From the IMG/VR virus record IMGVR_UViG_3300008448_012223: a stretch of DNA of 64,000 nucleotides; one strand, written 5' to 3'. The notes below the pieces were generated by a model. The model saw nothing but the letters and a program-made list of their open reading frames with translations. It was not told the DNA's origin and did not search any database. Position 1 is the first letter of the stretch. Every line of letters begins with the position of its first letter. This DNA comes from a virus. The position numbers and the translations under genes were made by a program. Shown one piece after another: positions 1 through 64,000 of this stretch.

Positions 1-60
1 TAATTGTCATTTTACTCCTAAGTATTTTGTTTTTGACGGATGATAACTAACTACTGATAA

Positions 61-249
61 CTAAAATTTAAACCAGTCAACTGTTGTTTTAGGTTTTGGC
101 AGTGTCGTCCAGTCTATAACCTTGCTAAGTTCGGCAATTAAAATTGTCCGATTCCATCGTTGTGTTGGAAGTCCATATTCAGATGCTAATTTTCTTAATT
201 CGGTCATTTTCAAAAAACTTAGTCGATAATGAGCTATATCCTGCAACAT
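61..249 (-). CDS. Small hypothetical protein, Rho-N/HeH-like helical motif
   Basis: 62-aa ORF with AGGAG-like RBS; LKMTELRKLASEYGL...LIAEL resembles Rho-N/HeH motifs. Confidence 0.5.
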   Translation of the reverse strand: MLQDIAHYRLSFLKMTELRKLASEYGLPTQRWNRTILIAELSKVIDWTTLPKPKTTVDWFKF

Positions 250-317
250 ATTTTTTACTCCTGTTAAGTTGTTGATAGCAACTAATAACTGATAACTGAT
301 AATTAATTGATTAGTTG

Positions 318-995
318 CTAATTGTCACAGACTACCCGAAAACCATTAGTGCAGTATTTGAAGTCACCGAAAGAGTTTATGCAAAACGTAGAGTCGCAAC
401 ATCCATCATGGGATAGATAGGAGCCACCCCGTAGTATTTCACTTTGACACCATTCGTAAACATTGCCACTCATATCGTATAATCCCCAAGCATTAGGTAA
501 TTTTTGTCCTACAGGATGAGTTGTGTCTTCAGAATTTCCACCATACCAAGCGTAATCTCCTGATTGGCGATAATTATTACCAAAATACCAGCGAGTAGTA
601 GTCCCCGCGCGGCAAGCATATTCCCACTCTGATTCTGTGGGTAAGCGGTAATTCTTACCAGTCACTTGACTTAGTTCTTGACAAAAAGCTATGGCATTGT
701 TATAACTAACACTTTCCACTGGATTCTGAGGATTGCCTTGAAAGTGGGAAGGATTAGTTCCTATTACCGCTTCATATTGTGCCTGAGTCACTGGATATTT
801 TCCTATTGCAAAAGTTGCGTCAGGAACTTTTACCATTTCAATCTGAATTGCGAGTTTAGGGTCCAAACCCGCAAGTTTAGCTAATTCAACCAGATCATCT
901 GTATCTGCATCAGCAAGACGCAGATGCAGTTCTTCAACTTCTCGAATAAAATCTGTATCACTCATTTTTGCTTCTAAATAATTGTTAGTTGACAA
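318..995 (-). CDS. FGE-sulfatase (SUMF1)/C-type lectin-fold protein with N-terminal extension
   Basis: Motifs KYPVTQ, NPVESVS, RLPTESEWEYACRAG, PNAWGLYDMSGNVYEWC, RGGS, GFRVV. The real start may be the second Met (MSDTDF). Confidence 0.9.
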   Translation of the reverse strand: MSTNNYLEAKMSDTDFIREVEELHLRLADADTDDLVELAKLAGLDPKLAIQIEMVKVPDATFAIGKYPVTQAQYEAVIGTNPSHFQGNPQNPVESVSYNNAIAFCQELSQVTGKNYRLPTESEWEYACRAGTTTRWYFGNNYRQSGDYAWYGGNSEDTTHPVGQKLPNAWGLYDMSGNVYEWCQSEILRGGSYLSHDGCCDSTFCINSFGDFKYCTNGFRVVCDN

Positions 996-1025
996 CTAAT
1001 AGCTGATAGCCAAGCGAACGCAGAG

Positions 1026-1733
1026 TTAAGAACTGTAATCATCTATGTGATCCAGAGACGTTTGAAAACCAGACCAGTATATAGCGGTCAGAAGCTTTCC
1101 TTTTTCCTCTTTAGTCTGTAGATTCTCTAGGTATTCTATTACTTCAAATAAAATCATGTCTTTATACGGTTCAGGCAACTGTGCTTCCCACATCTCCTCA
1201 GCTAATAGTATTGGTCTAATAGTTTCTGCCACTCGAAAACCGATACTGTCGTAGCGGCTGCCGCGGCGTATGTAGTCGATGCGAAACGAACGGAAGTTAA
1301 GAGGATCGGTGCAGTAGGAACCGCCTCGTATTACAACCTGCTGGCACCATTCCCAGACGTTGCCGCGCATATCATAAAGTCCCCAAGCATTGGGCTTCTT
1401 CTGTCCTACAGGATGAGTTGTCTGCTGAGAATTTCCTTTATACCAAGCATAATCTCCATAATAGTCGCTAGTTGTCCCCGCACGATAGGCATATTCCCAT
1501 TCAGCCTCCGTTGGTAAGCGATATTGTTTCCCTGTTGCTTTACTTAATTTCTGGCAAAAAGTTTCAGCATCATCATAGCTGACATTTTCTACTGGATTTT
1601 GAGGATTACCTTGAAAATAAGATGGATTAACTCCCATTACCGCCTGATATTGTACCTGAGTCACTGGATATTTGCCAATCCTAAAACTTTTAATTTCTTG
1701 ACTCGCTGGTATCTCTACCATTTTAATTGCCAT
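1026..1733 (-). CDS. FGE-sulfatase/CLec-fold protein with C-terminal helical extension
   Basis: RLPTEAEWEYA, NAWGLYDMRGNVWEWC, RGGS, GFRV; about 65-aa tail shared with 1805..2578. Confidence 0.9.
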   Translation of the reverse strand: MAIKMVEIPASQEIKSFRIGKYPVTQVQYQAVMGVNPSYFQGNPQNPVENVSYDDAETFCQKLSKATGKQYRLPTEAEWEYAYRAGTTSDYYGDYAWYKGNSQQTTHPVGQKKPNAWGLYDMRGNVWEWCQQVVIRGGSYCTDPLNFRSFRIDYIRRGSRYDSIGFRVAETIRPILLAEEMWEAQLPEPYKDMILFEVIEYLENLQTKEEKGKLLTAIYWSGFQTSLDHIDDYSS

Positions 1734-1804
1734 TTCTTACTCCTAAGTGCTTTATTTTAACAACTGATAGCTAACTTTTTGGGAGGGGCCCTACCCTAAT
1801 CATC

Positions 1805-2578
1805 TTAATCATCCAGACACGCTTGAAACCCTGACCAGTATATAGCAGTTATAAACTTCTCTTTTTCCTCTTTAGTCTGCATAGTCTCTAGATATTCTAC
1901 TACTTCAGATAAAATCATATCTTTATACGGTTCAGGTAACTGCGCTTCCCACATCTCTTCAGCTAATAGTGTTGGTCTAATAGTTTGTACTACCCGAAAA
2001 CCGCCATTGTTGAAGCGGAGCCCGCTGGGAGGGCTGCTGTCGCGATTCGCGGAACGGCATAAATAAGGAAGGTCGTTCCAGGAACCGCCCCGCAGACAAC
2101 CATCTTCACACCATTCCCAGACGTTGCCAATCATGTCATAGAGTCCCCAAGCATTAGGTAATTTTTGCCCTACAGGATGGGTTATCAGCCAAGCATTAGG
2201 TGATTTTGCTGCGCCTACAGGATAGGTTATCAGCCCAGAGTTGTCTTCGTACCAGGCGTAATCTCCTAATTGATTAGCATCATCTCCGAAATAATAGTCA
2301 GTAGTAGTCCCAGCACGACAGGCATATTCCCATTCCTCTTGTGTAGGGAGACGATACTTATGGCTAGTCACTCCATTTAATTTTATGCAAAAGGCTTGAG
2401 CGTCTTCCCAACTAACCATTTCTACTGGATTTTGCGGATTACCTTGAAAATAAGATGGATTAACTCCCATTACCGCCTGATATTGCTCCTGAGTCACTGG
2501 ATATTTACCAATCTCAAAACTACCGATTTTTTGATCCTGACTTGATGGTACCTCTACCATTTCAATTTTAATCATCAT
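1805..2578 (-). CDS. FGE-sulfatase/CLec-fold protein with C-terminal helical extension
   Basis: Same motif set; internal duplication LITYPVGAAKSPNAW/LITHPVGQKLPNAW. Confidence 0.9.
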   Translation of the reverse strand: MMIKIEMVEVPSSQDQKIGSFEIGKYPVTQEQYQAVMGVNPSYFQGNPQNPVEMVSWEDAQAFCIKLNGVTSHKYRLPTQEEWEYACRAGTTTDYYFGDDANQLGDYAWYEDNSGLITYPVGAAKSPNAWLITHPVGQKLPNAWGLYDMIGNVWEWCEDGCLRGGSWNDLPYLCRSANRDSSPPSGLRFNNGGFRVVQTIRPTLLAEEMWEAQLPEPYKDMILSEVVEYLETMQTKEEKEKFITAIYWSGFQACLDD

Positions 2579-2636
2579 TTTTACTCCTAGCTTTGTTTTT
2601 ACTGATAACTAATAACCAACTGACGCTAAAAGATAA

Positions 2637-2927
2637 TCAAAGCAACTTAAATCCTTTTTTTGTGCCTTTGTCCGATCCAAATTCTCGCACAGCACCTTTT
2701 AGGGATTCTCTTACAGAAGCCCTTGACATTCTAGACTTTTTCCCTAGTTCCCAATTGACTACACTTGCATTTCCACAAGCGTCAACACTTTCAAGACTCT
2801 CAAACCAACCGTCGTTTGTGTGAGCGTAAGATACCATTACAGCACCATTAGGAAACAGGGTGCCACTAAATTGATATTCAGTATCGTCAAAGTCTTTAGC
2901 GAGAAAAGTGACTTGTTGAATGATCAT
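2637..2927 (-). CDS. Hypothetical protein
   Basis: 96-aa ORF with the same leader style as its neighbours. Confidence 0.65.
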   Translation of the reverse strand: MIIQQVTFLAKDFDDTEYQFSGTLFPNGAVMVSYAHTNDGWFESLESVDACGNASVVNWELGKKSRMSRASVRESLKGAVREFGSDKGTKKGFKLL

Positions 2928-2956
2928 TATTTTTACTGCTGATAACTAATAATTGA

Positions 2957-3514
2957 CTAATTGTCACAGACTACCCGAAAACCGAGATTGTTGTTTTGGT
3001 AGTCGCGGCGATAGTTGTCGTAATGGCAGTAAGCGGAACGGCAGAGATCAGGATCGCTGTACCAAGAACCCCCCCGATTCACGCCGTCTTCGCACCACTC
3101 CCAAACATTGCCGCTCATGTCATAAAGTCCCCAAGCATTGGGTTTTTTCTGTCCCACAGAATGAGTTGTCCCCTGAGAATTTGCGTAATACCAAGCGTAA
3201 TCTTCTAATTGATTAGCATCATCACCGAAATAAAAGCGAGTAGTAGTCCCTGCACGACAAGCATACTCCCATTCCGCTTCTGTGGGGAGGCGATAGGTTT
3301 TCCCGGTTATTTGACTCAATTTTTGGCAAAAGGCTTGAGCATCATTCCAACTAACCTTTTCTACCGGATTTTGGGGATTGTTTTGAAACCGAGAGGGATT
3401 GTTTCCCATTACTGCTTCATATTGCGCCTGAGTAATTGGATATTTCCCAATCGCAAAACTACTAATTCCTTGATCCTGACTTGATGGTATCTCTACCATT
3501 TCAATTTTAATCAT
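2957..3514 (-). CDS. FGE-sulfatase/CLec-fold protein, DGR-like variable C-terminus
   Basis: Full motif set; ends GGSW-(26 codons)-GFRVVCDN. Confidence 0.9.
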   Translation of the reverse strand: MIKIEMVEIPSSQDQGISSFAIGKYPITQAQYEAVMGNNPSRFQNNPQNPVEKVSWNDAQAFCQKLSQITGKTYRLPTEAEWEYACRAGTTTRFYFGDDANQLEDYAWYYANSQGTTHSVGQKKPNAWGLYDMSGNVWEWCEDGVNRGGSWYSDPDLCRSAYCHYDNYRRDYQNNNLGFRVVCDN

Positions 3515-3558
3515 TATTTTTACTCCTAAGATATAACTGATAAATAATTGATTAGTAA

Positions 3559-4119
3559 CTAATTATCACAAACTACCCGAAAACCGTAAGCGTTGAAGTT
3601 GTCGTTGCGGCGGACGTTAAAGAAGTCGCGAATCGCGGTACGGCAGTTATTAGGAAAGTCGGCCCAGGAACCGCCCCGCAGCACAACTTCTTGGCACCAC
3701 TCCTCAATATTGCCGTGCATATCATAGAGTCCCCAAGCATTAGGTAATTTTTGCCCTACAGGATGGGTTGTTTCCTGAGAATTTCCCCAATACCAAGCGT
3801 AATCTCCTAATTGATTAGCATCATTACCAAAATAATAGACAGTATCAGTTCCCGCACGGCAAGCATACTCCCATTCCGCTTCTGTCGGTAAGCGATAAGT
3901 TTTGCCGGTCATTTCACTCAATTTCTGACAAAAAACTTGGGCATTGTTCCAACTTACACTTTCCACTGGATTTTGAGGATTGTCTTGAAACCAAGAGGGA
4001 TTGGTTCCCATTACTGCTTCATATTGTTCCTGAGTCACTGGATATTTACCAATCGCAAAACTACTGATTTTTTGATCCTGACTTGGTGGTACCTCTACCA
4101 TTTCAATTTTAATTGTCAT
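3559..4119 (-). CDS. FGE-sulfatase/CLec-fold protein, DGR-like variable C-terminus
   Basis: Full motif set; ends GGSW-(26 codons)-GFRVVCDN; RBS TAGGAG. Confidence 0.9.
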   Translation of the reverse strand: MTIKIEMVEVPPSQDQKISSFAIGKYPVTQEQYEAVMGTNPSWFQDNPQNPVESVSWNNAQVFCQKLSEMTGKTYRLPTEAEWEYACRAGTDTVYYFGNDANQLGDYAWYWGNSQETTHPVGQKLPNAWGLYDMHGNIEEWCQEVVLRGGSWADFPNNCRTAIRDFFNVRRNDNFNAYGFRVVCDN

Positions 4120-4354
4120 TTCTTACTCCTAGTTTTGTTTTTGATGGATGATAACTGATAACTGGAAACTGGCATCTAACTAATTTCTATACTGTCAGCA
4201 AAGCCATAAATATCCATAAAATGCTCTTTCCATTCCTCTGATTCATTTTTTAGTCGCTTATTTTCCTGTTGCAGTAGCCAAACCGAGGATTCTAAATCGT
4301 GAACTTTTTGTTTTAAGTTGCCAATCCATGCTTCGTTGTATTCTTTGCTCTGCT

Positions 4355-4873
4355 CTAATTCTTGATTTTTTTCTCCAGAATTTCATTTTTTGTTTCTAGT
4401 TCCTCAACTAATTTGCTTAAGGTAGAAGCTTTGGTATGTATAGTTTGTGAGTGGCGTATTAAACTAACAGTCCAATCATGCAGTCCAGAAGATTCATCTA
4501 TAGGTACAGGTTCAGGTTTACTCAGCAGCATATCGACACTGTCAGAGAGCGATAATTCATCATCGGTTTTTAATTTATTGTCAGATTCCTGATTTTCTGG
4601 CGTGTACTTGCAATAATCTAAATAGTCCCACAGGTCATAAGGAAAAAGAAACTCCCGAACTTCTTCACTAAAATCTTCTAGAGCGTCAAAAAGCTTTTGA
4701 GTATCATAACCTGCTAAGTAAACACCTTGTTTTTTGACAGTGAGGTAATCACCGTTATCAGTCACTGATAATATCACGTGGCCTCCCTCAAAATATCTTT
4801 GGTTAATTTCATTGAGATTGTTTTCGATACGCTTGATAAGCGTCGTTCTTTCGTAAAAATTAATAGAAGTCAT
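4355..4873 (-). CDS. Hypothetical protein
   Basis: 172-aa ORF with GAGG RBS and C-terminal coiled coil. Confidence 0.65.
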   Translation of the reverse strand: MTSINFYERTTLIKRIENNLNEINQRYFEGGHVILSVTDNGDYLTVKKQGVYLAGYDTQKLFDALEDFSEEVREFLFPYDLWDYLDYCKYTPENQESDNKLKTDDELSLSDSVDMLLSKPEPVPIDESSGLHDWTVSLIRHSQTIHTKASTLSKLVEELETKNEILEKKIKN

Positions 4874-4939
4874 GTCTTGTTACCTCTTGTGTGTTTGTTT
4901 ACTTGATCCTGTCTTACGATATTCTCCCAGAAATATCAA

Positions 4940-5140
4940 CTATTTGAGAGAATTATTTCTGTTAATCCCTTGCTTTTTGATTATCTCAGGATGCTTATCA
5001 CAGATTAAAGCTATTCTTGTCAGCGGTACGTCTGATAGAGAGTGATCTTGTAACTTAACAATATTTAAGACAGAAGATTTTAAAACTTCAAAATCTTCTG
5101 ATCTAAGAAACATAATTAAGATTATAAAGTTGCAAATCAC
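4940..5140 (-). CDS. Hypothetical protein
   Basis: 66-aa ORF overlapping the upstream stop. Confidence 0.4.
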   Translation of the reverse strand: MICNFIILIMFLRSEDFEVLKSSVLNIVKLQDHSLSDVPLTRIALICDKHPEIIKKQGINRNNSLK

Positions 5141-5730
5141 TCTTGAGGTAAAAAGAAAAATCCTTTAATTGATGGAAGACAATTAAAATTAACAGGCAAA
5201 AAAACAACTTTTATACCATCGCAATACCAGCCATCATCATGTAAAAAAGTAAATCTTTTATCAAGATTAGCACCTTTGGTATAAATACACTTACTTTTGA
5301 TGTACTCAAGTACATCTTGCGCTTTTTCTATGCAGTCATCAAAAGCTTTTTCTATTTGATGTGGTTGATATGGTCCGATAATAATTTCTTGACTATCGAC
5401 CCGGCAACATTCAGCGTAAAACTCCCCTAAGATACCGCTAAGACTAGGATGCAAGTAGATCGTTTCTTCATTTCTAGTAGCCGTAGCAGGAACGACAGCG
5501 ACAACAGAATCCGTCCAGACATCTTTTAAAGAACACCAAGAATCAAACTTAATATTATCTGTATCGACAAAACCTTGTTTGCTTAATGCCCATTTTATAG
5601 TTTTTTCACAGGGATTACCGTCTTCCCCGATAAAAGGAGGTTTTGCGTTCCACATATTAGCTAACGATACCGTTTTTGCGCCCAATCTTTTGTATATGTT
5701 CATAATCTTTGTTAATGCTAGTGTTAACAT
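5137..5730 (-). CDS. Hypothetical protein
   Basis: 197-aa ORF. Confidence 0.65.
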   Translation of the reverse strand: MLTLALTKIMNIYKRLGAKTVSLANMWNAKPPFIGEDGNPCEKTIKWALSKQGFVDTDNIKFDSWCSLKDVWTDSVVAVVPATATRNEETIYLHPSLSGILGEFYAECCRVDSQEIIIGPYQPHQIEKAFDDCIEKAQDVLEYIKSKCIYTKGANLDKRFTFLHDDGWYCDGIKVVFLPVNFNCLPSIKGFFFLPQE

Positions 5731-5771
5731 AAAACGGGAAATTATTCCCGTTTTGACTTAATTGCTTGTTA

Positions 5772-6047
5772 CTAAATGCTGTAAAAGTGATAGCCACCTT
5801 TTATAGCCTCTACGCTGAAATGAGCGTTATTGTGTTTGTAAGCATCGTATATCTCTTTCGCCGTCGGCAACTCTAGAGACAAATCAACTAAAGCCGTCAC
5901 GCTGTAGAGTGTGTCGTGGATGCCACGAGCTAAACCTCCCGCAGGAACCATAACTAGCTCTGAAACATAGATAGTGGTGTAATCTAGAACGTCAGTCATA
6001 TTATGACCGTGTTTTGTGTGAATAGCCTTTGTTATAAAACTAGCCAC
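5772..6047 (-). CDS. Hypothetical protein
   Basis: 91-aa ORF with a non-ATG start. Confidence 0.5.
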   Translation of the reverse strand: MASFITKAIHTKHGHNMTDVLDYTTIYVSELVMVPAGGLARGIHDTLYSVTALVDLSLELPTAKEIYDAYKHNNAHFSVEAIKGGYHFYSI

Positions 6048-6095
6048 GCATAGTTTTAGTTAGTGCGTGCCTGCCTAATACCTGCCTAATCCTGT

Positions 6096-6554
6096 ATGTG
6101 TAAATTACAATCAACGATGTCTCTTATGAGCCCACCAATTACTATAGTAATAACGGATACGCCCAGCGACCTCATCGCTGTAGATGGAGGTAATCTATCA
6201 GAGGCTGCTAGTGCTATTGGTATACGTGACAAGATAGGTAGCCTTCAGGGAGAACAGCGACTAAGTGCATTAGTGCTTAAAGATGTTCCTCCTGGCCCGC
6301 CTGGTCCGCCTCTATTAATTAAAGGTAATCTTAATTCTGCAGGCGATCTGCCTACTAACCCCTCTATAGGACATGGTTACCTAATTCAAGGTATTCTTTA
6401 CACTTGGTCGGGTATAGAGTGGATTAATGGCGGACAACTACAGGGCCCTATTGGGCTATCCGCTTATCAAGTAGCCCTGAGCAACGGTTTTGTTGGAACT
6501 GAACAAGACTGGCTAGAAAGCTTAAAAAAACAATGGAATAGCACTAACTGGTAG
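6096..6554 (+). CDS. Collagen-like phage tail/virion accessory protein
   Basis: PPGPPGPP, QGPIGLSAYQVA...GFVGTEQDWLESLK are typical of phage collagen-repeat fibre proteins. Confidence 0.7.
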   Translation: MCKLQSTMSLMSPPITIVITDTPSDLIAVDGGNLSEAASAIGIRDKIGSLQGEQRLSALVLKDVPPGPPGPPLLIKGNLNSAGDLPTNPSIGHGYLIQGILYTWSGIEWINGGQLQGPIGLSAYQVALSNGFVGTEQDWLESLKKQWNSTNW

Positions 6555-6559
6555 AATTT

Positions 6560-7132
6560 ATGACAACTTTTAAAGCATTTCGAGAAACGGCACTCCCTGG
6601 AACTCTTCAGCCTTATGCGATATATTTTGTAGCTCCGGCATCAAAGCCGAATTATGTCGAAATTTACGTTTCCGATGCTACTGGCTCTTCTGCCAAAAGA
6701 GTTCTCACTGACACTGATATTCAGGCATTAATTAACGCTTCGATTTCTGGTTTAGGCGGGGAAATGCCAGTCGTAGCTGATATAGCAGCAAGAAATGCTT
6801 TAGCTTCGACACTCACCAGAGACACTCAGGTTTTAGTGTTAAATGCAACTGGAGATTCCACAGTAACAAGTGGTGCAGCCACTTATTTGTACCGATTTTC
6901 TACGACTTCTTGGATTAAATTAAACGAAGCTGAATCAATGGATTTAGTTTTGCAGTGGGCAAATATTCAAGGTCGACCAACTAGCTCGGCTTCTGCTATT
7001 GATGCGGCCGTGAGTAATAGCCATACCCATACCAATAAAACTCAGCTTGATAAAATTGGGGAAAATGCTAATGGCTTGTTAACTTATAGCAATTTGCTTC
7101 CTACAACAGGCTGGAATAGTGTAGCTTGGTAA
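6560..7132 (+). CDS. Phage virion/fibre-associated protein
   Basis: VVADIAARNAL...YLYRFSTTSWIKL and HTHTNKTQLDKIGE...LLTY motifs seen in phage fibre modules; tight operon spacing. Confidence 0.6.
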   Translation: MTTFKAFRETALPGTLQPYAIYFVAPASKPNYVEIYVSDATGSSAKRVLTDTDIQALINASISGLGGEMPVVADIAARNALASTLTRDTQVLVLNATGDSTVTSGAATYLYRFSTTSWIKLNEAESMDLVLQWANIQGRPTSSASAIDAAVSNSHTHTNKTQLDKIGENANGLLTYSNLLPTTGWNSVAW

Positions 7133-7133
7133 G

Positions 7134-7634
7134 ATGAGTGAATTTAGAGCACAAAAAGTAATCAGCAGTTTGCCCGCGTTACAAGCAAATACTCTTTATT
7201 TTGTCAGAACGGGTGACGGGTTTGATTTATTTTGTAGTGATCAAACTGGTAGCGTTGCTCACAAACTAAACGATGGAGATGCACGCATTCAGCGAGAACC
7301 TTTTTTATTGCGAGGTGCAAACACTGGCAGTGTGGCCATTACTTTGCCTATTTTTTACACGGAGAATATAACGTTACTGAGGATTGTAAACGCTCAAAAT
7401 ACTTTAACAGGATCTAGCGGAAGTGCTGTAGTTAACCTGCTTTTTGGTAGTGGGGCGAGTTTTACTACGATTCCGGGATTAGGCAGCAGAACGATCACGA
7501 CAAGCCCTACGAATCATTCAGTTAGTGGTAATGGGCAATTAATCACTGCTGCTCAACAGATACGAATCGAATTTGCTTCTTTTACAAGTGGACCCGTTGA
7601 CGTTGGCTTAACATTTGAATATTCACGAGGATAA
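7134..7634 (+). CDS. Phage virion/fibre-associated protein
   Basis: N-terminus (LPALQANTLYFV) resembles that of the upstream gene; beta-rich. Confidence 0.55.
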   Translation: MSEFRAQKVISSLPALQANTLYFVRTGDGFDLFCSDQTGSVAHKLNDGDARIQREPFLLRGANTGSVAITLPIFYTENITLLRIVNAQNTLTGSSGSAVVNLLFGSGASFTTIPGLGSRTITTSPTNHSVSGNGQLITAAQQIRIEFASFTSGPVDVGLTFEYSRG

Positions 7635-7636
7635 TT

Positions 7637-8068
7637 ATGTCTAATAGCTTGACCGCTCAAAGTTTATTTTTAAATAGCCCTGATTATTTGGAAAGATACC
7701 AAATTGCTTTAACAAATGTAGCTGGGACTTTTAATGAAGTATCAACTAATCAAGCTTTCTTTGATAGCCAGATTAAGCCTAGCTTGATTAATGATCAATC
7801 CGTCAAGGTTTATGTTTACAAAAGGATTTTGTCAGAAATGATCGTTTTTAATCCTTATGTTAAGTTAAATGTAGCTAAGTTAGGCATGACCGCCGCTGTG
7901 TTCGGAGAAACCCCAAGACTTGCGGTTTCTGTTGATAATGAAGGGAAATTAAATCCGATTGCTGAATCGGCAATTTTACAAGCAGTGACAGAACAATTCA
8001 ATGACGACAATTTGTTATCTCAATTGTTAAGTCAAGATATCCTTAAAATAACAGCACTTTTTAACTAG
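7637..8068 (+). CDS. Hypothetical protein
   Basis: 143-aa ORF in the same operon. Confidence 0.65.
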   Translation: MSNSLTAQSLFLNSPDYLERYQIALTNVAGTFNEVSTNQAFFDSQIKPSLINDQSVKVYVYKRILSEMIVFNPYVKLNVAKLGMTAAVFGETPRLAVSVDNEGKLNPIAESAILQAVTEQFNDDNLLSQLLSQDILKITALFN

Positions 8069-8070
8069 CT

Positions 8071-8853
8071 ATGCTAATAATTGATGCCAGTCCTCAGTTA
8101 TTTAATCCTCTTATAGCCAGTCCTTTGCTGTGGCTAGATGGATTTGATTCAGCTACTTATTCAAATGGAATCTGGGCGGACAAAAGTGGATTTGGCAGAA
8201 ATTTTTCTGGCGGCTTTGTTAATTTTCGTCCAAGTTTTTTGTCAAACGGAATTAATAGCCGAGGAAGTTTATCTTTTGATGGGGTAAATGATCGTTTGCA
8301 AAGGATTCCTGAAGCATGGGCTTATCAATACCCACTCACGATATTTGTCCTCTTTCGGGCTTCAAGTTATGTGCCTTATAGTTCTTTGCTAGATTTTTAT
8401 GGAGATGTATCCGGTATTACCGCTGGGTATACTTTATTAATCAAAAATAACTTAAGAAGTGCGATTTATTGCACGAGTACGAGTGGACAACCTAATTATG
8501 ATGGCAGTGGAGCCGTGAGTTATTCTTTGAATGAAACTCACCTTTTTGTAGCCACAATTACTAATAATAGAATCGAATCTTGGGGGAATGGTGCTGCGGA
8601 CGGACTTTTTTCTTTCACCCAAACATTAAGGACTAATCTAGGAACCAGCCCTCTAATAATAGGAGCTAGTACTCTCTTTACTCGATACAATCCTGTTTTG
8701 AAAGCGACAGTATTTATTGTACCTAGTGATTTGAGTGCTACTAGAAGGCAAGTCCTTGAAGGGCATTTCGCCTGGGAAGCGGGAATAGGTTCGCGGCTTC
8801 CTACAAATCATCCTTTTAGGACGACTCGACCTTTACCTAGTAATTGGGTGTAA
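8071..8853 (+). CDS. LamG/concanavalin-A-like domain virion protein (putative receptor-binding)
   Basis: LWLDGFD...WADKSGFGRN, INSRGSLSFDG.ND.L and a terminal LE.HFAW..GI...LP.NHPF motif. Confidence 0.7.
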   Translation: MLIIDASPQLFNPLIASPLLWLDGFDSATYSNGIWADKSGFGRNFSGGFVNFRPSFLSNGINSRGSLSFDGVNDRLQRIPEAWAYQYPLTIFVLFRASSYVPYSSLLDFYGDVSGITAGYTLLIKNNLRSAIYCTSTSGQPNYDGSGAVSYSLNETHLFVATITNNRIESWGNGAADGLFSFTQTLRTNLGTSPLIIGASTLFTRYNPVLKATVFIVPSDLSATRRQVLEGHFAWEAGIGSRLPTNHPFRTTRPLPSNWV

Positions 8854-8938
8854 TGTATCTAATTTTAAATATCATCCCATCCACTTAATCCAGAAGACAT
8901 GATATAGCTGGTGACAATCTCAGGGTTAGAGGATTGAT

Positions 8939-9058
8939 AAAAAGGTACTTTCTGCAAATCAAAAACGCGCCTTCTCTACTTTTTCAGAAGCAATTCTGTC
9001 TAAGCAAGTAATCTCTGTGAACCAAGAATCCCCGCTCTAAAAAGACGGGGAGTGTCAG
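8939..9058 (+). mobile_element. Remnant right end of an IS200/IS605 (tnpB-type) element
   Basis: GTGAACCAAGAATCCCCG-CTCTAAAAAGA-CGGGGAGTGTCA subterminal hairpin; residual frame ends ...VNQESPL*, like cyanobacterial TnpB termini recalled from memory. No intact transposase. Confidence 0.6.
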
Positions 9059-9176
9059 TGCATGCTTCTAAACAGCGAGCAGTAGAGTGATATTCTAGAA
9101 GCAGATAGAATGCTTGATATAATGAATGCTAATCATACAGCCGCATAGGAAGATTATAGAGTAACTATCTGTTTAA

Positions 9177-9210
9177 TTAATAGCACACAAATTGACTCGT
9201 GTGCTATTAA
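9177..9210. promoter_or_regulatory. 12-bp inverted repeat upstream of the nuclease gene (operator/terminator)
   Basis: TTAATAGCACAC-10 nt-GTGTGCTATTAA is a perfect stem. Confidence 0.5.
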
Positions 9211-9253
9211 TAGTTGTATGCTATTATTAGAATAGTTACTTTAGAATTTAAAT

Positions 9254-10180
9254 ATGCCAGTTGCACTACCAGATTTATCTACGGCCATACTTAAGGAGTA
9301 CCCTAATTGCGCGGGCCCTATACTAGATCAATTAGTTCATTGGGTTGATGAATACGAACTTACCTGGGTACCTGATAGAGACGGTAAAGATGCTTACTTC
9401 TTAATGCCTGAAATAGCGCAAAGACTCAAGATGTCGGTTAGCAATGTCAGGAACTTATTTAACCCTATTGTGCGCGCCTGGGCAGATAAACCTGGCCTAC
9501 CTAAACCGCGTTTGATTAAATTAGATGCTGTAGCTATTAAACTATTTCAAAGAGCACTATATACTTATTACGATGTCAATTACTATAATAATCACTTATG
9601 GGTATGTAATTGGACAGCGGCTTATGGGCGCATAGCTCTCTATAATAACATTAGGCTGGGCCCCACTCTCTCTCGCAGTGTAGAGGGAAGTAAGACAATA
9701 CCTGCACCATCTATACGTAACGTAGGCCCCACTTATAACTCTGAGCTTGAGATACAGATGGATCTAGTATTATTAGCTAGTTATACTACTAACCCCTTCA
9801 CTAGGGAGTTAACAGTAATCAACACACTAGAGAGTCGGGCCCGCACTCGTCGCTTTGATCTATGCCGTTCTAGTAATGGTAAGACACAGGTCATTGAGAT
9901 TAAGATTAACCCTATTGGCGTAGAGGACGTAGTATCTACTATAGCTGATAAGGGTTATATAGAACTGGCCACTAACCACTTCGACACGCCAGTTGAGTTC
10001 ATATTTGTGGGGCCCAGCATTACCCCTCAAGCACAACGTCTATTGCACGAGCCTGTTTCATTTATGACTGTACGACAGTTGCGCGATATGCTATTCCAAG
10101 AAGCACTAGATAACACTCCTGCTGAAGGTCATTGGTATATACATAAGTGCAAGGAGATGCTACCCCGCTTATGGAGCTGA
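9254..10180 (+). CDS. Putative DNA-binding protein with C-terminal PD-(D/E)XK nuclease domain
   Basis: SELEIQ...RRFDL...VIEIK spacing; HTH-like N-terminus (MPEIAQRLKMSVSNVRN). Confidence 0.65.
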   Translation: MPVALPDLSTAILKEYPNCAGPILDQLVHWVDEYELTWVPDRDGKDAYFLMPEIAQRLKMSVSNVRNLFNPIVRAWADKPGLPKPRLIKLDAVAIKLFQRALYTYYDVNYYNNHLWVCNWTAAYGRIALYNNIRLGPTLSRSVEGSKTIPAPSIRNVGPTYNSELEIQMDLVLLASYTTNPFTRELTVINTLESRARTRRFDLCRSSNGKTQVIEIKINPIGVEDVVSTIADKGYIELATNHFDTPVEFIFVGPSITPQAQRLLHEPVSFMTVRQLRDMLFQEALDNTPAEGHWYIHKCKEMLPRLWS

Positions 10181-10194
10181 TTGGCTATTGATAT

Positions 10195-10224
10195 CCCTCC
10201 CTCCCTGCTGGCAGGGAGGGAGGG
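10195..10224 (+). terminator. GC-rich hairpin after 9254..10180
   Basis: CCCTCCCTCCCTGC-TG-GCAGGGAGGGAGGG palindrome 15 nt after the stop. Confidence 0.6.
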
Positions 10225-10298
10225 GATTGATTGTATGTAGTTGAGAGTGAGGCGGGCCCCTCGTGATATACTATACTGTGCCGTATACACGCCTCTTA

Positions 10299-10589
10299 TC
10301 AACGTAGTAGTTTATCTGTATATGCCGTTGGCACTATTAGTGCCGTAGAGCCATCAGTATATACTAACTTATGCAATCTGATCATAAACCCATCCTCGTG
10401 TTCTGTATACTGTAGCTTCAGTGTGTCGAACAGGTATCTCATCAGCTGGGCACTGCGGGCCTCATTATTGGGCCACATCACCATATTAATCTCTACGCTG
10501 ATGATGTGCTTTGTGAAGCACGCGTACTTCTTAATGTTGATCTGTTCGTCTGGTGATGGATATAAGGCGTAAGAGGTTAATACTTTCAT
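10299..10589 (-). CDS. Hypothetical protein
   Basis: 96-aa ORF with an AAGGAG RBS. Confidence 0.65.
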   Translation of the reverse strand: MKVLTSYALYPSPDEQINIKKYACFTKHIISVEINMVMWPNNEARSAQLMRYLFDTLKLQYTEHEDGFMIRLHKLVYTDGSTALIVPTAYTDKLLR

Positions 10590-10647
10590 AGCTCTCCTTA
10601 GTATTGTAGATTGTATCCCTAATGGGGGGGCCTATATTAATTCTGAA

Positions 10648-10720
10648 TGCAGGATAGCGGGATCGAACCGCTCTAAGCCGTCTTATGAGGACGGTGCCTC
10701 CACCTATCGGCCAATCCTGC
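10648..10720 (-). tRNA. tRNA with CAT anticodon (Ile2 or elongator Met)
   Basis: Cloverleaf: acceptor GCAGGAT/ATCCTGC, anticodon arm CCGTC-CTCATAA-GACGG, T arm AGCGG-TTCGATC-CCGCT, discriminator A. Confidence 0.92.
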
Positions 10721-10937
10721 TTGTGGTGCGACCCTAACTGGGGGGCCGCGTTTATCTAGTATGCCCGTTACTTACCCTTTCTGATTAACCTCTTTGTATT
10801 CCTGTCCCACGCCGCTACATAGAAACTATGTAACAGCCTGTTAAGCAAAATTACAAGGAAGATTAATCCACCAATCTGCGAAAGCAATAAAATCACCATC
10901 TTCCTCCTGAGTTTAATCCTCTATAAGGTTTACCGTA

Positions 10938-10990
10938 TGCAGGATAGTGGAGTCGGTTACATCATTCTACCTATCCTTATTGTGGCGCGG
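10938..10990 (-). pseudogene. Decayed third tRNA copy
   Basis: TGCAGGATAGTGGAGTCG matches the tRNA 3' end and CCTATCCTTATTGTGG resembles the 5' end/flank; the centre is missing. Confidence 0.4.
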
Positions 10991-11048
10991 GCCTCGTTAT
11001 TATGGCGCGGGCCTCGTTCTATATACTACAACTATTAAGTCTACAGTG

Positions 11049-11261
11049 TTATAGCCTAGATGTAGAGTAGTGTAACACACTACTACATGTATCGTCGGCG
11101 GGCTCTCCAGCAGACATGATTGATACCCATACCAGCGCTATGACGTATATTAACGCGACAAGGCCCCATCTATCGCGGGGCCCTACTTTAGGAATTAGAT
11201 ACATCAGGAATACTATGTACACGGTAAAGACTGCATTTAATGCTAATACTGTTATTGACAT
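11049..11261 (-). CDS. Small membrane protein
   Basis: 70 aa, two hydrophobic stretches, AAGGAG RBS. Confidence 0.6.
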   Translation of the reverse strand: MSITVLALNAVFTVYIVFLMYLIPKVGPRDRWGLVALIYVIALVWVSIMSAGEPADDTCSSVLHYSTSRL

Positions 11262-11663
11262 GCAATTATCTCCTTAATAATTAAGTGGGGACTCCCTACT
11301 ACTTACTCTTGTCTATCTCTCTGGCTCGCATTTGATAGCTTAATGTTTATTTAAATATGGTTAAATATGGCGATATTTGCCGTATTTTCATCGCTGTATT
11401 AAAAACCACAATTATTATTGTTTGAATTGTTACATACTCTAACTGTATGTTATGGGCATATTTATCTGAGGTGAGAGAAGCTGTGGAATATTTAATTGAT
11501 AAGTATAACTTATCAATATACAATACTACACTATATACTAAGTGACGCTAGCATAGATTACAATCAATAGTTAATAGGTTTGTCTCAGGGGGTAGAATGG
11601 CACTTTGATAGTCATTGATAAACTATTCTTATATAGCGTTGTGGGTTTTGCCCTAACGCTGTA

Positions 11664-11736
11664 TGCAGAATAGCGGAATCGAACCACTTTAAGCCGTCTT
11701 ATGAGGACGGTGCCTATACCAATCGGCCAATTCTGC
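11664..11736 (-). tRNA. Second tRNA with CAT anticodon (Ile2 or elongator Met)
   Basis: Near-copy of 10648..10720 with acceptor GCAGAAT/ATTCTGC (compensatory change) and an identical anticodon arm. Confidence 0.92.
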
Positions 11737-12031
11737 TTATTGGGAGACCGTAGCTGTGGTCTCATAGTCTATTATTTAGTAGGTGCTCCTATGGGAGGCC
11801 TCGCTTGTGCTAAGGCCCCTAACCCGTAGTAGTGGCCCGCGGGCTTATCACCCCTCATATTGAGCTATTACTTGCTCGAGGGCCATGGATAGTGCGGGCC
11901 CGCACTATAACTCTACACGGTAGCTTATCACGCTATTGACCTTGATCTTCTCGTTCTTGAACTAATCACAACTGCGTTAGGCTCGAATTCACCGTATGCT
12001 TCTACACTGGTATCTATTACGTAGCTCAGCG

Positions 12032-12226
12032 CTACGCTCCCACAGTGAAATTAGTCTGGCCCGCGTATAGCAGCTGTGCGTCTTCTACACGATAGTATAA
12101 GGCACTGTTACTGTAATCGGCCGGGCCCGCAGCACATAGTCGCTGTAAGTCGTCTACACAGCAGAATAAGTCTGAGTTAATGTGGCGCGCCTTGATATCT
12201 ACGTTGTTTATGCTCAGGTTAATCAA
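12032..12226 (-). CDS. Hypothetical protein
   Basis: 64-aa ORF abutting 12233..12463. Confidence 0.4.
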   Translation of the reverse strand: MINLSINNVDIKARHINSDLFCCVDDLQRLCAAGPADYSNSALYYRVEDAQLLYAGQTNFTVGA

Positions 12227-12232
12227 TGACGG

Positions 12233-12463
12233 TTATTTACTTAGAAGCTCTATTAGATAATCAATGGAACGGATACTATATTCCTTATTCGAGCCCTTGG
12301 CCCGCCAGCGGTTACGCGTCGGATAGTAGTAGTAGAAGCGGCCCTTAACGTTAATGAGTAGGGACCCATTACCAACAGAGGACCATTTAATGCCGTGTTT
12401 ATCTAGGCACTCCTTAGCGTGATCAAACTCAGGGAAGTTTTCATTATTCATGGGCTCATCCAT
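12233..12463 (-). CDS. Hypothetical protein (paralog of 13060..13263)
   Basis: YYYYPTRNRWRAKGSNKEY is shared with 13060..13263. Confidence 0.7.
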   Translation of the reverse strand: MDEPMNNENFPEFDHAKECLDKHGIKWSSVGNGSLLINVKGRFYYYYPTRNRWRAKGSNKEYSIRSIDYLIELLSK

Positions 12464-12479
12464 TTTAATTAATAGGGTA

Positions 12480-12508
12480 TTGACAGGGTGGGGGCCCTGT
12501 GCTATAAT
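12480..12508 (+). promoter_or_regulatory. Consensus sigma70 promoter
   Basis: TTGACA(12480-85)-17 bp-TATAAT(12503-08) with TGn extension; ACAGGG...CCCTGT inverted repeat over the -35/spacer. Confidence 0.85.
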
Positions 12509-12514
12509 ACACGC

Positions 12515-12850
12515 ATGTGTAACATCTGCAGACGTAAGGCGAAGCTTTATACTGCGTACGCCGTGCCCCTAACTCACGAGAGCACGAAGGGAATGAGGCC
12601 AGGACTGCCTCACTACCACCTGGGTACCCGACACCCACCTACCATCGATAAGGTGATGATGGCAGGTAAGTCAAACGGCATACCGATAGGTATGTGGCCC
12701 CACACGGGGCGGAGGGGATGACCCCTTGCAGGCGGGAGGGGGCAGCGCACGCAGGTAATGAGAGCCACGGAGCAGCGACCGACTGGGGGGAGGGACTCCC
12801 GTAAGGGAGTTAGGCCTATCCTCTCCTCAGGATGACATATAAACCGCCCT
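12515..12850 (+). ncRNA. Candidate structured non-coding RNA
   Basis: At least six hairpins directly downstream of the promoter; no convincing ORF/RBS. Confidence 0.55.
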
Positions 12851-12930
12851 TGGCGATTCCCCCAATTGGGTGAAGTTGTTTATTAGACGCTGTAACCAAT
12901 AAATTATTGGCCTCCCCGATAACGCGGGGG

Positions 12931-13061
12931 GGCCCGCCACAGGCCCACAACAGCTAACTTAATCCCTACTAGGGATTGAAACTCCAGGATGGGCCCTACT
13001 AATTAACTAACGGCCCCCTCTGATTAGCTGTTGTGGGCCTGTGGCGGGCCGTTAGTTAATT
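12931..13061. repeat. Interlocked inverted repeats (27 bp and 15 bp)
   Basis: 12931-57 is the reverse complement of 13024-50; 13001-15 is the reverse complement of 13047-61. Confidence 0.9.
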
Positions 13062-13263
13062 AAGTGTATTTGGAGAGGAACTTTACTAGGTGGTCGATAG
13101 AGTGTGAATTATATTCTTTATTGCTTCCTCTGGCCCGCCACCTCTTACGGGCTGGGTAGTAATAGGAGCGCCCCCTCACTGTAATTGATAGGCGCCCAGG
13201 TGTATCTAATCGCTCCTTAGCGTAATCTAGCTCATTACTCTCATTATTCATCAGCTGTTCCAT
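13060..13263 (-). CDS. Hypothetical protein (internally deleted paralog of 12233..12463)
   Basis: MNNE...AKE.LD...YYYPARKRWRARGSNKEY. Confidence 0.6.
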   Translation of the reverse strand: MEQLMNNESNELDYAKERLDTPGRLSITVRGRSYYYPARKRWRARGSNKEYNSHSIDHLVKFLSKYT

Positions 13264-13738
13264 TATATTGGCATATATATACTATTATTTGGCCGCCTAG
13301 ACTATCGTATGGCACTATTGTGTCCATTATTCTCATTGGGGCCCGCGGATAGTCCCTGTTCTATACCTGCTCTGCCCCTCACCCTTATGGGAGTGGTTAT
13401 AAGGAGGGGGGCCACCACGGAAGGGTTGGCGGTAATACCTACACGATCAACATAGTTCAGTCGTCCTGTCCTTGTCTTCCTTATATTGATAGTCCACGAG
13501 GAGGGAGGGCCGCTCTATAATCAGGCGGGCCCCCCTCTACCGCAGGGCCCACTGTGTTATAACATCGCGGGCCCCATATGCATTAGTATATGACAGTAGT
13601 TGAGCTGAGCTACACCGGTTCCTTATACCGTAGCAGGGCCCACCATCGTGACAGTATGGCCTCAATACTGAGCTACACCGGCCGCGTACCGTTATACCGC
13701 GGGCCTTATGTTAGTTGACTGTATCCTCAATGTTGGGG

Positions 13739-13767
13739 TTGACACCACTGCAGCGGCGTGGTATAAT
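13739..13767 (+). promoter_or_regulatory. Consensus sigma70 promoter
   Basis: TTGACA(13739-44)-17 bp-TATAAT(13762-67) with TGn extension. Confidence 0.85.
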
Positions 13768-13979
13768 GGATGTATTGGATTATAGAGGTGCGGCTGCTAG
13801 ACTATTTAGGCCCATCTTGCTAGCATATCCACAAAATTAGTCTTAATAATCACCCCCCCTTCACAGAGATGCGGCCGGTGCCCAGATAGCACCACTTATG
13901 GCCATCGAGGGTTGTACTAGGTAACGGTAATTACCTCCTAGAGCCCGGGCCTTCCTCGTTAATTAGTACATCGGCATTA

Positions 13980-14008
13980 TTGCCACGACGATAATTTTGA
14001 TGTATAAT
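13980..14008 (+). promoter_or_regulatory. Sigma70 promoter
   Basis: TTGCCA(13980-85)-17 bp-TATAAT(14003-08). Confidence 0.75.
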
Positions 14009-14021
14009 GTATATATGCTAG

Positions 14022-14306
14022 TGCTCACTGAATATCTGGCCAGTGAGCATGATCTAGACCTACTGAATATCTGGCCAGTAGGTTGAACCTATCCCTAGAT
14101 TGCGACCCCGGCCTCCGATGGAGGGGGGGACCCGCGATCAACGGATAATCAAATGCCCTATAGATGGCGTCCCGGCCTCCGATGGAGGGGGGATATGCAT
14201 CTGTAGGGCATTTTCATTTACTTATCCCTGGGGCCCCCCTTCCCCCTTCCCCGGCCTCCGATGGAGGGGGGGATCGAGGAGGGGCCGGCCGCAGGGATAA
14301 GTAAAT
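14022..14306. ncRNA. Multi-arm structured leader/ncRNA upstream of the HNH gene
   Basis: Twin hairpins with the identical loop AATATCTGGC; three CCCGGCCTCCGATGGAGGGGGG modules, each capping a longer stem. Confidence 0.55.
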
Positions 14307-14362
14307 GCCGGGAGCCTATCTCGTGGGGGCTGCCCGGCATAATTACACATAGAAACCTCTCT

Positions 14363-14392
14363 ATTATAGCACATGGAGGCACATGGAAACAA
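14363..14392 (-). promoter_or_regulatory. Antisense sigma70-type promoter overlapping the HNH RBS/start
   Basis: Minus strand TTGTTT-18 bp-TATAAT with TGn extension. Confidence 0.5.
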
Positions 14393-15069
14393 AATCAAGT
14401 AGCGGATTCGAACCTCGCCCATCTTACCACGCCATGCATATTATGCTAGGTGGGGCCCGCCGCTATCTCGCGGCTGCCACTATTCACACCAATGCCAGTG
14501 GCTACCAGTACGTCCTCGCTAAGGAGAATAAGCGGCTATTCGATTACCTCGAGCACTGTCGCTTCTTCGCGTTCCACTGCACTAACCTCCGTAAGGAGCT
14601 GGTATATGTTCACCAGATAGTCCTCTACATTGATAGGCGGCCCGCCGCTGGTTGGAGACGAGAACGCCGTGGTGAGGTCTGCCGCGCGGGCCTCATGGAA
14701 GTACATCACCTCGATGGTGATACCTCTAACAACGACTATGGTAATCTCTGGTACGTGAGCCCCATCGAGAATAAGCTTCTGGCCCACGCTACTCAGAATC
14801 CTGAGGTTATCGCTGACCCCGCTCAGTGGGTAGTGCACTACGGTACCGATAGCGGTGATATACGCCCCCTCGCTCAGTTCACCCACCTGCTCGAGCGCAC
14901 ACTACAGCGCACTATGACGCGATTGGGCCTCGATTGGGCTCAGGAGAGGGTGCAGCGCTGGTGGCGGGGCCTACCTACTGATGCAGCTCGTCATCTCTTG
15001 GCCGGCCTTAGATCTACTATCGACCCCCTACTTGATATCTTCCGGAGGGAGCAGGCCGCCTGCGCGTGA
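14383..15069 (+). CDS. HNH endonuclease
   Basis: YVHQIVL...EVHHLDGDTSNNDYGNLWYVSPIEN; GGAGG RBS. Confidence 0.85.
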   Translation: METKSSSGFEPRPSYHAMHIMLGGARRYLAAATIHTNASGYQYVLAKENKRLFDYLEHCRFFAFHCTNLRKELVYVHQIVLYIDRRPAAGWRRERRGEVCRAGLMEVHHLDGDTSNNDYGNLWYVSPIENKLLAHATQNPEVIADPAQWVVHYGTDSGDIRPLAQFTHLLERTLQRTMTRLGLDWAQERVQRWWRGLPTDAARHLLAGLRSTIDPLLDIFRREQAACA

Positions 15070-15084
15070 TGCTGTTGCACGCAC

Positions 15085-15324
15085 CTATCTTGAAGCTGTT
15101 CTCTCAATTACGACGGGCCCCTCCTCGAATAGGTCATCACATAGCCGCTGACAATCATAGATCACGTACTGACTGACGGCAAACGCGCTGTCTGCCACCA
15201 TCATGTAACCCCCCTCTCCATCTGGCCTGATTATACCGCTCCTCTCTAGCTCCTCTGCCTCCTCTATAGTAATGGGGGCCAGGTATCTACCGTCTGTGGC
15301 TCGTATTGTATATTTAGTTTGCAT
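15085..15324 (-). CDS. Hypothetical protein
   Basis: 79-aa ORF; start uncertain (ATG at 15304 also possible). Confidence 0.6.
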   Translation of the reverse strand: MQTKYTIRATDGRYLAPITIEEAEELERSGIIRPDGEGGYMMVADSAFAVSQYVIYDCQRLCDDLFEEGPVVIERTASR

Positions 15325-15724
15325 ATGATTTATTTAGTCTTGTACTGCTGGCCCGCGCTGCTCTCTCTGTAGCAGCCTTCATTATCTTATCGTCTAACTC
15401 TCTGTAAAACTCTATGTCCCCTAGGGCCATGAAACAGCTCATCGCTTCTACTAAGTCGGGCCTCTCTCGGAAGTATTCTACTTCCCCTCCTCCCTCTAGA
15501 TACCTCCTCAGTAATCTCGCTATCTGTATACCTTCATCATTGGCCTCTGTCCATAGGCTCTTGAACGCTGTCGTACATATATTAATATCGTGCCCCATCT
15601 CTCGGGCCTTCGTTAATGTGTATCTCTCTAGTAAGGCGTATCGCATTAGAATGGGGAGATGGGCCGGGCCATACTCCTCTAACCATTCTGCTATTACCTC
15701 TAGTGCTGTGTTTAGTTTACTCAA
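15314..15724 (-). CDS. Hypothetical helical protein
   Basis: 136-aa ORF. Confidence 0.65.
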   Translation of the reverse strand: MSKLNTALEVIAEWLEEYGPAHLPILMRYALLERYTLTKAREMGHDINICTTAFKSLWTEANDEGIQIARLLRRYLEGGGEVEYFRERPDLVEAMSCFMALGDIEFYRELDDKIMKAATERAARASSTRLNKSYAN

Positions 15725-15812
15725 TGTATTACACGCCCTCTGCTATGGGCGGGGTTGACCCGCTAGTAGCCGCGGGCCAAGTAATTTATAGCTAGGCTAC
15801 TCTAGTTCTCTA

Positions 15813-16319
15813 TTAGTACTGGAGAGTTACATGGTTGAAACAGTCGGGAGCACTTGCTTCATACGCTGCTCCACTTGCTCCCTTAGTTCCTGCCTTCTTA
15901 TTGAAGAGCCTATTTATCTCTTCCTCATTCACAAGGGTGTCATCACTACTCCAGGCCTCATAATAAACGGAGTCAATGTCGTCCTCCATGATTATGATAT
16001 TACCCTCAGCCGTGGGTTTTTTGGTTTTACATTCAATCACCATTACAATGAATGGGCTATTATTCCCATACATCTTGTAGCCATCGGCTATGTCCTTGGC
16101 TATATAATTGCTATGCGGGAACACTAGGTTGACAGTTAGCCCAGTGGCCCGTTCACTGACGTCGATAGAACGGCCGTTTGCTAACTTCAAATGATAGTCT
16201 TGCGCTTCAACGCAAGTTCCAGTTAACACGGCATTGCCGCTGCGGCTAGTCGTAAATGTAACTTGTTTGGTTTCATTCGAACGGGTTAATTTGATTCTTA
16301 GTTTCATTCTTGGTTTCAT
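15813..16319 (-). CDS. Hypothetical beta-rich protein (family with 16426..16950 and 21054..21701)
   Basis: Clear tandem paralog of the next gene. Confidence 0.8.
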   Translation of the reverse strand: MKPRMKLRIKLTRSNETKQVTFTTSRSGNAVLTGTCVEAQDYHLKLANGRSIDVSERATGLTVNLVFPHSNYIAKDIADGYKMYGNNSPFIVMVIECKTKKPTAEGNIIIMEDDIDSVYYEAWSSDDTLVNEEEINRLFNKKAGTKGASGAAYEASAPDCFNHVTLQY

Positions 16320-16425
16320 GGCAGTCCTACTTAATTATTTGATGGGGTAACCCTCTACTAGGTAGAGGGTCCTTGCGACCATTCTTCCCCGCGGCAGGCC
16401 GTGTAATTTATACTCTAGCTCTCTA

Positions 16426-16950
16426 TTAGAGTCTCTCTTGGAGAGTTACCTTACGGCTGAACCAGTTGGGAGCACCTGAAGTAGGAGCACTTGCTTCACG
16501 CGCTGCTCCACTTGCCCCCTTAGTTTCTGCCTCCTTATTGAAGAGCATATCTAGCTCGCGCTCATTCACGAAAGTATCGTCATTCCATGCTTCATAGTCA
16601 ATTGACGCAATGTCGTCCCCCATGATGATTATATTGCCCCCGGCTGCGGGCTTCTTAGTTTTACAATCAATCACCATTGTGATGAATGGACTGCCATTCC
16701 CATGGATACGGTAACCATCAGCTATGTGATTGGCTATAGTATCAGTATCTTGTGGTCTGAATACTAGATTAACAGTCAGCCCAATGGCCCGCTCACTGAC
16801 ATCAACGAGGCTACCATCTGACAGGTTCAACTGATAATTACTAGCGTCTACCACGGTGCCGGTTAGCACCGTGTTGCCATTCTTAGGGCTAGTAGTAAGT
16901 GTTACTTGCCGGGTTGCGTTGCTGCGCGTCAATTTGATCTTGAGTTTCAT
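16426..16950 (-). CDS. Hypothetical beta-rich protein (paralog)
   Basis: KLKIKLTRSN...VLTGTV...GLTVNLVF...IADGY shared; GAGG RBS. Confidence 0.8.
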   Translation of the reverse strand: MKLKIKLTRSNATRQVTLTTSPKNGNTVLTGTVVDASNYQLNLSDGSLVDVSERAIGLTVNLVFRPQDTDTIANHIADGYRIHGNGSPFITMVIDCKTKKPAAGGNIIIMGDDIASIDYEAWNDDTFVNERELDMLFNKEAETKGASGAAREASAPTSGAPNWFSRKVTLQERL

Positions 16951-17157
16951 AATATACCTCGGTTAGTTGGTTAATTGATTGGGGTCTCTTAGTAGTGCGG
17001 CCACTCTTCTATGCGACGGGCTCCGTGATACGGCCAGACTTGACGACTCGTCCCCCCTGCGGGGGCCTTCCTCATCTGCGGTCGTGCCTCGCGCACTCTG
17101 ACCACCAGCTCTCGATGGCGTGGTTTAATTTCCAGGCTATACAGATCGATTGGATAA

Positions 17158-17391
17158 TCAGACATTCCCTACCCCCCAGTAAATTGAGTTACCTACTCGA
17201 CTCTCTACACCATTAGGTGATAGTATGATACGCGCATTGCTCCGCTTGGAGCTCGATAGATAGAGCGCGCGGGCCAGGAATGCTACGATTACTAGTACCG
17301 CTACACTATGTGTGATGACCAGCACGGCCACCATGAACATGAACAGTGATAGATACGCTACGTGACGCGCATCTAATTCTATAGGCTCCAT
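17158..17391 (-). CDS. Small membrane protein
   Basis: Start moved to MEPIELD (GGAG RBS); two TM-like segments. Confidence 0.55.
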   Translation of the reverse strand: MEPIELDARHVAYLSLFMFMVAVLVITHSVAVLVIVAFLARALYLSSSKRSNARIILSPNGVESRVGNSIYWGVGNV

Positions 17392-17494
17392 ATAGCTCTC
17401 CCATGGTGTGGTTAATGGATGGGTACACCCAGTGCCGCCGATTAGGCCGCAGTCGATGCCCCTAGTGCCCCACTGGGGCATCGACAATGGGATA

Positions 17495-18538
17495 CTAGGA
17501 GCCCCATTGGCTTATATAACTGACGACTATTAGTATGGGGAAGGGTAGCATCTTATCTATCCCTGATATCTCCCCTACCATATACATCAGTCCTAGACAT
17601 ACGGCCCCCGGTAGGAATAGAATACTAACGTGAGCCGATGCCATCAACACGACCAGCGCGGCCGCCGTTACACCTAGATTGATAAGGCGAGTGGGGCCGG
17701 CGTGTAACCAACGTTGCCACATGGGGCTCCTTATCATCCAGATGGTCAGCCAATAGGCTGATAAGAATAGGGGCGTCAGTAACACTACTGCGCCGACGAA
17801 GGCGGGCCAATGGAATTGGTTTACATCCGTTAGGGCCAGGTAGGAGCTCATGGCATCTCGCCCGCTACTATTACCTAACATGACTAGTCCCAATGATATG
17901 CCCCGCACAACGGCCTCGAGATAAGATTCAGTCTTACCATCGGGGGCGGCTGCGGCTACAGGTAACCCAATAGCGAGGAATGGTCCTAGCGACATAGCGA
18001 TGCTCAGTGCATTGCTGGTCTCACAGTCCCCAGTCTTACGTCTAGCGGGGCATATTAGGCTGGCCATAACGTAGCCCCCCATACCCAGGATGGTAGTAGC
18101 GTGGGGCTGACTATGCAGGAACCATAGGAAGATAGCCGTGATAACGGCTAGACCTACCATCTCGGCGCGGCTCCAGCACTGCACTAATATGAAGATGGCC
18201 ATCATTAATGGCGTTATCCACATATGAGATACACCGAGGTATTGGTCCATAACTATTATGCCTAGACTGGCTACTATGCCCCCAATTAGGCTGGTGATTC
18301 GTATTAGCAGCGAGGCCGATGCGTCATATCCGCTAGTGGCGGTAACTACTCGCATACCAGTGAAGGCCGGGTTACTCATGCGGGCCTCACTGGTGATAGT
18401 GCCAACTATCACTATAGCTAATACGCCCATCGCGTTATCACCGCTTATCAGCGGCATAAGGGCCATTAGCAGTATCTCGATACTAAGATATGGTATCAGA
18501 GATACTATGAGGGCCATCAACGCTAATACGATTGTCAT
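17495..18538 (-). CDS. Polytopic membrane protein (possible transporter-like)
   Basis: 347 aa, many hydrophobic segments. Confidence 0.75.
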   Translation of the reverse strand: MTIVLALMALIVSLIPYLSIEILLMALMPLISGDNAMGVLAIVIVGTITSEARMSNPAFTGMRVVTATSGYDASASLLIRITSLIGGIVASLGIIVMDQYLGVSHMWITPLMMAIFILVQCWSRAEMVGLAVITAIFLWFLHSQPHATTILGMGGYVMASLICPARRKTGDCETSNALSIAMSLGPFLAIGLPVAAAAPDGKTESYLEAVVRGISLGLVMLGNSSGRDAMSSYLALTDVNQFHWPAFVGAVVLLTPLFLSAYWLTIWMIRSPMWQRWLHAGPTRLINLGVTAAALVVLMASAHVSILFLPGAVCLGLMYMVGEISGIDKMLPFPILIVVSYISQWGS

Positions 18539-18543
18539 GTGAC

Positions 18544-18852
18544 TTACCCATTTAAGGTAATGATGGTAACGTTAATTAACGTGCCGTTACTAACGTTACC
18601 CGTTACTTGTATAAACCTACCGCTGCGTACTCCCCTAGCCAGGATAAGTATACTGCACCTGCTAGTGCCCGCACCCTCGTATAGGAGGACGTAGGCATGG
18701 TTGGGTAGGAGAGGGTTAGAGTATGTAGTGCTCTTAGCCCAGGCCTTCTCAATTGTCACGTAGGAGCCATTATGGCGCCTTATATCGCATAGGCCCACTG
18801 GTATGGGCGGGGGCCTATTCCCTAGTATAAGGGCGAGCACTGTATCTAGCAC
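18544..18852 (-). CDS. Hypothetical protein
   Basis: 102-aa ORF in the operon. Confidence 0.55.
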   Translation of the reverse strand: MLDTVLALILGNRPPPIPVGLCDIRRHNGSYVTIEKAWAKSTTYSNPLLPNHAYVLLYEGAGTSRCSILILARGVRSGRFIQVTGNVSNGTLINVTIITLNG

Positions 18853-19423
18853 GTTTTATGGCCTCATTGAACTCGGTCTCGTCAACGAAGGTCATAGTAT
18901 GAACTATGCCCTCGTCCCATTCGATGATGGCATATACGACACCGCCGTGTTGTAACGCATGATTGATGGCCCGCACGTCGAGCGCATCTATTTTTAGACT
19001 TAGGTTAGTTATAGCATAGTAACCAGAACCAGGCTCGGTCTCCCGTAAGGGCTCCTCTATTCTGAGGAACCGCTTCTTGAGCCTAGGGCTACTCACACTA
19101 TCGTAGTCTAGATAAGTACGGTTATAAGTGCCCTTTAACTCACCATTCTCTATATCACCTTGTATAGTTAACCACTCGCCTATCTCAGGCGGGGGCCCAT
19201 CTAAGGGCACATATACATAACAGCCTCTCTTATTAGAGGCAAGCAAGGGATCGGTGAATGCGACCACCCGAACTCTATCTACTACCTTGTCACTATTAGC
19301 ACTACATACGGAAGGCCTTGCCTTCGATAGGTTAGATGCTACGTCAGCGAATGCAGCTACGCCGACCAGTGCCATTGCACATAGCATTAAGGCACTTAAG
19401 GGTTTTCTTTCCATCGGAAGCAC
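18815..19423 (-). CDS. Hypothetical exported/membrane-anchored protein
   Basis: N-terminal hydrophobic signal-like segment. Confidence 0.6.
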   Translation of the reverse strand: MLPMERKPLSALMLCAMALVGVAAFADVASNLSKARPSVCSANSDKVVDRVRVVAFTDPLLASNKRGCYVYVPLDGPPPEIGEWLTIQGDIENGELKGTYNRTYLDYDSVSSPRLKKRFLRIEEPLRETEPGSGYYAITNLSLKIDALDVRAINHALQHGGVVYAIIEWDEGIVHTMTFVDETEFNEAIKRARYSARPYTRE

Positions 19424-19581
19424 TCTTTGACAGAATAGACTTCTTTATCCCGTACCCAAGACGGTACCTTCTCCAATTCGGACTGGACTACTGGGGTCCA
19501 CCAGTAGTAGTGCCCGTCACTGAATTGACCCATACATGGGTCTTGATCTTTACGACGGGAGCAGGATAAGCAGAGGCTCAT
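19396..19581 (-). CDS. Hypothetical protein
   Basis: AGGAGTAAAAAATG leader like that of the FGE genes. Confidence 0.55.
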   Translation of the reverse strand: MSLCLSCSRRKDQDPCMGQFSDGHYYWWTPVVQSELEKVPSWVRDKEVYSVKECFRWKENP

Positions 19582-19611
19582 TTTTTACTCCTGATAGGTT
19601 TTACTAACCGA

Positions 19612-19977
19612 TTACTTCTCTAAGCGTTTAAAAACATCAATCTCTTCTTTGATGCTTTCCTCTGTCTGCCGCTCAAGGGCCTTTATTCCTTGATTTAAGG
19701 AATCCGAAATAGTCTTACAGGCCTTGTCGTATCTTTTAACACAAATCCAGCGGCCATAATAACAGCTTTCAGAGTCTGTTATGTATCTAACCACAAACTG
19801 TAACCACTGGTATTTTTGGTAGCTGACTTCTGCGTAGAAGGCATATGAAAAATTAGAGAAATCACATTCTTCTTCAGAGGCATTAAATACCTTTAAAACG
19901 TGACTCTGAAACTCTTCAAATGACAGCAGTTGTTTCTCTGCTGATACGCTATTCTGAAACTCTTCATATGACAACAT
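19612..19977 (-). CDS. Hypothetical protein (paralog of 20432..20779)
   Basis: Duplicated LS(Y/F)EEFQ motif. Confidence 0.75.
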   Translation of the reverse strand: MLSYEEFQNSVSAEKQLLSFEEFQSHVLKVFNASEEECDFSNFSYAFYAEVSYQKYQWLQFVVRYITDSESCYYGRWICVKRYDKACKTISDSLNQGIKALERQTEESIKEEIDVFKRLEK

Positions 19978-20016
19978 GACAACATAGCCTCTATTATCTG
20001 ATTGCTGATAACCAAT

Positions 20017-20379
20017 CTAGAGCTTTTGTAAAAACAGGTACCCTACAGTCCCAGGGTTAGATTTATCCCGGACTAACCCTCCAGGGGTAAGGCAGTCCAC
20101 GCGACCTATCTTAGCGGCCGCGGCGGCCACCAACCCTAACACGATGTAATAAACCCCTTCCTGGGGTTCGGGTAGTCCCTCGATCTCTCCGTAAACAATG
20201 GACTCGATGGCAATACCATCGATTTCCCCCGTGACTATTGAAACTCGTGGGAGAATCCCCGACGGAGGGATCTCTTTGAGAATTTCAACAGTTTCAGCGA
20301 GAAACTGGTTCTTGGAGTCTTGCTCGACCCCCTGTCTAGAGACGAGGGTGATTACATCAGGCGTGGCGTTAACGACCAT
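20017..20379 (-). CDS. N.TP(H)-family small protein, possibly Crn4-like ring-nuclease family
   Basis: Start at MVVNATPD (TAGGAG RBS); PPSG.L.RV, YGEIEGLPEP..GVYYIV..LVA, LVRD motifs. Confidence 0.55.
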   Translation of the reverse strand: MVVNATPDVITLVSRQGVEQDSKNQFLAETVEILKEIPPSGILPRVSIVTGEIDGIAIESIVYGEIEGLPEPQEGVYYIVLGLVAAAAAKIGRVDCLTPGGLVRDKSNPGTVGYLFLQKL

Positions 20380-20431
20380 TCTTTTGACTCCTAAATAATT
20401 GTTAGCTGATAACTGATAACTAATTACTTTT

Positions 20432-20779
20432 CTATTTTTTAAAAACAGCAATTTCTGTTTTTTGCGAAACAATTTCTATTGCTTCTACTAAAGAATCCGA
20501 ACCTTTGTCTTTTTCTTTTACGACACTCCAACGGCCATAACTGCAAGCGTCAGGGTCTATTGAGTATTTGACTGTAAAAAATAACCACTGGCAGCCAGTG
20601 TAATTAATTAATGCCAAGAAATGATAAGAAGAAGAGCAAAACTTACACTCCTCTTTAGAGGCATTAAATATCTCTAAAACGTGACTCTGAAACTCTTCAA
20701 ATGACAGCAATTCTTTTTTTGAGGTACCCTGAAACTCTTCAAATGACAGCATAACACCTCTAAGATTAAATCTTGACAT
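20432..20779 (-). CDS. Hypothetical protein (paralog of 19612..19977)
   Basis: LSFEEFQ repeat; near-identical HVL..FNAS.EEC.F segment. Confidence 0.75.
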   Translation of the reverse strand: MSRFNLRGVMLSFEEFQGTSKKELLSFEEFQSHVLEIFNASKEECKFCSSSYHFLALINYTGCQWLFFTVKYSIDPDACSYGRWSVVKEKDKGSDSLVEAIEIVSQKTEIAVFKK

Positions 20780-20798
20780 CTGATAGCTGATAACTAAC

Positions 20799-20978
20799 TT
20801 AAGACTTTTGTAAAAACAGGCACCCTAAAACAGTCCCAGGGTTAGATTTATCCTGGACTAATGCCCCGGGGGGCTAAACAGTCCACGCGACCTATCTTAG
20901 CGGCCGCGGCGGCCACCAACCCGGATACGATGTAATAAACTCCTTCCTGGGGTTCGGGTAGTCCCTCGATCTCTCTGT
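20799..20978 (-). pseudogene. 5'-truncated second copy of 20017..20379
   Basis: Near-identical 3' 180 nt (EIEGLPEPQEGVYYIV...TVLGCLFLQKS*) with no 5' half. Confidence 0.8.
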
Positions 20979-21053
20979 AGTAGAATGGTATACACGCCCC
21001 TCTACCAGTAGAGAGGCGTATATCGGCCGACCTCCGATAAGGTCAGCTGATTC

Positions 21054-21701
21054 TTATTCCATAGGATTGGTGCTTGCGGCAGGGGCCGCCCACTCTGCAT
21101 CGTTACCTGCTGCATCCGCTGCTGCTCGTGCAGCAGCGAGTCGGGAAGTACGTTCTAATTGCCGGCGCTCCTGCCGAGCATTATTCTGAGACCGCGCTGC
21201 TAAGAGCCAGGCATCCATCGCGGGCTTTGATTCAAAGCCTAGGCCGCCGATAGATGTCTTATTTACTTCCATTCCCTCTATCCCGCAGGAGTAGAATGTG
21301 ATACTATGGGTATCCATCCCATTTACGGTTAGTACGGAGAAGCTGGGCTCTCCGACTTCAAATAGGATGGAAACGCCCCCTCCCATCATATCTGCGATAT
21401 TATCAGTAATGGTTTCAAATTGGTCCGGTGTTACCCGGACTTCTACCGTAAGACCAGCTAACTGGCCATTGTCAATAGGGGAGCCCTGGTGGGTGACATT
21501 ACTAATCTTCGTAACTGTGCCCACTAATCGGACAGTCCCATCGGCGCATTCTCTGTTCCAGATACGCCCTTGGTATTTAGTCGTAAATGCTATTGAGTAT
21601 AGCATAAACGCCTTGACTGGTTCCTGTGGTTTAGGTTCCGCTGCCTTAAATGCGTCCACAGCTGAGCGAGTGGCTTTGGCGGTAGTGCGTGATGGTCTCA
21701 T
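21054..21701 (-). CDS. Hypothetical beta-rich protein, distant relative of 15813/16426
   Basis: RLVGTV...GLTVEV...I.DNIAD pattern; Ala-rich tail. Confidence 0.8.
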   Translation of the reverse strand: MRPSRTTAKATRSAVDAFKAAEPKPQEPVKAFMLYSIAFTTKYQGRIWNRECADGTVRLVGTVTKISNVTHQGSPIDNGQLAGLTVEVRVTPDQFETITDNIADMMGGGVSILFEVGEPSFSVLTVNGMDTHSITFYSCGIEGMEVNKTSIGGLGFESKPAMDAWLLAARSQNNARQERRQLERTSRLAAARAAADAAGNDAEWAAPAASTNPME

Positions 21702-21735
21702 GGCTAATAAGTTAATAGGTAATAATTAGAGGTTA

Positions 21736-21925
21736 TGTCCCTCCGTTGGGGAGTGGCATCGGCTACTTTCGCAGCTCGAGCACCATAAGCTCCTCCGCTG
21801 GGGAGTGGCTAGTGCAGCTAGTGTAGCTATCGCGACTAGTGCGACACAAGCCCCTCCGTTGGGGAGTGGCTAATATAGCTATGGTAGCTATCGCGATAAT
21901 AGCTCTTCTGAAAGGGAGTGGCTAA
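21736..21925. repeat. Four imperfect hairpin repeats CCTCCGTTGGGGAGTGGC
   Basis: Copies near 21740, 21792, 21853 and a degenerate one near 21903; period about 50-60 nt. Confidence 0.85.
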
Positions 21926-22142
21926 TGAAACTAACGCAGCTCTTGCTGGATCCTTAGGGAGTACGCATAACAGATAGTTTATTGCCACCGCTAATAGAAT
22001 TCGCCGTCACGAGCATAAGCCGCCGCTAGTAACATTCGCTGTCATGAGCAATACTGGATACTACCTATCATATGGAGGGAAGAGCTCCACTAAAAGAAAA
22101 AGGGGCCAGGTGGCCCCCAGGGGTCATATGACCCCATTGTAA

Positions 22143-25100
22143 TTAGAAATCAGGATGATCTTCAGCTTCAGCGAGCTCTAGTTTGTAGTCGCCGAGGTCG
22201 AGATGTACAGCAGTTGCGATTTCCAACAGCTGCTTGAGCTGGGGGTTCCTGACATGATTAGAGAGTTGGAACTCACTTACCATTTGGAACACACTAACTG
22301 GAACGATCTCATCAGCGCCATAACTAGCTGCGTCATCCTGGGTCATAGGAGCCACAGGATCATAGCCCTGGCCAGTACGACGGAAGGCTCCGTATATGGC
22401 AGACGACATGATAAGGCCCTCGCGAGTGAAGTTGCCCCGTTCGAGAGCACCGTATGTGAGAGTACGGGCACGAGCCTTTATAAGCTGGTAGATTACCGCG
22501 GGCTCCTTAGCTAGTTTAGCAGGCATAAGGCCAGCCATAGCCTGAGCAGGAGGTACACCACTTCCTTGGCGATCCGTATCCGCAAGCTTAGTAGAGTTGG
22601 CAGAGTAGTATAACCTGTCTTGCGCCGACTTATACATAGGTACGCCAGCAGCCCAGGCGCGGGCTGCCTGTACTAAGGTCGCCATGAAGATCTTAGCCTC
22701 AGGGGTATAGCCCCCGAGACCCATGTTTTCATAGACGAAACGCCAAGCTATAACACACGCCTTGAGTGCGTCGGTATCGACGCCGCTAGCGCGGTACATA
22801 CTATCCCATGCCTGGAAGGCAAGTGCGGAACAGATACCATAGCCAGCACCTACGGCCCCTTTGTAGTGCATATGCACCTCAGCAGCGTCGCTGACGTACT
22901 TATTGACAGCGATAGCAGTAGCTACAGCCTTATCCCATTTAGTGAGGGATTTCTTGCCCATCTTATCTTCATAGCTCATGAAGGCGAAGAACGGCAGGTC
23001 ATCTGCTTCGTAGCAGTAGAAGTAGCCGCCCATGCCCATGAGACTAGCATTGATAGTGAGGGCACTCTTAGCGTTAATACCATACTTGTGAGCATTAATG
23101 CCGCCGCACTGATCACCATCAGCATCACCTTCGTTAACGGCGTGCCATAGGAGGGGGTTGACCGTATAGTGTGCGACGAAGGCATCAGTAGTAGAGAACT
23201 TGACGCGGCCACATAGGATGAAACCCATAGGAGTACGTTGTACCCCAATAACCTGGCCCTCTTCAACGCCAAGCATACGCACCATAGGGCAATCGGGGTG
23301 CATGAGAATTACAGGCACGCCATCAGCGCTATGAAGCAGTGGGCTATAGCTCGTCTTGACCTTACCAACGACCACATTGCCGGCGCGGGCTATACTTTTC
23401 AGAATGCCCTGGGATTTAACCATAGTGTTACACCATGTGCGTAAACCACGGCTGACCTTAGCAGTCATAGAGTAGATTTTACTATCCAAACCACTCTGGT
23501 CTTCAATCCCTACATCAGTAACGTAAGCCAGCAGAGTTAGAAGGTCTAACATAATGCCAGTAGCGGAGGCGCCAGAGAAGGTACCGAATGCACTCAAGGC
23601 CTTACCATTGATATGAAGAGAGACTTCATTGCCGTTGTTCTGGGCAACGATATCCACTCCATTGGGGTAGGCGGTAGCAAAACGGCCTAGCAGCTCGCGG
23701 TCACTGCCGGGGGTGCTATCAGAAACGTAGTCGTTAACTACACCGATAATGCCCCGTAGATGGTCACGCCCTTTAGTAGTGCTGATGTTAACACAAGCAG
23801 CACAGTCTTTAGATGTGATCATGCTAACTATGGACATAACGTTATCGTACTTAACTTCCTTCATGAGCGCTTCGCCCCAAGCGCGGTTCTGTAGAGCCAC
23901 AATACCGATCTGCTCCATAGTCATCTTGGAGAATGCTACGGACTCACGAGGAGTAGCTATCTCGATATCGTACGGCAGATAGCCGTATATAACTTCGACG
24001 GTCTCTTCGATACGGACGCTGGTATCGTCTATATCGATTACATTGATATCATCGTTAGCGACTACAGACGAGATGGAATCCCACAGGTCGCGGGCCATAT
24101 CAAAGGAGATGACCTCTTTAACACTGTTGGCTCGAGCCCACTCAGTAAAGGCATTAGTCTTAGCCATGAGATCAATGACTTTACCAGTATCATCGATGGT
24201 GAGAAGCGCACCTTCGGGAGTATAGGTGCAGCCCCCCTTCTCAATGGCAAACATCTCTATGAGTGCGGGCCATCCCTTGGTGGTCTCGTTATTCAGGATG
24301 ATATCCCAGGGTTGAGATAATCCTTTAACGTCATAGGGAAGAGTGGTAAGCTTCTTCCCTAGACCGCGGAGTTTGAGGACCTGGTCGCGCCCTACCATTT
24401 CAGTCTCAAGTCGAATGGTGACGCTATCAGCGCGGCCCTCGACGCCATTACGCGTGACAGTCCCGCCTATTACGCGGATGTCCTGCGCGAACGTCTCGTT
24501 CTTGACAATGCAGTACTTGCCCTGCATAATACTGATGATAGGGTTACCAGGAGCATAAACCTGGCCCTCTGCCTTCGCTATCTTACCTTCTATGACTTCT
24601 ATGAGCTTACTCGTGGGGTCATCTAGATCAGCAGCCATAAGAGCGCGAACTGAGCTAGGAATACGGAGTACGTGAAACTCCTTAGTAATGGTCTTCGGTA
24701 CGGTGTATTCGAACTCGAGGTCGCGACGTATAGCAGCAACACCGCTGCCAAAGCCAAAGCGACTATTGGTGAATGCAGTGCGTAGATAGAGGCCACCACC
24801 ACAACTATAGCCGCCATCACCTAAATCAACGCGAAGTAGGCTATCACGACGATCTATGATCTCAGCACGGGTGTATTTACCCGAGCTAGGCGGACGGTTG
24901 TACACCTTAGTGGGCTTGCTGAAGTCATGGATGGAGTATATCTTACCATCCTTAAGCCCAAGGAACATGGCCTTGGCGCCCTTACCTACAGCGATCCACT
25001 TTGTATTGTACTTATCAGGTGCTGCTATGATGCCGGCCTTGAGCGACAATTCGAGATCGCTGGGAGCAAGATTAGTGTTCTCTACTTGCAGGAAGGGGAA

Positions 25101-27224
25101 GGCCTTATCCCAAGGCTTGAACACGATAGGACGACTCATACCGCGATTAATCTCAAACAGAGATTGGCCCTCTTTAGGCTGAGCGCCGTAGTTGATGTCC
25201 TCGCGCCACAGGTTGGTTATCTCGTTGAGGATAGCACGCGCACCAGTGGCGTTATACGCTACCTTCATACAGAGTGCCACAAGGACTACACGACCACTGT
25301 AGTCCTTGCCTCCGACTTTGACGAGTTCATTAGCGATGCGACGCTGACGACCATCATTGACGGTACCTGTACTAAAGTTGAAAGTAGTGCTGCGGTTATT
25401 ACCCTTGATGACAACACAGGGGCCCTCAACACTAACAATACGGTGCTGCTTGACACACAGACAGCCTACGAGAGCGGCCAGGTCATCACCAGACCACGTA
25501 GCTAACTTAGTGAGGAAGTGCTCACTATACATGTTAACTAAGCATTCGGTCTTAGTAGCATAGGTATGCTTGTCGGCTTCGTAGGGAATAGACTTAGTCA
25601 CACCTAAGTTAATGACCTTAGGATTCATCTTAGAGTCTGTGGTGTAAACAACACGGTGGTCTAGAAGCGCAAGGAACTTCTTAGACATACGGCTGTTAGG
25701 AGACACGACATAGAGAATCGGACCTTCAGGCAGAAGGTCGAAGTTATTAGCCCCAAACAAGCGGGCTAGCTCTTTACGAGCTGTCGTGATGCGCGCCTCC
25801 TGCTTAGGAGACACGACTCCACCGAGAGTACTAGGGTCAGGAATTAACATCTCGATAATGCTTTTCATAGTACTAGGGTCATTGGTGGTATTGGTAGAGG
25901 AGCTATCACTCTCTAACCCCTTAGTAGGGGCTCCTGTGTTAGAGAGCGGGCGGGTAGGAGTTACTGCTGCGGGCGCCGCACCAATAAGACCATCAATTGC
26001 TTGAATGGTTAGCGCAACAGCATCATCGTTGTTGACACTATTGTTAAAGACGAATTCCCAGTCTAATAACGTATTAGTGTCATCATATCCAACGGCTTCA
26101 GCATATTCGCCATAGGTCTTATAACCGAGTACACGATCATCGAGACCTACGACTTCACGACAAATCGCAGGATCTAAACTGTCTACTACATCCATCCATG
26201 TATCATCAGGACCAGGTGCTCCGCTTTCTACAAACGCGGCCATGAGGTAGTGGGTGCATAAGAGGCGGGCCACTAACGCCGGGTCGTACATAAGCAGGGC
26301 TGCTTCGTACTCGTCGTTCTCGTGTTCAGTACCCTCGTAGAACGATTTAGTGGCATGCCATTGAGCGAAGCCAGCCTTCATGGCGGCTTTGGATACAGCG
26401 CCAAACTCTAGGTCTTCAGTAAGACCTAGAGCTTGGCAGTGGTGAACAAGCTCATGAGTCACTGTGTATAAATTGTTGTAGTCGGGTATAGTGATGACAC
26501 CATTACAATAAGATGCTATGCTCCCTTGTACGAAGGTGACACCGCATAGTTTGCCTATGGCTATCATGCGGATAGCCGGTACGTCACTTGGTAATTCTGG
26601 CATTACAACGCTCACACAACGTTTAACGCGTGCTGCTTTATTGGCAGCTTTAGCAGCTTTAGCGGTAGATAAAGCCGTTTTATCGTTTTTAGTTTTGTAC
26701 TTCTTGCCCACACAAGTGCGGCCGTTGCCGCGGTAGTTTACGCGGCCTTGATTAAGAGCAGCGATAATACTACCAGCAGCATTATTAACTACGGTAGCAA
26801 CGGCTTTAGCGCCGGTGCCGGTGCTAGTAGGACGCGCGGGGCGCGAGGGACGCGTAAATAATGCACTGACAGCGCGCAGTATAGGTTTGGCCTTACGTTG
26901 TTGTAAGACAAGTTTGTCTACGACGTTACGGCCGCGTAACACGTGTTTGCGGGCGGCTGAGGCTGCGGCAGCTGCGGCACGACGTAGCGCACGCCGTGCT
27001 GATTTTACAACGCAGGGGCGTTGGCTTTGAGGTAAGGAGCGTATAGGGCGGCCGGCTGACGCTATACGACGAGAGCGACGGCGTACTACGCGATTAGCGC
27101 GACGGCTCGCTATCTGCTGGGCACGGCGCCCAGGGCCTACGCGTCGTGCAGTAGTGCGAGTACCTGCGATAGCGGCGCTGATAGAGGCTACAAAAGATTG
27201 GAAGAAGACAAAGTTGACATTCAT
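22143..27224 (-). CDS. Single-polypeptide two-barrel (DPBB) RNA polymerase candidate with basic N-terminus and zincin motif
   Basis: beta-like VTIRLETEMVGRDQVLKLRGLGKK...WDIILN; beta'-like VIGVQRTP...VNPLLWHAVNEGDADGD (DADGD at 23112-23126); HELVH at 26442-26456. Confidence 0.8.
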   Translation of the reverse strand: MNVNFVFFQSFVASISAAIAGTRTTARRVGPGRRAQQIASRRANRVVRRRSRRIASAGRPIRSLPQSQRPCVVKSARRALRRAAAAAASAARKHVLRGRNVVDKLVLQQRKAKPILRAVSALFTRPSRPARPTSTGTGAKAVATVVNNAAGSIIAALNQGRVNYRGNGRTCVGKKYKTKNDKTALSTAKAAKAANKAARVKRCVSVVMPELPSDVPAIRMIAIGKLCGVTFVQGSIASYCNGVITIPDYNNLYTVTHELVHHCQALGLTEDLEFGAVSKAAMKAGFAQWHATKSFYEGTEHENDEYEAALLMYDPALVARLLCTHYLMAAFVESGAPGPDDTWMDVVDSLDPAICREVVGLDDRVLGYKTYGEYAEAVGYDDTNTLLDWEFVFNNSVNNDDAVALTIQAIDGLIGAAPAAVTPTRPLSNTGAPTKGLESDSSSTNTTNDPSTMKSIIEMLIPDPSTLGGVVSPKQEARITTARKELARLFGANNFDLLPEGPILYVVSPNSRMSKKFLALLDHRVVYTTDSKMNPKVINLGVTKSIPYEADKHTYATKTECLVNMYSEHFLTKLATWSGDDLAALVGCLCVKQHRIVSVEGPCVVIKGNNRSTTFNFSTGTVNDGRQRRIANELVKVGGKDYSGRVVLVALCMKVAYNATGARAILNEITNLWREDINYGAQPKEGQSLFEINRGMSRPIVFKPWDKAFPFLQVENTNLAPSDLELSLKAGIIAAPDKYNTKWIAVGKGAKAMFLGLKDGKIYSIHDFSKPTKVYNRPPSSGKYTRAEIIDRRDSLLRVDLGDGGYSCGGGLYLRTAFTNSRFGFGSGVAAIRRDLEFEYTVPKTITKEFHVLRIPSSVRALMAADLDDPTSKLIEVIEGKIAKAEGQVYAPGNPIISIMQGKYCIVKNETFAQDIRVIGGTVTRNGVEGRADSVTIRLETEMVGRDQVLKLRGLGKKLTTLPYDVKGLSQPWDIILNNETTKGWPALIEMFAIEKGGCTYTPEGALLTIDDTGKVIDLMAKTNAFTEWARANSVKEVISFDMARDLWDSISSVVANDDINVIDIDDTSVRIEETVEVIYGYLPYDIEIATPRESVAFSKMTMEQIGIVALQNRAWGEALMKEVKYDNVMSIVSMITSKDCAACVNISTTKGRDHLRGIIGVVNDYVSDSTPGSDRELLGRFATAYPNGVDIVAQNNGNEVSLHINGKALSAFGTFSGASATGIMLDLLTLLAYVTDVGIEDQSGLDSKIYSMTAKVSRGLRTWCNTMVKSQGILKSIARAGNVVVGKVKTSYSPLLHSADGVPVILMHPDCPMVRMLGVEEGQVIGVQRTPMGFILCGRVKFSTTDAFVAHYTVNPLLWHAVNEGDADGDQCGGINAHKYGINAKSALTINASLMGMGGYFYCYEADDLPFFAFMSYEDKMGKKSLTKWDKAVATAIAVNKYVSDAAEVHMHYKGAVGAGYGICSALAFQAWDSMYRASGVDTDALKACVIAWRFVYENMGLGGYTPEAKIFMATLVQAARAWAAGVPMYKSAQDRLYYSANSTKLADTDRQGSGVPPAQAMAGLMPAKLAKEPAVIYQLIKARARTLTYGALERGNFTREGLIMSSAIYGAFRRTGQGYDPVAPMTQDDAASYGADEIVPVSVFQMVSEFQLSNHVRNPQLKQLLEIATAVHLDLGDYKLELAEAEDHPDF

Positions 27225-27285
27225 GGTATTACTAGTAATGTAGAACCACTAAAAGAAAAAGGGGCCCAAGCAGGGCCCTTTTTAC

Positions 27286-28032
27286 TTAGTCAAGTAGACC
27301 GTTTATATCTGCACGTGTTTTATCAACAGTACCTGCGGCTGCTTCTGTTGTAGCTTCTGCTGTTGCTGCTGCGGCTGCTTCTGTTGCTGCTGCGGCTGCG
27401 GCAGTTGCACGAGCTGTTGCAGCAGCCTCCCGTTTGCGTTTGCGGGCGGCCGCTTTACTATGTAATTGTTCCACAGTTACCACGTTAGATTTTGCCGTCC
27501 CCTCAAACCCGTCCAGTATAGACGGGTCTATCTTCGGGCGCATGACTTCCCGATGAAGTTGTATCTCCGCACCTTCAAGGTGAAAGTACTGGGTTATTGT
27601 GCCCTTGTATTCTGTTTCGCGTCCAACGCAGAGGTCTTCTGCGTTGAAGCTAACTTTTACACTTCCACATGATGAGCTTTCCCAGTCGTCTTCGAAATCT
27701 GTAGATAACTCTACAGACATAATAATATCATCGCTGGCGTCTCCGGTCAGACGCTCTACAAACTTGGACGTAGATAAGCTACGGCCATCGGAGGTAGTGA
27801 GAGGTACCTCCCCGTTCTTATTGGATATCAGCCGGAATTCTAGCCAGTAGCTAGATAGATCCAAGCGGCGTTTGATAGCGCCATTGTGCACGTAAGCAAG
27901 AATGCCAGGTTTAGTGTTGACACTCTTGCTTACGTTAAGAGTAAATACGTAGTTTTTCACAGTAGAGTTGGTGGGGTTAGAAGGGTTAGAGGAGTTAGAG
28001 GAGTTAGAGGCTTGATTGTTGTTGTTTCTCAT
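27286..28032 (-). CDS. Hypothetical protein, beta-rich core with Ala/Thr/Glu-rich tail
   Basis: 248-aa ORF with its own cassette element at 28057. Confidence 0.8.
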   Translation of the reverse strand: MRNNNNQASNSSNSSNPSNPTNSTVKNYVFTLNVSKSVNTKPGILAYVHNGAIKRRLDLSSYWLEFRLISNKNGEVPLTTSDGRSLSTSKFVERLTGDASDDIIMSVELSTDFEDDWESSSCGSVKVSFNAEDLCVGRETEYKGTITQYFHLEGAEIQLHREVMRPKIDPSILDGFEGTAKSNVVTVEQLHSKAAARKRKREAAATARATAAAAAATEAAAAATAEATTEAAAGTVDKTRADINGLLD

Positions 28033-28096
28033 TGTGTATACTTGGGTGTATAAAACTACTAAAAGAAAAGGGGCCCCCGCTCAGGCCCCTTAACTA

Positions 28097-28231
28097 CTAC
28101 TCTTTACCTATCTCGCACGCCGTCACGGGGGAGTCCCCATGACAAATGCCTACGTATACCCCACCAACGATAGCGGCATTAGTGGCAAGAATTACCACAA
28201 CAGAAATTATGTAAGCTAGTGTATATTTCAT
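28097..28231 (-). CDS. Micro membrane protein family A (44 aa)
   Basis: MKYTLAYIISVVVILATNAAIVGGVYVGICHGDSPVTACEIGKE; AGGAG RBS. Confidence 0.75.
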   Translation of the reverse strand: MKYTLAYIISVVVILATNAAIVGGVYVGICHGDSPVTACEIGKE

Positions 28232-28397
28232 AATCTCTCCTAGGATTAATAGATCACTAGAAGAAAAAGGGGCCAATTGTTGGCGCACTTAACGAACTAA
28301 GGCGTTGAGCTTCATTTATCTTTTCTTTAACACGCTATCATTTAGAAACGAGGGCCCGTCTCTGTTTCTTATTCAAGATAGAGGCGGGCCCATAGCA

Positions 28398-28550
28398 TTA
28401 GTCTATTAGAGTAATAATCTCTAAATCACCATCTGGTACAACGTACCAGCGATGACCATCAAGGTCTAGATGACACGCTGGACCATCTACAGACCGACGT
28501 TGAATCGTCAAACGATTCAACACGTGAAGATAAGTGTGATAAGGGCACAT
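28398..28550 (-). CDS. 50-aa protein family B
   Basis: MCPYHTYLHVLNRLTIQRRSVDGPACHLDLDGHRWYVVPDGDLEIITLID; GGAGG RBS; paralog at 29559. Confidence 0.75.
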   Translation of the reverse strand: MCPYHTYLHVLNRLTIQRRSVDGPACHLDLDGHRWYVVPDGDLEIITLID

Positions 28551-28757
28551 AGATTTACCTCCTAGAGTAAATGTTCACTAGAAAGAAAAGGGGCCGCCCA
28601 CCCAACAGCCCCTTAACTACACGACTAGCTACAGACTACGCAAGAGAGCGTGCCCCTCCTCTTCCACTTGATGGGAAAGAGCGCGAGCCTCCATCATTAG
28701 AGCGAGGCAGGTTGTCACTAGAAGAAAAAAGGGGCTGTGGTTAGCAGCCCCCTAATA

Positions 28758-29189
28758 TTATTCAGGTAAATCTACAGAGGGAGCCCAACCCGCCTCTAAC
28801 ATCGACACGTAATCAATGTCGGAATGGTAGTTCCGTTCAACATAGACTCCTTCACCCCGCTGGTAGCGGCAGAGGGGTAGGGATACATACTTGAGAGGTC
28901 GGATGAATGCATAGTTACCCTCATCCCAGGTAGCCACCTCCCAGTAAGTAGCCCACTCAGGAATTACTTCCGCTGTGGGTATCTCTACTTTCCATACGGT
29001 CGTGAAGGCACGGCCAGGATTGAGCTTGACCAGCTGCTCTTCACAGACGATTATCTCTCCTCCATTGTAGGAGACCTCTATACCTACCTTCTTGGCCAGA
29101 GAAGATAGGATACCCGCTAGACGAGGCGGGCAAGGTAGCTTCATGTTATAGGAGTTGGGATTGAAGTTCCACGTGTCACGACACTCCAC
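28758..29189 (-). CDS. Hypothetical protein
   Basis: 143-aa ORF; start uncertain. Confidence 0.6.
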   Translation of the reverse strand: MECRDTWNFNPNSYNMKLPCPPRLAGILSSLAKKVGIEVSYNGGEIIVCEEQLVKLNPGRAFTTVWKVEIPTAEVIPEWATYWEVATWDEGNYAFIRPLKYVSLPLCRYQRGEGVYVERNYHSDIDYVSMLEAGWAPSVDLPE

Positions 29190-29258
29190 CTTGATGGTGT
29201 CGGGACCTACCGCCAGAATGCGGTAGTTGAAGTTACCGATGGCCCCGGCTAAAGAAGA

Positions 29259-29495
29259 CTACCAGTTGTCGTGCCCTCCGGAAGCAGCGAGAGAGGTGAT
29301 TTCTTCTTCGTTAAGACGAGCCTTGAAGTTTCGTATTACCGCATCGCGTGTCTTAGCGATGTCGGCTTCAGATAGAGTCGGGGGCTGAGGACCGCCCATG
29401 AAATAATACGAGATGAATGCCCACGTCGTTGGGTGGACGTAGACGCCCGCCGCCTGTAGTGCGGCGTAGATTGACGCCGCTAGGATTTTGTACAT
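29259..29495 (-). CDS. Hypothetical protein
   Basis: 78 aa, AGGAG RBS, cassette element at 29519. Confidence 0.7.
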   Translation of the reverse strand: MYKILAASIYAALQAAGVYVHPTTWAFISYYFMGGPQPPTLSEADIAKTRDAVIRNFKARLNEEEITSLAASGGHDNW

Positions 29496-29558
29496 ATGCT
29501 CTCCTGGGACTAATGAATCACCAGAAGGAAAAAGGGGAGCATATAGCTCCCCATAGTG

Positions 29559-29711
29559 TTAGTCTATTAGAGTGATGACCTCGAAGTCACCATCTGGTAG
29601 AACGTACCAGCGGTGACCATCCAGGTCTATGTGACACGCAGGACCATCAACTGTACGTAACTGGATAGTGGTATGGTTGATAATGTGCAGATAGGTTTGA
29701 TATGGGCACAT
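29559..29711 (-). CDS. 50-aa protein family B (paralog)
   Basis: MCPYQTYLHIINHTTIQLRTVDGPACHIDLDGHRWYVLPDGDFEVITLID; AAGGAG RBS. Confidence 0.75.
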   Translation of the reverse strand: MCPYQTYLHIINHTTIQLRTVDGPACHIDLDGHRWYVLPDGDFEVITLID

Positions 29712-29786
29712 GATAATACTCCTTCTAGAGTAAAGGTCACTAAAAGGAAAAAGGGGAGCTATATGCTCCCCTTACTAATTAACTAC

Positions 29787-30083
29787 CTACACCCCACGGC
29801 AACGTCCAGCCTTCTTAGCTGCTTGGCGTAACGCCTTGCCGTGATAACGACGCCAACGTTTAGACTGGTTATAGCTTTGGTGGAAGGAGCCACCTCCCCA
29901 GAAGCCCGCATCCCAACGAGCATTGTCAGGCTCACCAGGACCGTAGAAGACGTGACGGCTACTACGTACCACCGTCCCACCACGATGCTGGCTACCCCAG
30001 CTCTGACGAGCCACACTAGACTCGTAATTGTAAGCAGCAGTAGCACGAGCAGCTACGGTGACATTAGTGGTGCAGTTTAACAT
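29787..30083 (-). CDS. Basic hypothetical protein (98 aa)
   Basis: Start MLNCTT downstream of the cassette element at 30108. Confidence 0.6.
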   Translation of the reverse strand: MLNCTTNVTVAARATAAYNYESSVARQSWGSQHRGGTVVRSSRHVFYGPGEPDNARWDAGFWGGGSFHQSYNQSKRWRRYHGKALRQAAKKAGRCRGV

Positions 30084-30147
30084 GAGCTGTTCTCTTGGAC
30101 TAGTGTTCACAGGAAGGAAAAAAGGTGCATTGCTGTCCCTCTGTTAT

Positions 30148-30987
30148 CTATTTCTTACGAAGCACGGGCTTGGCCTTAGCCCGATACCCCAGTCGCTCGA
30201 TCAATTGCATGAGGTACTTGAGCTGACATTTGGGGTTGCCATCTACCGCTAGGTAATATTCACCCCAACGATAGACGGCAGATGCCACGGCTCCTGATTT
30301 GAGAAGTGAACGGAGAGCCTCATTCTCTCCAATCTTCTTAAGGTCAAAAGACTTCTTGTTAAGGAAGTCAATGACGGGTTGGTAGCCCGCCATTTGTTTA
30401 GCGTGCTCAGGAGACGCAAGATACGCTTCCTCCGCCTGTGCCTTATCCTCTTCCTTTTGCTTTTTGTCTGTTTTCTCTTCTACCCAGCGTAGATAGTCGG
30501 GTATAACCTCACGCTCGATAATATCGCGGTAGTAAGCGGCGGCCTCCTCCTCACGCCACTCATAGTGCTCCGTAGTAGTAGGGCATTCTACTACTAGGTG
30601 CGTCATGTCTACCTCTACCTCTCCGTTAGAGAGGTAGATGCACCGGGCTTCTAGACGAGCCGCTTCATCTAGAGGAGAAGTGACAAGCCCATTTTGGTCC
30701 CGCCAACGACGTACGCGGACGGGAATGCGTAACAATGCAGGAGTCCACTTCTGACGAGTGTAAGAGCAATCTACCGACGGAATGTCCTCGTAGTACCCCT
30801 TAGAGGGATGAGTCCCTCCGTCTATTATTTCCACTACCTCTTCCAAGGTAGCGATGGCACGTTCTTGGCAGGCTGATGCTGTGTAGTATTCTACACGGTA
30901 TAAGTAATCAGCTCCTACTTTAATGCCTATAGACTCGTCTAATTTGACGAAGCGGAATGTATAGCCAGCCAGCTTGATAGATTTCAT
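30148..30987 (-). CDS. Hypothetical protein
   Basis: 279 aa, AGGAGG RBS. Confidence 0.75.
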   Translation of the reverse strand: MKSIKLAGYTFRFVKLDESIGIKVGADYLYRVEYYTASACQERAIATLEEVVEIIDGGTHPSKGYYEDIPSVDCSYTRQKWTPALLRIPVRVRRWRDQNGLVTSPLDEAARLEARCIYLSNGEVEVDMTHLVVECPTTTEHYEWREEEAAAYYRDIIEREVIPDYLRWVEEKTDKKQKEEDKAQAEEAYLASPEHAKQMAGYQPVIDFLNKKSFDLKKIGENEALRSLLKSGAVASAVYRWGEYYLAVDGNPKCQLKYLMQLIERLGYRAKAKPVLRKK

Positions 30988-31166
30988 AGTCTCCTCCTTG
31001 GAGATAAGTTCATGAAAGAAAAAAGGGGCCTCGGGCCCCTCCTTACCTACTCTACTTATTCAGCTCCGCTCACTCACGGCGGAGCTTCTCTATTTCCTGC
31101 CTTACCTGTTCCATCTCGTGGCTTTACGCCGCAAGATCAATAACAGGAGCGGGGCGGCGTTGTTGA

Positions 31167-33137
31167 TCAGTTATGACTGATCACATAGACGCGCTTAGCA
31201 TCCGTGTAATCTTGATAGTCTTTTGGTAGAAGAGACCGTCCTACCTTAAGTGGCTCGCCCCATGCGTCGAAGGCACCATAGAGATCCCCGTTTGCTCCGA
31301 GGAGCACCCGATTGACGAAGGCATTATAGAGATACCCGTCTGCTCCGAGGCGCACCCCTTTGATGAACCACATCTTAAGAATCTTCTGGGCTATCTCTTC
31401 GTAGAGAAGAATAACCGTGGGCTCTCGTTGCCCTAGCCCAAGTGCTTCGCAATTATCGAAGCACAGATCCCCGGACTGGTTAATCCAGGTCCAGGACTGC
31501 GCTATTATTCCTGAATTATCCTCGAATATGAGGAATCCGGAGTTGCGCTTTTCTTGCCCATACCAAGCGCAGGTTTCCCCAGCCCCGTCTGGGTGCTGGC
31601 AACAGTTAGTATATTCACCGAGGAAGAGCCCTCGCGTATCCTCCCGGGGGAGGAAGTAGGCGCGGATTCCATCCCGGGTAGCATCAATCCCCGAAAGGAA
31701 ATCTGGTATTTGTAGAGAACGTATAAAACGCCCCTCGTAGTAGTTGTAATCCCGCGCAGATACACCCCAATTGGCGCACTCCAGGGCAAACCCCTGGTGG
31801 TTAATACTTGCGTACTTACGTGTCTTACATACCGTCACCAGTAGACGGAATGGCAGAGAGCGCTCCTCCACGCTCAGTTTGTGCCAGACTCGGCATATTA
31901 AGCCGAGTTCAGAAAATGAGGTGGAGCGCTGGCGTAGGCGCTCCCCCTGTGCGAATAGGAACTCGCTCAATCCCTGCCCGCCGAGGGGTAGCCAGTAAGT
32001 GGCGTCATGCTCGCTGTAGCCGAGCTTGGCCATCTTAGTGAGCCACTCCTCAGAGCGGCTTCCGAAAGTTGTTACTAATGGGACGAGGTACTCTGGAGGA
32101 TTCTCCCGTAGTAGCAATAGCTTATTAGCTACTGCTACCTTCAGGGTGGGTATATACCCCTCCTCCCCAAATATAGTTTCTTCGTTCTCTTTAAAGGCTT
32201 TGAGCAAAGGGCGCTCAATAGCCCAACTAAGTTCCCCGTACAATTTACGGAGGGCTAGGCGCTTGTGGCCATTAAGCCATAAGTACTGGGCTATGGCCGT
32301 GCGCCCCGAGTGGCACACCTCATTAAAGCGCTGCCAGAAGGCAGCGATGCGTTCGGTACGGGAACGACGGCGCGCCCGATCCCACTGTCCCCCCTCCTCT
32401 TTCCAGAGGACCCCAGCAAGGGCTCGGAGGTCTGGGCGGGACTTGTACATAGTTCCCAGCCGTACGGCTAAAGATTTGGGAATCTCTGTGTTATATTTCC
32501 ATGTCCGCGCAGCTGGGATTAGATCCCATACGTTACCAATGCGGGTGGGAACAGACATATGAACCAGTACCCGCTTAACCCAAATGGGTAAGCGGTTATA
32601 GTTTGGGGTAAGCGCTACCCTTAACACTTTACTGTGATCCGGTTGGTAACCGGAGTTCCATACCCGCCCAGGGGTGCGGACATCCTCCCATAGAGGGAGG
32701 ATGCGCTTGACCTCCCACCAGTACTTAACACCTAGATCTACTAAGTGTTCAGCCAGCTGAGGAGTTCTTAGCTCCTCGAACCAAACCCCTTCTTTCTCAT
32801 AAGAGAGTCCGATACCCTCGTTTAAACGAAGGTATCGGATAAGGCGCAGGCGCACCATGTGCGCCTCCTTTGCTTCCTCCAAGCTTACTTCTCGGGTGAT
32901 GACCCGAGAGATAATCCAGCGCTGGGAGCTGGATAGACTATTCCACTCCTCCCACTCACTCCAGGGAGTATGTGGATTGAGTTCCAGCCACTGCCGGAAC
33001 TCAAGTAGAACGTTATAAAGAGAGAAATAGTAGGGAGCGGGGTCAGCTCCTAACTCAGCTTGTGCCTCCCACTCAAGGGAGTAGGCAAGCTGAAGGCGAG
33101 CCGCCTTGGTTTTGGCGGATTTGATAAACTTAGACAT
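31167..33137 (-). CDS. PcfJ-related GNAT-like domain protein
   Basis: C-terminal LG.YTNCCQH..GAGE.CA..G....GFL.F....IIAQSW.W.....L.FDN.E pattern. Confidence 0.6.
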   Translation of the reverse strand: MSKFIKSAKTKAARLQLAYSLEWEAQAELGADPAPYYFSLYNVLLEFRQWLELNPHTPWSEWEEWNSLSSSQRWIISRVITREVSLEEAKEAHMVRLRLIRYLRLNEGIGLSYEKEGVWFEELRTPQLAEHLVDLGVKYWWEVKRILPLWEDVRTPGRVWNSGYQPDHSKVLRVALTPNYNRLPIWVKRVLVHMSVPTRIGNVWDLIPAARTWKYNTEIPKSLAVRLGTMYKSRPDLRALAGVLWKEEGGQWDRARRRSRTERIAAFWQRFNEVCHSGRTAIAQYLWLNGHKRLALRKLYGELSWAIERPLLKAFKENEETIFGEEGYIPTLKVAVANKLLLLRENPPEYLVPLVTTFGSRSEEWLTKMAKLGYSEHDATYWLPLGGQGLSEFLFAQGERLRQRSTSFSELGLICRVWHKLSVEERSLPFRLLVTVCKTRKYASINHQGFALECANWGVSARDYNYYEGRFIRSLQIPDFLSGIDATRDGIRAYFLPREDTRGLFLGEYTNCCQHPDGAGETCAWYGQEKRNSGFLIFEDNSGIIAQSWTWINQSGDLCFDNCEALGLGQREPTVILLYEEIAQKILKMWFIKGVRLGADGYLYNAFVNRVLLGANGDLYGAFDAWGEPLKVGRSLLPKDYQDYTDAKRVYVISHN

Positions 33138-33203
33138 AGAATTGTCCTCCTGGGACTAAAATTCACCAGAAGAAAAAAGGACCTTATCAAGACCCCTTAA
33201 TTA

Positions 33204-33347
33204 TTATTTATTTACCTCCTCACAGAGTGAAGATTTCAGGTCTCCGTAACAGGCCTCTACGGCTATTCCGCCAACAATGGCGGAGCAGCTAAATGTTAAT
33301 ATTATGATAGAGACAATATAGACGATATCGTACTTACCTAATTTCAT
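33204..33347 (-). CDS. Micro membrane protein family A (47 aa)
   Basis: MKLGKYDIVYIVSIIILTFSCSAIVGGIAVEACYGDLKSSLCEEVNK; AGGAGG RBS. Confidence 0.75.
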   Translation of the reverse strand: MKLGKYDIVYIVSIIILTFSCSAIVGGIAVEACYGDLKSSLCEEVNK

Positions 33348-33415
33348 AATTCCTCCTAGGATTAATAGATCACTAGAAGAAAAAAGGGGATAAAGCATAT
33401 CCCCTTTTAATTAAA

Positions 33416-33931
33416 TTACTTTAACCAGCTTAAGTCTAGCTGGTAATAGAGAAGTTTATCACTCTTCTCTATTGTCTCGAAGAGACCATAGAGGCACTCC
33501 TCGAGATGATCTCGGTCCACCCGGCTAGTCAGACCGAGCCCCTCCCAGGTAGGCTGAGGGGGTTTAATCTCTACCAAGCAGGTCTTGGTGATGCCAACAG
33601 CCAAACGAAGACTGTCGGTACGGCATAACTGGCCCAGCTTCTTATCTACTGCCTCGGCGTCGGTAGTAAGCTGAAGAGCCCATAGCTCGCCAGTATACTG
33701 GCGGACTATTACGTCCACCTTGTATACCCGGTCTAGTACTCCCCAATCATCAGTGGGGACGAGACGACGAAGGACACCGCCTCGGGAGTTGAGCTCTAGA
33801 TGTTCACCCGCGAGATCACGCGCCTGGTTATACAGATAACCCGTATTCCATATCTCTCGGGGCTTCGGACACTCGAAGCCTAACTCTTCAACTAGGCGTA
33901 ACACTACTTTCTCCATCTGTAAACCATTCAT
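33416..33931 (-). CDS. Possible PD-(D/E)XK-like nuclease
   Basis: D...LDRVYKVDVIV...ALQLT spacing. Confidence 0.45.
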   Translation of the reverse strand: MNGLQMEKVVLRLVEELGFECPKPREIWNTGYLYNQARDLAGEHLELNSRGGVLRRLVPTDDWGVLDRVYKVDVIVRQYTGELWALQLTTDAEAVDKKLGQLCRTDSLRLAVGITKTCLVEIKPPQPTWEGLGLTSRVDRDHLEECLYGLFETIEKSDKLLYYQLDLSWLK

Positions 33932-33996
33932 GATGTACTCCTAGGATTATAGATCACTAGAAGGAAAAAGGGGCCCCCGCCCAGGCCCCTTAACTA

Positions 33997-34131
33997 CTAC
34001 TCTTTGTCTACCTCACATAGTGAAGACGGTAGAGGTCCATAACAGGCCTCATGGTATACTCCACCAACGATAGCGCCGCATACGCCAAGGATGACGGCAA
34101 CAGCCGCTATGTAAGATAATGTGTATTTCAT
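33997..34131 (-). CDS. Micro membrane protein family A (44 aa)
   Basis: MKYTLSYIAAVAVILGVCGAIVGGVYHEACYGPLPSSLCEVDKE. Confidence 0.75.
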   Translation of the reverse strand: MKYTLSYIAAVAVILGVCGAIVGGVYHEACYGPLPSSLCEVDKE

Positions 34132-34200
34132 AATCCCTCCTAGGGTTATAAGATCACTAAAAGAAAAGGGGCCTTACCAAGGCCCCTTATTTATTATTTA

Positions 34201-34344
34201 TTATTTATTCACCTCCTCACAGAGTGGAGACTTCGGGTCTCCGTAACAGGATTCCACGGCTACTCCACCAACAATGGCGGAGCAAGTAATTGTTAGGAAT
34301 AGCATACATACAATGTATGCTATATCATACTTATCTAGCTTCAT
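34201..34344 (-). CDS. Micro membrane protein family A (47 aa)
   Basis: MKLDKYDIAYIVCMLFLTITCSAIVGGVAVESCYGDPKSPLCEEVNK. Confidence 0.75.
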   Translation of the reverse strand: MKLDKYDIAYIVCMLFLTITCSAIVGGVAVESCYGDPKSPLCEEVNK

Positions 34345-34404
34345 ATATCCTCCTAGGAGTTAACTTCACTAGAAGAAAAAGGGGCGCAGTGCCCCTTCTA
34401 TCAA

Positions 34405-34725
34405 CTACTTAACAAGGATGTAGTTGATGTTGAACTGGAGTATATCCTCCTCCGTCCATCGTTCTCCTTCTGCCAGCCGCCGGGGGCTGACAAATAAACA
34501 TACAATATACTCGGCCCCCGAGGGCACCTGTACCCGATTCACGGGTATGTTTACTCCGAGACGGGCGGAGAGGAGCTCCGCCGTAGAGAGGTGTCCGAGA
34601 GCACTTGTCCACTCAGTAGTGGAGAGGAGAGCGCGGGTCTCTTCCTCTGAAATACAAGTACTAGTGATAGCCCCACCCGGCGTGGTAGGGTAAAGGGAGT
34701 TTGGGAAAGAATTAAGAACGTACAT
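34405..34725 (-). CDS. acrIII-1: AcrIII-1 (DUF1874) viral ring nuclease, anti-type III CRISPR
   Basis: Y.LNSF N-terminus, SALGH45.ST..LLS, NR64V, R83LAE86G; spacing matches SIRV1 gp29 H47/R66/R85/E88 as recalled. Confidence 0.85.
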   Translation of the reverse strand: MYVLNSFPNSLYPTTPGGAITSTCISEEETRALLSTTEWTSALGHLSTAELLSARLGVNIPVNRVQVPSGAEYIVCLFVSPRRLAEGERWTEEDILQFNINYILVK

Positions 34726-34794
34726 AATCTTCCTCTAAGGTTTAAAGTTCACTAGAAGAAAAAGGGAGCATTACACTCCCTAAATTACCCCAAG

Positions 34795-35139
34795 TTACTT
34801 GATATAACCTGGGTTCCAGTTAATTACTGGTTCGACGACGAACTCACCGCCGAATATTACCATCTTAGACCAGACTATGCGTCTGGTTGGTAATGCAACC
34901 TCATCGTAGTAGTTTGGGTCGTCTTCGACGTACCACCAGGGGCGGTGGGCTTCGACGTTCCCGTCGAAAGCAAGGATGAAGACTGACCCGTATCCTCCAC
35001 GGGCGAAGTCCTTGGCCACTGCCAAACTGCGGCTGGCATAAAGAACTTCGCTACAACGATCCCAATCTAAGTGATCGTTGGTATGACCACGATAGGCGTA
35101 GTCATACTCCCTGGGAAGATGTTTATATATACTCATCAT
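34795..35139 (-). CDS. ADP-ribosyltransferase-like protein (R-S-E type)
   Basis: YRG...YASRSLAVAKDFA..G.VF...DEV. Confidence 0.5.
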   Translation of the reverse strand: MMSIYKHLPREYDYAYRGHTNDHLDWDRCSEVLYASRSLAVAKDFARGGYGSVFILAFDGNVEAHRPWWYVEDDPNYYDEVALPTRRIVWSKMVIFGGEFVVEPVINWNPGYIK

Positions 35140-35214
35140 AGGTGTTCTCCTGTGGACTAGTGTTCACAGAAAGAAAAAAGGGGCATTGCTGCCCCTTAAT
35201 TATTATTTATCTAC

Positions 35215-35358
35215 CTATTTATCAGTCTTACACATTGACAGTGCGGGGTAGTCGTAGCAGACAACCCGGTAGAAGGCGCCAAGAATTAGACCATTCACGC
35301 CGAGCACGAGTGCAGCAGCCACAATTAAACCGAGTATATCGTCTTTGATAGATTTCAT
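35215..35358 (-). CDS. Micro membrane protein family A (47 aa, divergent)
   Basis: MKSIKDDILGLIVAAALVLGVNGLILGAFYRVVCYDYPALSMCKTDK. Confidence 0.7.
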   Translation of the reverse strand: MKSIKDDILGLIVAAALVLGVNGLILGAFYRVVCYDYPALSMCKTDK

Positions 35359-35422
35359 AATGTCTCCTCCTGGAGATTATAGATCACCAGAAGAAAAAGG
35401 GGCCCTGCCCAGACCCCTTTTC

Positions 35423-35560
35423 TTATCTCATGTTTATATACTCCTGACGCACAGTCGGTATATTCTGGCCGTCTCCACGTTCTGGTAGCTGGCTGGCCAA
35501 TACCGTCATGAAGATAATAGGAATTACTACGACGCTGATAATTAGAGCTAATGATTTCAT
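35423..35560 (-). CDS. 45-aa membrane micro-protein
   Basis: MKSLALIISVVVIPIIFMTVLASQLPERGDGQNIPTVRQEYINMR; AGGAG RBS; first cassette of the array. Confidence 0.65.
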   Translation of the reverse strand: MKSLALIISVVVIPIIFMTVLASQLPERGDGQNIPTVRQEYINMR

Positions 35561-35646
35561 ATACCCTCCTAGGGTTATAGACCACTAGAAGGAAAAAGGG
35601 GCCAATTGAAGGGCCGGGTGGGGGAGGGGATATACCCTATAATACG

Positions 35647-35744
35647 CCCAAATACCGCCAGCAAGTTTATGGAATCTAAGAGCTCTAGGTATTAATACGT
35701 ATACACCCAAATACCGCCAGCAAATATCGAGAATCTAGAAGCTC
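35647..35744. repeat. Two approximately 40-bp direct repeats, period 59
   Basis: CCCAAATACCGCCAGCAA at 35647 and 35706, each followed by GAATCT..AGCTC. Confidence 0.85.
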
Positions 35745-35748
35745 AATA

Positions 35749-36426
35749 ATGAGGCAGAGAGGTGTAGTAGTATGGACCAGTTATATAGGAGGTAATGGTA
35801 TGTTAGAGGACATCAAGGGAGCGGTTAGGGTAGAGAAGTTGAGTGAGATACAGGTAAGGGAATTACAGAGGAGGCTAGGGATACAGCAGACAGGAATAAT
35901 GGGGCCAATGACGAGGAAGGCCTGGGAGGACTGGAAGAGGAGTAAGGGTATGGGGGAACCGGGGTTAATAGGGCCGGGTTCTATAGGTCTATTACTAGAG
36001 GAGATAAACTGGACGGATATGACGAGTAAGGTGAGTAAGTACTTCACAGTGAGAGAAGTAACGAAGGGGGAGGCGGCGCGCATACCAACGAGTAAGGTCA
36101 TCCAAGACAATATAATGAGACTAGCTAAGGAGTTAGATAAGATAAGGGAAGAGTGGGGTAAGCCCATTATAGTAACGAGTTGGTATAGGCCCCTTGCGAT
36201 TAACAGGGCAGTAGGAGGAGTGGATAATAGTCAGCATATAGAGGGGCTAGCAGTAGACATAGCGCCCATAGACCCCGCCGAGCTAATCGAGTTCGAGAGA
36301 TGGTTAGACGAGCATTGGTATGGGCCGCTGGGGTGGGGGGCCCAGAGTGGGAGGGGCTTCACGCACCTAGGGTTAACGAGGGGGTGGAGAGCAGGAGGAA
36401 AGAAGGGGCCCCGCTGGAGATACTAA
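35749..36426 (+). CDS. Peptidase M15 endolysin with N-terminal peptidoglycan-binding-like domain
   Basis: VTSWYRP..INRAVGG..NSQH..G.AVDI...FTHL; the real start may be MLEDIK. Confidence 0.88.
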   Translation: MRQRGVVVWTSYIGGNGMLEDIKGAVRVEKLSEIQVRELQRRLGIQQTGIMGPMTRKAWEDWKRSKGMGEPGLIGPGSIGLLLEEINWTDMTSKVSKYFTVREVTKGEAARIPTSKVIQDNIMRLAKELDKIREEWGKPIIVTSWYRPLAINRAVGGVDNSQHIEGLAVDIAPIDPAELIEFERWLDEHWYGPLGWGAQSGRGFTHLGLTRGWRAGGKKGPRWRY

Positions 36427-36483
36427 TGCCTACCCCTCCCCATACAAGACAAGGAGCATTAGCATACTAATACAAGTAGAAGT

Positions 36484-37239
36484 ATGCTAAGAAACATTGA
36501 TAGAGCAATGCGGCTGCAAGAGTTAAATAGTCAGCAGGTGCGGGAGCTACAACAGGAGCTAGGTGGTTTAGTAGTAGATGGGGTAATGGGGCCGAGGACA
36601 GAGGCTAGGTGGAAGGAGTGGAAGGAGGCAAATAATCAAGCGGAGCCCGACCTAATAGGGCCAGGCTCTGTGCGTCTATTATTATCAGATGATGAAGTAA
36701 TGACGAGAGGAGAATACGATCTAGCGTTAGCCCCCGCCTCTAAGAGAGATAGAGATCGATACTACAGGCCCCTAATGGCAGCGATGGAGGAGTGTAATAT
36801 AAAGGAGCCCGCGCGTATAGCGATGTTCCTAGCTCAGCTGATGCACGAGTCAGGGAACCTACGCTACGATGAGGAGATATGGGGGCCCACACCAATACAG
36901 AGGGGATACGAGGGCAGGAGAGACCTCGGTAATATAAAGGTAGGAGATGGGCGAAGATTCAGGGGTAGAGGTTTATTTCAGTTAACGGGCCGGGCCAATT
37001 ACCAAAACATGGGGAATATGCTAGGGCTACCGCTAGTAGATAGCCCAGAACTAGCAAAGGAGCCCGTCAACTCAGCACGCATAGCAGCGCACTACTGGAG
37101 AACACGGGGGCTAAATGAAATAGCAGACAAGAATGATATAGACGCATTCAGGCAGGTAACGCGACGTATCAATGGCGGGCTGATAGGGTTATCAGATAGA
37201 CTAGAACACTGGAAGAGAATACAGGCAGTGCTGACATGA
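36484..37239 (+). CDS. Glycoside hydrolase family 19 (chitinase-like) lysozyme
   Basis: FLAQLMHESG.LRY.EE, YEGRRDLGN...GDG..FRGRG.FQLTGR.NY, TRRINGG. Confidence 0.92.
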   Translation: MLRNIDRAMRLQELNSQQVRELQQELGGLVVDGVMGPRTEARWKEWKEANNQAEPDLIGPGSVRLLLSDDEVMTRGEYDLALAPASKRDRDRYYRPLMAAMEECNIKEPARIAMFLAQLMHESGNLRYDEEIWGPTPIQRGYEGRRDLGNIKVGDGRRFRGRGLFQLTGRANYQNMGNMLGLPLVDSPELAKEPVNSARIAAHYWRTRGLNEIADKNDIDAFRQVTRRINGGLIGLSDRLEHWKRIQAVLT

Positions 37240-37646
37240 TAACAGGGAGGTTCCGTATATATCCGAGTAGAGACAACTATATGCTAGAGGAGGATAGTCA
37301 CTACTATGAGGCCCGCATTCACGACACTGTGGGATCTCTACTATTATGGGGGCACCAGAAGAGAGGGGGTCATACAGTAGACTATAAGGCCATAGTAATA
37401 CCAGACTATAATGTAAATGAGGATGGCTATATACATAGTAGAGTGGGATGGGTGGGGTTATGTCTCCCTTACCTAGATGCCGGTATAATAGCGCATGAGG
37501 CTCTACACATAGCCACATCATATCTGAGACTGAAGGGTCTACTTAAACTAGGAGAGGATATAGATGATGATGAGGAGATACTAGCATATACGCTAGGTAC
37601 GGTAATGAGCCAGATAGGGACATACATACATAAGAGATACAGTTAA
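37236..37646 (+). CDS. Hypothetical protein with HExxH motif
   Basis: IAHEALH...DDEEILAY. Confidence 0.6.
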   Translation: MITGRFRIYPSRDNYMLEEDSHYYEARIHDTVGSLLLWGHQKRGGHTVDYKAIVIPDYNVNEDGYIHSRVGWVGLCLPYLDAGIIAHEALHIATSYLRLKGLLKLGEDIDDDEEILAYTLGTVMSQIGTYIHKRYS

Positions 37647-37706
37647 TGTTATTACGGGAAGCGCTTAGTTCACTTAGGAGTTAATTTATCATTTAGGAGT
37701 TAATTT

Positions 37707-38627
37707 ATGACGTTACCTATTGTCGGCTCGAGATACGGATACGCAACTTATGGTTGGCGTACATCTGCGGTTGGCGGAGTATATTTTAATATGCCTAATT
37801 TTCTTTTATTCCTGGATGCTATTGGCATCACATCGACACATCGATTTGTCAGAGCGGATGGGACGCTAATTAATCTTCGATTTCCAGAAGTTGATACTGA
37901 TTTAATCCAGTTGGGAGATGTAACTGAAAGTCTTAGCCAGGGGCGGCATAGGGTGTCAATGGAACGTGCTAATAATAATGTTGGAACTAACCCATTTTTC
38001 TGGTCGCTCTTAGGGCACACCTATGCCACAAAAACTCAACTTAACGACACAAGATCTACAACAATAAGCCCGTATAGCGCAGCCTCAGGATACTTCTACG
38101 CCTGTGCCGATGATAAGGGGATTGCTATGTTCGCGGCGACTAATACTGGATTAACTACATATAGTGGCCAGACATCTTTTCACTATTTTGGATACTGCGA
38201 GGATCCAGCATCCGTAGCTTATTTTGGCAATAATAACAGCTATCCACTGGACTATGTTGGATCTGGCGGTAGTAATTTTATAAGATACAAAGATATGGTG
38301 GTACCTGGAGGAGGAGGCGGCGCGCAACCCTCTCAACCTGTGGTAGTTATTGGATCTATTAATTGCGTCACTCCTACTCCTGGTGCCAATATTACCGATC
38401 TTATGTTTAGAGATAGCGGCACTACCGATTACGGCATTAATTATCCACTGGGAATAGCGAGGCCGTTCTTATTATTTAGTAACCAAAATCTAGAAGTGAA
38501 TAGTCTAGTAAGGGTTATGTCAACCCCACCGACACCAGAAGATCACTTTCATATAGTAGTTAGCGCTGTTTCTGGTGGCGGCAGCATATTAATGCCAATT
38601 ATTACTGAAAATTACTCTCTGCCATAG
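37707..38627 (+). CDS. Putative virion/tail-associated protein
   Basis: Beta-rich, Gly/Thr/Ser/Asn-rich; codon style differs from the flanking genes. Confidence 0.55.
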   Translation: MTLPIVGSRYGYATYGWRTSAVGGVYFNMPNFLLFLDAIGITSTHRFVRADGTLINLRFPEVDTDLIQLGDVTESLSQGRHRVSMERANNNVGTNPFFWSLLGHTYATKTQLNDTRSTTISPYSAASGYFYACADDKGIAMFAATNTGLTTYSGQTSFHYFGYCEDPASVAYFGNNNSYPLDYVGSGGSNFIRYKDMVVPGGGGGAQPSQPVVVIGSINCVTPTPGANITDLMFRDSGTTDYGINYPLGIARPFLLFSNQNLEVNSLVRVMSTPPTPEDHFHIVVSAVSGGGSILMPIITENYSLP

Positions 38628-38679
38628 TAGATTGATTGAGGGCGCAACACTTAACCTTCTCAAAGTCAATCAATACTAA

Positions 38680-39393
38680 TCAGCCTTGAGTTAGATCTGG
38701 CATAGCTGACTTAAGCTTATTGAATACCTGTATCTTATGGGCCACGCCGTGTACCGGTATGACTATGTTCTTACCTGTATTACCATTACATTTAAGGCAC
38801 GCGCTACACTGAGTCTCGTTAACTGAATAGAGACAGGCCTGCTCTCCCCTAATAGGTAGCTCACCATCTATAGCAACCCGATAGGTAGCCCAGCCCATAG
38901 AGTGGGCCAGCTTTAAATCCTCATATGACTCTACACTAGCATGGAGGTAGTTGCGCCACTCAGGGTCACAATCACGCCATCGATGAGTATAGCCAGTCCA
39001 TCCCGGTGCCTTATTAATCAGAGGTAGCCAGGCAGAGAGGGGCATCATAGCTGGATCGCCATAGGCTCCCAGGCGCAGGGGGAATGGTAACGTAGTGTTC
39101 TTCCAAGTATCGAGATCACCGCGTTCCCACATACGCCAGATGTTATTAGAGGCCCGCGGATCCACATAACACACCCGTTTCCGCAGAGGACAATCACCGC
39201 ATATACTACTATCAGCACCAGACTGTATATTAGATATAGGCGAGCCCTCCTGACGCAGAATATATGTCTGTATCATAAAGCCCGTCTTACGGTTCATACT
39301 GGGGCGCTGGAATCCACTGGCGAGAACTACTATAGGTTGGCTGTCCCATAGAGAAAGGCCACTCCATATCACGAGGGTACTACTTTTATACAT
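38680..39393 (-). CDS. Radical-SAM-related/gp88-like Fe-S protein
   Basis: CGDCP....CYV, LRLGAYGDP, GYTH.W, ASVE, CSACLKC. Confidence 0.45.
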   Translation of the reverse strand: MYKSSTLVIWSGLSLWDSQPIVVLASGFQRPSMNRKTGFMIQTYILRQEGSPISNIQSGADSSICGDCPLRKRVCYVDPRASNNIWRMWERGDLDTWKNTTLPFPLRLGAYGDPAMMPLSAWLPLINKAPGWTGYTHRWRDCDPEWRNYLHASVESYEDLKLAHSMGWATYRVAIDGELPIRGEQACLYSVNETQCSACLKCNGNTGKNIVIPVHGVAHKIQVFNKLKSAMPDLTQG

Positions 39394-39420
39394 AGAATAT
39401 AGTCTAGAATGGATTGAAGT

Positions 39421-39786
39421 ATGGTATTGTCATTGAAAAATATGCACACACAACTCGAAGATTGTGCTAGTCAACTACTAGTAGCAGCAGTAATCAAGAG
39501 AGATGAGGAAGCCACTGAGGCTATTCTAGATGTCATCGCCCTATTATTCACCGAGGCCGAGCAGATAGAACTAGCAGTTCATATGGCTTACAATAGCCTA
39601 GATGAGAGTGGATGTGACTGGCTTCAGGAGCAGATAGAATTGCTAGACTGTCCCTCAGCCGAGGTTAATCAGGAGGACTCGATGCGAGCACTAGAAGACG
39701 AGGGTATCTTTGTAATAGAGCAGGCCCTAGAACACACGTACGGTAAGTCGGAGCATGATGGTGAAACTAATACGATTCTTAAGTAG
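39421..39786 (+). CDS. Acidic hypothetical protein
   Basis: 121-aa ORF. Confidence 0.6.
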   Translation: MVLSLKNMHTQLEDCASQLLVAAVIKRDEEATEAILDVIALLFTEAEQIELAVHMAYNSLDESGCDWLQEQIELLDCPSAEVNQEDSMRALEDEGIFVIEQALEHTYGKSEHDGETNTILK

Positions 39787-40036
39787 TTTACTAGCTCTAG
39801 CACGCCTACTGAGTCGAGCTCATCTTACATGGGCCGGCCCGTATCTCACAGTAGACTACGAGGGAGTGATAATCCGTGTAGGTCAGGGGGAGTTGAGTAT
39901 AGATACCAGTAATCATATGATGATTAATTGCAATCACAAGGAGGATAGTAGACCAGATGTTTCCAGCGTGCAGGATAGGAGATATGGTGAGAAGCATATG
40001 CCCCAGGATACCCGACGGGCCTTTCTACACAGGTAG
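39755..40036 (+). CDS. Hypothetical protein
   Basis: 93-aa ORF overlapping both neighbours. Confidence 0.4.
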   Translation: MMVKLIRFLSSLLALARLLSRAHLTWAGPYLTVDYEGVIIRVGQGELSIDTSNHMMINCNHKEDSRPDVSSVQDRRYGEKHMPQDTRRAFLHR

Positions 40037-40214
40037 TCCTGATACTATGATTAATGGTAGACCCGCCATACGAATAGGAGACAAGTCAGTGCCGGGCCCT
40101 GCTATCACTGGCAGCCCGCGCACATTTATTAATGGCATACCCGCCGTGAGTATTATAGATCAGGTCTTCTGTGGCGTTATAATAACAGGTAGTGAGGATA
40201 CCTTCATAGACTGA
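39957..40214 (+). CDS. PAAR-repeat baseplate spike-tip protein
   Basis: PACRIGD, TGSPDTMINGRPAIRIGD, TGSPRTFINGIPA, CGVIITGS..TFI. Confidence 0.88.
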   Translation: MFPACRIGDMVRSICPRIPDGPFYTGSPDTMINGRPAIRIGDKSVPGPAITGSPRTFINGIPAVSIIDQVFCGVIITGSEDTFID

Positions 40215-41158
40215 TGCTTACATTTAATAGAGATCCACAGCCTGCCACCATAAGCTCACCCCCCACTACTACTAATGCCGTCATACAGCAGTTCAATAGT
40301 GAATTGGAGGAGGAATGGGTAGTAGGAGAGCAGCAGGTTACCACACAGGGGGCCCGCGTGTATAGTAGACGATATCACGAGATACGCTTCAACGAAACAG
40401 ATCTCGTACGATTAGATATGGTCAGCCTGGGTCAATATTCTCGTGTGTATGAGGCAGACCACTACTATAGACTCATACGCCCCTTCTACGAGGACGTATA
40501 CTCTAGCTCAGTGTCTAATCCCTATAATATGGGCCCGCCCAGTGATAGTGATTTTCTGCAGTGGCAGAAGCGTATTAATACGTATAGGCAGGAGAAGCAC
40601 TATAGACCTAAGTGTGTGGATACGCTAGTATGGCGGCGTCCCGCTGACTGGCCATCACTAGGAGAGGGCCTTGATGCAGGCGGTAATCCCATTGAGGTAC
40701 CCACTCAAGAGCAGGGGACCTTTCCTACTACGCCCTATGTATTACCTCTAGTCAATGCAGGTAAGAGGGTGGCCGCCCGTGTAGTCGTAGATCCCCCCGT
40801 ATCTCACACGGTAGAGATACTACAGACTCCTGATGGGCCGGCCCAGGTAGTCAGTGGTATATTCTTATTGCACTGGCCTATTATACGTATTAAACTACTA
40901 GAATTATTACTAGAGGCCCCCTGTACCGTAACCGTGGAGTTCTGGGGAGAGTATCTATTCTCTCGCTTCAGTCCTGAGATAAATCACTCAGGAGAGAGCG
41001 ATATACTACAGCACCCCGTAGGCTCTAGTCTAGAGACCAGATTATTACCCCCCAATAGGAGCAGTATGCCGCAGAACTTCTGGAATAACGGTGGGGATAC
41101 AGCCCCATTAGTAGATAATTACTGGGCTCGCCAGGGGAATGGATCATGGACAAGCTAA
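40214..41158 (+). CDS. Hypothetical protein
   Basis: 314 aa, translationally coupled to PAAR. Confidence 0.75.
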   Translation: MLTFNRDPQPATISSPPTTTNAVIQQFNSELEEEWVVGEQQVTTQGARVYSRRYHEIRFNETDLVRLDMVSLGQYSRVYEADHYYRLIRPFYEDVYSSSVSNPYNMGPPSDSDFLQWQKRINTYRQEKHYRPKCVDTLVWRRPADWPSLGEGLDAGGNPIEVPTQEQGTFPTTPYVLPLVNAGKRVAARVVVDPPVSHTVEILQTPDGPAQVVSGIFLLHWPIIRIKLLELLLEAPCTVTVEFWGEYLFSRFSPEINHSGESDILQHPVGSSLETRLLPPNRSSMPQNFWNNGGDTAPLVDNYWARQGNGSWTS

Positions 41159-41385
41159 TACTACTAGCGCCACTAGATAAGGTGAAGTTAGAGGAGTTGG
41201 AGCCAGAGGACATGCGCCAGCTCCTACATTTATATTACCTAGATACACCGGCTGATATAGATATCCTTAGGATTAGAATAAGTAAAAGATTACTACGCGG
41301 AGTTAATCGTACCTATCTTCAGCACCTTAAGCTACTATATGTTTACTTAGGACACTACCTTAAGAAATCAGGAGTTATACATTGA
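41146..41385 (+). CDS. Hypothetical protein
   Basis: 79-aa ORF in the operon. Confidence 0.55.
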   Translation: MDKLILLAPLDKVKLEELEPEDMRQLLHLYYLDTPADIDILRIRISKRLLRGVNRTYLQHLKLLYVYLGHYLKKSGVIH

Positions 41386-41636
41386 CTTATATATCAATTA
41401 CATTTTCACAGCATCAGTCTCTTGATTGGTCACATACAATAGGAGAGGATGCCTTTGGCTGGCTACAGACAGCGGAGGAGGACAATATTATAGTAGAGAA
41501 GTTAGAACCATACGAGGCAGTACTAGCCATAGAAGACGATATAGGCGATAATATAGGATATATATGCGCCATGCTGATGGAGCGGGGCATATTAGAATTT
41601 AATGTTCACGTAAGTCCTACTCAATTAGCATGGTAA
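41382..41636 (+). CDS. Hypothetical protein
   Basis: 84-aa ORF in the operon. Confidence 0.55.
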   Translation: MTYISITFSQHQSLDWSHTIGEDAFGWLQTAEEDNIIVEKLEPYEAVLAIEDDIGDNIGYICAMLMERGILEFNVHVSPTQLAW

Positions 41637-41905
41637 CACTCTCAGACTATAGACTCACATACGAGATAACATCACTACCGACTATAATATTCGCTGGGAT
41701 GACCGCTGCGGATGAGCCATTTCACTTCACTCGCTTTGAGGTGCCCCCCATTAATGGTCCCATCGAGTGCCGCTTTTTACTATTCGATAAGTCAGGTAAT
41801 TTGATAGAGTTATCTAATCAATATGTGCACAGTACTGCGCTAGTGGCTACCTGCAATATAGTGCCACTGCGTATGATAGAAAAGCTAGTTAAACCAGATC
41901 CATAG
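41630..41905 (+). CDS. Hypothetical protein
   Basis: 91-aa ORF converging on the giant gene. Confidence 0.55.
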   Translation: MVTLSDYRLTYEITSLPTIIFAGMTAADEPFHFTRFEVPPINGPIECRFLLFDKSGNLIELSNQYVHSTALVATCNIVPLRMIEKLVKPDP

Positions 41906-44900
41906 AGTAACTCTCGCTCTCATTTCGATAGGCCATACTATTAGGACGGTCTACTGTTAGGTCGCTCATATAGAGGGCGTCATAGGTGTCGTATTCATCA
42001 CCATTGAATATAGTTTGTACGAAGAACTCAACAGGGGAGCCCGCGTCATCTACGACCTCGGTTTCAGCATTATCCTCTCGTTCCATGCGAGCTCTATTCA
42101 TACTCTCTTGAGTAGCGCGTATACCGGCGCTAACAGCATCTAGAGCTACGGGGGCTACACTACGCTGCATACTGACCTCTAACCCACGATGGAGTAACTT
42201 ATTTACGAAGCCTGCTGATACGAGACTCAATGCCCCCGTGATGACGTTGCTAGCTACATTACGCAGGCCCGCGAATGGGTCAGAGTCTATTGTGGGAGCC
42301 TTACCGAGTGTCTTCTCTACGAATGGGTTGATGATATAGCGGCCTGCCAGTTGAGCTGTTGCGCCAAAGGCTATCTCCTGTGCTAGTAGCATACCGACAC
42401 CAATTGTATAGTCCTCGTGTAGTTGACCTGCTAGGCGTCCCTTGAATCCCATACTCATCAGAGTACCTGCGGCGAAACGTCCCAACTGGTTACCTGCTGG
42501 GGCGCTTACGTAGGCCATAGCGCCTAGCATATTACCCATAGTCTGCTGCATTGCCTCGGGGCGGGCTCCGCCACTACTAATCATATCTCCTGCCAGTGCC
42601 ATTAGGGGGAATAGAAGTACATCCATTATATTACCGGCAGTATTGTTAAGAATAGGTAGATCATCTGCTACGCGCAAGAGGGGGCGGTCTGGTCGCGGGC
42701 GAGGATCCAGTGGGTCCACATCAGGAGGTGAGCCGGCCAGTAGATAATCGCGCCGACGAGCTGCTAACTCCTTAGCCCTATCTGGGGCGACACCCATATC
42801 CTGTAGTAGTTTTATATAGCGCGTATCGACGTCACGGCTCTCATAGTCTCGTAGCTCCTCTACTAGTCTATCGGCTGTATCTACCTGCTGACCTAGTGCT
42901 GTAGCGCGAACATAAGTAACCAATCGACTAGTGGCTATCTCATCTGTGAGAACTGTCTTCTGAATAAACTCTATTATCTCCTTATCAGCTGGGCTAGGGG
43001 TGCCGCTATTGAGTAACACACTAAAGATATCTGCTATTTCATAGCGCTTACCATCAGCGTGAGTGAAGGTATCCATAAGAGACTCGAGGGCCCGTGCTAC
43101 CTGCTCAGGCTCGTTTATCTTCCCGGCCGATACAGCCTGTAACAGTGATCTAACTAGCGGACTAGCTCCTAAGCCAGTAGGGTCACCAGCGGCAGTAATC
43201 AGATCCTGACCGAGTACATCCTCTAGTTGTCCTCCGTATAGTGTGGAGCGGGTACTATCATTAATAGCGAAGCGCAGTAGTTTACTGCCATCAGTATTAG
43301 CCCAGAGTGATGCACTCTCCCTACTACGTAGGAAGTTCATAGCTAATATACGCTTAGTATTCGTACCCATATCCTGGAAGCGCTTATCTCCTATTACATC
43401 ACGAGTGAAGTTCTGGAACTCTTCTACTTCTATCTCCATCTCGGTGAGGCCATTAGTGATGCCACCTGCTATGAGGGCATCTATCTGAGCGGCCCGCGCG
43501 GGCTCGCTATTTATGTAGGTCTCCACACTCTCTGCTAGGCCTCTACCAGAGCTAATGGGGTTACCTGCCTTATCGGTTGGCATAGCCCGCTCAAAGGCGA
43601 ATACAGCCGCCATACCTACTAGGTCCTGTCGTAGTTGATAGCTGGCTATGAGGGCGCGGCTATGAGTACCTATCTCATCTCCTCGCAGTACACTCAATCG
43701 ACGAGATAAATCTAACTGCTCAGCCTCTCCAATGGAGAGTTTAGTCAGTAGATCATTAATCTTAGAGTCCTGAGCATCATTAGTAGCTGATGCCAGTAAT
43801 TCTTTATGAGCTTCTATATACGCATCTAACTTAAATAGAGGAGTTATAGACGGTAGTAGTTTACTCATATCATCCACTACACGCTGGCGCTCCACATCAT
43901 CGACGGCATCTACAAAGCGCTTATGGTACTGCGATAAGTTCTCTAGGAACTCAGCGCCACCCATCTTAGGCTTAATAGCATCCCGCAGCATTTGTTGTAT
44001 CTCTTGCAGGAATGTGCCTACCTCGCCTACCTCTGTCCTACTCTGGCGGGCCAGTCTCTGTATATCCGCTATCTTACTATCGGCCTCTAGGTTAGCATCA
44101 CTCGCGCTCATGCCACTTGCTATACCCTGATCGATTAGTATACGACGTATGTCATCCTGTAGGGCCGAGCTATTCTCTAGTGCGTGTGATACAGCCATGA
44201 TGGGGGAGCGCTCGTATAGCATACCCACGGTAGTATTATATGTCTTACCGAGGATTACACTACCTGCCTGACCCAGTACCTTCTGCATCATATCAAATTG
44301 ACCGCCGCTCATGACACTACCATCAGCGCGCTTCATGTACTTACTGAGATTATCGCGAGCATTAACAGCAGTTAATTTATGCAGGAAGTCATATGCCTTC
44401 TCTTCCTGATCGTTACCTGTAGCGCTCAGGATATCATGTAGACTAGCCCGCACGAATGGCCCTATATCAGGATTATTAACGAGATCGGTTAGTATGTTCT
44501 GGTCTGTAGAGGTAGATAATCTATTAACTATATCAACTGCACTATCGGTTCTACTCTGCTGTATTAACTCTAATAGGGATTCGTGAGCTGGGTGTATACG
44601 CGCGTATACATCCTCCATCATACCGAAGAGACCGCGGGCCTGTTCTACTAGTACCAGGGCATGTTCTATACCTCTCTGTTCCAGCATACCCTTATCTAAT
44701 TTCATATAGCCCGCTACCCAGCTATACACTGAGTCGGTATACTCATTCCAACTAGCATTAGTGGTTACCTGCTGTATAGTATCCAGTAGAGCACTGGCAC
44801 GCGTCTCTAAATCGCTAGCTTGCTTCTCTAGAATGGTACGCTTAGCGGGATCAGCAGCCTGAGATGCCATCTCCCGCCGCTCCTTAGCGCGTTCCAGCAT

Positions 44901-47900
44901 ATCATCGCGCTGCAACTTCATCTGAGAGTAATTGAAGAATATAGCGCTGAAGGTATCCCCGTCGAAGTCTCCTAGGTTACTGGCTATAAAGCTGATGGGA
45001 TTAAGTAGAGTCAATGACTTATTACGAGTATCATCAAAGAAGTTAAAGCCACTGCCAGTCAGGTCTCGGTATATGTTATTGATACTATTGAGTGTATCTA
45101 ATCCGAACACCAGCTTATCGAGATGGGTGTTCCCAGGGGGCGGGCTACGTTGAATCCAGGCTCTCGTTAACTCCAGCTCAGTGAAGAATATACTCATATC
45201 AGCCTGCAGAGTACTATTCATTATGAATAATGAATCGCGCGCTGCACGATTAGCCATAACTGGATCTAGTTCCATTGCATAGGCGGCGTTTGCATCACTT
45301 ACCAGCTTCCTATACTGAGTTATGAGAGCCACGCCTCTATTATGTAAATCAGTGCCCCGCGGGCTCTTACCTTCTAAATACGTATCTACAGCAGAGGTTA
45401 CGTCATTAATAGTTCTCTCTAGACTATCTAGTCTAGTAGAGAATGTATTCAGCATCTCAGCACCATCCTTACCACGCGTATCGCTGAAGAAGGATAGGTC
45501 TATGGGATTCTTACGTGCACGACCCTGTAGTAGATCCAGGTTATCAAACCTATTACCTAATGCATTAGTGTCAATGTAGATCCGCATATTATCAGGTATG
45601 ATAGAGCGGGCCGGGCCCTGACTACCTATCATGAGCCCAGAGATAATAATAGGTAAGTGACCCAGATCTCTATACTTATGAGTTTCAGCTCCAGGCAGAG
45701 ATTCCAGTATTGTGCCCATCTCGGCTTCACCTAGAGTAGATACCAGAGAATCCCCGCTACCGCTGAATTTCATGCTACTGAATCTATCCATCTCGGCCTT
45801 AATTTCTATCTCTAGATGAGCGTATTCAGCTGCCTGTAAACCAGGAGCCAGTTTTTCTATACCGGCTATCCTACTCTGGAAGTTCTTACTTTTATCTACT
45901 ACTGTCTCCAGCCCATACATGCCCGCTATACTGAGTCCCTCGGTTATAGCATATATCTGCTGTTGTATTAACCTACGACCAATTCTCTTATCACCTGATT
46001 GGCCAATAACAGACAGGTTATTCTTGAGATGGTCTCCTAATCTAGTAAGTATCTCCTCTCGTGTCTGACTACCTCGCGTACCGAAGCGCTCCATAGTGGC
46101 CTCTGCTAGTACGGCGCCACGCACAGGTACATACCAGCTAGCGGCCCCTACGCCAGTAGTACCTGTCACGCCTATTTTATTACCAGTGATAGGCTGCAGA
46201 TATGCGCTCGCCAGGTCATTATAAACGCGGGCCTCATAGGTGCTATTGAGTTCCTGGAACCTAGTCAACTCCTGTATCTGGAAGTCACTGAGGCCCTCTA
46301 GTTCAATAGTAGTCCTCGAACTAGACTCAATGGCTACCTTCTCGAAGATATCACGTACTGTACTACCGGGGGCCAGCATAACCCATTTATCTACTGTAGC
46401 AGCAGCTATCTCATTCTCGTGGCTACCGAACTGAATACCTGCTATTCTCACATCTTCAGGACTCAGGATAAATCCCCTCTCCTTAATAGCTGTATTGAAT
46501 ACAACGTTATTTCCCTCTATACGGAAGGAGGGAAACTCATAAGCTATACGACGAAGATTCTTCTGGCCCATTGACTGCACGGTAGCTTCAGTGGCCTCTA
46601 CACCCAGTACTTTATCTCCTGCTAGACGCCAGCGGGACGCATGGGCATATATATCATTCTTCAGGACACGAAGTGACTGGCGTACTACATTACGTAGAGT
46701 ATCTCTATCAGTCCCCGCAGGTTGGCCCATCCATGTCGCTATCTCATCAAGTATAGTATGAGTAACATTAGTAGTATCAGGGCCCGACCCTCTAGTATAC
46801 GACACCATGTCAGTATCACTGGCACTCTCGAGTAGAGACAATGCAGTGTGGAACTGCCGGTATCGCTCGCGTAGATTAGTTATATCGCTTAGTGGGGCCC
46901 GCGCATCGTTATACACTCCTAGTAATATCTCTCCTAGCGTAGAATTAGCATGGAAGTCTAGACCAGCCAGGTCATACATAGGAATATCATCCACCGCCAT
47001 CTTATTGGGGTCTGCCCCTATAGCCATCTTCATGACGCCAAGGATAGCCCTACGCATACTATCAACACTACCATCACGCTTGAATTTATCCACGTTAGCC
47101 ATGAAGGGACTAGATACTATATGCTGCATTTCTAGTTGCGCAGTGTCCTTACTACTCAATGGCACCTTAGAGCTACTACCCATCACGGCATTATATAGCA
47201 CTACATAGCGAGAGTAATTACTCAATCTATCGAGCATAACGGCCACGTTTTCCTGGCCTACGCTTATCTCATCTGCCTGCGTAACGCCTGCTATAACGCT
47301 CATAGCCGCATACGCATGACGAGATATACTATCGCTACCAGTCACTGGCGTAGTATTGAGCTCTAGGGTATTATTAAGTGACATGAGCTGCATCATAATC
47401 TCTAGGTTACCGGCTATAGCAGCGCGCTCAAAGCCGCGACCCATAGCCCCAGTATCTACATAACCCCTGCGCGCTGCATCTGCTGCATCTACTATCAGAC
47501 CTACCTTATTAGATAATGACCCACTACTAGTTCCACTACGCAGGGCTGTCATTATCTCTGATATATCAATGGCCCCTAGAACAGGACTCTGTAGTCTATT
47601 AATAGCACCGTCGCTCCCGCGTACTAGCTTCCTACCTATTTCGAGATGAGGGGAGCCATCTCCTAGCTTATCACTCTGCATAAGTTCCAGCATAGTAGAC
47701 ATATAGAGGTCACGATAGTAATTACCGAGCCGCCCCTGCGCTGCCAACTGTGCTATTTCTATATAGACAGTGTCTATATTGATATTGCTATTATTACTAA
47801 AGAGACGCGAATCAGCTATGGAAAGGAGAGCGGCCGCTATCTGCTGATCATTCCGTTCTAGTACCCCCCGACGAAATAGCTCCCCACCATTATAGGTAAG

Positions 47901-50900
47901 TAGGGTGGCCCCGTGATTGAATGCGTAGCTCTTCAGGTTAGTGGGGCTGACTATATACTGGATGTCCTCTATCTCGAGGGCACTATGGTAGCCCCCTTGC
48001 TGTATAGTGGGGAACACCTCACTACGCATAATATCCTCGCTCAGGAACACAGGGACTATCTTAGCCAGACCGCGCTCCGCTTCTACCCTTCGAGAGCCAC
48101 CTTCAAGTAGAGTGCGTAGGAATTGTATCTGTACCTGCACTTCATTAGTAGCATCGCTACCAGTCAGCCTACTAACCTGTAGTAGCTGCTCAATAGCGTA
48201 CTCGCCGCGTATACCGGCTGCGGCACTAGTAGCCATAGCGGCCCCCATATTAGGATTACGAGATGTACTCTCTATCTGGCCTAGAAATACGCGCATCTCA
48301 CTACGACTAGTGATAGCCTGCTTACGGCGTCCCTCTCTATCTAGTAGATAGTAGCGTTGTTCTCCCTCATCGAATACAATACGGTCGTCGCTACTCACTA
48401 CTATATTATCGAATGTCCAGTCCCGCCCCAGTAGACTAGCCTTACTACTCTTAGTAGCCTGATCTAGGAAGCCACGTCTTACCCTATGTAGTGGGTTAGC
48501 ATACGCGTAGTCACTATAGGCCCCCTCTAGCGCCATAATCATAACAGTAGGGCGGGCCCGTCCAGAGCCTATCAATCCCCGCTCTCTACTAGCGAAGAGC
48601 TGAGATTGCACTATAGTAGCGCGGAATAGCTCAGCCAGTACGCTATCATCCTCAGTGGGTATATCCTCACTATCAATACCCAGGCGGTCGGCCAATTCAT
48701 AACGTATAGCCTCTAACTCTACAGCCGCCTCACTACTCATAAAGCGCGATATTCTACCACTGAATATAGCACCATAGCGATAACCATCATCTACGATACT
48801 ACTATCTAGTCCACGTGCCTCTAACCCCGCGCGCAGGTCAGCTAGGTATGCGTCTTGATACGTGCTGCCCTGCAGTACATCTACATCGCTACCACCGTAG
48901 CGGGCCCTATACCTAACGGGAGTCAACTCAGGTATGACCTTACCGGTATCAGTGGGACTAACTAGCTCCAGCACCTGGGTGTAGCTCTCACTTATATCCA
49001 TGAGGGGGCGCATGCCAATCACGTTCTTGAGACGCTGAGGCACCTGATCCGGCTTATTGGGATCAAAGAAGAACCTGAGTAGGTTATCGCCGCGGGCATC
49101 GAACTCTGCTTCTAGCAGGGAGCGGTCTATACCCAAATGACTCACTGCCTTCATGTATTCGCTCAGCTCATCTCGCCGTATGATATCCCCCACACCAGTA
49201 CTGCGTATGATGGATAGGTCGAAGACCTCACTGGCAATGGCACGGCGAGATAGAGGTAGCACATTATTATAGGCAGTGAAGTATTGACTCTCATCAGTAG
49301 CCGTAGGGCTCACGTTACCTTCAGCAACTCGTACAAAGAGGAAGTCATCGCCTACACCGAGGTCAGATACCGGACCTATAGGCAATGGGCTAGCAGTATA
49401 AGCAAAGGCACTCAGGTTACTAAAGGTAGTCTCATTAGCCTTAATACGACGTAGCGCAGCATTAACTATAGATATACCGGCAGGCTGCCTACCTTGACCA
49501 AAGCCATAGGCTACTAAACGATTACTTGCTTGTGTAGAACCATAATTACGAGCCTGCGTAGGAGTGAGGAACGCAGCGAATGCGCTATCATGTATCTCCT
49601 TTAACCTCTCGCGCACATCAATATTATAACGACTATCATTCTGGGATTCGATAAACTTGAATAACACATCAGCGAACATGGGGCCCTGATCCATAATCTC
49701 ATATAGCTTATTAGCGGCAAGATTAAGGGCCCCCCTACGGTGTGCCTCTAGGTCTATTATAGGCTGGCCTTTCTCATCTATAGACCGCGCATAGGTAAGA
49801 AATATGTTAGATAGTTCCTCGAAGGCCACTCTACGACGGCTATCAGTACGAGATATACTCGCTAGGTCTCGTATACGATCTAGATCGGGGTCACTAGAGT
49901 AGAACAAGGAAGTCAGGTTACTGAGGCCCTGCTGTACTCTACTAGTACCCTCGTCCGTGGTTAGATCGAGACCACTCACGCCCAGTAGCTTCTCGAAGAA
50001 GTTCATGGCACTCTGATACTGAGCGCCGGAGTCACGCTGTACGGCCTGGGCGGCGCGTATATTATCAGGGCTATAGTATCTCTGGTACTCTATAAGTGGG
50101 GCCCGCACTAAACGAGTAGTCTCACTCTCTAACGCAATAGAGCTCATGAGGCCCACTACTACATCCAGTGGATTAAGGCGCAGGCGTCTACGAGGATCCA
50201 GACCCACACCACGACCATCACGTTCTATAGCCAGCTCCATACGCATTGTGCCAGTATTGAACAGCTCAGCTGACTCTATCTGACGACCCCCGCTTATATC
50301 TATGAAGGCAGCGGGCCCCCGTCCACTAGCGTTCTTATAGGCACCCCATCTATATACACGCTGAGTAGGTAGGCCCTTATTGAGTGTTAGAGTAGCACCC
50401 TCTAGATTAAGACCATCGTAGTCTCGCTGTATGCCTATGACCTCAGAGCCGACAGCCGCATTAACTCTCTCTATTTCATTGATTAGGTCCAGTATGGCTC
50501 TTCTATCTACTCTATTACTATACATAGACCTACGGTCCCGCCCACTATAATGAGTCTCACCTATTCGTTGTATTCCCAGGGAGCTCTGTAATTTATAGAA
50601 GGCTCGCGCGTATTCTCTATTCTCCTCATCACGCTCCTCACTAGAGAGACTGAGAGGGCTTGTCCCCCCCACCCTATCGTAAATTATATTGATCTCCTGG
50701 TTAACGAGTTGACGGCTCAGGAGATCATCACTATCTGCCAAAGAATTAAGACCATAGTTACTAGATCCCTGGCTACCACCCAGGATATCGAAGGCTTGAC
50801 GATTGTCTATATTCTGCATGCCCAGCCCGGCCCCTTGATTTATGGCGTCATTCTCGTAGGTCGCTAGGTATGCCTTAACGTGGCTGCGCGGTACTGCGGT

Positions 50901-52577
50901 CGGCTCTATATTACCACTAGCTATAGCTAATAGCTGCCGGGCCATCCGCTGACGGCCCTCGAGATCTCCACTATAGAAGCCATATCTATCTAATACGTTA
51001 GCCATATCACTAACACCAGTGCCCCGGTTCTCTCTAACCCATCGAGCCACGTCGTAGTTAGAGTCAGATAACTCAGCAGCTAGTCTTTGATTACCCAATA
51101 GTAAGCGACTCATAGGGTCCTGTACACCCTCTCGATAAGTATGTATATCTACACCTATACGAGCGCGCCCCTCTATAGCTAGATCTAATACCTTAGCCTG
51201 AAGTTTAGAGTACTCCTGCTCCTTAGCCTCTAGATACGCTTGGTAACCAGATAGTGTTCTCTCCGACTCAGGACTCTCCCCCATCTCCCCCTTAAGCTGA
51301 CTTGCCATCAGGGACTTATCGTGCTTGAGCAGGAACACCTGATTGAGTACCATATAGAGACGGCCCGTCTTACCATCGATAGTAGGCGTCTTAGTCAGCT
51401 CATCTACGTGGCGGCCTAGCGCAGTATTAATATCACCAGCACCACCTATATTATCCTGCCCCGTGAATAGAACTCTATCACCGCCCTCGAGTCTATCCAT
51501 GACATCGCGGGCCTGTAGATATAATTTATCAGCCCGCGTCATAGTACCAGGCAGTATACCTCTATCGGCATCCTGTATTTGACTATAGGTCAGGTTAGTG
51601 CGTATAGTCCGCGTGAACTCTACATTAGAACCTGCCTGTTCTAGCGATTGTCCTAGTGGCCGCGTCACGTTCATCGTACCTATGAGAGCGGCCCTATCAC
51701 TAACGAAGAACTTAGGGTGATTACGTCTATCAGCCCATTGGATATCTATATCTACATTACTCCCGAAGCGGTCCCGTAGATAGGACAGCCGTCTATAAAA
51801 CATAATGTTGGGGCCCAGGATATCATAATTCTTACGAGAGTCCCCATCAGTCTCAGATGGGGCAGCCATACGAACTACCACACGGCCCCTCTGGCCACTA
51901 CCAGCCATTCTCTCTACAGCTTCACCCACCATATCTATAGCGCGCTCATTCTGGAACTGATAGATGTCTATACGCAGTTCTCTCTCTGCTGTATCTACTA
52001 GCGCGGCAATAGGTAGTAAGCCGGGCCGTACATTATAACCATCATCAGATAGTAGATCCAACATGCTAGAGCGATTCTCTAGTAGTAGGCGGCGTTCATC
52101 GTCTATGCCCTCTAGGTTAGACTGCATAGTGAGCTGATCTCGCTGGGCCATCCAATTAAGCATATCATCAGTCTGGCTACGGGCAGGAGTAGCTGTACCC
52201 CCCATACCTGCCATGTATTCGAAGTGCTCCTGACGAGCGGGGCCCTCCATACTATCCCACAGACTCGAGATAGCAGCTCGACTACTACTAGTATCAACTA
52301 CCCTATCATAGAAAGCATCAGCTAGCACCATCTCCATAGAGGCGTCGGTACCAGGCGGTATAAAGTTAGGGTCCATTAATACTTCTAGAGGATTATAGCC
52401 CTGTAGTAATCTACTGCGCGTATTCTCAGGGATACGGTAGAGGGCATTCCAACGAGCACTGTCATTAAATCGATTACTAGAGAATAGTGAGCTATTGATA
52501 TCCATCAGTAGAGTACAAAACCTATTAAATATAGCTATAGCTGAAAAACTGCCTACTTTAGCGGGCAGTGGCCTCAT
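41889..52577 (-). CDS. Giant protein: tandem PLD-like domains plus single-chain two-barrel RNA polymerase (virion RNAP candidate)
   Basis: NHPKFFVSD...IGTMN and SHVKAYL...GSSN...NQE; beta-like VQIQFLRTLLEGGSRRVEAERGLAK...IQYIVSP; beta'-like WIQRSPP...LNPISFIASNLGDFDGD (DFDGD at 44955-44969). Confidence 0.8.
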   Translation of the reverse strand: MRPLPAKVGSFSAIAIFNRFCTLLMDINSSLFSSNRFNDSARWNALYRIPENTRSRLLQGYNPLEVLMDPNFIPPGTDASMEMVLADAFYDRVVDTSSSRAAISSLWDSMEGPARQEHFEYMAGMGGTATPARSQTDDMLNWMAQRDQLTMQSNLEGIDDERRLLLENRSSMLDLLSDDGYNVRPGLLPIAALVDTAERELRIDIYQFQNERAIDMVGEAVERMAGSGQRGRVVVRMAAPSETDGDSRKNYDILGPNIMFYRRLSYLRDRFGSNVDIDIQWADRRNHPKFFVSDRAALIGTMNVTRPLGQSLEQAGSNVEFTRTIRTNLTYSQIQDADRGILPGTMTRADKLYLQARDVMDRLEGGDRVLFTGQDNIGGAGDINTALGRHVDELTKTPTIDGKTGRLYMVLNQVFLLKHDKSLMASQLKGEMGESPESERTLSGYQAYLEAKEQEYSKLQAKVLDLAIEGRARIGVDIHTYREGVQDPMSRLLLGNQRLAAELSDSNYDVARWVRENRGTGVSDMANVLDRYGFYSGDLEGRQRMARQLLAIASGNIEPTAVPRSHVKAYLATYENDAINQGAGLGMQNIDNRQAFDILGGSQGSSNYGLNSLADSDDLLSRQLVNQEINIIYDRVGGTSPLSLSSEERDEENREYARAFYKLQSSLGIQRIGETHYSGRDRRSMYSNRVDRRAILDLINEIERVNAAVGSEVIGIQRDYDGLNLEGATLTLNKGLPTQRVYRWGAYKNASGRGPAAFIDISGGRQIESAELFNTGTMRMELAIERDGRGVGLDPRRRLRLNPLDVVVGLMSSIALESETTRLVRAPLIEYQRYYSPDNIRAAQAVQRDSGAQYQSAMNFFEKLLGVSGLDLTTDEGTSRVQQGLSNLTSLFYSSDPDLDRIRDLASISRTDSRRRVAFEELSNIFLTYARSIDEKGQPIIDLEAHRRGALNLAANKLYEIMDQGPMFADVLFKFIESQNDSRYNIDVRERLKEIHDSAFAAFLTPTQARNYGSTQASNRLVAYGFGQGRQPAGISIVNAALRRIKANETTFSNLSAFAYTASPLPIGPVSDLGVGDDFLFVRVAEGNVSPTATDESQYFTAYNNVLPLSRRAIASEVFDLSIIRSTGVGDIIRRDELSEYMKAVSHLGIDRSLLEAEFDARGDNLLRFFFDPNKPDQVPQRLKNVIGMRPLMDISESYTQVLELVSPTDTGKVIPELTPVRYRARYGGSDVDVLQGSTYQDAYLADLRAGLEARGLDSSIVDDGYRYGAIFSGRISRFMSSEAAVELEAIRYELADRLGIDSEDIPTEDDSVLAELFRATIVQSQLFASRERGLIGSGRARPTVMIMALEGAYSDYAYANPLHRVRRGFLDQATKSSKASLLGRDWTFDNIVVSSDDRIVFDEGEQRYYLLDREGRRKQAITSRSEMRVFLGQIESTSRNPNMGAAMATSAAAGIRGEYAIEQLLQVSRLTGSDATNEVQVQIQFLRTLLEGGSRRVEAERGLAKIVPVFLSEDIMRSEVFPTIQQGGYHSALEIEDIQYIVSPTNLKSYAFNHGATLLTYNGGELFRRGVLERNDQQIAAALLSIADSRLFSNNSNINIDTVYIEIAQLAAQGRLGNYYRDLYMSTMLELMQSDKLGDGSPHLEIGRKLVRGSDGAINRLQSPVLGAIDISEIMTALRSGTSSGSLSNKVGLIVDAADAARRGYVDTGAMGRGFERAAIAGNLEIMMQLMSLNNTLELNTTPVTGSDSISRHAYAAMSVIAGVTQADEISVGQENVAVMLDRLSNYSRYVVLYNAVMGSSSKVPLSSKDTAQLEMQHIVSSPFMANVDKFKRDGSVDSMRRAILGVMKMAIGADPNKMAVDDIPMYDLAGLDFHANSTLGEILLGVYNDARAPLSDITNLRERYRQFHTALSLLESASDTDMVSYTRGSGPDTTNVTHTILDEIATWMGQPAGTDRDTLRNVVRQSLRVLKNDIYAHASRWRLAGDKVLGVEATEATVQSMGQKNLRRIAYEFPSFRIEGNNVVFNTAIKERGFILSPEDVRIAGIQFGSHENEIAAATVDKWVMLAPGSTVRDIFEKVAIESSSRTTIELEGLSDFQIQELTRFQELNSTYEARVYNDLASAYLQPITGNKIGVTGTTGVGAASWYVPVRGAVLAEATMERFGTRGSQTREEILTRLGDHLKNNLSVIGQSGDKRIGRRLIQQQIYAITEGLSIAGMYGLETVVDKSKNFQSRIAGIEKLAPGLQAAEYAHLEIEIKAEMDRFSSMKFSGSGDSLVSTLGEAEMGTILESLPGAETHKYRDLGHLPIIISGLMIGSQGPARSIIPDNMRIYIDTNALGNRFDNLDLLQGRARKNPIDLSFFSDTRGKDGAEMLNTFSTRLDSLERTINDVTSAVDTYLEGKSPRGTDLHNRGVALITQYRKLVSDANAAYAMELDPVMANRAARDSLFIMNSTLQADMSIFFTELELTRAWIQRSPPPGNTHLDKLVFGLDTLNSINNIYRDLTGSGFNFFDDTRNKSLTLLNPISFIASNLGDFDGDTFSAIFFNYSQMKLQRDDMLERAKERREMASQAADPAKRTILEKQASDLETRASALLDTIQQVTTNASWNEYTDSVYSWVAGYMKLDKGMLEQRGIEHALVLVEQARGLFGMMEDVYARIHPAHESLLELIQQSRTDSAVDIVNRLSTSTDQNILTDLVNNPDIGPFVRASLHDILSATGNDQEEKAYDFLHKLTAVNARDNLSKYMKRADGSVMSGGQFDMMQKVLGQAGSVILGKTYNTTVGMLYERSPIMAVSHALENSSALQDDIRRILIDQGIASGMSASDANLEADSKIADIQRLARQSRTEVGEVGTFLQEIQQMLRDAIKPKMGGAEFLENLSQYHKRFVDAVDDVERQRVVDDMSKLLPSITPLFKLDAYIEAHKELLASATNDAQDSKINDLLTKLSIGEAEQLDLSRRLSVLRGDEIGTHSRALIASYQLRQDLVGMAAVFAFERAMPTDKAGNPISSGRGLAESVETYINSEPARAAQIDALIAGGITNGLTEMEIEVEEFQNFTRDVIGDKRFQDMGTNTKRILAMNFLRSRESASLWANTDGSKLLRFAINDSTRSTLYGGQLEDVLGQDLITAAGDPTGLGASPLVRSLLQAVSAGKINEPEQVARALESLMDTFTHADGKRYEIADIFSVLLNSGTPSPADKEIIEFIQKTVLTDEIATSRLVTYVRATALGQQVDTADRLVEELRDYESRDVDTRYIKLLQDMGVAPDRAKELAARRRDYLLAGSPPDVDPLDPRPRPDRPLLRVADDLPILNNTAGNIMDVLLFPLMALAGDMISSGGARPEAMQQTMGNMLGAMAYVSAPAGNQLGRFAAGTLMSMGFKGRLAGQLHEDYTIGVGMLLAQEIAFGATAQLAGRYIINPFVEKTLGKAPTIDSDPFAGLRNVASNVITGALSLVSAGFVNKLLHRGLEVSMQRSVAPVALDAVSAGIRATQESMNRARMEREDNAETEVVDDAGSPVEFFVQTIFNGDEYDTYDALYMSDLTVDRPNSMAYRNESESYSMDLV

Positions 52578-52633
52578 AGGATTATATCAATCAGCTTATC
52601 TGATATCTTATAACATATACATGGAGAGACGTT

Positions 52634-52996
52634 ATGCACACCATCAAGTTACCGAAGGGCCAATTCGAGGTTAGCTTCAAGCCGCCCCTGGTTCACGACC
52701 GCCGCGAGATGATCAAGAATTATAATAAGGAGTGCGGCCTATTACCTGAAGAAGTACTAGCTATTCGTTGTATTGTTAACATCAATGGCCGGGTCCTGGA
52801 TAGCGATGCCTACGACTACGAACCCGATGGTATCATTGACGACTGGTGTGTCGAGGACCAACAATACTTTATGGAGGTATTTAGTAGCCTATATCTCATT
52901 GACGATAAAGGGCGCGAGAAGGCCCAAGCGGAGGCAAAAAAGCTTATGGGTGTTTCCACGCGAGCTACGACTACAAAATCGAAGCAAGTCATCTAA
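52634..52996 (+). CDS. Tail-assembly-chaperone-like protein
   Basis: 120 aa, acidic, with an A AAA AAG slippery site near the 3' end. Confidence 0.6.
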   Translation: MHTIKLPKGQFEVSFKPPLVHDRREMIKNYNKECGLLPEEVLAIRCIVNINGRVLDSDAYDYEPDGIIDDWCVEDQQYFMEVFSSLYLIDDKGREKAQAEAKKLMGVSTRATTTKSKQVI

Positions 52997-53427
52997 ACAT
53001 TCATCTAACGTACTTCCACCTAATAAACACTGAGTTATTCTGTAAGAATGCCGCGCTCCAGCGTATAGCCGACCCTCTGCTACAAATTGCCGGCAGTATA
53101 TTCCCTAGTGCTAGGTTTATAGTATCGCCGCCACCTGACCCCTATCTACCTGTTATTAAACATAACTATGTAGTTCAGGTGGCGCAGAACTATACCAAGT
53201 ACTATCAACTAGAGAAGTGGGTTATAATAGCTAGCGTCACTGGTATAGGATTGCAGGAGTTCATTCAGCAAGACGAATATATGCAGGAGGCCGCCTATCA
53301 AGCGGCGTCTAACTATATTCAGAATCAGAATAAAAAACAAAAGCAATCCCTAGAAGAAATGACTAAATCTTTAGAGAATATGAACTCTAACCCACTATCT
53401 GAGATTAAAAGACCCTCATTCTGGTGA
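52936..53427 (+). other. -1 frameshift extension of 52634..52996 (includes the 53179..53427 ORF)
   Basis: The -1 frame is open from 52909 to 53427; slippery heptamer at 52936-52942. Confidence 0.6.
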
Positions 53428-54764
53428 ATATGGAAGTACGCAATGCCCCCACGCCAGCAATACGCCGGCGCACTATCTACGCTATGGAGCACCTAGGCCT
53501 AGCCACTAGTTATCTATCTGAGGATGGTGGCTATAAACGAGCAGGTAAGCCTACCTACCAGCAGCTGAGTGCCTGGGATGAGGCAGCGCAGGTGGAGCCT
53601 ATCATAGCGCAGGGCCTCGACTCTATAGCACTGAGCGTGCTTAATAAGGTCGGGCCCTATCAACACGGGGATAAACGCATTAAGAAGTTCATAGATGACC
53701 AACTACGCAATAGGGCCAAGACATGGATATCTCATTGCGTGAAGTCTATTATGACGTATGGCTTTAGCCTAAGCGAGCAGATATACGCCCACGGCACGCG
53801 TGATAATATGCCGGCTACGGTGCTAGATGACATAGTTAATTATCACCCACTACAGGTCATGCTCATCACTAACGACAATGGCCGTATAGTGGATGGTGAT
53901 ACAGTAACAGCTAGTCAATACAAGTCGGGCTACTGGGTGCCCCTGCCTCCCTATAAAATAGGAGACCCCCCTAAGAGAGTAGACGTGGTAGGTAGTCACG
54001 TACGGCTCCCTAGTCACAAACGGCTATTCATTAACTACAACACTAAGGGCAATAATCCCTGGGGTACCAGCTGCCTCACTAGCGTGCTAGACTACTCTAT
54101 CTTTAAACGGGCCTTTCGAGATATGATGCTCATAGCTCTAGACCGCTATGGCACCCCCCTCATATACGTAATAGTGCCGCCCGGTAATACAGGCGTAGTA
54201 GAGGAGGCCCCCGATGGTACAGAGATAACCACTACTATAGCGGAACAGGCAGAGGACGCACTCCGGCGTCTGAGCACCGACTCTGGTTTAGTATTAACAC
54301 AGCTCAGTAAGGAGCAGCCGGTACAGGTGGGGGCCCTAACTACAGGTAATAACTTCAGTGACTCATTCGAAAGAGCCATATCACTCTGCGATAGCAATAT
54401 GCTAATGGGTATGGGTATTCCTAACCTACTGGTGCAAAATAGAGAGACTACCTTTGGTACAGGCCGGGCCAGCGAGATTCAACTAGAGCTCTTTGATGGT
54501 AAGATCAACAGTATATTCGATACAGTGATACACGCCTTCACTGAGCAGGTCATAGGCAATCTAATCAGGTTGAACTTCGACCCCGCACTATACCCACTAG
54601 CTAGCAACACGGGCTATATAACTCGTTTACCGGGGAGGGCCACTGATCTAACAGCACTAATAGAAGCCATTAAGCATATGCACGACATGGGCTTCCTAGT
54701 AGATGGAGATAAGGATCACATACGTTCCATTACTGGATTACCTGATGCCATTAGTTCTATATAG
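53424..54764 (+). CDS. Portal protein (Mu gp29/DUF935-like)
   Basis: IM.YGFS.SE.IY, DRYGTP, typical size, position before the protease/capsid genes. Confidence 0.8.
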   Translation: MNMEVRNAPTPAIRRRTIYAMEHLGLATSYLSEDGGYKRAGKPTYQQLSAWDEAAQVEPIIAQGLDSIALSVLNKVGPYQHGDKRIKKFIDDQLRNRAKTWISHCVKSIMTYGFSLSEQIYAHGTRDNMPATVLDDIVNYHPLQVMLITNDNGRIVDGDTVTASQYKSGYWVPLPPYKIGDPPKRVDVVGSHVRLPSHKRLFINYNTKGNNPWGTSCLTSVLDYSIFKRAFRDMMLIALDRYGTPLIYVIVPPGNTGVVEEAPDGTEITTTIAEQAEDALRRLSTDSGLVLTQLSKEQPVQVGALTTGNNFSDSFERAISLCDSNMLMGMGIPNLLVQNRETTFGTGRASEIQLELFDGKINSIFDTVIHAFTEQVIGNLIRLNFDPALYPLASNTGYITRLPGRATDLTALIEAIKHMHDMGFLVDGDKDHIRSITGLPDAISSI

Positions 54765-55155
54765 GCTTTACACGATGACGTAGATCGTTCTGCCGCGCTC
54801 GGTATGCTAGGTGCCAGTCTCGCAGTATGAGGTGTTTACAGTAACCTCGCTGAGGGCAACTACAGTCTGCACCATGTATTTGATAGATATTACCACGAGG
54901 TGACTCTACTATCTCACCTCCCTCAACTGCAGTATAAGTGTAGCCCTCAGTTAGCATACGGCCGGCCAGGTAATTATAGTATGTAGACTCGAGCGTACCT
55001 TGTAGTAGAGAAGCTATACTTATCTTATACGGCCTGGCACTCAACCCCTCATCGAGATTAAAGACCAGATAGGTATCTTTAATAGTCGCGTTACGAATAC
55101 GGCGAACTAGAAGTCGCTCTAGAGCCTCTAAAGCCAATATTCTTTCTAATTGCAT
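54757..55155 (-). CDS. SWIM zinc-finger protein
   Basis: Start MQLERIL with AGGA RBS; CSCPQRGYCKH. Confidence 0.7.
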   Translation of the reverse strand: MQLERILALEALERLLVRRIRNATIKDTYLVFNLDEGLSARPYKISIASLLQGTLESTYYNYLAGRMLTEGYTYTAVEGGEIVESPRGNIYQIHGADCSCPQRGYCKHLILRDWHLAYRARQNDLRHRVKPI

Positions 55156-55192
55156 ATTTCCTACCTTTAGTAATGTCAGTTGATACAGGCTA

Positions 55193-56572
55193 ATGAAGCC
55201 ACCAGCAATTACGCTTATGCCCGAAACTATTGATACCTCTATTGTAGAGGATAATTTAAGTATAGATAACCCTACCTTTGAGATATCAGGGACCCCGCCT
55301 AGCGCAGCCGAAGCCCCATTGGCTGAGACTACGCCTATCGAGGTTGAAGCGGTCAGAGAGTGCACTGATGACTTCTGTCCAGTCAACATAGAGCATAACG
55401 GGCCCAGACTATTCAGCTCAGCTGCCGTAGGAGACGCCAGTATAGAGCTATTAAAGGGTAAGCTAAGAGTACCGCAGGCCAAGATAGGTACTTGGAAACA
55501 CAACACCTACGGTGAGGTAACCTTCACCATAGAAAAATTCACAGAGGCCATCACTAACTTCGAGAATGATGTACTAGGCTTTGAGCCATACCTTACATTC
55601 GGCCACCCTATTGAGAGCTTCGACGCTGATAGCTACAATGAATTCATAGAGACCGCAGAAGCACTTGATGCTCAGCGTAAGCGTGGGGACCTCGAGCAAT
55701 TACGCATTGAGGGCGACATGCTAGTGGGATACTATACACCTAAGCCAGAAGCCTATGATGCAGTTAGCAGGGAAGAGTACGAATACAGCTCAAGCGAATT
55801 CATGACTAATTTCACTGATAAGAAAACAGGAGTTAATCGAGGAACTGTATTAGTTAGAACTGCATTAACTAATGCTCCATTCATTCCTCATAGAGAGAAG
55901 GTAGTGGCACTTAGCCAGAGCCCACAAACAATAGCCGGAGCAGTGTTTAAATTAAGCGCAGTTATACCTGAACAAACAATTTCTAGTCAAACAACTATGT
56001 CGGATGAGATTATTATGGAAACTACTGAGATTCCCGGGACTCCCGAGCCCGTCCCGGCAACGGAGCCCTCACTAGTAGCGGCTAAAGATGCCCTTGATAA
56101 CATGCGCCTTAGTCTAGAGGCGGCATACGAAGAGAAGCTAGCAGCTATGACTAAGGCTCAGTCTGATGTAATAGCTACCCTCACTAGGCAGTTAGAGACT
56201 ATTGAGGAGAAGCTATCGATGACCCAATCTGTAGCTCAGGCCTATTCTACTGAGGTAAGTGTTAGAGAGAAGGCCAACCGTGCTAAGCGCTTACAAAGCA
56301 GAGGCGTGCCTCCTGCGTTAATTGAGCGTTTCAGTTTATTAGCCGATGCACTCCACGGCGGTTCTCGTGTTATCAAGCTTTCTACAGAGGCTGGCGGCGA
56401 GCGCGATGTAACCGAGGAATTAGAAGAGCTATTAAATATTGCTGTTAACAGTCAGCCCGTAGTAGTGCAACAGTTTGGCCAGAGCGCAGCCACCCGCCCA
56501 TCTGGTCTAGAAGCCCAGCTCCACGAGCTAGCCCAGAAGAACTGGGATTCAGCTAAGAAATCCAAGGTCTAG
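55193..56572 (+). CDS. Prohead protease/scaffold (Mu gpI-like)
   Basis: GTWKH..YG, LTFGH, Y.Y.SSEF...DKKTG...G.VL...ALTN.PF followed by an acidic coiled-coil scaffold. Confidence 0.8.
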   Translation: MKPPAITLMPETIDTSIVEDNLSIDNPTFEISGTPPSAAEAPLAETTPIEVEAVRECTDDFCPVNIEHNGPRLFSSAAVGDASIELLKGKLRVPQAKIGTWKHNTYGEVTFTIEKFTEAITNFENDVLGFEPYLTFGHPIESFDADSYNEFIETAEALDAQRKRGDLEQLRIEGDMLVGYYTPKPEAYDAVSREEYEYSSSEFMTNFTDKKTGVNRGTVLVRTALTNAPFIPHREKVVALSQSPQTIAGAVFKLSAVIPEQTISSQTTMSDEIIMETTEIPGTPEPVPATEPSLVAAKDALDNMRLSLEAAYEEKLAAMTKAQSDVIATLTRQLETIEEKLSMTQSVAQAYSTEVSVREKANRAKRLQSRGVPPALIERFSLLADALHGGSRVIKLSTEAGGERDVTEELEELLNIAVNSQPVVVQQFGQSAATRPSGLEAQLHELAQKNWDSAKKSKV

Positions 56573-56598
56573 TCCTAATTTACTAACTTCCCACTAAT

Positions 56599-57912
56599 AT
56601 GGCAGATATTCCGAGCCCCAACCTTCAAGCACTTATCAGCAGCCCCTACTTAGTAGACAACACTACGTTCCCTCGGGAGCCTGTATACACTGAGTTAGCC
56701 CGCTCTATTCTCGCTAAGTTACCTGAGACCCCTCTCAGCACTGTATTCCCCGATGAGACTATCGCTGAGCGCATTGTCATTGCTGAGCATGTCATCGAAG
56801 GCGTCAATACTATTTTCCCTGTGGTTGAATGGGGTGCACCTGACCTATTCGTTGATGACGACGGTTATACAGTGTATCGCCAATCCTACCAGCCTCTCCC
56901 TATCCGTCAGTCGATGTACATGAGTTATGCCCAACTCAATAACACTGTGAGAGAGGGCACTACTAATGAGCGCGCTACTGCTGCTGAACAGATTGAGAAG
57001 AAACTCACCCGTCAAATGCAGAAGCACCAGTTAACCTGGAACGTGTTCCGGGCTGCTATGATGCTCGGCGGCATCCATTACACTGATCCTCGTTCTGGAG
57101 TTCGTGTTAAGGCCCCCGCGCACATCCCCGCGCGCAACTTCTTTGGCTTCAACGTTACCCAAGGTTACCGTGGCCGTAATGAGGCACGTTTATTCCGTAA
57201 CCTCATTGATTTAAACGCAGGCGGTACTCCCAGTTCAGGCATCCCTATCACTGATCCTCAGTTTGCTCTCTCCAACTTCGTGCGTCGACTAAACCGTTGG
57301 TTTAAGGATACCAATAAATCGGATATCACCGATATGTATATTGGTCCCGAGATGCGCGATGTTATCCTCATGTCTGAAGAAGCTCGTCTCGCACAAGGCG
57401 GTATTATCCCTAGGCTCGGCGCAGTGTTTGGAGACAGCACAATTGACTCCAACGGCAGTGGTGGGTCCTTTGGTCCCCTCCCTGCTGGTGGATTAGGAAC
57501 TGGCATGGGCCTAGTATTAGGTACCCGCGGCGATATCGTCTCTATTGCGGGAGTCAACGTTCACGTAGTAGATACTATCTACAAGGACCCCGTTGATGGC
57601 GTTGAGAAGCGCGTATGGCCTAAGAACAAAATTGTAGCTCTCAGCTTCCGCGATAGCGATGGCAACGTAGAAGCGCCGGGTAGAACTCAGTATTGCTCTA
57701 GTGAAAACAGTATTGATAGCCCTGGCTTATGGACTCGTACTGTTACTGATGTTCCTCCTCCGGCAGCACCTGGTATCGCGGTTCAGATGGGTAATGCCGG
57801 TCTTCCCTACTTCAAGTTTCCCTATCGCGTCTGTCATGTAACTCCCTGTACCGTACAGCAAATCAATGAGCGTCTCGGTATCCAAGGAGAGCTATTCTTC
57901 CCTGGTTTGTAA
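56599..57912 (+). CDS. Major capsid protein (Ma-LMM01 major-head-like)
   Basis: Position after protease/scaffold, high-expression codon style; sequence recalled as the Ma-LMM01 major head protein. Confidence 0.85.
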   Translation: MADIPSPNLQALISSPYLVDNTTFPREPVYTELARSILAKLPETPLSTVFPDETIAERIVIAEHVIEGVNTIFPVVEWGAPDLFVDDDGYTVYRQSYQPLPIRQSMYMSYAQLNNTVREGTTNERATAAEQIEKKLTRQMQKHQLTWNVFRAAMMLGGIHYTDPRSGVRVKAPAHIPARNFFGFNVTQGYRGRNEARLFRNLIDLNAGGTPSSGIPITDPQFALSNFVRRLNRWFKDTNKSDITDMYIGPEMRDVILMSEEARLAQGGIIPRLGAVFGDSTIDSNGSGGSFGPLPAGGLGTGMGLVLGTRGDIVSIAGVNVHVVDTIYKDPVDGVEKRVWPKNKIVALSFRDSDGNVEAPGRTQYCSSENSIDSPGLWTRTVTDVPPPAAPGIAVQMGNAGLPYFKFPYRVCHVTPCTVQQINERLGIQGELFFPGL

Positions 57913-57940
57913 TTCCTCACCCCCCACATATCTTTAAACT

Positions 57941-59047
57941 ATGTCTATCCACAACGTTTGGCAGGCCCTCCCTGGAGCGCGTAAGCCGATCTACGATACG
58001 CTGTATGTGTTGGGTGGGGTAACTACCGCCCCCACCGCAACTGTACAGGCCTCTCCTAACGAGGACACGATTAACTTCACTGGTGGGACCATCGAGTTCG
58101 ATGGTATTCCTATCTCTCTCAATGGCTTATCTCTTGATTTCGGTGCTCTTGGCTCTCTTGTAGCACAGGGACAGCGCTTTGTAATTAGCGCAGTACCCAG
58201 TTACTTAGAGCCGGCTGATAAAACTGCTGCTGTCGCCGCTGGTGTCAATTACTTCGTTAACTATGATGCTAACCTTGAGGCCTACGCTGATGTATTCATC
58301 AGTCCCACTGTCGAGGCTGCTGTAGCCGCTCTTGGTGGTATTGATAATGTGCGTAACCGCGTATTCAAGGGATCGGCTAGCGCAGCTGATATTGTAGCCT
58401 TCAACAATTACGAAGAAGAGCGCGCTAAGAGTACCAGCCGTCCCTATGCTCCTTATCCTCTCGTCCCTTCTGGCGTGCGCCTAGTTCTCAGGGAAGTAAT
58501 TCCCCAGACCAATGCACCATCCCAGAATCTCTTAGAGAACATTACCTCTACTGCATTTCTTGAGTTGAGTGCTCAGGTACCTGAGTTCCCTGCAGTCCGT
58601 AAGGTATTTACTAAGGCCGACGCTGTAGCCCGCTACAACACCGCTGGTAAATCCTTCTTAATTAAGCCCGGCACTGCATTCCATTACGCTAACGTTGGCA
58701 ACGCTAATGCTGGTACCGCGAGCACTGCTATTGCTGACATCAATAACATCAACGCTGCGTCCGGTACTCACGTCTCTGTGTTTGAGTATTACATGCCCAG
58801 CACTACTGCGTCTGCTCAGACTGGTAGCGAACCGGCTATCCAGCGCGTATTAACTCGTTCTGACTCTACATTACTAGGTCGCATCAATCCAATCTACTTA
58901 GCGAATGAGGCTCCTATGCGTAAGGTCGGAAAACCAGGCGACTCTCGCCTGACTAAATGGGCTGATCCCACTGATCTAGTTGAAGTGACTGTAGGCCCAT
59001 CTAATGCTCTCACTATCTCCCGCACTATCTACAGAAGCTTAATCTAG
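57941..59047 (+). CDS. Second major head/decoration protein
   Basis: Follows the capsid gene, Ala/Thr-rich; recalled as the second Ma-LMM01 head protein. Confidence 0.7.
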   Translation: MSIHNVWQALPGARKPIYDTLYVLGGVTTAPTATVQASPNEDTINFTGGTIEFDGIPISLNGLSLDFGALGSLVAQGQRFVISAVPSYLEPADKTAAVAAGVNYFVNYDANLEAYADVFISPTVEAAVAALGGIDNVRNRVFKGSASAADIVAFNNYEEERAKSTSRPYAPYPLVPSGVRLVLREVIPQTNAPSQNLLENITSTAFLELSAQVPEFPAVRKVFTKADAVARYNTAGKSFLIKPGTAFHYANVGNANAGTASTAIADINNINAASGTHVSVFEYYMPSTTASAQTGSEPAIQRVLTRSDSTLLGRINPIYLANEAPMRKVGKPGDSRLTKWADPTDLVEVTVGPSNALTISRTIYRSLI

Positions 59048-59064
59048 TAGTGTGATGCCTATAT

Positions 59065-59091
59065 AAGACGCTAGGAGAAATCCTAGCGTCT
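59065..59091 (+). terminator. Hairpin after the head genes
   Basis: TAAGACGCTAGGA-GAAA-TCCTAGCGTCTTA-like stem with a GAAA loop. Confidence 0.7.
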
Positions 59092-59161
59092 TATATTATA
59101 GAGACCCCACTCTTTAGGGCGTCTTTATGTGTTAAATTGTTGATATCCATTTTCTAAGTAT

Positions 59162-59794
59162 ATGACTACATTAGTACTGACCATCCTAAGTCCCTTTGAC
59201 TATGAGTTCGGGGGCAAAAGTCGCGCTTACTTCACAGGAGATAGACCTCACTTCGACCTCAATGATGTACAGGCGAAGGAGGAGCTCAAGTTTCTAGTTA
59301 GCCCGCAGTCTATTCATCTAGATTACTTCTATCTCGATGAGTACCAACAGGGCTATAAGGAATTAATGGATGAAGTAAACCGCGAGGGCGCTAACTACGA
59401 TTACATTGAAGGCGAGGTTACCCACGGCGTCTCTACTCAAGAAGAGAGTGTTATCAGTTACGAAGTATATGATATCCCGGTGGGCTTACCAGGAGAGCCT
59501 CTAGTACCTATTGAAGAGAAGGCCCCTGAGTTAGGGGAGTCTGGTATGCCTCCCGCAGAGCCTGAGATTTACAATGAGGACGATGACGAGACTACGGTCT
59601 TCTTGACAGCAGATGGAAAGGAGATTGAGGTTAGCACCGTTAATAGCCCTACCCTCATTAATGCTGCTAATTTAGATAGACGAGCCCAGTTAGAAAAACT
59701 GACATCTGACAAAATCAAGGATATAGCTGTAGAAAAGGGTATTCGTTTCATCGGTAAGGCGCGTACTATTGATGCTCTAATGAACCTTGAGTAA
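59162..59794 (+). CDS. Acidic hypothetical protein with C-terminal HeH/Rho-N-like motif
   Basis: LEKLTSDKIKDIAVEKGI...KARTIDAL. Confidence 0.7.
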   Translation: MTTLVLTILSPFDYEFGGKSRAYFTGDRPHFDLNDVQAKEELKFLVSPQSIHLDYFYLDEYQQGYKELMDEVNREGANYDYIEGEVTHGVSTQEESVISYEVYDIPVGLPGEPLVPIEEKAPELGESGMPPAEPEIYNEDDDETTVFLTADGKEIEVSTVNSPTLINAANLDRRAQLEKLTSDKIKDIAVEKGIRFIGKARTIDALMNLE

Positions 59795-59806
59795 CCGGAG
59801 GTTACA

Positions 59807-61684
59807 TTGAACAGTTTTGGCCAGAGTGGTCCCATCCGCACCTATATAGAGACTAACCGCGAGGCATTCCTCGATATGGTAGTCTCTCACAGTGTTCTAT
59901 TATCAGCCTATAGACGACGGCAGGATGAGGTAGTGGCTGTAGCGCTGCAACAGGCTTATCCGCGCATGGGCTTGATACTGAGCGCAGCCCGCGCTCTGGA
60001 TAACACGTATCTATTCGGCGATACGTATCCCATAGTATTCCAGCGAGTAGTCGAGATACTCAGCGATTCTAGCGGTCCATTCCAAGAGGGTCTACTGGCC
60101 ATAGCAGCTACTCTCACTGCTAGTCGTCTAATAGCCTCCATTCCTATTGATGCTAATGTTAAGAATATAACGCTAGCGGAGAATCTAGAGAAGGCGGCTA
60201 TAACCGATCTAGAGCGTATCATAACTCTCTATAAGGATGGTTTAGTATCAGGAGACGGGGCACGAGAGCTAGATATTGATAAGGAGCGCACTCTCTACTT
60301 TGCACTCAATCTCGACCTAGGCTCACTATCCTATTCTGACTTCACATCTATTAACCTAGATACGAGCCGGCCCAACTCACCAGTACGTCAATTAGAGACA
60401 CTGCATATAGATAGCGATAACTATAGCTATGTATATCTCTACTTATCTAATAAAACGGGCCCCACCGATGGATACGTAGTAAGTAACTCTAGTGCGGTAG
60501 AGGTCATAGTGCCTATGGTAGATGGCTATACTATTCACGACGTCATATCTAGTGTCACTATGGCTATTAATAATGCTACGCTAGGCGCACTAGACTGCAC
60601 CAACCTATTGGTGGGCCCTAATAGTAAGAGGCCCCGCTCCGTACAACTAGACATAGATAGTAAGAGTTATTTCCCGAATGAGTTACCTAAGCGCACGAAG
60701 GCCTCTGTATGGTTCGAGACGGTAGGTATGAGTATGGGAGTACGGCGCCACGATGCCACTATTGGTAAAGAGCTGGTGATAATGTCGGCCCATACTATAG
60801 CGCTTAGCGTTATATTACCAGGCTATCTAGGCGAGTGGGCCGCAAGCTCTACATACGCTATTAGTAGTATAGTCAGATATAATGGCCTATTCTACCGAGC
60901 GCTAGTAGCAGGTCTAAATCCAGCTCCTCCCAGTGCACGGTGGGAAGTTGTTACTATAACTCCTGCCGTGGCTATAGCAGCCCGTACCTCTAGTGAGTAT
61001 CACATCCCAGGGCTACTCCATAGTACGGAACCCGACTTTAGTTCTATGGGGGAATGGGGGAGTCGTTCTCTTATACTCGAGGTCAAGGAGGGCAATTATA
61101 AGGCTATGGAGCCCACACCGACTACCGATTATGAGCTCAATACGTTTTACTTCAGAACTACGGGCCCCTTAGAAGGGACCGTACGACTTCGTATTAGTAG
61201 TAGTCAGCCTACGGAAGAGAGTTATACATTCTTAGATACGGACGATACATTACTCATAGAGGTAAATGGTTTAACACCTATGGCACTAGTAGAGACTCTA
61301 CTACAGGCTACATACTCTATAAGCCCTTACACGGGGGTACTAGGCGCTATACATATTGATAGAGATGGCGTGCCGGGCATAACCTTCACGTCTTTCAGAG
61401 AGTCAGCTCTTGAGATAAGAGAGATAATCGATCTACTAGCAGGAGATGATGGCTTCCCTAGCAAACTCGAGGTAGGAGTAGGAGATGAGGTAGCCAATAG
61501 ATCAGCCTATACAACGAACCCCCGCTCTCTAATCATAATGGCTAAGAAGCAAGATAACTTGAATGAGATTAAGGCCGCCATACTAGACCCTAATAAGGGG
61601 GGCGGTAAGGTAGTTAGAGTAACTACAGGAGATATGAGCCCGCGCCTCCAGGATGTATTTGACCGTCTCAGGAGACTAAAATGA
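59807..61684 (+). CDS. Structural protein with CBM5/12-like module (neck/head-tail candidate)
   Basis: TTG start with GGAGG RBS; W..SSTY...IVRYNGLFYRA......PP...W. Confidence 0.65.
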   Translation: MNSFGQSGPIRTYIETNREAFLDMVVSHSVLLSAYRRRQDEVVAVALQQAYPRMGLILSAARALDNTYLFGDTYPIVFQRVVEILSDSSGPFQEGLLAIAATLTASRLIASIPIDANVKNITLAENLEKAAITDLERIITLYKDGLVSGDGARELDIDKERTLYFALNLDLGSLSYSDFTSINLDTSRPNSPVRQLETLHIDSDNYSYVYLYLSNKTGPTDGYVVSNSSAVEVIVPMVDGYTIHDVISSVTMAINNATLGALDCTNLLVGPNSKRPRSVQLDIDSKSYFPNELPKRTKASVWFETVGMSMGVRRHDATIGKELVIMSAHTIALSVILPGYLGEWAASSTYAISSIVRYNGLFYRALVAGLNPAPPSARWEVVTITPAVAIAARTSSEYHIPGLLHSTEPDFSSMGEWGSRSLILEVKEGNYKAMEPTPTTDYELNTFYFRTTGPLEGTVRLRISSSQPTEESYTFLDTDDTLLIEVNGLTPMALVETLLQATYSISPYTGVLGAIHIDRDGVPGITFTSFRESALEIREIIDLLAGDDGFPSKLEVGVGDEVANRSAYTTNPRSLIIMAKKQDNLNEIKAAILDPNKGGGKVVRVTTGDMSPRLQDVFDRLRRLK

Positions 61685-62379
61685 CAGATCTCAGGATAGA
61701 GAACTCACTATACGACATCAGCCGCCGTCTATTCGCATATTTATCTAATCACCCCCTACTCTACTACCCACTAGTAAAGCACCCTGTCACTGGAGACGTA
61801 GTGAATATAGAGTACTGGAGACAGGCAGCGGGACTAGCCACACAACCGGGCCTCGTTTGTTCTATATTCCCTAATAACGAAGCGGAAACTAGCACACCTC
61901 ATAGCTCTATGGGTTATGAGGTTAGTAGTGTATATAAGCCCCATACTATGGGAGGAATGGGGGGCTACGAACAGGCCTGCTTTAACTTCATAATACGGTT
62001 CTCTATGCAAGAGGTTAGCTTCGATGATCTCGATATAGAAGAGTGCCCTATACTTATAACTGATAATTTAGAACCACGCTTGCAAGAACCCATAGTATCT
62101 ACTGCTAGGCTGGCTATTAGTCCTCCACTAGCTATTATCAGTAATTACATGGAGCTAACGCGCCTTGCATTATACGATAATGAACACAGCATAGCGCTAC
62201 CAGGCGATAATATACAGGTACTGAGTAGTAATTACTCAACTAGTAAGTGGGAGGACAATGGTAACGTTTACTTTCATCAGGGTAGTCTATTAATAGCTCT
62301 AGATAGCTACGTCAGCAAGGGCTGGCGGGATAGATTAAGACAACCCTTAGAGAGATTTACCATACTAGATCCTACTTGA
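61681..62379 (+). CDS. Putative tail terminator/neck protein
   Basis: 232 aa immediately upstream of the sheath; inferred from synteny. Confidence 0.5.
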   Translation: MTDLRIENSLYDISRRLFAYLSNHPLLYYPLVKHPVTGDVVNIEYWRQAAGLATQPGLVCSIFPNNEAETSTPHSSMGYEVSSVYKPHTMGGMGGYEQACFNFIIRFSMQEVSFDDLDIEECPILITDNLEPRLQEPIVSTARLAISPPLAIISNYMELTRLALYDNEHSIALPGDNIQVLSSNYSTSKWEDNGNVYFHQGSLLIALDSYVSKGWRDRLRQPLERFTILDPT

Positions 62380-62430
62380 GTCTATCTAATAACTGATAAG
62401 ACTACTAAGTCCCTACGGATATATAGATAA

Positions 62431-64000
62431 ATGGCTCGCGCCCCCTTTATAGAATTTCAAGATACTAATGTAGGTTTAGCCTTGCCGCGGCCGAACGTAT
62501 TGAATCGGATCGCCATCATAGACCGATTTAATCGGGGGCCGGCTAACCTCCTGACCTACATTGGTAACTTCTCGGACTTTGCGTATCGCTATGGCTCCGA
62601 CACTAGTCCAGGTTCATTACAGTACCAGGCTGTATATGATCAATTCACTAATCCAGAGGATGCTAACATTGCCCTAGTACGAGTTACTGGTCGGGGCCGC
62701 CCTGCTTCTGCATCCCTCACATTCTCTGGTGTAGCGAGAGTTAATAACACTCTCAATATCCACACCAATTTCGTGGGAGAGGTCATTGCTCGCGAGGATG
62801 CAGCTGCTGATATAGCGTGGCCTACGCTCACTAATACTGCCGTAGCGCCTGTAGTCAATAGTAAAGAGACAGTAGCCGCAGAGGGCCCGTATACTGGTTC
62901 TACCAGTGGCCGATATTTCCTTCGTGTTGATGATGTCGATGCTGGTGTAGCTACTATTAAATGGCAATTTGTACCACTGGGTCAGAATCCACTTAACTGG
63001 GCAGCTGTCACTACGAATATTAGTGTTAATATCGCTGCTGGTGTAGGTAGTTCTAGTAACATTCTCATCCCACTAACTAGTAATAACATCAGAGTTCGTT
63101 TCGGCACTGTAGCCGGTGCAGCCCTCAATATAGTAGAGGGTAATAGCTGGAGTATTAGAGTTAACAAGTATGTAGTCTCTGTACCCATCTCCAGTGGCAA
63201 CCTACCTAACCAGATTGTCACTAGTCTGATCAATGCCTCTACAGGTGTGGAGCCCTTTGGTGAAATTACTCGTAACTCTCAGGACAACGGAGTAGTCATT
63301 CAATTAGAGCCCTCCCTCACTGGTTCTATCAGCAATCGCTTCTCGTTCTACGTAGAGGCAACTGATAACACCACTAATAGAGGATTTACCACTAGCCCTG
63401 CATTAGTCACTACTACTCTGAATCCCTCTACTCATTTCACTTCATTCCAGGGCGGATTGGATGGTCCTCGTAGCGCATTCCGTGATTTCTATACCTTCAA
63501 TGGTACCCCTCTCCTGCGTCTCCAGGCAGCCAGCGAGGGTAGCTGGGGTAATCAAGTTACGGTTAGTATCTATCCTGTGAGTAATAGCGAGTTTCGCCTT
63601 ACTGTACAAGACCTAAATGGTAGTGCCTTCAACCCGCCTCTCGCTGATGAAGTTTACACTGTTAACTTAGAGGATACAAACGAATCAGGTGAATTAAATG
63701 CACTCCTAGATTCGAAGTTTATCCGAGGTTTCTTCTTACCTAAGTCCATCGACTCTATTAATTACGACGCTACTTTAGTACGTCAGTCACCGCTGAGACT
63801 AGCCCCGCCTGACGAGAGTGAGACTGATGTTGAGAACCCTACCCACGTGGACTTTTATGGTCCTAATGTGTTGACGGATGTAACACTAGAGAATGGATAC
63901 GATGGGCCTCCTGTAACTAATGATGACTATGTTAGCATCATCCATACCCTAGAGAACCAACCTGTGCATATTCTCTTAGTGGGCACTACTAACGTAGGTG
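62431..64000 (+). CDS. Contractile tail sheath protein (g91-like), truncated by the window end
   Basis: MARAPFIEFQDTNVG...FNRGP...ANSEG.WGN-type sheath pattern. 63086-63104 and 63198-63217 each match the g91 qPCR primers, as recalled from memory, with one mismatch (132-bp span). Confidence 0.88.
   Translation, partial: MARAPFIEFQDTNVGLALPRPNVLNRIAIIDRFNRGPANLLTYIGNFSDFAYRYGSDTSPGSLQYQAVYDQFTNPEDANIALVRVTGRGRPASASLTFSGVARVNNTLNIHTNFVGEVIAREDAAADIAWPTLTNTAVAPVVNSKETVAAEGPYTGSTSGRYFLRVDDVDAGVATIKWQFVPLGQNPLNWAAVTTNISVNIAAGVGSSSNILIPLTSNNIRVRFGTVAGAALNIVEGNSWSIRVNKYVVSVPISSGNLPNQIVTSLINASTGVEPFGEITRNSQDNGVVIQLEPSLTGSISNRFSFYVEATDNTTNRGFTTSPALVTTTLNPSTHFTSFQGGLDGPRSAFRDFYTFNGTPLLRLQAASEGSWGNQVTVSIYPVSNSEFRLTVQDLNGSAFNPPLADEVYTVNLEDTNESGELNALLDSKFIRGFFLPKSIDSINYDATLVRQSPLRLAPPDESETDVENPTHVDFYGPNVLTDVTLENGYDGPPVTNDDYVSIIHTLENQPVHILLVGTTNVG

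What the first reader, a model, noticed from the sequence alone, without database searches (positions are those of the whole stretch)
318..4119. Five tandem CLec/FGE genes carrying DGR-type hypervariable ends, with no RT or template repeat in view
Seen: between GGSW and GFRV, 2957..3514 and 3559..4119 both have 26 codons, and in each 25 end in C/T (22 of 25 in 1805..2578). The scaffold codons CCT, TGC CGT and CGC CGC are kept while positions 1-2 of the other codons differ. Established: this is the footprint of adenine mutagenesis on an AAC/AAT-rich DGR template, and cyanobacterial DGRs target FGE-type CLec domains. Inference: the phage collected several independently diversified binders, either captured from host DGR loci or still mutagenised in trans by a host or remote phage RT/TR. 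They have no signal peptide and are not in the tail module, so they may be intracellular ligand-binding decoys.
Basis: partly seen in the sequence, partly recalled or inferred. Interest (0 to 1): 0.72.

Follow-up and report, generated by a model that had tools for sequence, protein, structure and literature searches.

The report
Fossil host-templated variable lectin genes
A virus of the bloom-forming cyanobacterium Microcystis carries five tandem, stripped-down copies of its host's hypermutable ligand-binding (C-type-lectin/FGE) domain. Their variable tips bear the stamp of the host's diversity-generating retroelement templates, but these five copies are now fixed, not mutating.

Summary
Five minus-strand PF03781 (FGE/CLec) genes each have a 24-26-codon stretch between GGS[WY] and GFRV. 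In it 19-25 codons end in C/T, against about 50% in the rest of each gene.

The DGR reading of the footprint is supported by a direct match. Microcystis genomes hold canonical DGR cassettes (CLec target, TR, 352-aa RT). Their template repeats align to the phage VRs, and g2-g5 have T at every TR codon that ends in T.

The window's VRs are not in a live TR/VR relationship. Against six host TRs they show 7-12 non-adenine mismatches plus codon indels, and g1 is fully degenerate. They lack the 17-nt 3' segment that host VRs share with the TR. Exact copies (0 differences) are present in runs released in 2017, 2019 and 2021. Phages 3-10% diverged carry recognisably the same alleles.

No RT or TR occurs in the window or in four complete relatives. 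The host TR core has no hit anywhere in IMG/VR.

The scaffolds are 76-92.5% nt identical to host CLec genes and interleave with them in a tree.

Best reading: host-related, minimised DGR variable-protein domains with fossil VRs, kept as a binder repertoire.

One sister gene in related phage contigs differs only at TR adenine sites. That leaves open a host DGR rewriting phage genes in trans.

The scan's note e1-5874540 flags a further CLec gene elsewhere in this genome.

The parts
3559..4119 (-). g5: 186-aa standalone CLec/FGE-fold protein (minimised DGR variable-protein domain)
   Evidence: PF03781 E 5e-36. Best PDB match is 2y3c, Treponema TvpA, E 3e-29. 85% nt identity to the host gene in L233.
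3586..3663 (-). g5 variable region: 26 codons, 25 ending in C/T
   Evidence: Against host TR_G015: 14 A-site mismatches, 7 non-A mismatches and a 1-codon indel. 0 differences in contigs of runs X5, X12 and X10.
2957..3514 (-). g4: 185-aa CLec/FGE-fold protein
   Evidence: PF03781 E 2e-40. Gene nt 55-429 are 92.5% identical to the Microcystis G016 multi-CLec gene L233, and g4 is its sister in the tree (95/89).
2984..3061 (-). g4 variable region: 26 codons, 25 ending in C/T
   Evidence: Against TR_G005: 12 A-site mismatches, 8 non-A mismatches and a 1-codon indel. 0 differences in X5 contig 2958-3239.
2637..2927 (-). 96-aa ORF of no known family, lying inside the array
   Evidence: No Pfam or PHROG hit. 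Also present in L133, and a 36%-identical ORF occurs in L198.
1805..2578 (-). g3: 257-aa CLec protein with a 15-aa internal duplication and a 65-aa phage-specific C-terminal extension
   Evidence: PF03781 E 3e-37. 45-bp tandem repeat at 2147-2235. Alignment.
2003..2077 (-). g3 variable region: 25 codons, 22 ending in C/T
   Evidence: Against TR_G015: 18 A-site and 12 non-A mismatches. The same allele, at 88-93% identity, sits in contigs whose scaffolds are 93-96% identical.
1026..1733 (-). g2: 235-aa CLec protein with a 71-aa C-terminal extension (ortholog group of Ma-LMM01 gp037, annotated 'kinase')
   Evidence: PF03781 E 8e-33. phrog_18508. The extension has no match in 17 Microcystis genomes.
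1242..1313 (-). g2 variable region: 24 codons, 22 ending in C/T, one scaffold codon lost
   Evidence: 0 differences in contigs of X5, X12 and X10.
318..995 (-). g1: CLec protein (225 aa from TTG; orthologs start at MVKVP, about 172 aa)
   Evidence: PF03781 E 6e-33. Ortholog start positions.
345..416 (-). g1 degenerate variable region: 24 codons, 19 ending in C/T, P..CRS scaffold lost
   Evidence: 23 A-site and 32 non-A mismatches to the best TR. VR third-position identity to the other paralogs is only 0.50-0.58.

Best explanation
The array is a set of at least five paralogous, host-related genes. Each encodes little more than the ligand-binding C-type-lectin (FGE-fold) domain of a Microcystis DGR variable protein.

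Compared with the host domains, the phage copies lack the N-terminal strand. They also lack a loop of about 22 residues before RGGSW, and the host C-terminus VFGRTL.

The C-terminal variable regions were written by adenine-mutagenic reverse transcription from Microcystis-type template repeats. At least two template variants were involved: a G015-like one for g5 and a G005/G014-like one for g4. This happened either in the host before gene exchange, or long ago in trans.

In this phage lineage the regions are now fossil. They have no cognate template, no RT, and no 3' template-homologous segment. They evolve at about the background rate and have been unchanged in the field for years.

The array changes by duplication, deletion and recombination among paralogs and with host genes, which gives different phages different sets of fixed binders.

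Shown here: the family and fold, the template match, the host kinship, allele stability, and the absence of RT/TR in relatives.

Inferred: the proteins act as a repertoire of fixed-specificity binders during infection. The most plausible role is as free copies of the host's hypervariable sensor domain that compete with or mask its ligands. A role as accessory adhesins is the main alternative.
For: Family and fold:
- PF03781 in all five genes.
- The best solved relative is the DGR variable protein TvpA, 2y3c, E 3e-29.

Host DGRs:
- DGR-type RTs (352-369 aa ORFs) occur in 5 of 17 Microcystis genomes.
- The cassette is CLec target, TR, then RT.
- Six TRs were extracted.

Template match:
- In 37 unique 25-codon phage VRs, the mismatch rate is 0.555 at TR-A sites and 0.152 at non-A sites.
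- The third base is T at 86% of TR-T codons and 10% of TR-C codons.
- g2-g5 have T at each TR-T codon (sequences).
- Among the window paralogs the normal codon-position pattern is inverted in the VR: 0.46/0.47/0.79 against 0.86/0.85/0.64 in the scaffold.

Fossil state:
- 7-12 non-A mismatches plus indels for g2-g5, and 32 for g1. Host VRs have a median of 0.5 and phage VRs a median of 4.
- The homology to the TR ends at GTCTG, without the GTATTCGGGAGAACTCT that host VRs share with the TR.
- L133, 99.1% identical overall, has identical VRs.
- Contigs of runs from 2017, 2019 and 2021 span the VRs with 0 differences, and none of the 40 best-supported variant positions shown lies inside a VR (153 more were not shown).
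- Sixteen runs from five studies hold at least half of the stretch's sampled words; those 16 hold 95-99%.
- Orthologs 3-10% diverged in the scaffold keep 82-93% VR identity.

No RT or TR:
- None in four complete relatives.
- No TR elsewhere in the window.
- No hit to the TR core in IMG/VR, with a positive control in host loci.

Host kinship: 76-92.5% nt identity and an interleaved tree.
Against: - The rest of this phage's genome (about 120 kb) could not be searched, because no whole genome is held. A distant RT/TR in this particular phage is excluded only by analogy with relatives.
- Only 17 species-representative Microcystis genomes were searched for TRs. An unsampled 26-codon TR could fit g4 and g5 better. 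A conserved 26-codon host VR shows that such a template once existed.
- Logan contigs drop rare variants, so low-frequency VR variants in populations are not excluded. The one raw-read run did not contain this phage.
- g4 differs from its 90%-identical orthologs mostly in the 3' part of the VR. That is what a partial retrohoming event would produce.
- A sister gene family in related contigs shows adenine-only differences, so trans-homing into phage DNA may exist in this group.
- Nothing here tests the proposed binding function.
Confidence: 0.68

Rival explanations
1. Live remote targets. The five VRs are still rewritten, rarely, by the DGR of the infected Microcystis cell acting in trans on replicating phage DNA. 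The alleles seen would then be the current winners of selection.
For: - Phage VR flanks (CGGGGCGGTTCCTGG and GGTTTTCGGGTAGTCTG) are identical to the TR flanks.
- In related Fukuivirus-like contigs a different CLec gene differs between 95-99%-identical phages at 11-17 VR positions. For L251 vs L255, 11 of 11 are at TR adenine sites, P about 2e-5. Those VRs have 0 non-A mismatches to host TR_G015, and no RT/TR is found on phage DNA.
- g4's last variable codons (AAC AAC AAT CTC) look like barely mutated template.
Against: - The window's VRs have 7-32 non-A mismatches and codon indels against all six TRs.
- They lack the 3' TR-homologous segment.
- They are identical across a 99%-identical contig and in runs released in 2017, 2019 and 2021.
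- Their orthologs diverge in the VR at about the scaffold rate.
Confidence: 0.1
2. The phage has its own DGR. An RT, accessory gene and TR lie elsewhere in the unsearched roughly 120 kb of this phage genome and serve the array as remote targets.
For: - Only 64 kb of the genome could be read here.
Against: - No RVT_1 hit at E<=1 in four complete genomes of the same genus. The only TR-like matches in them lie at the VR ends of their CLec genes, apart from one short remnant in Ma-LMM01.
- No contig among 2.9 million IMG/VR contigs holds the TR core, even in degenerate form.
- None of the scan's notes returned by two look-ups on this genome (16 of 59 seen) mentions an RT. This is a lead only.
Confidence: 0.05
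3. Not DGR-derived. The NNY codon bias reflects selection for Asn/Asp/Tyr/Ser/Phe-rich binding loops, or local mutation bias, in an ordinary fast-evolving lectin.
For: NNY codons encode the residues favoured in many binding sites. Positive selection also concentrates changes at codon positions 1-2.
Against: - Selection on amino acids does not fix the choice between C and T. Yet T sits at the template's T-ending codons in 86% of cases and at 10% elsewhere, and at all of them in g2-g5.
- Synonymous positions of the scaffold codons match the TR.
- VR third positions are more conserved than scaffold third positions.
- The closest solved relative is a DGR variable protein.
Confidence: 0.02
4. Functional rival. 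The proteins are virion-associated or released adhesins (accessory receptor-binding modules), not intracellular decoys.
For: - The array is transcribed divergently from an operon that starts at 6096. Its first product has tail-fibre-type motifs (phrog_15437, phrog_3904), and 8071-8853 hits a virion structural PHROG.
- In Ma-LMM01, gp037-gp041 (the CLec gene plus that operon's start) form their own expression cluster (PMC5780444).
- The founding phage DGR target, Mtd, is a CLec-fold receptor-binding protein (established knowledge).
Against: - There is no fibre-attachment or trimerisation domain. The proteins are bare 172-186-aa domains, or carry a 65-71-aa tail of unknown role.
- Their nearest kin are cytosolic-looking host multidomain proteins such as GUN4-CLec and coiled-coil-CLec.
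- No virion proteome was available.
Confidence: 0.25

Closest known systems
TvpA, Treponema denticola DGR variable protein (PDB 2y3c), the FGE-type CLec fold of DGR targets
   Same: It is the best solved-structure relative by sequence (E 3e-29). It has the FGE-sulfatase fold and a C-terminal variable region of NNY codons on a conserved scaffold.
   Different: TvpA sits in a DGR cassette with its own TR and RT and is a lipoprotein. The phage proteins have no TR or RT in cis, lack the N-terminal strand and one loop, and their VRs no longer match any template.
Cyanobacterial DGR variable proteins, remote targets and 'VP homologs' (Vallota-Eastman 2020, PMC7517822); Microcystis cassettes found here (L131, L129, L128)
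   Same: They share the same CLec subfamily (76-92.5% nt identity), the same VR scaffold (G..P..CRSA.R....RR..R....GFRVV) and the same template fingerprint. Like remote targets, the phage genes lie far from any RT.
   Different: The genes sit on the genome of a virulent phage, not on the genome that holds the RT. They are bare domains instead of C-terminal modules of multidomain proteins. They lack the 3' GTATTCGGGAGAACTCT segment shared by host VRs and the TR.
Bordetella phage BPP-1 Mtd/DGR
   Same: A phage-borne CLec-fold protein whose C-terminal residues were diversified by adenine mutagenesis.
   Different: BPP-1 carries its own bRT, Avd and TR. Mtd is a trimeric tail-fibre tip with IMH and hairpin elements. 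Here there is no phage RT/TR, no fibre domain, and the alleles are fixed.
Ma-LMM01 gp037, MaMV-DC ORF40L, phrog_18508 (annotated 'kinase' or 'serine/threonine protein kinase')
   Same: These are direct orthologs of g2/g3: the same locus, the same C-terminal extension, and 93-98% nt identity just after the VR.
   Different: The published annotation as a kinase is a misnomer carried over from kinase-CLec fusions. No kinase domain is present. The isolates have 1-3 copies at this locus, against 5-7 here.
DGR-diversified CLec 'antigen sensors' of conflict systems in multicellular bacteria (Dore 2024, PMC10907252)
   Same: The same kind of diversified CLec sensor domain. That paper proposes that cyanobacterial clade-5E DGR targets sense antigens.
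   Different: Those are host sensors coupled to effector and adaptor domains. The phage copies have no effector part. That is what suggests, but does not show, a decoy or masking role.

Membership tests
FGE-sulfatase / C-type-lectin fold (Pfam PF03781) | Significant match to the family profile above the gathering score | tested here: met
   All five genes score 114.6-139.8 bits against a cut-off of 23.3.
Catalytic formylglycine-generating enzyme | Conserved C-terminal catalytic cysteine pair and a full-length domain | tested here: inconclusive
   Matches to solved FGEs cover only query residues about 42-145 and stop before the C-terminal region, which in these genes is the variable region. The best hit is a non-enzymatic DGR protein. 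The residues were not checked one by one.
DGR variable protein (target gene) | Variable region at the 3' end of the gene, with variability at codon positions 1-2 on a fixed scaffold | tested here: met
   In g1, g4 and g5 the VR ends 8 codons before the stop. g2 and g3 have a 65-71-aa tail after it.
DGR variable protein (target gene) | A cognate template repeat that differs from the VR (almost) only at adenines | tested here: not met
   Against six Microcystis TRs the non-A mismatches are: g5 7 plus a 1-codon indel, g4 8 plus a 1-codon indel, g3 12, g2 10 plus indels, g1 32. There is no TR in the window. Host VRs have a median of 0.5 non-A mismatches.
DGR variable protein (target gene) | A DGR reverse transcriptase in the same genome | not testable with these tools
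   No whole genome is held for the window. There is none in four complete relatives or on the related contigs.
DGR variable protein (target gene) | 3' target-recognition element: TR/VR homology that runs past the VR (IMH-like), with or without a hairpin | tested here: not met
   Host VRs and TRs share GTATTCGGGAGAACTCT after GTCTGC. The phage genes diverge there into GAC AAT TAG. There is no significant hairpin after g2-g5 (z -0.4 to 0.8).
DGR variable protein (target gene) | Hypervariability of the VR within or between populations | tested here: not met
   VRs are identical in L133. Contigs of three runs (released 2017, 2019, 2021) show 0 differences. Caveat: contigs hide rare variants.
Protein kinase (the database annotation of the orthologs) | A protein kinase catalytic domain | tested here: not met
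   Only PF03781 is found. The name of phrog_18508 is inherited.

The most novel reading that the evidence does not exclude
In this phage group, the DGR of the infected Microcystis cell rewrites phage-borne CLec genes in trans. This would be hypermutation across genomes, with the RT and template on the host chromosome and the target on a virulent phage. The window's array would be the archive of such events.

The evidence does not exclude this. A full-length CLec gene in related phage contigs differs between near-identical phages only at the adenine sites of a host template (11 of 11). It also has 0 non-adenine mismatches to that template. No phage DNA examined holds an RT or a TR.
Probability: 0.25. 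Interest if true: 0.88.

Novelty: new variant of a known kind. Interest (0 to 1): 0.6.

Why it matters
DGR surveys start from the reverse transcriptase, so targets on genomes without an RT are invisible to them. Here a lytic phage of a major toxic-bloom organism keeps an expanding, shuffling array of its host's hypervariable sensor domain, and the genes are mis-annotated as 'kinase' in every isolate genome.

Three things follow.
1. It ties Microcystis DGRs, whose role is unknown, to phage-host conflict.
2. It gives concrete, cheap-to-express candidates for finding out what these lectin domains bind.
3. Through the sister gene with adenine-only differences, it makes the question 'can a DGR act on a co-resident foreign genome?' testable with existing isolates (Ma-LMM01, the MaMV phages) and DGR-positive or DGR-negative hosts.

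For the five genes themselves the sober result is that they are frozen products, not a working diversification system.

Tried and rejected
- TR inside the window: relaxed blastn of the five VR regions found only the paralogs.
- Whole-genome search of the window's own genome: not possible, because none is held.
It returned only 40-58% relatives and missed the close Microcystis kin, which were found later by a DNA search of the genus. I first read this as 'no close host relative' and then dropped that reading.
- A 26-codon TR that would fit g4 and g5: exact-pattern scans gave one unrelated hit in IMG/VR and three unrelated GC-rich hits in JGI metagenomes. This negative is weak, because only exact matches are found.
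- 'All phage genes share one loop deletion, so VR diversity must have arisen in the phage': rejected. Some phage-contig genes (L198, L137:7938) keep the host loop, and loop state is scattered on the tree.
- L199 vs L198 as proof of retrohoming (98% identical scaffolds, with VRs from two different TR types): rejected as proof. The sequence downstream of the VR differs too (61%), so ordinary recombination explains it.
- Hairpins after the VRs: none significant in g2-g5. g1 has one (z -2.7). Host VRs also lack an obvious one, so this criterion is uninformative for this clade.
- Structure prediction of g5 with a 23-row alignment: mean pLDDT 51, too poor for a fold search, so none was run.
- Raw-read run X22: it held only host-like reads on the conserved scaffold (no reads at 99% or above), so it says nothing about variants in the phage.
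- RNA-library contigs (X5) cover the array, but that alone does not show transcription.
- Literature: no paper in the library links Ma-LMM01 or Microcystis phages to DGRs or FGE domains.

Full report
**What is there**

The window is a Fukuivirus-like Microcystis myophage, about 80% nt identical to Ma-LMM01 and the MaMV isolates over this region. No whole genome is held for it.

On the minus strand lie five FGE-sulfatase/CLec genes: g1 318-995, g2 1026-1733, g3 1805-2578, g4 2957-3514 and g5 3559-4119. All hit PF03781 at E 6e-33 to 2e-40. They are 61-67% identical to g1 and share an almost invariant scaffold.

Between RGGS[WY] and GFRV, g4 and g5 have 26 codons with 25 ending in C/T. g3 has 22 of 25, g2 22 of 24 and g1 19 of 24. 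The rest of each gene has about 50%.

Among g2-g5 the usual pattern of codon-position conservation is inverted in this stretch. Identity is 0.46/0.47/0.79 in the VR and 0.86/0.85/0.64 in the scaffold.

The best solved relative is the DGR variable protein TvpA (2y3c, E 3e-29), not a catalytic FGE. The database label 'kinase' (phrog_18508, Ma-LMM01 gp037) has no basis in the sequence.

**The template exists, but in the host**

Five of 17 species-representative Microcystis genomes carry RTs of DGR size and score.

Around them are canonical cassettes. In G015 a 316-aa CLec-only target is followed by an A-rich repeat and a 352-aa RT, and a 1239-aa GUN4-CLec protein is a second target. Six distinct TRs were extracted.

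They align codon for codon with the phage VRs. For example, TR_G015 reads GGC AAC AAT CCT AAT AAC TGC CGT TCC GCG ATT CGC (AAC)4 CGC CGC GAC AAC CGC AAC AAC AAT AAC GGT TTT CGG GTA GTC TGC.

Over 37 unique 25-codon VRs from this phage family, mismatches to the TR run at 0.555 at adenine sites and 0.152 elsewhere. The third base is T at 86% of the codons where the TR has T, and at 10% where it has C.

Selection on amino acids cannot explain that. It is the fingerprint of copying from this template family. g2-g5 show T at every TR-T codon. g5 carries the G015-type motif GCG ATT CGC, and g4 the G005/G014-type TGG TAC ... GCT TAC.

**The five window VRs are fossil**

Against the best of the TRs:

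| Gene | Adenine-site mismatches | Non-adenine mismatches | Indels |
|---|---|---|---|
| g5 | 14 | 7 | one extra codon |
| g4 | 12 | 8 | one extra codon |
| g3 | 18 | 12 | none |
| g2 | 15 | 10 | yes |
| g1 | 23 | 32 | none |

Host VRs have a median of 0.5 non-adenine mismatches and phage VRs a median of 4.

Homology to the TR stops at GTCTG. The next 17 nt, GTATTCGGGAGAACTCT, which every host VR shares with its TR, are replaced by GAC AAT TAG. No significant hairpin follows g2-g5.

An IMG/VR contig 99.1% identical over 7.9 kb has the same five VRs.

The g4-g5 stretch is present at 95-99% of its sampled words in 16 runs of five studies, 2017-2024. Contigs of three runs from different studies (released 2017, 2019, 2021) span the VRs with zero differences. 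For g4 this holds in the 2017 run only among the pieces shown. None of the 40 variant positions shown falls inside a VR (153 more were not shown).

Orthologs whose scaffolds are 3-10% diverged carry recognisably the same alleles, with VR identity 0.82-0.93. Re-homing would have randomised about 28 sites.

**No RT or TR on phage DNA**

- Four complete genomes of the genus have no RVT_1 hit at E<=1. The host TR matches them only at the VR ends of their CLec genes, apart from one short VR remnant in Ma-LMM01.
- The same holds for ten related IMG/VR contigs.
- A degenerate TR-core pattern has no match in 2.9 million IMG/VR contigs. Among all loci fetched it hits only the host DGR loci.
- The rest of this particular phage genome could not be searched.

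**Kinship with host genes**

- g4 (nt 55-429) is 92.5% identical to a Microcystis G016 gene. That is more than its identity to its own neighbours. g5 is 85% identical to host genes and g1-g3 76-79%.
- That host gene is a single ORF with at least four tandem CLec domains, each with its own VR.
- In a tree of the scaffold region, host and phage rows interleave. The host label needs at least 3 changes on well-supported branches, and g4 is sister to a host domain. Host sampling was biased, so the direction of transfer is open.
- The window proteins are minimised. They lack the host N-terminal strand and a loop of about 22 residues before RGGSW. A few phage-contig genes still have both.
- Array content differs between near-identical phages. 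L133 has two extra genes, and the isolates have one to three CLec genes at this locus plus one elsewhere. Pairs with at least 93% identical scaffolds have either near-identical or unrelated VRs. Often the downstream sequence is swapped too, which points to recombination.

**A lead outside the window**

A different, full-length CLec gene (276 aa in Ma-LMM01) is absent from this window. Its orthologs lie in Fukuivirus-like contigs that are syntenic with window 14-25 kb.

L251 and L255 differ at 11 VR positions, all at adenine sites of host TR_G015 and none elsewhere. Their flanks differ by 1-5%. Both VRs have zero non-adenine mismatches to that host TR. A third allele, L277, differs at 14-17 adenine sites and 2-3 others.

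Host scaffolds are only 75-82% identical to this gene. A conversion tract from host DNA would therefore have to be confined to the VR.

This is what trans-homing by a host DGR would produce. Own-DGR phages not yet sampled, or very strong diversifying selection, are not excluded.

**Function**

Nothing here tests it.

- The neighbours on the same strand are unknowns.
- The divergent operon from 6096 has tail-fibre-like and virion-structural hits.
- In Ma-LMM01, gp037-gp041 form a separate expression cluster (PMC5780444).
- Cyanobacterial DGR CLec targets have been proposed to be antigen sensors of conflict systems (PMC10907252).

I rank the possibilities as follows:
1. Free sensor-domain copies that compete for or mask ligands. 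This is an inference.
2. Accessory adhesins.
3. Something else.

**Verdict**

The DGR origin is now backed by the actual template family. The result is a new variant of a known kind: RT-less, host-templated, fixed variable-protein domains arrayed in a virulent phage.

Noticed in passing
L251, L255, L277, L250, L254 (IMG/VR contigs); orthologs L005-L008 in MaMV-DC, CH01, DL01 and Ma-LMM01: A full-length CLec gene of related phages differs between 95-99%-identical contigs almost only at adenine sites of a host template. For L251 vs L255 it is 11 of 11 sites, with 0 non-A mismatches to TR_G015. This is a candidate for a host DGR acting on phage DNA.
   Followed up: partly
L233 (Microcystis G016, C1:2635688-2638794): One host ORF of more than 1000 aa consists of at least four tandem CLec domains separated by proline-rich linkers. 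Each domain has its own variable region of different length (20, 24 and 26 codons).
   Followed up: partly
window 2147-2235: An in-frame 45-bp tandem duplication inside g3 repeats 15 residues of the CLec scaffold (LITYPVGAAKSPNAW / LITHPVGQKLPNAW). The same insertion is present in L135.
   Followed up: no
window 1026-1229 and 1805-1990: The 65-71-aa C-terminal extension of g2 and g3 (TIRP.LLAEEMWEAQLPEPYKDMIL...) is absent from 17 Microcystis genomes. Among phages it is far better conserved (93-98% nt) than the CLec domain it follows (71-73%).
   Followed up: partly
L133 7541-8101 and about 10750-11324; left edge of the window: A 99%-identical contig has one extra CLec gene between g4 and g3, and another beyond the window's first base. 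This phage's array may therefore hold six or more genes, and it changes by unequal recombination between paralogs.
   Followed up: partly
L214-L223, L230 (nine or more Microcystis genomes): A 26-codon host variable region is almost identical (one or two bases differ) across many Microcystis species representatives. The host also keeps frozen VRs, and a 26-codon template must once have existed.
   Followed up: no
window 6096-8853 (+ strand): The operon divergent from the array starts with a 152-aa protein that has a collagen-like GPPGPPGPP run and tail-fibre-type C-terminal motifs. It also includes a virion-structural PHROG hit.
   Followed up: partly
L211 (IMG/VR contig G022, 40000-49687): A Mu-like element (683-aa transposase and 246-aa MuB-like ATPase genes, both read by eye) lies next to a host-type 330-aa CLec target that ends in VVCVFGRTL, with the full TR-homologous 3' segment. 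It may be host flank or cargo.
   Followed up: no
Ma-LMM01 W03:29001-29071 (near gp038): A short remnant of a CLec variable region without a gene. It is evidence of gene loss in the array of the type phage.
   Followed up: no

Follow-up and report, generated by a model that had tools for sequence, protein, structure and literature searches.

Several systems are known in which a hairpin precedes phage or bacterial genes. In the T4 genes e, soc, 49, and I-TevI, the Shine-Dalgarno (SD) sequence of the read-through RNA is buried in a local hairpin, and in the e/soc type a late promoter inside the hairpin has been proven. The SD-masking hairpins of T4 were reportedly described by McPheeters and coworkers in 1986. 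The fourU and ROSE-type RNA thermometers each occur as one element in the 5'-UTR of a heat-shock or virulence gene, and the promoters of the N4 vRNAP, a T7-like polymerase, consist of a 5–7 bp stem and a 3-nt loop. The PeSLs (promoter-early stem-loops) of the T4-like phages place a terminator stem-loop and a regulatory sequence, a sigma70-type early promoter, before nearly every small ORF (Arbiol 2010; Comeau 2014, PMC4122927). Cappable-seq and ChIP were used to map the AT-rich or GC-rich motifs of the Thermus phage P23-45.

Number and arrangement of the units

In our study, a window of 64,000 nucleotides (the whole stretch of DNA analysed; IMG/VR virus record IMGVR_UViG_3300008448_012223) was found to contain a repeat unit on the minus strand only, between 22.1 and 35.6 kb. 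The exact 9-mer CTTYTRGTG was found 17 times in the window and never on the plus strand; shuffled sequences gave 2.1 ± 1.5. The 9-mer matches at 37353, 38533, and 39689 contained neither hairpin nor T-tract and were regarded as chance. In a looser search, a complete unit was defined as a GC hairpin followed by T4–6, C or CC, and the 9-mer with at most two changes; 17 complete units were found, all on the minus strand, from 22101 to 35597. With two degenerate copies, upstream of the ORFs 34795–35139 and 30148–30987, the total was 19, and the recount agreed with the 19-copy minus-strand element that the first-pass annotation had reported for 22–35.6 kb. The order was highly regular: the stop codon was followed by 24–41 nt containing the hairpin, T-tract, and 9-mer, then by 22–27 nt and the ATG. 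An ORF was present downstream of 18 of the 19 units. It had been claimed that AGGAG and then ATG follow each 9-mer; this was true of 13–14 units with an AGGAG-type SD sequence after the 9-mer, whereas the SD sequence or the stem was missing in the remaining 5–6 (those before the 1693-aa, 248-aa, and 98-aa genes and the micro-ORF, the last unit, and, in part, the unit at 31024).

The units are numbered from the array head, and all the coordinates refer to the minus strand. Unit 1 (35558–35622) contained a weak hairpin, as had been noticed for this first copy (35597), of only 4 bp and −6.4 kcal/mol, followed by T5, CC plus the 9-mer, the SD-masking stem, and the ATG of a 45-aa ORF. Unit 2 (35356–35423; 47-aa ORF), unit 9 (33135–33203; 656-aa ORF), and unit 13 (29493–29558; 78-aa ORF) were of the CTGG/CCAG type. 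Unit 3 (35137–35204; 114-aa ORF) had a degenerate 9-mer and a compensatory CTGTG/CACAG stem, and unit 10 (30985–31049; 279-aa ORF) had a degenerate 9-mer, an SD sequence, and a partial stem. Unit 4 (34723–34788) was found before an AcrIII-1-like 106-aa gene, unit 5 (34342–34405) before a 47-aa ORF, unit 6 (34129–34192) before a 44-aa ORF, and unit 7 (33929–33994) before a gp066-like 171-aa ORF. Unit 8 (33345–33410; 47-aa ORF) shared exactly 28 identical nt with unit 16 (28229–28293), which had a weak hairpin and preceded a 44-aa ORF. The 50-aa ORFs of unit 12 (29709–29777) and unit 15 (28548–28616) were paralogs. The SD stem was absent from unit 11 (30081–30148), which had a weak hairpin and preceded a 98-aa ORF, and from unit 14 (28695–28755), which was followed by a 22-codon micro-ORF. 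The SD sequence was absent from unit 17 (28030–28094), where the 9-mer ended in GTA before a 248-aa gp065-like gene, and from unit 18 (27222–27285), before the RNA polymerase gene with which the accessory array of unit-separated genes of this Microcystis phage ends. Unit 19 (22060–22136), 3' of the polymerase gene, contained a double hairpin, T5, and the 9-mer; it closes the array, and the next ~400 nt are gene-free and border on the early cluster.

The unit was also present in seven relatives of Ma-LMM01. Four complete genomes contained 6, 9, 9, and 7 units, in each genome in one block of 8–13 kb, on one strand and with none elsewhere. An Rfam search of the unit returned no family at gathering score, and a 16-mer of the unit gave single chance matches in unrelated taxa of the viral and genome contig collections.

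Two hairpins in the unit

In 17 of the 19 units a stem of 6–10 bp, typically of −15 to −20 kcal/mol, was followed by T4–6 and preceded by a stop codon, which is the structure of an intrinsic terminator. The number of terminator-like sites in 21.5–36 kb was 37 against 9.2 ± 2.7 in shuffles, and of the terminators found in a strict search, 14 lay in the array, as opposed to only 3 in the remaining 50 kb of the window. The stem and T-tract are textbook intrinsic terminators, which supports the terminator part of the first-pass annotation. Judged from that anatomy, the GC-rich hairpin 1 and its U-tract would terminate the transcription of the upstream gene.

The T-tract and the 9-mer are at the same time the 5' arm of another hairpin, in the stem of which the SD sequence is buried. 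The SD-masking stem folded in 13 of the 19 units, with −6 to −15 kcal/mol. Its lower stem has 7–11 bp and is followed by T8 of the 9-mer as a conserved bulged U, an upper stem of 2–3 bp, and an AU-rich loop. The 3' partner of the arm was C-CYAGGAG(G), the SD sequence of the next gene. Compensatory changes were found as CTAG/CTAG, CTGG/CCAG, and CTGTG/CACAG stems. When the window and the seven relatives were pooled (36 distinct units), 85.8% of the cells were paired against 45–68% with the partner slid, the polypyrimidine/polypurine composition giving a high pairing background (64–68% in slid controls). One stem pair was A-U in 15 units and G-C in nine, G9 of the 9-mer stood opposite C in 34 of the 36, and the observed covariation was reached by none of 500 shuffles. 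The covariation was moderate, being clear for about three independent stem types, which whole-unit duplication could have spread.

Pairing accounted for the whole 9-mer except T8. The conservation of the 9-mer beyond what a terminator needs, and its retention with the T-tract in the first copy, had been taken to indicate a promoter; both are explained equally well by an anti-SD arm of a covarying hairpin, and the promoter argument is weakened to that extent. Pairing is not the full explanation, because 5–6 units keep the T-tract and 9-mer without an SD partner.

We consider it probable that the unit is a two-hairpin module acting mainly at the RNA level, in which a terminator and an SD mask insulate the cassettes and the junctions provide crossover points. 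The U-tract and 9-mer would pair with the SD sequence of the next gene as hairpin 2, so that in an RNA containing the whole unit the ribosome-binding site of that gene would be masked. The preferred route of relief would be a transcript start inside the unit, near G7–R10 of the 9-mer. The units would turn each gene of the accessory array into an insulated cassette. The predicted burial of the SD sequence of a read-through RNA in a local hairpin is shared with the T4 genes e, soc, 49, and I-TevI; unlike in T4, the masking arm is fused to the terminator U-tract and repeated at least 13 times. The pairing of a U-run with the SD sequence, the G-U pairs in the stem, and the bulged nucleotide are as in the fourU and ROSE-type thermometers, which, unlike the units, are not repeated across an array.

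Transcription of the array and the phage RNA polymerase

The last gene of the array (22143–27224, minus strand; gp064 family) encodes a 1693-aa protein which, by motifs and modelled fold, is a single-chain two-barrel RNA polymerase. This identity was revealed only by alignment and fold, because searches of Pfam, PHROG, and PDB sequences found no family, for this protein or for a 3562-aa protein. When 19 sequences, the most distant at 30% identity, were aligned, both barrel blocks stood out in the consensus. Invariance was seen for the first Asp of the metal loop and for the Lys/Arg block of the beta-like barrel, and the rest of DxDGD was present in the consensus. The model (pLDDT 84.3, pTM 0.83), with its double-psi beta-barrels, matched the structures of QDE-1 (Z 13.3), RDR2 (12.7), and P23-45 gp96 and P74 gp62 (10.2), and Foldseek returned QDE-1 with E 4.6e-4. 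Two phage RNAPs had been proposed, and the proposal held for the 1693-aa protein; for the 3562-aa protein it comes down to the motif. In the latter, DFDGD and an upstream R..P.G were invariant in 23 sequences, whereas the model of the DFDGD region was poor (pLDDT 63), a profile comparison with the 1693-aa family aligned the metal loop only (E 0.036, not significant), and BLASTP against the 1693-aa protein was not significant. Published work concludes that the Ma-LMM01-type phages lack both an RNA polymerase and phage-specific regulatory motifs of their own and that host sigma70 serves all three temporal classes (PMC5780444, PMC9927357). The 1693-aa gene, a previously unannotated RNA polymerase gene by the motifs and model above, challenges this conclusion.

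It had been noted that the unit leaves no room for a -35/-10 pair, and indeed neither a sigma70 -35/-10 pair nor a -10 was found to fit it. Promoter-coupled terminators, with a start ~10 bp past the termination site, have been reported to be widespread in bacteria, and TATAAT is present in some loops of the units; a host sigma70 promoter in which the T-tract is the spacer between a -35 in the stem and a -10 directly behind the tract would agree with both. We hold this very improbable here. TAnnnT was not found right after the T-tract in any 9-mer register; whichever register was tried, the hexamer there was without A at -11 or without T at -7, and in the CTGG-type units it failed altogether. 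The TATAAT-like loops occurred in ~5 of the 19 units, where the start would fall inside the SD sequence, and the sigma70-like sites (18 against 15.2 ± 4.0) were not enriched and none of them fitted the units.

A hairpin upstream of small early-type genes is shared with N4. The analogy with N4 hairpin promoters fails because the loops of the units vary (3–7 nt) and the polymerase is of the two-barrel and not of the T7-like type; no N4-type hairpin promoter was found in the units, and their hairpin is followed by a U-tract. No single-subunit T7-like RNAP was found in the scanned parts of the window or in the published annotation of the relatives. An SP6/T7-like promoter (GGTGA.CTATA) was rejected as a candidate, the loop bearing the motif being the least conserved part of the unit.

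In the time course of Ma-LMM01 the FPKM of the array was flat and low-level, and the genes were in the 'middle' class and not early (PMC5780444). With efficient terminators and no internal starts, expression should drop along the array, whereas it was flat. It is possible, though on balance doubtful, that the phage two-barrel RNAP also uses the T-tract and 9-mer as a sigma-independent promoter, with a start near G7–R10; the internally started RNA would lack the anti-SD arm and be translated, and the read-through RNA would stay masked, by the same logic as in the T4 genes e, soc, and I-TevI. The log2 FPKM of gp067/066/065/064 at 3 h (7.9/6.8/6.6/7.5), flat across five strong terminators and ~10 times the expression of the silent gp037–041 cluster, is in line with such starts. 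The same is true of the SD-less units, that of the polymerase gene included, which retain the 9-mer and the 22–27 nt to the ATG, but concerted evolution of recombining repeats could also keep the 9-mer there. The first unit of Ma-LMM01, MaMV-DC, CH01, and CH02 has a full hairpin though no gene lies upstream, and the RNAP gene is placed at the array end. Distant phages, with an RNAP 31–42% identical, contain per-gene hairpin-plus-motif units of other sequence; those of the distant phages L008 and L230 have no U-tract and are therefore not terminators. The virion and non-virion two-barrel RNAPs of P23-45, with their own promoter motifs, provide a precedent, and P23-45 also resembles the present phage in the pairing of a cryptic giant protein (a virion protein in P23-45) with a two-barrel RNAP (the second one in P23-45), in the conserved motifs before many small genes, and in the conserved terminator motifs; unlike here, its motifs are not fused to an SD hairpin. 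Against these starts, the pairing covers the 9-mer except T8, the array genes of Ma-LMM01 are low-level and not early, a promoter-like sequence lies upstream of the array, and the unit, confined to one block per genome, is therefore not a general promoter class of the polymerase. Rather unlikely, in our estimate, is the stronger version, in which sigma-independent promoters for the phage RNAP are embedded in the terminators and the anti-SD arm is a gate for polymerase identity that leaves host read-through RNA silent. If it were true, each shuffled cassette would be plug-and-play, with its own stop, start, and translation lock.

At the array head, two tandem copies of a promoter-like sequence (TTGCTG ... 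TATTATAGG; 35630–35725, minus strand) were found, and this type is conserved there in all the relatives. A BPROM promoter call for gp067 is given in a published Table S3. Other candidate polymerase templates besides the units are the TTAGTTATCAG-type regions and the repeats upstream of gp063. Four freshwater metatranscriptome runs of 2017 contained the region as long contigs of flat depth, in libraries where phage DNA is possible; the contigs break at the 28-nt repeat of units 8 and 16.

The conserved sequence at the head and the flat FPKM would also suit one long transcript from this upstream region, made by a polymerase that ignores intrinsic terminators, either the phage two-barrel enzyme, maybe flap-less, or an antiterminated host enzyme. 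Hairpin 1 would then stop unmodified host RNAP and stabilise 3' ends, and hairpin 2 with its bulged U would be a translational operator, for the opening of which a protein, cleavage in the AU-rich loop, or temperature (fourU-like) could be responsible. The YonO paper counts the flap, which hairpin-dependent termination requires, as one of the domains that such enzymes lack, and a G-U-rich stem with a conserved bulged U is typically seen in protein operators and RNA thermometers. We incline against a single long transcript, since no RNA-binding protein came up as a candidate regulator, the promoter-like sequence matches a sigma70 site poorly (a 14-nt spacer, or a -10 without T at -7), and the polymerase gene, placed last in the array, would itself need a first transcriber.

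Cassette exchange at the units

The ends of the homology blocks were found within 30 nt of a unit in 120 of 144 cases, against 39.4 ± 5.2 expected. The order of the blocks varied between genomes, the gene content was unlike in every relative, and the unit types were common to unrelated genes. Recombination sites, which had been listed as an alternative, are strongly supported by the excess of homology ends. The units would serve as crossover points for the gain, loss, and reordering of cassettes between related phages because their junctions are ~45–60 nt of near-identical sequence. Integron attC-like cassettes were rejected as a candidate: the junctions are terminators with U-tracts, and no integrase was found among the window genes scanned, which was unsystematic.

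With homology breakpoints at the units, the latter therefore behave like the PeSLs of T4, minus the sigma70 promoter. Like the PeSLs, they occupy a hyperplastic region and mark the junctions at which close relatives differ by indels, replacements, or rearrangements, and their sequence is lineage-specific. Unlike in the PeSLs, no sigma70-type -35/N17/-10 was found after the stem-loop in the units, where the hairpin and the conserved GTG are only ~14 nt apart; the sequence after the terminator is the anti-SD arm of a second hairpin, and the phage is a Fukuivirus and not a T4-like phage. The coincidence of breakpoints with units, the exact identity of units 8 and 16, and the same unit types before unrelated genes could also mean that the units are recombination relics only, in which gene conversion keeps the junctions alike and there is ordinary termination with no other regulation. 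This appears improbable to us, as compensatory changes keep the stems paired in spite of variable loops, and there is strict conservation of strand and of the distance to the ATG; we prefer the two-hairpin module, with exchange as one of its roles.

The Ma-LMM01-type phages are model viruses of toxic Microcystis blooms, and Microcystis has an exceptionally large defence repertoire. One of the cassette genes (34405–34725, minus strand) encodes a PF08960 domain (STIV B116-like/DUF1874; E 2.3e-12), which we take to be of the AcrIII-1 ring-nuclease family, and an anti-defence function of this gene is likely. The view that these phages run on host sigma70 only is challenged in three ways: a conserved giant gene of the Ma-LMM01-type phages encodes, by motifs and fold, a two-barrel RNA polymerase; a highly ordered phage-specific regulatory unit punctuates the hypervariable array beside it; and gene cassettes, one of them with a domain taken as an anti-CRISPR ring nuclease, are exchanged at this unit. 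The units offer a compact terminator/translation-lock module and may provide a handle on the regulation and renewal of the accessory genes, probably including anti-defence genes.

Organization of the repeat unit

The repeat unit is real and highly ordered. The last gene of its array, which lies on the minus strand at ~22.1-35.6 kb, encodes a phage RNA polymerase that had not been annotated. From the stop codon of one gene, each unit was found to run through a GC hairpin that takes up 24-41 nt, then T4-6, one or two C residues, the 9-mer CTTYTRGTG and 22-27 nt to the ATG of the next. The exact 9-mer was present 17 times in the window, on the minus strand only, against 2.1 ± 1.5 expected; three of these matches lie outside the array and have neither hairpin nor T-tract. 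A looser search found 17 full units spanning 22101-35597, and two degenerate copies bring the total to 19, as counted in the first-pass annotation. Strict intrinsic terminators were predicted 14 times in the array against 3 in the other 50 kb of the window, and of these terminators only those of the array had the 9-mer 3' of them. The four complete genomes of relatives contained 6, 9, 9, and 7 units, each on a single strand in a single block ending shortly past the gp064 homolog; no units were found elsewhere in these genomes, and the reversed-pattern control gave 0.

The window region showed ~86% DNA identity to the Microcystis phages Ma-LMM01, MaMV-DC, MaMV-DH01, and four further MaMV isolates (genus Fukuivirus). 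The array is equivalent to gp064-gp067 of Ma-LMM01, with numerous additional small genes, and is flanked by the gp064 homolog on one side and divergent endolysin/chitinase genes on the other; the gene content of this stretch was different in each relative compared. The early cluster gp054-063 begins directly past the last unit. Between this unit and the gp063-like early gene, ~400 nt of non-coding DNA (21700-22090, minus strand) contained two 35-nt tandem repeats (21984-22050). A hairpin motif, CCACTCCCC...GGAGG, occurred there four times; its last copy is the counterpart of the Ma-LMM01 "early promoter" called by BPROM, where Ma-LMM01 contains 42-bp repeats. The window phage (window 19000-38000) was present at 99-100% identity in four small freshwater metatranscriptome libraries of 2017. 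Its contigs there reached 46 kb and were evenly covered, owing either to heavy infection or to carry-over of phage DNA during RNA library preparation.

Pairing of the 9-mer with the Shine-Dalgarno sequence

In RNA folding, the U-tract and CUUCUAG were found to pair with CUAGGAGG(RR), the Shine-Dalgarno (SD) sequence of the next gene; 13 of the 19 units formed this SD-masking fold, at -6 to -15 kcal/mol. When 36 distinct units with an SD, drawn from the window and from seven relatives, were aligned, 85.8% of cells were paired, against 45-68% with the partner slid by 1-3 columns, on a pairing background that the pyrimidine/purine composition makes high. The R6 position was A-U in 15 units and G-C in nine, and unit 3 contained a third compensatory stem type (CTGTG with CACAG), the clear covariation coming from about three stem types that possibly spread as whole units. 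G9 of the 9-mer was paired with the C just 5' of the 3' arm in 34 of the 36 units, and T8 is a conserved bulged U, left unpaired. In SD-bearing units, the pairing accounts for the entire 9-mer except T8, so that the main argument of the first-pass annotation for a promoter, a 9-mer conserved beyond what a terminator needs, falls. The T-tract and 9-mer kept by the first copy, also read as a promoter sign, are likewise explained, since both form the SD-pairing arm.

SD pairing leaves unexplained the T-tract, 9-mer, and ATG spacing retained in five or six units with no SD downstream. Such SD-less units precede a 98-aa ORF, the gp065-like gene, and the polymerase gene; the unit before the micro-ORF and the final unit of the array also belong here, and more were found in L007, a locus from a relative with 82% identity. 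In L007 (4500-13717), the polymerase region has a different layout, with a 1268-aa ORF, a 219-aa ORF, and a 1238-aa ORF, the last matching in the C-terminal polymerase part only; an identical SD-less leader is common to its gp065-like gene and 1268-aa ORF.

A phage polymerase, a second candidate, and the case for a promoter

The protein of 1693 aa (gp064 family) encoded at 22143-27224 on the minus strand is identified, from motif consensus and modeled fold, as a single-chain two-barrel RNA polymerase in its C-terminal ~900 aa. It has 23 homologs, with identity as low as 31%. Two blocks were prominent in a consensus of 19 sequences reaching down to 30% identity, one beta-like (K/R...K...TT.PY...W..(I/L)LNNE..KG) and one beta'-like (RTPM.F ... 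P..W...NEGD.DGD). Invariant among them are the residues of the beta-like block and, in the metal loop, the first Asp; the DxDGD loop is present in the window protein. AlphaFold gave a confident model (pLDDT 84.3, pTM 0.83), whose top structural match was QDE-1 (Z 13.3, 324 residues aligned), followed by plant RDR2 (Z 12.7) and P23-45 gp96 and P74 gp62 (Z 10.2); Foldseek also retrieved bacterial beta, Pol II/III second subunits, and crAss-type giant proteins. Residues 1-220, with 49 K/R and 4 D/E, form an extremely basic stretch, and HExxH is found at residue 257. Previous annotations and papers on Ma-LMM01 relatives reported no encoded RNA polymerase and sigma70-type promoters only (PMC5780444, PMC9927357).

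Two phage RNA polymerases had been proposed; the 1693-aa protein stands by motifs and fold, whereas the 3562-aa protein (41889-52577, minus strand) is a candidate only, a putative virion-type two-barrel RNA polymerase. Its DFDGD motif and the R..P.G upstream were invariant across 23 sequences of 20-48% identity; the DFDGD is part of an invariant NP..S....LGDFDGD at residue 2537. The homologs are giant metagenomic proteins of 3,000-5,400 aa in which a second conserved block, containing two lysines, precedes the metal loop by ~1,000 residues. The structure model was poor, and the profile aligned with the 1693-aa family at the metal loop only.

That the units carry a promoter for a phage polymerase, with transcription restarting at each unit, is a tentative reading that we hold to be somewhat improbable. 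It is favored by the polymerase gene closing the array and by the published time course of Ma-LMM01 (PMC5780444), where log2 FPKM of gp067, gp066, gp065, and gp064 was 7.9, 6.8, 6.6, and 7.5 at 3 h and 8.2, 8.4, 7.3, and 8.0 at 6 h, roughly ten times the level of the silent gp037-041 cluster. This profile, flat across five strong predicted terminators, rules out transcription from one upstream promoter combined with efficient terminators and leaves either restart at each unit or a polymerase that ignores terminators. However, the unit is not present in the remainder of the genome, the array genes of Ma-LMM01 are weak and not early, with the early cluster starting just past the last unit, and all relatives contain a conserved promoter-like sequence at the array head. 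This sequence (35630-35725, minus strand) is a tandem duplicate in the window phage and single-copy in Ma-LMM01, MaMV-DC, CH01, and CH02.

Host sigma70 promoters do not fit the units: sigma70-like sites were not enriched (18 against 15.2 ± 4.0), none lay within a unit, and with the 9-mer as -10, the A at -11 or the T at -7 was missing in every register. Lack of room for a -35/-10 pair, as stated in the first-pass annotation, is no argument by itself, because a 2026 preprint shows that a sigma70 promoter may share its DNA with a terminator, its -10 lying directly past the T-tract.

Distant phages with 31-42% identical polymerases showed the same genome plan with different sequences, which also favors the phage-polymerase reading. 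In two of these loci (L008, 2800-7900; L230, 1400-2600), a short hairpin with a 5-bp stem is followed, without a U-tract, by TAAATAAG and then by a stretch complementary to its loop; ~15 small genes and the polymerase gene are each preceded by this arrangement. TTTAAACTG sometimes replaced TAAATAAG, and CACTAA-rich leaders came next. The loop complementarity covaried, both among copies and from one genome to the other, in the manner of a pseudoknot or an alternative hairpin. Two other loci (L009, L229) contained a conserved GC hairpin and T7-8 past every gene, near the next SD. P23-45 is a mapped precedent, having two two-barrel polymerases with motifs of their own. Elsewhere in the window, a second strand-specific motif, TTAGTTATCAG(TTAT) (295, 302, 2615, 2952, 3543, 4161, 20419, and 20793, minus strand), was found 25-45 nt upstream of the start codons of a left-end paralog family and two early-region genes, and may be another class of phage promoter.

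Cassette junctions

When the array was compared with seven relatives, 120 of the 144 ends of BLAST homology blocks fell no more than 30 nt from a unit, where random placement would give 39.4 ± 5.2, and block order varied between genomes. The unit is a predicted terminator fused to a predicted SD-masking hairpin, serving as the junction of shuffling cassettes. The breakpoint behavior matches that described for the promoter-early stem-loops of T4-like phages (PMC4122927); the window units work like these elements but differ in that no sigma70-type promoter was found in them. Five paralogous hydrophobic microproteins of 44-47 aa with C-terminal cysteine pairs (35215-35358, 34201-34344, 33997-34131, 33204-33347, and 28097-28231, minus strand) each occupy a separate cassette, as do two 50-aa paralogs (29559-29711 and 28398-28550, minus strand). 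One cassette gene (34405-34725, minus strand) matched PF08960 (STIV B116-like/DUF1874, E 2.3e-12), which we take to be the AcrIII-1 ring-nuclease family. If this assignment is true, the array would be at least partly an anti-defence island.

Follow-up and report, generated by a model that had tools for sequence, protein, structure and literature searches.

A predicted single-chain two-barrel RNA polymerase beside a cassette array in a Microcystis myovirus, with a candidate virion polymerase in the same genome

The DNA analysed was a window of 64,000 nucleotides from IMG/VR virus record IMGVR_UViG_3300008448_012223, which belongs to Fukuivirus (Ma-LMM01/MaMV-DC-type Microcystis myoviruses). An ORF of 1693 aa, placed at 22143-27224 by a first-pass annotation that gave no strand, is present on the minus strand; it is read 27224→22143, and the plus-strand frame there is stop-ridden. 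The features of the locus are as follows.

22143-27224, minus strand: gene for the 1693-aa protein (P0001; gp064 ortholog), predicted from ORF, homologs and fold to be a single-chain two-barrel RNA polymerase
26610-27224, minus strand: basic arm, residues 1-205, Arg/Lys/Ala-rich by composition and missing from most homologs
26025-26609, minus strand: accessory domain, residues 206-400, with HELVH at 257 (zincin-like HExxH motif, from sequence only)
23928-25499, minus strand: beta/Rpb2-like half, residues 576-1099, ∼400 residues aligned to Rpb2/beta at rmsd 4.4-4.8
23091-23378, minus strand: beta-prime-type double-psi barrel, residues 1283-1378, rmsd 2.0 over 85 residues against a designed double-psi beta barrel (DPBB)
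23112-23126, minus strand: D1367-A-D1369-G-D1371, predicted Mg-binding aspartate triad, unchanged in all of the 110-117 relatives aligned
27225-35620, minus strand: cassette array of small same-strand genes with an element before each, the RNAP gene being the last coding cassette
34405-34725, minus strand: cassette gene matching Pfam PF08960, STIV_B116-like (E 2e-12, above cut-off)
27225-27278, minus strand: element copy before the RNAP gene, with terminator-like hairpin 27278-27262 and T-rich core 27260-27247
22088-22118, minus strand: element copy directly after the RNAP gene, a terminator for that gene
41889-52577, minus strand: 3562-aa giant gene (P0002; Ma-LMM01 gp080), candidate virion RNAP by its motifs

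The window protein is 86.5% identical to Ma-LMM01 gp064, and a full-length counterpart, 86-88% identical and annotated as hypothetical, was found in every isolate of the group. The ORF is intact in 4 public assemblies with 0 variants inside it. Comparison with six orthologs showed purifying selection on the gene, strongest in both barrel regions (dN/dS 0.07-0.24). A search of cluster representatives placed 159 clusters (50% identity) in the family, which includes some fusions of 2900-3400 aa and tandem gene duplicates (copies 61% identical in L021 and 84% identical in L045). No profile match was obtained in Pfam or NCBIfam, curated RNAP profiles were likewise unmatched, and the sole profile matched was PHROG 30979, which is unannotated. 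Neither phmmer nor a profile search of PDB sequences found a match, and no sequence homology to gp64 of P23-45 or gp62 of P74-26 was detectable by these means.

The published view is that phages of this group are without an RNAP of their own and depend on the host enzyme (PMC5780444, PMC9927357, PMC4103541), as the first-pass annotation had stated; the annotation had left open whether the protein had since been named, and it is still filed as hypothetical. Neither gp064 nor gp080 was found named as a polymerase in the openly accessible literature, so a prior mention elsewhere is possible, and that literature yielded no virion proteome. No Microcystis phage appears in the viral two-barrel RNAP survey of PMC10770324.

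An AlphaFold2 model of residues 495-1693 was generated from a 13-sequence alignment (pLDDT 82.1, pTM 0.79) and searched against 48,161 PDB representative chains. Ranks 1-15 were occupied exclusively by two-barrel polymerase chains. The top match was P74-26 gp62 (Z 12.0, 423 residues aligned, rmsd 5.0), which covered both barrels between protein residues 681 and 1666; the other leading matches were QDE-1 (Z 11.8), RDR2 (Z 11.6) and P23-45 gp96 (Z 10.5). Below gp96 ranked beta-type chains and one beta-prime chain, with isolated DPBBs after those. The barrels are arranged as in the known enzymes, one alignment each to gp62 and to QDE-1 (509 residues, rmsd 6.3) spanning both. A second structure comparison agreed, residues 576-1099 covering nearly all of Rpb2, and free DPBBs matched model residues 789-884 (protein 1283-1378) at rmsd 2.0-2.3. 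Matches in a viral structure library were viral RNAPs, crAss-like RNAP segments and two uncharacterised proteins of Acinetobacter phage ME3. Plain Foldseek against the PDB was weak (E about 1e-3), with RNAP beta chains at probability 0.9-1.0; aminopeptidase N rows in that search were discarded as noise (probability at most 0.33, rmsd 34).

A single-chain RNAP with a beta-like part followed by a beta-prime-like part had been proposed from the letters of the ORF, with AlphaFold and Foldseek named among the checks. The model holds both barrels, its best matches are two-barrel polymerases, and model and structure search agree with the proposed order. The motifs quoted in support are all present in the order claimed (LRTAF 814, GFGSG 824, VTIRLE 935, KLRGLGKK 951, DIILN 974, VQRTP 1328, VNP 1355, NEGDADGD 1364). 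From its fold and invariant residues, the gp064-type protein is very probably a DNA-dependent single-polypeptide two-barrel RNA polymerase.

The two-barrel superfamily has eight invariant residues, including R-x-P before the aspartate loop (Rpb1 R446/P448) (PMC2919709), and seven of the eight were matched, by motif, in the gp064-type protein. The beta-like half contains GFGSG 824-828, K951-x-R953-x4-K958, E980/K983 and E1088, and the beta-prime-type barrel carries R1330-x-P1332 and the catalytic loop. In the family alignment K951 (122/122), K958 (123/123), R1330 (125/125) and P1332 (125/125) are invariant; E1088 was kept in 127/127, K983 in 123/123, K1288 in 122/126, E980 in 109/123 and R953 in 107/122. 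The basic pair of the beta barrel (Rpb2 K979/K987; QDE-1 R738/K743) is matched, as an equivalence by motif, by the K951/K958 region. The position of the eighth residue (Rpb2 D837, QDE-1 D709) falls, also by motif, on S827, which is Ser in 103, Glu in 7, Asp in 5 and Asn in 5 of 121 sequences. The beta-aspartate position appears to be Ser in this protein, and an acid for the active site might be supplied by the invariant E1088 or the near-invariant E980. In the predicted enzyme the two barrels would face each other, D1367, D1369 and D1371 would hold Mg, and K951/K958 and R1330 would contact the NTP and the RNA end.

The N-terminal 455 residues, made up of the basic arm, the HExxH domain and a linker, are accessory: they are missing from most homologs and from both copies in a close relative. 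The basic arm is 26% R+K, with 2 acidic residues in 20-205, and an N-terminal HExxH also occurs in five distant family members. An ESM Atlas feature search with residues 200-420 returned unnamed clusters only, plus an LPD23 lead (18% of members).

The giant gp080-type gene lies head-to-head with the portal/capsid module. Its product carries two PLD-like HxK motifs, followed by D1356, R1497/K1506, K1549, R2477 and D2537-x-D-G-D2541, and the two-barrel motifs are conserved in 8 homologs at 23-48% identity. A model of residues 1700-2880 (8 sequences) reached pLDDT 49, the beta barrel at 1350-1550 lying outside the modelled part, and the polymerase reading rests on the motifs and one weak Foldseek row (rank 12, E 5e-3). 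An ESM Atlas feature search of the modelled region gave nothing useful (scores under 0.8). Profile comparison of the gp064 and gp080 families met only at the NP..DxDGD loop, with a probability of 1.7%, which does not establish paralogy. The gp080-type protein is a candidate virion RNAP.

Upstream of the gp064-type gene lies the cassette array. PF08960, matched by one of its genes, is taken here to be the AcrIII-1 ring-nuclease family, an anti-CRISPR needed right after entry, and the product of this cassette would be of the kind required when the phage enters. The element that leads the cassettes was found in 18 copies fitting one pattern (0.12 expected by chance; 0/100 shuffles reached 18) and a 19th, degenerate copy near 31021, all on the minus strand within 22088-35598. 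The 162 kb of Ma-LMM01 contain 6 copies, all at 43.7-51.3 kb and around gp063-gp067 only. The element consists of a GC hairpin with a T tract, having the shape of a terminator in most copies, and a core ending in GTG; the distance to the ATG is 21-26 nt in the 17 gene-leading copies. The copy before the RNAP gene ends at 27247 and is followed by a 22-nt spacer to the ATG, without a clear SD and without an SD-masking hairpin; these values fit the 19 copies and the 23 nt upstream of the gene reported in the first-pass annotation. The copy directly after the RNAP gene may also act as a promoter directed towards the 42-bp repeats and the early genes gp063-gp054; neither this copy nor the terminator-shaped hairpin of the element had been mentioned in the first-pass annotation.

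Most copies have a second hairpin, formed by pairing of the 7 nt that follow the T tract with an SD-containing arm. Pairs were counted copy by copy, the 3' arms being out of register in the ungapped alignment, on which RNAalifold gave no hairpin-2 consensus. One position of this SD-masking stem shows a compensatory exchange of A-T, G-C and T-A (20, 12 and 2 of 39 distinct copies, respectively), so that part of the conservation of the element is RNA structure. Copies that lack an SD or pairing partner (before the RNAP gene, before gp065 and after the RNAP gene) nonetheless retain the core, as do those with a weak hairpin 1 (-5.8 to -6.4 kcal/mol), and the TG that follows the masking arm hardly varies although it is unpaired. 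When the RNA was shortened to begin at the predicted start, SD accessibility rose from 0.22 to 0.49, an effect to be expected whenever a hairpin is truncated from its 5' side. No sigma-70 sites were found at the elements, with no enrichment in the array (21 found, 22 expected), and inspection by eye of the sequence upstream of the early genes revealed no persuasive second motif. With the SD buried and a terminator 25 nt ahead of each start codon, the array would be silent, which argues that RNAs start inside the element; that the element holds a promoter is an argument and not a demonstration. The window cores match the AT-rich 11-mer of P23-45 at 7-10 of 11 positions (10/11 in the copy of the RNAP gene), a match that is suggestive only because the terminator tail supplies the T run for free.

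In four distant phages (G001, G003, G004 and G005; 25-35% protein identity) the giant DxDGD gene lies upstream on the same strand, and the gp064-family gene is led by a GC hairpin and then a T-rich tract. The gp064-family gene is at or near the end of a hairpin-led array in G001, G003 and G005, and in G001 it is exactly the last of about 15 hairpin-led cassettes. The gene in G005/L019 is preceded by a second motif, unlike that of its array, which argues against general self-recognition by the gp064-type enzyme. In L021 the array hairpins are followed by plain T runs. All phages examined carry both polymerase genes, so the element cannot be assigned to either by co-occurrence.

In the RNA-seq data of Ma-LMM01, gp064-067 are weakly expressed and classed as middle, and the early class is gp054-063 (PMC5780444), whose genes come shortly after the last element. 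From the published table, the 1 h/3 h ratio was re-computed for a chosen gene subset, assuming log2(FPKM+1). For gp064-067 it was about 1.5% (95% range 0.9-2.5; about 16 fragments, one library), against 5.5% for early gp054-063 and 0.07-0.3% for neighbours and middle genes; this is compatible with an earlier onset and decides nothing. No signal was seen for gp080 at 1 h. Public RNA runs matching the window are assembled contigs from a single study, with even coverage and without transcript ends; they may be the source of the window and may be DNA, and were left out of the expression analysis. Between 3 and 6 h, gp064 mRNA rose about 1.5-fold and capsid and sheath mRNA about 50-140-fold; the lack of a late surge speaks against a virion role for gp064.

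Among known systems, the best structural match is the nvRNAP of P23-45 (gp64) and P74-26 (gp62; PDB 8f72, 8f5m), a single chain aligned over both barrels (Z 12.0-12.5, 423-428 residues). The context is also alike, the gp64 gene lying among small cassettes with fused terminator/AT-rich elements in a genome with a giant second DxDGD protein. In P23-45 the AT-rich promoters were assigned to the giant virion RNAP, whereas the nvRNAP was given a second, GC-rich class; pre-early terminators stop 6 nt short of the start sites of AT-rich promoters (TTS1/TSS2, TTS8/TSS11), one AT-rich start lies before the nvRNAP gene 64, the nvRNAP also occupies the pre-early region, and gp96 also bears a metallopeptidase domain (PMC10770324). 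The window element resembles this promoter in the way it overlaps a terminator, with a T tract running into the 11-nt motif, and gp080 is a giant comparable to the gp96 virion RNAP, which is itself a fold match for the gp064-type model. Unlike gp64 and gp62, which are 10% identical to it in superposition and share no detectable sequence similarity, the gp064-type protein has a core of roughly double the length (about 1240 aa against 593 aa) that includes a beta-like N-terminal half, adds the basic arm and HExxH domain, and belongs to a myovirus with a circularly permuted genome. The window element differs in adding the SD-masking hairpin, and gp080 in its PLD-like N-terminal domains. The gp064-type enzyme is predicted to work like P23-45 gp64, yet by sequence it stands outside gp64 and all catalogued families.

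The RdRPs QDE-1 and RDR2 are likewise single chains with both barrels (Z 11.6-12.3 over 455-509 residues) and have the K-x-R-x4-K spacing in common with the gp064-type protein. They are without the beta-barrel insertion (PMC7824862), which the gp064-type protein appears to have, and, unlike it, they keep D709 and act in eukaryotic RNA silencing. Cellular and jumbo-phage multisubunit RNAPs (phiKZ, AR9) match residues 576-1099 through Rpb2/beta (Z up to 12.5) and residues 1276-1584, from the barrel to the trigger-loop region, through beta-prime (Z 7.7), whereas the gp064-type protein is one polypeptide with no alpha, omega or sigma, has DADGD in place of DFDGD, and has Ser at the likely D837 position. 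The crAss-like phi14:2 gp66 is also a phage single-chain two-barrel RNAP, as is SPbeta YonO, but gp66 is a weaker structural match (591 residues aligned, Z 6.4) and gives no profile match. PeSL cassettes of T4-type phages are stem-loop units repeated between genes, through which genes of an early region can be shuffled, and they carry a sigma-70-type promoter for the host RNAP; the window elements have no such promoter.

By analogy with P23-45 and from comparative genomics, the following cascade is the one we favour, tentatively and at a little under an even chance: the giant gp080 would read the cassettes, and the gp064-type enzyme would be the second-wave polymerase. The 3562-aa gp080-type polymerase, encoded beside the head genes, would enter with the DNA and start at the T-rich core of the element, probably at the G of GTG, just past the terminator of the upstream cassette. 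A start there would omit the 5' arm of the SD-masking hairpin, so that local RNAs would be translated and read-through RNA would stay silent. The cassettes, with anti-defence products such as that of the AcrIII-1-like gene, would be made before the gp064-type polymerase, last in the array, which would afterwards transcribe early and some middle genes from promoters of its own. A non-virion role for the gp064-type RNAP is plausible. Against the cascade, the element-bearing genes fall in the middle class and give some of the weakest transcripts of the phage, tandem gene duplicates (L021, L045) would be odd for a core enzyme, and the beta-aspartate position is, by motif, Ser in 103/121. The Ma-LMM01 genome is circularly permuted (PMC4103541), so its array need not enter first as in P23-45.

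As reader of the element, the giant gp080 is more likely than the gp064-type enzyme. The first-pass annotation had suggested that the latter heads a promoter class of its own and transcribes the array, with positive feedback or primed by the second RNAP. Assignment of the AT-rich class of P23-45 to the virion RNAP favours priming by the second RNAP; the own promoter class and the feedback are the less likely part of the suggestion. That the gp064-type non-virion enzyme itself reads the element, on the array and before its own gene, after priming by host or virion RNAP, we regard as doubtful. Confinement of the element to the array around gp064 (6 copies in Ma-LMM01), arrays that end at the gp064-family gene in distant phages, transcripts persisting at 3-6 h and the occupancy of the pre-early region by the P23-45 nvRNAP would all suit it, but the P23-45 nvRNAP uses the GC-rich class, the motif before the L019 gene is not that of its array, and a feedback loop should yield high rather than minimal mRNA. 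An element that is no phage promoter at all is unlikely, if somewhat easier to entertain: with the same enzyme, it would be a terminator and SD-masking hairpin tuning a read-through operon, and a PeSL-like recombination joint, with the promoters elsewhere. Terminator-shaped hairpins in most copies, the compensatory changes of the second stem, which explain much of the core conservation, the weak, middle-class expression of gp064-067, the plain T runs in L021 and tandem cassette duplications are in its favour; it is opposed by the silencing expected from a buried SD and a terminator 25 nt ahead of each start codon, by the lack of a sigma-70 site and by a core kept without a pairing partner and where hairpin 1 is weak.

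Two further readings concern the protein itself. It is improbable that it is packaged and injected as a polyvalent virion protein whose basic arm binds DNA in the head, although the arm is protamine-like and accompanied by an HExxH domain, some family members are 2900-3400 aa fusions, and P23-45 gp96 has a metallopeptidase domain; the arm is absent from most homologs and from both copies of the close relative, the gene is away from the structural module, and its mRNA rises only slightly between 3 and 6 h beside that of capsid and sheath. Least probable, and by our estimate very much so, is a two-barrel fold with another job, as an RNA-dependent polymerase, a primase-like or untemplated nucleotidyltransferase, or a weakly active decoy. 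QDE-1 and RDR2 do score level with gp62, the K-x-R-x4-K spacing is that of QDE-1, the candidate beta-aspartate is Ser, and paralogs are duplicated. However, the phage is a dsDNA phage, the N-terminal half covers nearly all of Rpb2/beta including the beta-barrel insertion, K1288 (switch-2-like) and K983 (funnel-like) map by motif to positions tied to DNA templates in PMC2919709, and the invariant R1330, the equivalent of Rpb1 R446, favours ribonucleotides.

Taken as a whole, Fukuivirus and a wide unannotated phage clade may possess two cryptic single-chain polymerases, a PLD-fused virion enzyme of 3,500-4,700 aa and a second-wave enzyme without the supposedly universal beta-aspartate, with each cassette gated by a 55-nt unit for stop, start and translation; we consider this full picture possible rather than probable. 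The kind of enzyme is already known. The gp064 family, missed by Pfam, NCBIfam and PHROG annotation and by the published two-barrel survey, is a new branch, useful for the evolution of single-chain versus multisubunit polymerases and with an active site that is possibly altered. Among phages of toxic-bloom Microcystis, Ma-LMM01 serves as the lytic model, and its transcriptome paper left open the origin of the three expression classes, the promoters being uniformly sigma-70-like and the host transcriptome unchanged (PMC5780444). A phage RNAP would answer that question. If true, the two-polymerase reading would overturn the host-RNAP-only model of the main Microcystis myovirus and would explain timed gene classes with host transcription unchanged, and it suggests that the dual-polymerase scheme of P23-45 is widespread rather than a Thermus oddity.

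Translation signals and individual cassettes of the array of small genes that ends with the polymerase gene stood out at three sites.

window 27225-27246 (-): polymerase gene leader, no recognisable SD
window 28590-28730 (-): very short cassette of about 140 nt between two element copies
window 34405-34725 (-): PF08960 STIV_B116-like gene within the array

The gene preceding the polymerase gene likewise has no recognisable SD, and in this the two differ from the remaining cassettes. Orthologs carry AC-rich leaders in place of an SD, which suggests that translation is deliberately low or SD-independent. The very short cassette contains neither an SD nor a 60-aa ORF, and may encode a small RNA or a peptide. 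The PF08960 gene, which we take to be a probable AcrIII-1 ring nuclease, is absent from the annotation of the Ma-LMM01 array, which is shorter than that of the window.

Repeats and a giant gene were located elsewhere in the window.

window 21730-21930 (-): repeat array, unit length about 42 bp, unit core TAGCCACTCCCC
window 1-4170 and 19980-20480 (-): second repeated leader, AGTTATCAG-type runs ahead of TAGGAGTAAAA-ATG
window 41889-52577 (-): gp080-type giant gene, tandem PLD-like HxK motifs joined to two-barrel motifs

The 42-bp array lies between the last element copy and the gp063 ortholog, heads the early cluster as published, and has counterparts already annotated as repeats in Ma-LMM01; it is a candidate promoter array or origin. 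The second leader precedes a family of paralogous genes (185-257 aa each) and is unrelated to the 19-copy element. The HxK motifs of the giant are at H287 and H566, and distant phages encode homologs of 3500-4700 aa.

Two proteins of Acinetobacter jumbo phage ME3, both uncharacterised (BFVD entries A0A172Q0S6 and A0A172Q021), matched the polymerase model (residues 495-1693) with probability 1.0 and E about 1e-5; the group to which ME3 belongs is reported to have no RNAP of its own (PMC7824862). Family members in other phages were as follows.

G003:C1 64812-74555: long member
L002 12183-22415: long member, Microcoleus phage My-WqHQDG WOL31509, annotated 'hypothetical'
L045 4518-13717: tandem duplication, gp065-like and polymerase genes
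L021 687-11471: tandem duplication, gp065-like and polymerase genes

Some members reach 2900-3400 aa (G003:C1, L002, P0115, P0116, P0126), several with an N-terminal HExxH. In two phages the gp065-like and polymerase genes are duplicated as a pair; the polymerase paralogs share 84% (L045) and 61% (L021) identity, and all retain the aspartate triad.

One further contig carries an array with two motif classes.

L019 2389-14452: array with two motif classes

Class 1, a hairpin plus TTATTTTGT, lies upstream of small genes, and class 2, TAAATAAGT, upstream of the polymerase gene and four others; the two are candidate promoter classes.

Follow-up and report, generated by a model that had tools for sequence, protein, structure and literature searches.

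The locus and its cassette

The stretch of DNA analysed here, hereafter the window, comprises 64,000 nucleotides of the IMG/VR virus record IMGVR_UViG_3300008448_012223. An earlier reading of the bare sequence (the original prediction) had attributed it to a Microcystis phage, and database comparison agrees: the stretch is Ma-LMM01-like (genus Fukuivirus), with ~91% nucleotide identity to MaMV-CH01 and Ma-LMM01. Megablast of positions 33000-37500 recovers Ma-LMM01-like Microcystis phages at 84-95% identity; as no record covers 80% or more of this segment, the stretch represents a new phage related to MaMV-CH01 and Ma-LMM01. The locus considered here is a small gene within a leftward array of short cassettes, with the following features:

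33145..35615, minus strand: leftward array of about nine short cassettes split by hairpin-and-box units (ORFs, repeats, terminator scan)
34405..34725, minus strand: acrIII-1-like gene for a 106-aa DUF1874 (PF08960) protein, with an ATG start and the stop codon within the coordinates (ORF list, Pfam)
34593-34591, minus strand: CAC codon of the predicted catalytic His45 (read from the DNA)
34536-34534, minus strand: CGG codon of Arg64 (read from the DNA)
34479-34477, minus strand: CGG codon of the predicted lid-loop Arg83 (read from the DNA)
34470-34468, minus strand: GAA codon of Glu86 (read from the DNA)
34726..34794, minus strand: upstream intergenic unit (repeat families D1, D3 and D4; terminator scan; RNAfold)
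34781-34763, minus strand: terminator-like hairpin of the preceding gene, with T-tract (terminator scan)
34750-34772, plus strand: repeat copy of the CTTCTAGTG box upstream of the DUF1874 gene (repeat search)
34345..34404, minus strand: downstream intergenic unit of the same type as the upstream one (repeat families D3, D4 and D11; RNAfold)
34367-34389: repeat copy of the CTTCTAGTG box downstream of the DUF1874 gene (repeat search)
34367..34749, minus strand: 383-bp box-to-box cassette holding the DUF1874 gene only (blastn; D3 repeat spacing of 383)

The cassettes are separated by a repeated intergenic unit of ~55 nt, made up of a GC hairpin, a T-tract and a CTTCTAGTG box that folds on the AGGAG ribosome-binding site of the next gene. 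At least nine copies, at spacings of 198-635 nt, lie in 33145-35615, with more near 30096-30147 and 30992-31043, and terminator-like sites are enriched across 31000-38000 (17, versus 5.3 +/- 2.7 in shuffles). In the unit upstream of the DUF1874 gene, the hairpin and its T-tract are followed by the box and then, 7 nt ahead of the ATG, by a GAGGA ribosome-binding site; RNAfold predicts two adjacent hairpins here, the second pairing the box with the ribosome-binding region (-18.4 kcal/mol). The downstream unit begins with a GC hairpin and T-tract just past the stop codon, followed by the box, and is likewise predicted to form two hairpins (-23.5 kcal/mol), with the box pairing with the ribosome-binding site of the next small gene.

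Comparison with relatives delimits the cassette. In Ma-LMM01 and MaMV-DC, blastn shows the flanking segments 34137-34383 and 34745-35130 directly joined, with an overlap of one 22-bp copy of the box. This contiguity over a single box copy in phages that lack the gene indicates that the latter forms one 383-bp unit; among the related phages the DUF1874 cassette is thus present or absent as a unit. In every relative compared, the gene sits between phage genes. The other cassettes of the array carry genes of 45, 47, 114, 47, 44, 171 and 64 aa, and their order and number differ among 10 related genomes and contigs that share the modules. The array is a variable, modular accessory region.

Family membership and predicted structure

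The original prediction had read the encoded protein as an AcrIII-1 ring nuclease, to be checked by a DUF1874 search, and profile searches uphold the family assignment. It matches Pfam family PF08960 (STIV_B116-like, formerly DUF1874) with an E-value of 2.3e-12 and 47.3 bits, where the curated gathering score is 26 bits, and the match aligns residues 2-101 with positions 2-100 of the 101-position profile. The corresponding PHROG is phrog_5063 (E 3.5e-15). When 1.84 billion cluster representatives were searched exhaustively with phmmer, 266 relatives were recovered at E <= 1e-3, and 76 diverse sequences from among them were aligned. Used as a single sequence, the protein finds its best match among solved structures in AFV3-109 (E 1e-12), and the 76-sequence profile matches every solved DUF1874 structure in the PDB at E-values from 5e-34 to 9e-16. 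These matches include AFV3-109 (5e-34), STIV B116 (2e-21), SIRV1 gp29 (6e-21), the complex of the SIRV1 gp29 H47A mutant with cA4 (6scf; 1.4e-18) and the Crn2 domain of the Marinitoga Csx1-Crn2 protein (9e-16).

The AlphaFold2 model built from the 76-sequence alignment (pLDDT 96.9, pTM 0.86) conforms to the same picture. In a Foldseek search of the PDB, a probability of 1.0 was reached solely by DUF1874 entries, the next matches having E-values above 2, and the best TM-score (0.76) was obtained with the cA4-bound SIRV1 structure 6scf. VIA-align superimposes 91-102 residues of the model on the DUF1874 structures at an rmsd of 2.3-3.0, with Z-scores of 13.3 (2j6b), 12.9 (6scf), 12.8 (2x4i), 11.7 (2j85) and 11.4 (8y7f/8y7g). 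A complex prediction with two copies of the chain returned an ipSAE of 0.76, versus 0.00 for the best of three controls, with the runs agreeing in 100% of contacts and a partner pLDDT of at least 85; in structures already solved, 20 of 30 paired proteins and 1 of 23 single-chain proteins attain the ipSAE mark used. The protein is accordingly predicted to be a homodimer, which, given that DUF1874 dimers are already among the solved structures, shows likeness to them rather than furnishing independent proof. Taken together, the protein is almost certainly a member of the DUF1874/AcrIII-1 family.

Conservation of the active site

The original prediction had further pointed out that H45, R64, R83 and E86 share the relative spacing of H47, R66, R85 and E88 of SIRV1 gp29. 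The phmmer/HMMER alignment to the latter (PDB 2x4i) is ungapped, with query residues 32-98 on chain residues 34-100, and hence, at a constant offset of 2, the four residues do fall opposite their named counterparts. As judged from the aligned sequences, this spacing is not due to chance. In the 76-representative family alignment, H45, R64 and R83 are each present in 74 of the 76 sequences and E86 in 70, and all four lie within the eight most conserved columns. More broadly, Ser41 is invariant, and conservation across these sequences is 90% or higher at Gly44, His45, Ala49, Arg64, Arg83, Glu86 and Gly87; H45 is invariant in the 12 close orthologues and the 8 locus orthologues. Pairwise dN/dS values against 8 orthologues are 0.17-0.27 (about 0.2), with all key residues kept; the gene is under purifying selection.

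Biochemical studies on SIRV1 gp29 give these positions functional meaning. Its H47 is the absolutely conserved general acid, whose replacement in H47A entails a more than 2500-fold loss, and its R85 belongs to the lid loop and locks the dimer in the closed form (bioRxiv 10.1101/778746). E88 is not named in that preprint, and E86 is its counterpart in the alignment. The reported side-chain contacts to cA4 are made by R66, N8, Q81, S11, T50, S49 and N13 (10.1101/778746), and the alignment places N5, S47, T48, R64 and R83 of the phage protein as identical counterparts of N8, S49, T50, R66 and R85. The columns of N5, H45, S47, T48, R64 and R83 are 85-100% conserved across the 76-sequence alignment. 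Three of the ~10 cA4-contacting side chains of SIRV1 gp29 differ, namely S11 (P8 in the phage protein), N13 (S10) and Q81 (V79 or F78). These three positions are variable among family members, Pro (29/76) and Ser (19/76) being frequent there, and the pocket therefore does not appear remodelled.

The three dissimilar pocket positions, together with the very many defence systems of Microcystis (PMC5780444, introduction), could be taken to mean that the protein binds or cleaves some other cyclic nucleotide, such as cA3, cA6 or a CBASS- or Thoeris-type messenger, or that it is a sponge rather than an enzyme. We hold this to be very unlikely: the protein retains the catalytic His together with the two Arg, has residues frequent in the family where it deviates, and yields a model closest to the closed form with bound cA4; every DUF1874 member tested, moreover, is cA4-specific (10.1101/778746). 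The tested members with activity in experiments include bacterial and phage representatives, viz., the phage THSA-485A homologue and B. subtilis YddF (10.1101/778746). A second alternative draws on an older label that archaeal-virus members of DUF1874 bear in databases, several lipothrixvirus homologues being entered in RefSeq as 'DNA binding protein', and would make the protein a DNA-binding or structural component devoid of a signalling role. That label, however, is older than the discovery of the enzymatic activity, and it sits poorly with the strong conservation of the active-site residues; we regard this alternative as highly improbable. By homology, then, the protein is likely to cleave cA4.

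Distribution among Microcystis phages

By tblastn, 85%-identical orthologues are present in MaMV-CH01 (gene 80L), CH02, DL01, DL02 and DH01, and none was found in Ma-LMM01 or MaMV-DC. The PF08960 HMM run on complete genome records likewise returned zero matches in Ma-LMM01 and MaMV-DC and one copy in MaMV-CH01. Thirty proteins at 84-99% identity come from metagenomes and MAGs, and seven IMG/VR contigs carry the gene. The orthologues in the five MaMV phages and the Microcystis MAG protein are 85-91% identical to the window's protein, lie in the same array and keep all the key residues. One MAG copy is named 'DUF1874 domain-containing protein [Microcystis sp. M20BS1]' at NCBI; all five MaMV phage records label their orthologue 'hypothetical protein'. 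Remoter homologues, at 32-35% identity by tblastn, occur in other tailed phages, namely Hydrogenobaculum phage 1 and Fusobacterium phages. Ten of the nearest cluster representatives share 40-50% identity with the window's protein. A conserved-pattern search of genome contigs gave one weak match in Gemmatimonadales, a result that reflects a limit of the method and is uninformative on distribution.

The paper that founded AcrIII-1 already listed homologues in Caudovirales phages and cyanobacteria (10.1101/778746). In our literature search, no paper ties AcrIII-1 or DUF1874 to Microcystis phages or to a cyanophage, and the papers that mention MaMV-CH01 or Microcystis anti-CRISPR do not identify the DUF1874 gene.

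Host type III immunity and the proposed mechanism

The original prediction had invoked type III systems in Microcystis, and published work on hosts of this phage group documents type III-B loci, Csx1 and phage-matching spacers (PMC11855584). The MaMV phages were isolated on M. aeruginosa FACHB-524, whose CRISPR systems comprise one of type I-B, one of type I-D and three of type III-B; the type III-B loci include Csx1/CARF accessory genes (PMC11855584). Five spacers from two of the type III-B clusters match six MaMV genomes, one of them being identical to gene 1L in all six, and Csx1 boosted Cmr immunity when the system was reconstituted in E. coli (PMC11855584). The MaMV phages infect FACHB-524 despite the matching spacers (PMC11855584), which fits with a phage-encoded inhibitor of cOA signalling.

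Against this background, we propose that the protein is probably a viral AcrIII-1 ring nuclease that counters the type III-B immunity of its host by removing cA4. By homology, the homodimer would bind one cA4 molecule at the dimer interface, and the lid loop, which spans roughly residues 80-92 and includes Arg83 and Glu86, would close over it. His45 of each subunit is predicted to serve as the general acid, donating a proton to the leaving group as the 2'-OH attacks in line. The cA4 ring would be cut at two opposite phosphodiesters into two linear di-adenylates (A2). Infected Microcystis would thereby be deprived of the second messenger that Cas10 of the host type III-B (Cmr) complexes produces; with CARF effectors such as Csx1 left inactive, type III-B immunity would have its collateral, RNA-degrading arm blunted or disabled. 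An actual anti-CRISPR effect during infection is, on balance, the side to which we lean; it involves not only cA4 turnover but also host systems that signal with cA4 and a protein made early or abundantly enough, all of which we infer.

Type III immunity fires only once its target is transcribed. As part of the matched protospacers are located in late genes (PMC11855584), a ring nuclease of the middle expression class could therefore still be timely in a 6-12 h infection cycle. The question of timing arises from Ma-LMM01, in which the point matching the cassette insertion site is flanked by gp066 and gp067. In that phage the early class consists of gp054-gp063 only, and gp066 and gp067 belong to the middle class B5; at 1 h the log2 values of the latter two are 1.6-2.8, as against 7.3-7.9 for the early gp062-gp063 (PMC5780444). 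A precedent for the consequences of such timing is SIRV2 gp37, closely related to the AcrIII-1 that founded the family, which is a bona fide ring nuclease and yet has no Acr activity in the native infection, because it is expressed in the middle to late phase (bioRxiv 10.1101/2023.01.10.523387). The middle-class flanking genes and this precedent favour an alternative in which the phage protein is an active cA4 ring nuclease that comes too late, or in too small an amount, to be an effective Acr in natural infection, and confers a milder benefit, for example, by limiting late signalling damage or by binding to a protein of the host, as has been reported of SIRV2 gp37. In the same direction, the gene is dispensable in MaMV-DC and Ma-LMM01: MaMV-DC, without the cassette by HMM search, infects the same FACHB-524, which carries the spacer identical to its gene 1L (PMC11855584), and the gene is therefore not required on that host. 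Countering this alternative, in addition to the dependence of the host response on target transcription, are the purifying selection that keeps the gene in most environmental relatives and the confinement of the host partner of gp37 to Crenarchaeota (10.1101/2023.01.10.523387). We consider the alternative unlikely and retain the anti-CRISPR ring nuclease as the preferred reading.

The surrounding array

The original prediction had also designated the array an anti-defence island. The data do not support this designation, since none of the neighbours can be assigned a function: the nine neighbouring ORFs match no Pfam family, and their PHROGs are all of unknown function.

Several of the neighbours have features worth recording. 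Four paralogous ORFs of 44-64 aa (33204-33398, 33997-34131, 34201-34344 and 35215-35358, all on the minus strand) each encode a single hydrophobic helix and share a C-terminal Cys-Tyr-Gly ... Cys-Glu motif. Each forms a cassette of its own, with 1 to 4 copies among ten related phage genomes and contigs, and searches for a family match to them returned none. The 114-aa neighbour (34795-35139, minus strand) belongs to phrog_35503, of unknown function, and its Ma-LMM01 counterpart, gp067, has 134 aa. In the ESM Atlas it reaches a cluster of Arr-type ADP-ribosyltransferases at rank 11 (score 0.92, with a low number of shared features, 131), a lead only; its AlphaFold2 model, from a shallow alignment of 9 sequences, is unusable at a pLDDT of 38.8. 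The 171-aa protein (33416-33931, minus strand; phrog_28304) corresponds to gp066 of Ma-LMM01. Its ESM Atlas match to a cyanobacterial 'putative endonuclease' cluster (score 0.94, 190 shared features) and the restriction-endonuclease families at lower rank are, again, leads only.

The position of a gene for a 656-aa protein (31167-33137, minus strand) shifts: relative to the DUF1874 gene, it is four cassettes downstream in the window but directly upstream in two IMG/VR contigs (L005, 221-2191; L006, 2846-4816), and in MaMV-DC another part of the array carries a 697-aa relative. Such shifts indicate reshuffling of the cassettes. Within the 656-aa ORF, two tandem 48-nt copies at 31268-31363 (85% identical) encode a 16-residue protein repeat. 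At the other end, 35616-35744 is the divergent region between the leftward array and rightward lysis genes, and holds a 44-nt direct repeat (35642-35685 and 35701-35744, 82% identical), both copies of which are conserved in Ma-LMM01, MaMV-DC and MaMV-CH01. The two adjacent lysis-type genes are on the plus strand. The first (35749-36426) has a Peptidase_M15_3 domain and a weak peptidoglycan-binding motif, and most of it is missing in MaMV-DC; the second (36484-37239) is the counterpart of the Ma-LMM01 gene labelled endolysin or chitinase.

One may conjecture, with considerable doubt, that the array is a cassette-exchange region of Fukuivirus in which AcrIII-1 is the first identifiable cargo. 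The co-varying cassettes for the 114-aa and 171-aa proteins and the 44-64-aa membrane peptides would then include new inhibitors of Microcystis defences, and the polymorphism of AcrIII-1 would track the type III genotypes of the hosts that can be infected.

Relationship to known ring nucleases and significance

The closest solved relative by sequence is AFV3-109 of Acidianus filamentous virus 3 (PDB 2j6b), with 35-40% identity over residues 2-89 and the highest Z-score (13.3); it comes from an archaeal lipothrixvirus, and its likeness to the phage protein rests on sequence and fold. With SIRV1 gp29 (AcrIII-1) the protein shares the Pfam family, the fold (Z 12.8-12.9, TM 0.76), the length class, a viral provenance, the identically spaced set of the catalytic His with Arg/Arg/Glu and, as predicted here, the homodimeric state. 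In contrast, the two are only ~17-21% identical, the ring-nuclease role of the Microcystis phage protein being putative; their hosts are a thermophilic archaeon and a mesophilic cyanobacterium, respectively; and S11, N13 and Q81 of the archaeal viral pocket are replaced by P8, S10 and V79/F78. The precedents for an AcrIII-1 in a tailed phage are the phage THSA-485A homologue and YddF of ICEBs1 (Bacillus subtilis), which are family members on bacterial mobile elements that degrade cA4 or abolish cA4-dependent type III immunity (10.1101/778746). These come from phyla different from that of the host of the window's phage and are likened to its protein by family. The cellular DUF1874 proteins, Crn2 (e.g., Marinitoga Csx1-Crn2; 8y7f, 8y7g, 8y6z), share the domain and fold of the phage protein (Z 11.4; profile E 9e-16) and, to go by homology, its chemistry. 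However, Crn2 is host-encoded, CRISPR-linked, often fused to an effector and self-limiting in its role, whereas the window's protein is the product of a free-standing 106-aa phage gene without CRISPR context. Being phage-borne and outside any CRISPR locus, the gene falls on the AcrIII-1 side rather than with the cellular Crn2.

What we describe extends a known counter-defence tool to a new group of phages and does not amount to a novel type of system; the gene itself is a routine homology call, already made by current Pfam-based pipelines. Microcystis is a toxic bloom former. It also has one of the largest known defence arsenals, and the literature searched describes no counter-defence gene for its phages. 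The proposal is readily testable, in that a reconstitution of Cmr plus Csx1 from FACHB-524 exists in E. coli and that host strain itself has matching type III-B spacers. Moreover, the sister isolates with the cassette (MaMV-CH01, CH02, DL01, DL02 and DH01) versus those without it (MaMV-DC and Ma-LMM01) constitute a natural experiment. The annotation supplies a concrete candidate for a counter-defence gene of Microcystis phages, and its gain lies in annotation and experimental design rather than in concept.
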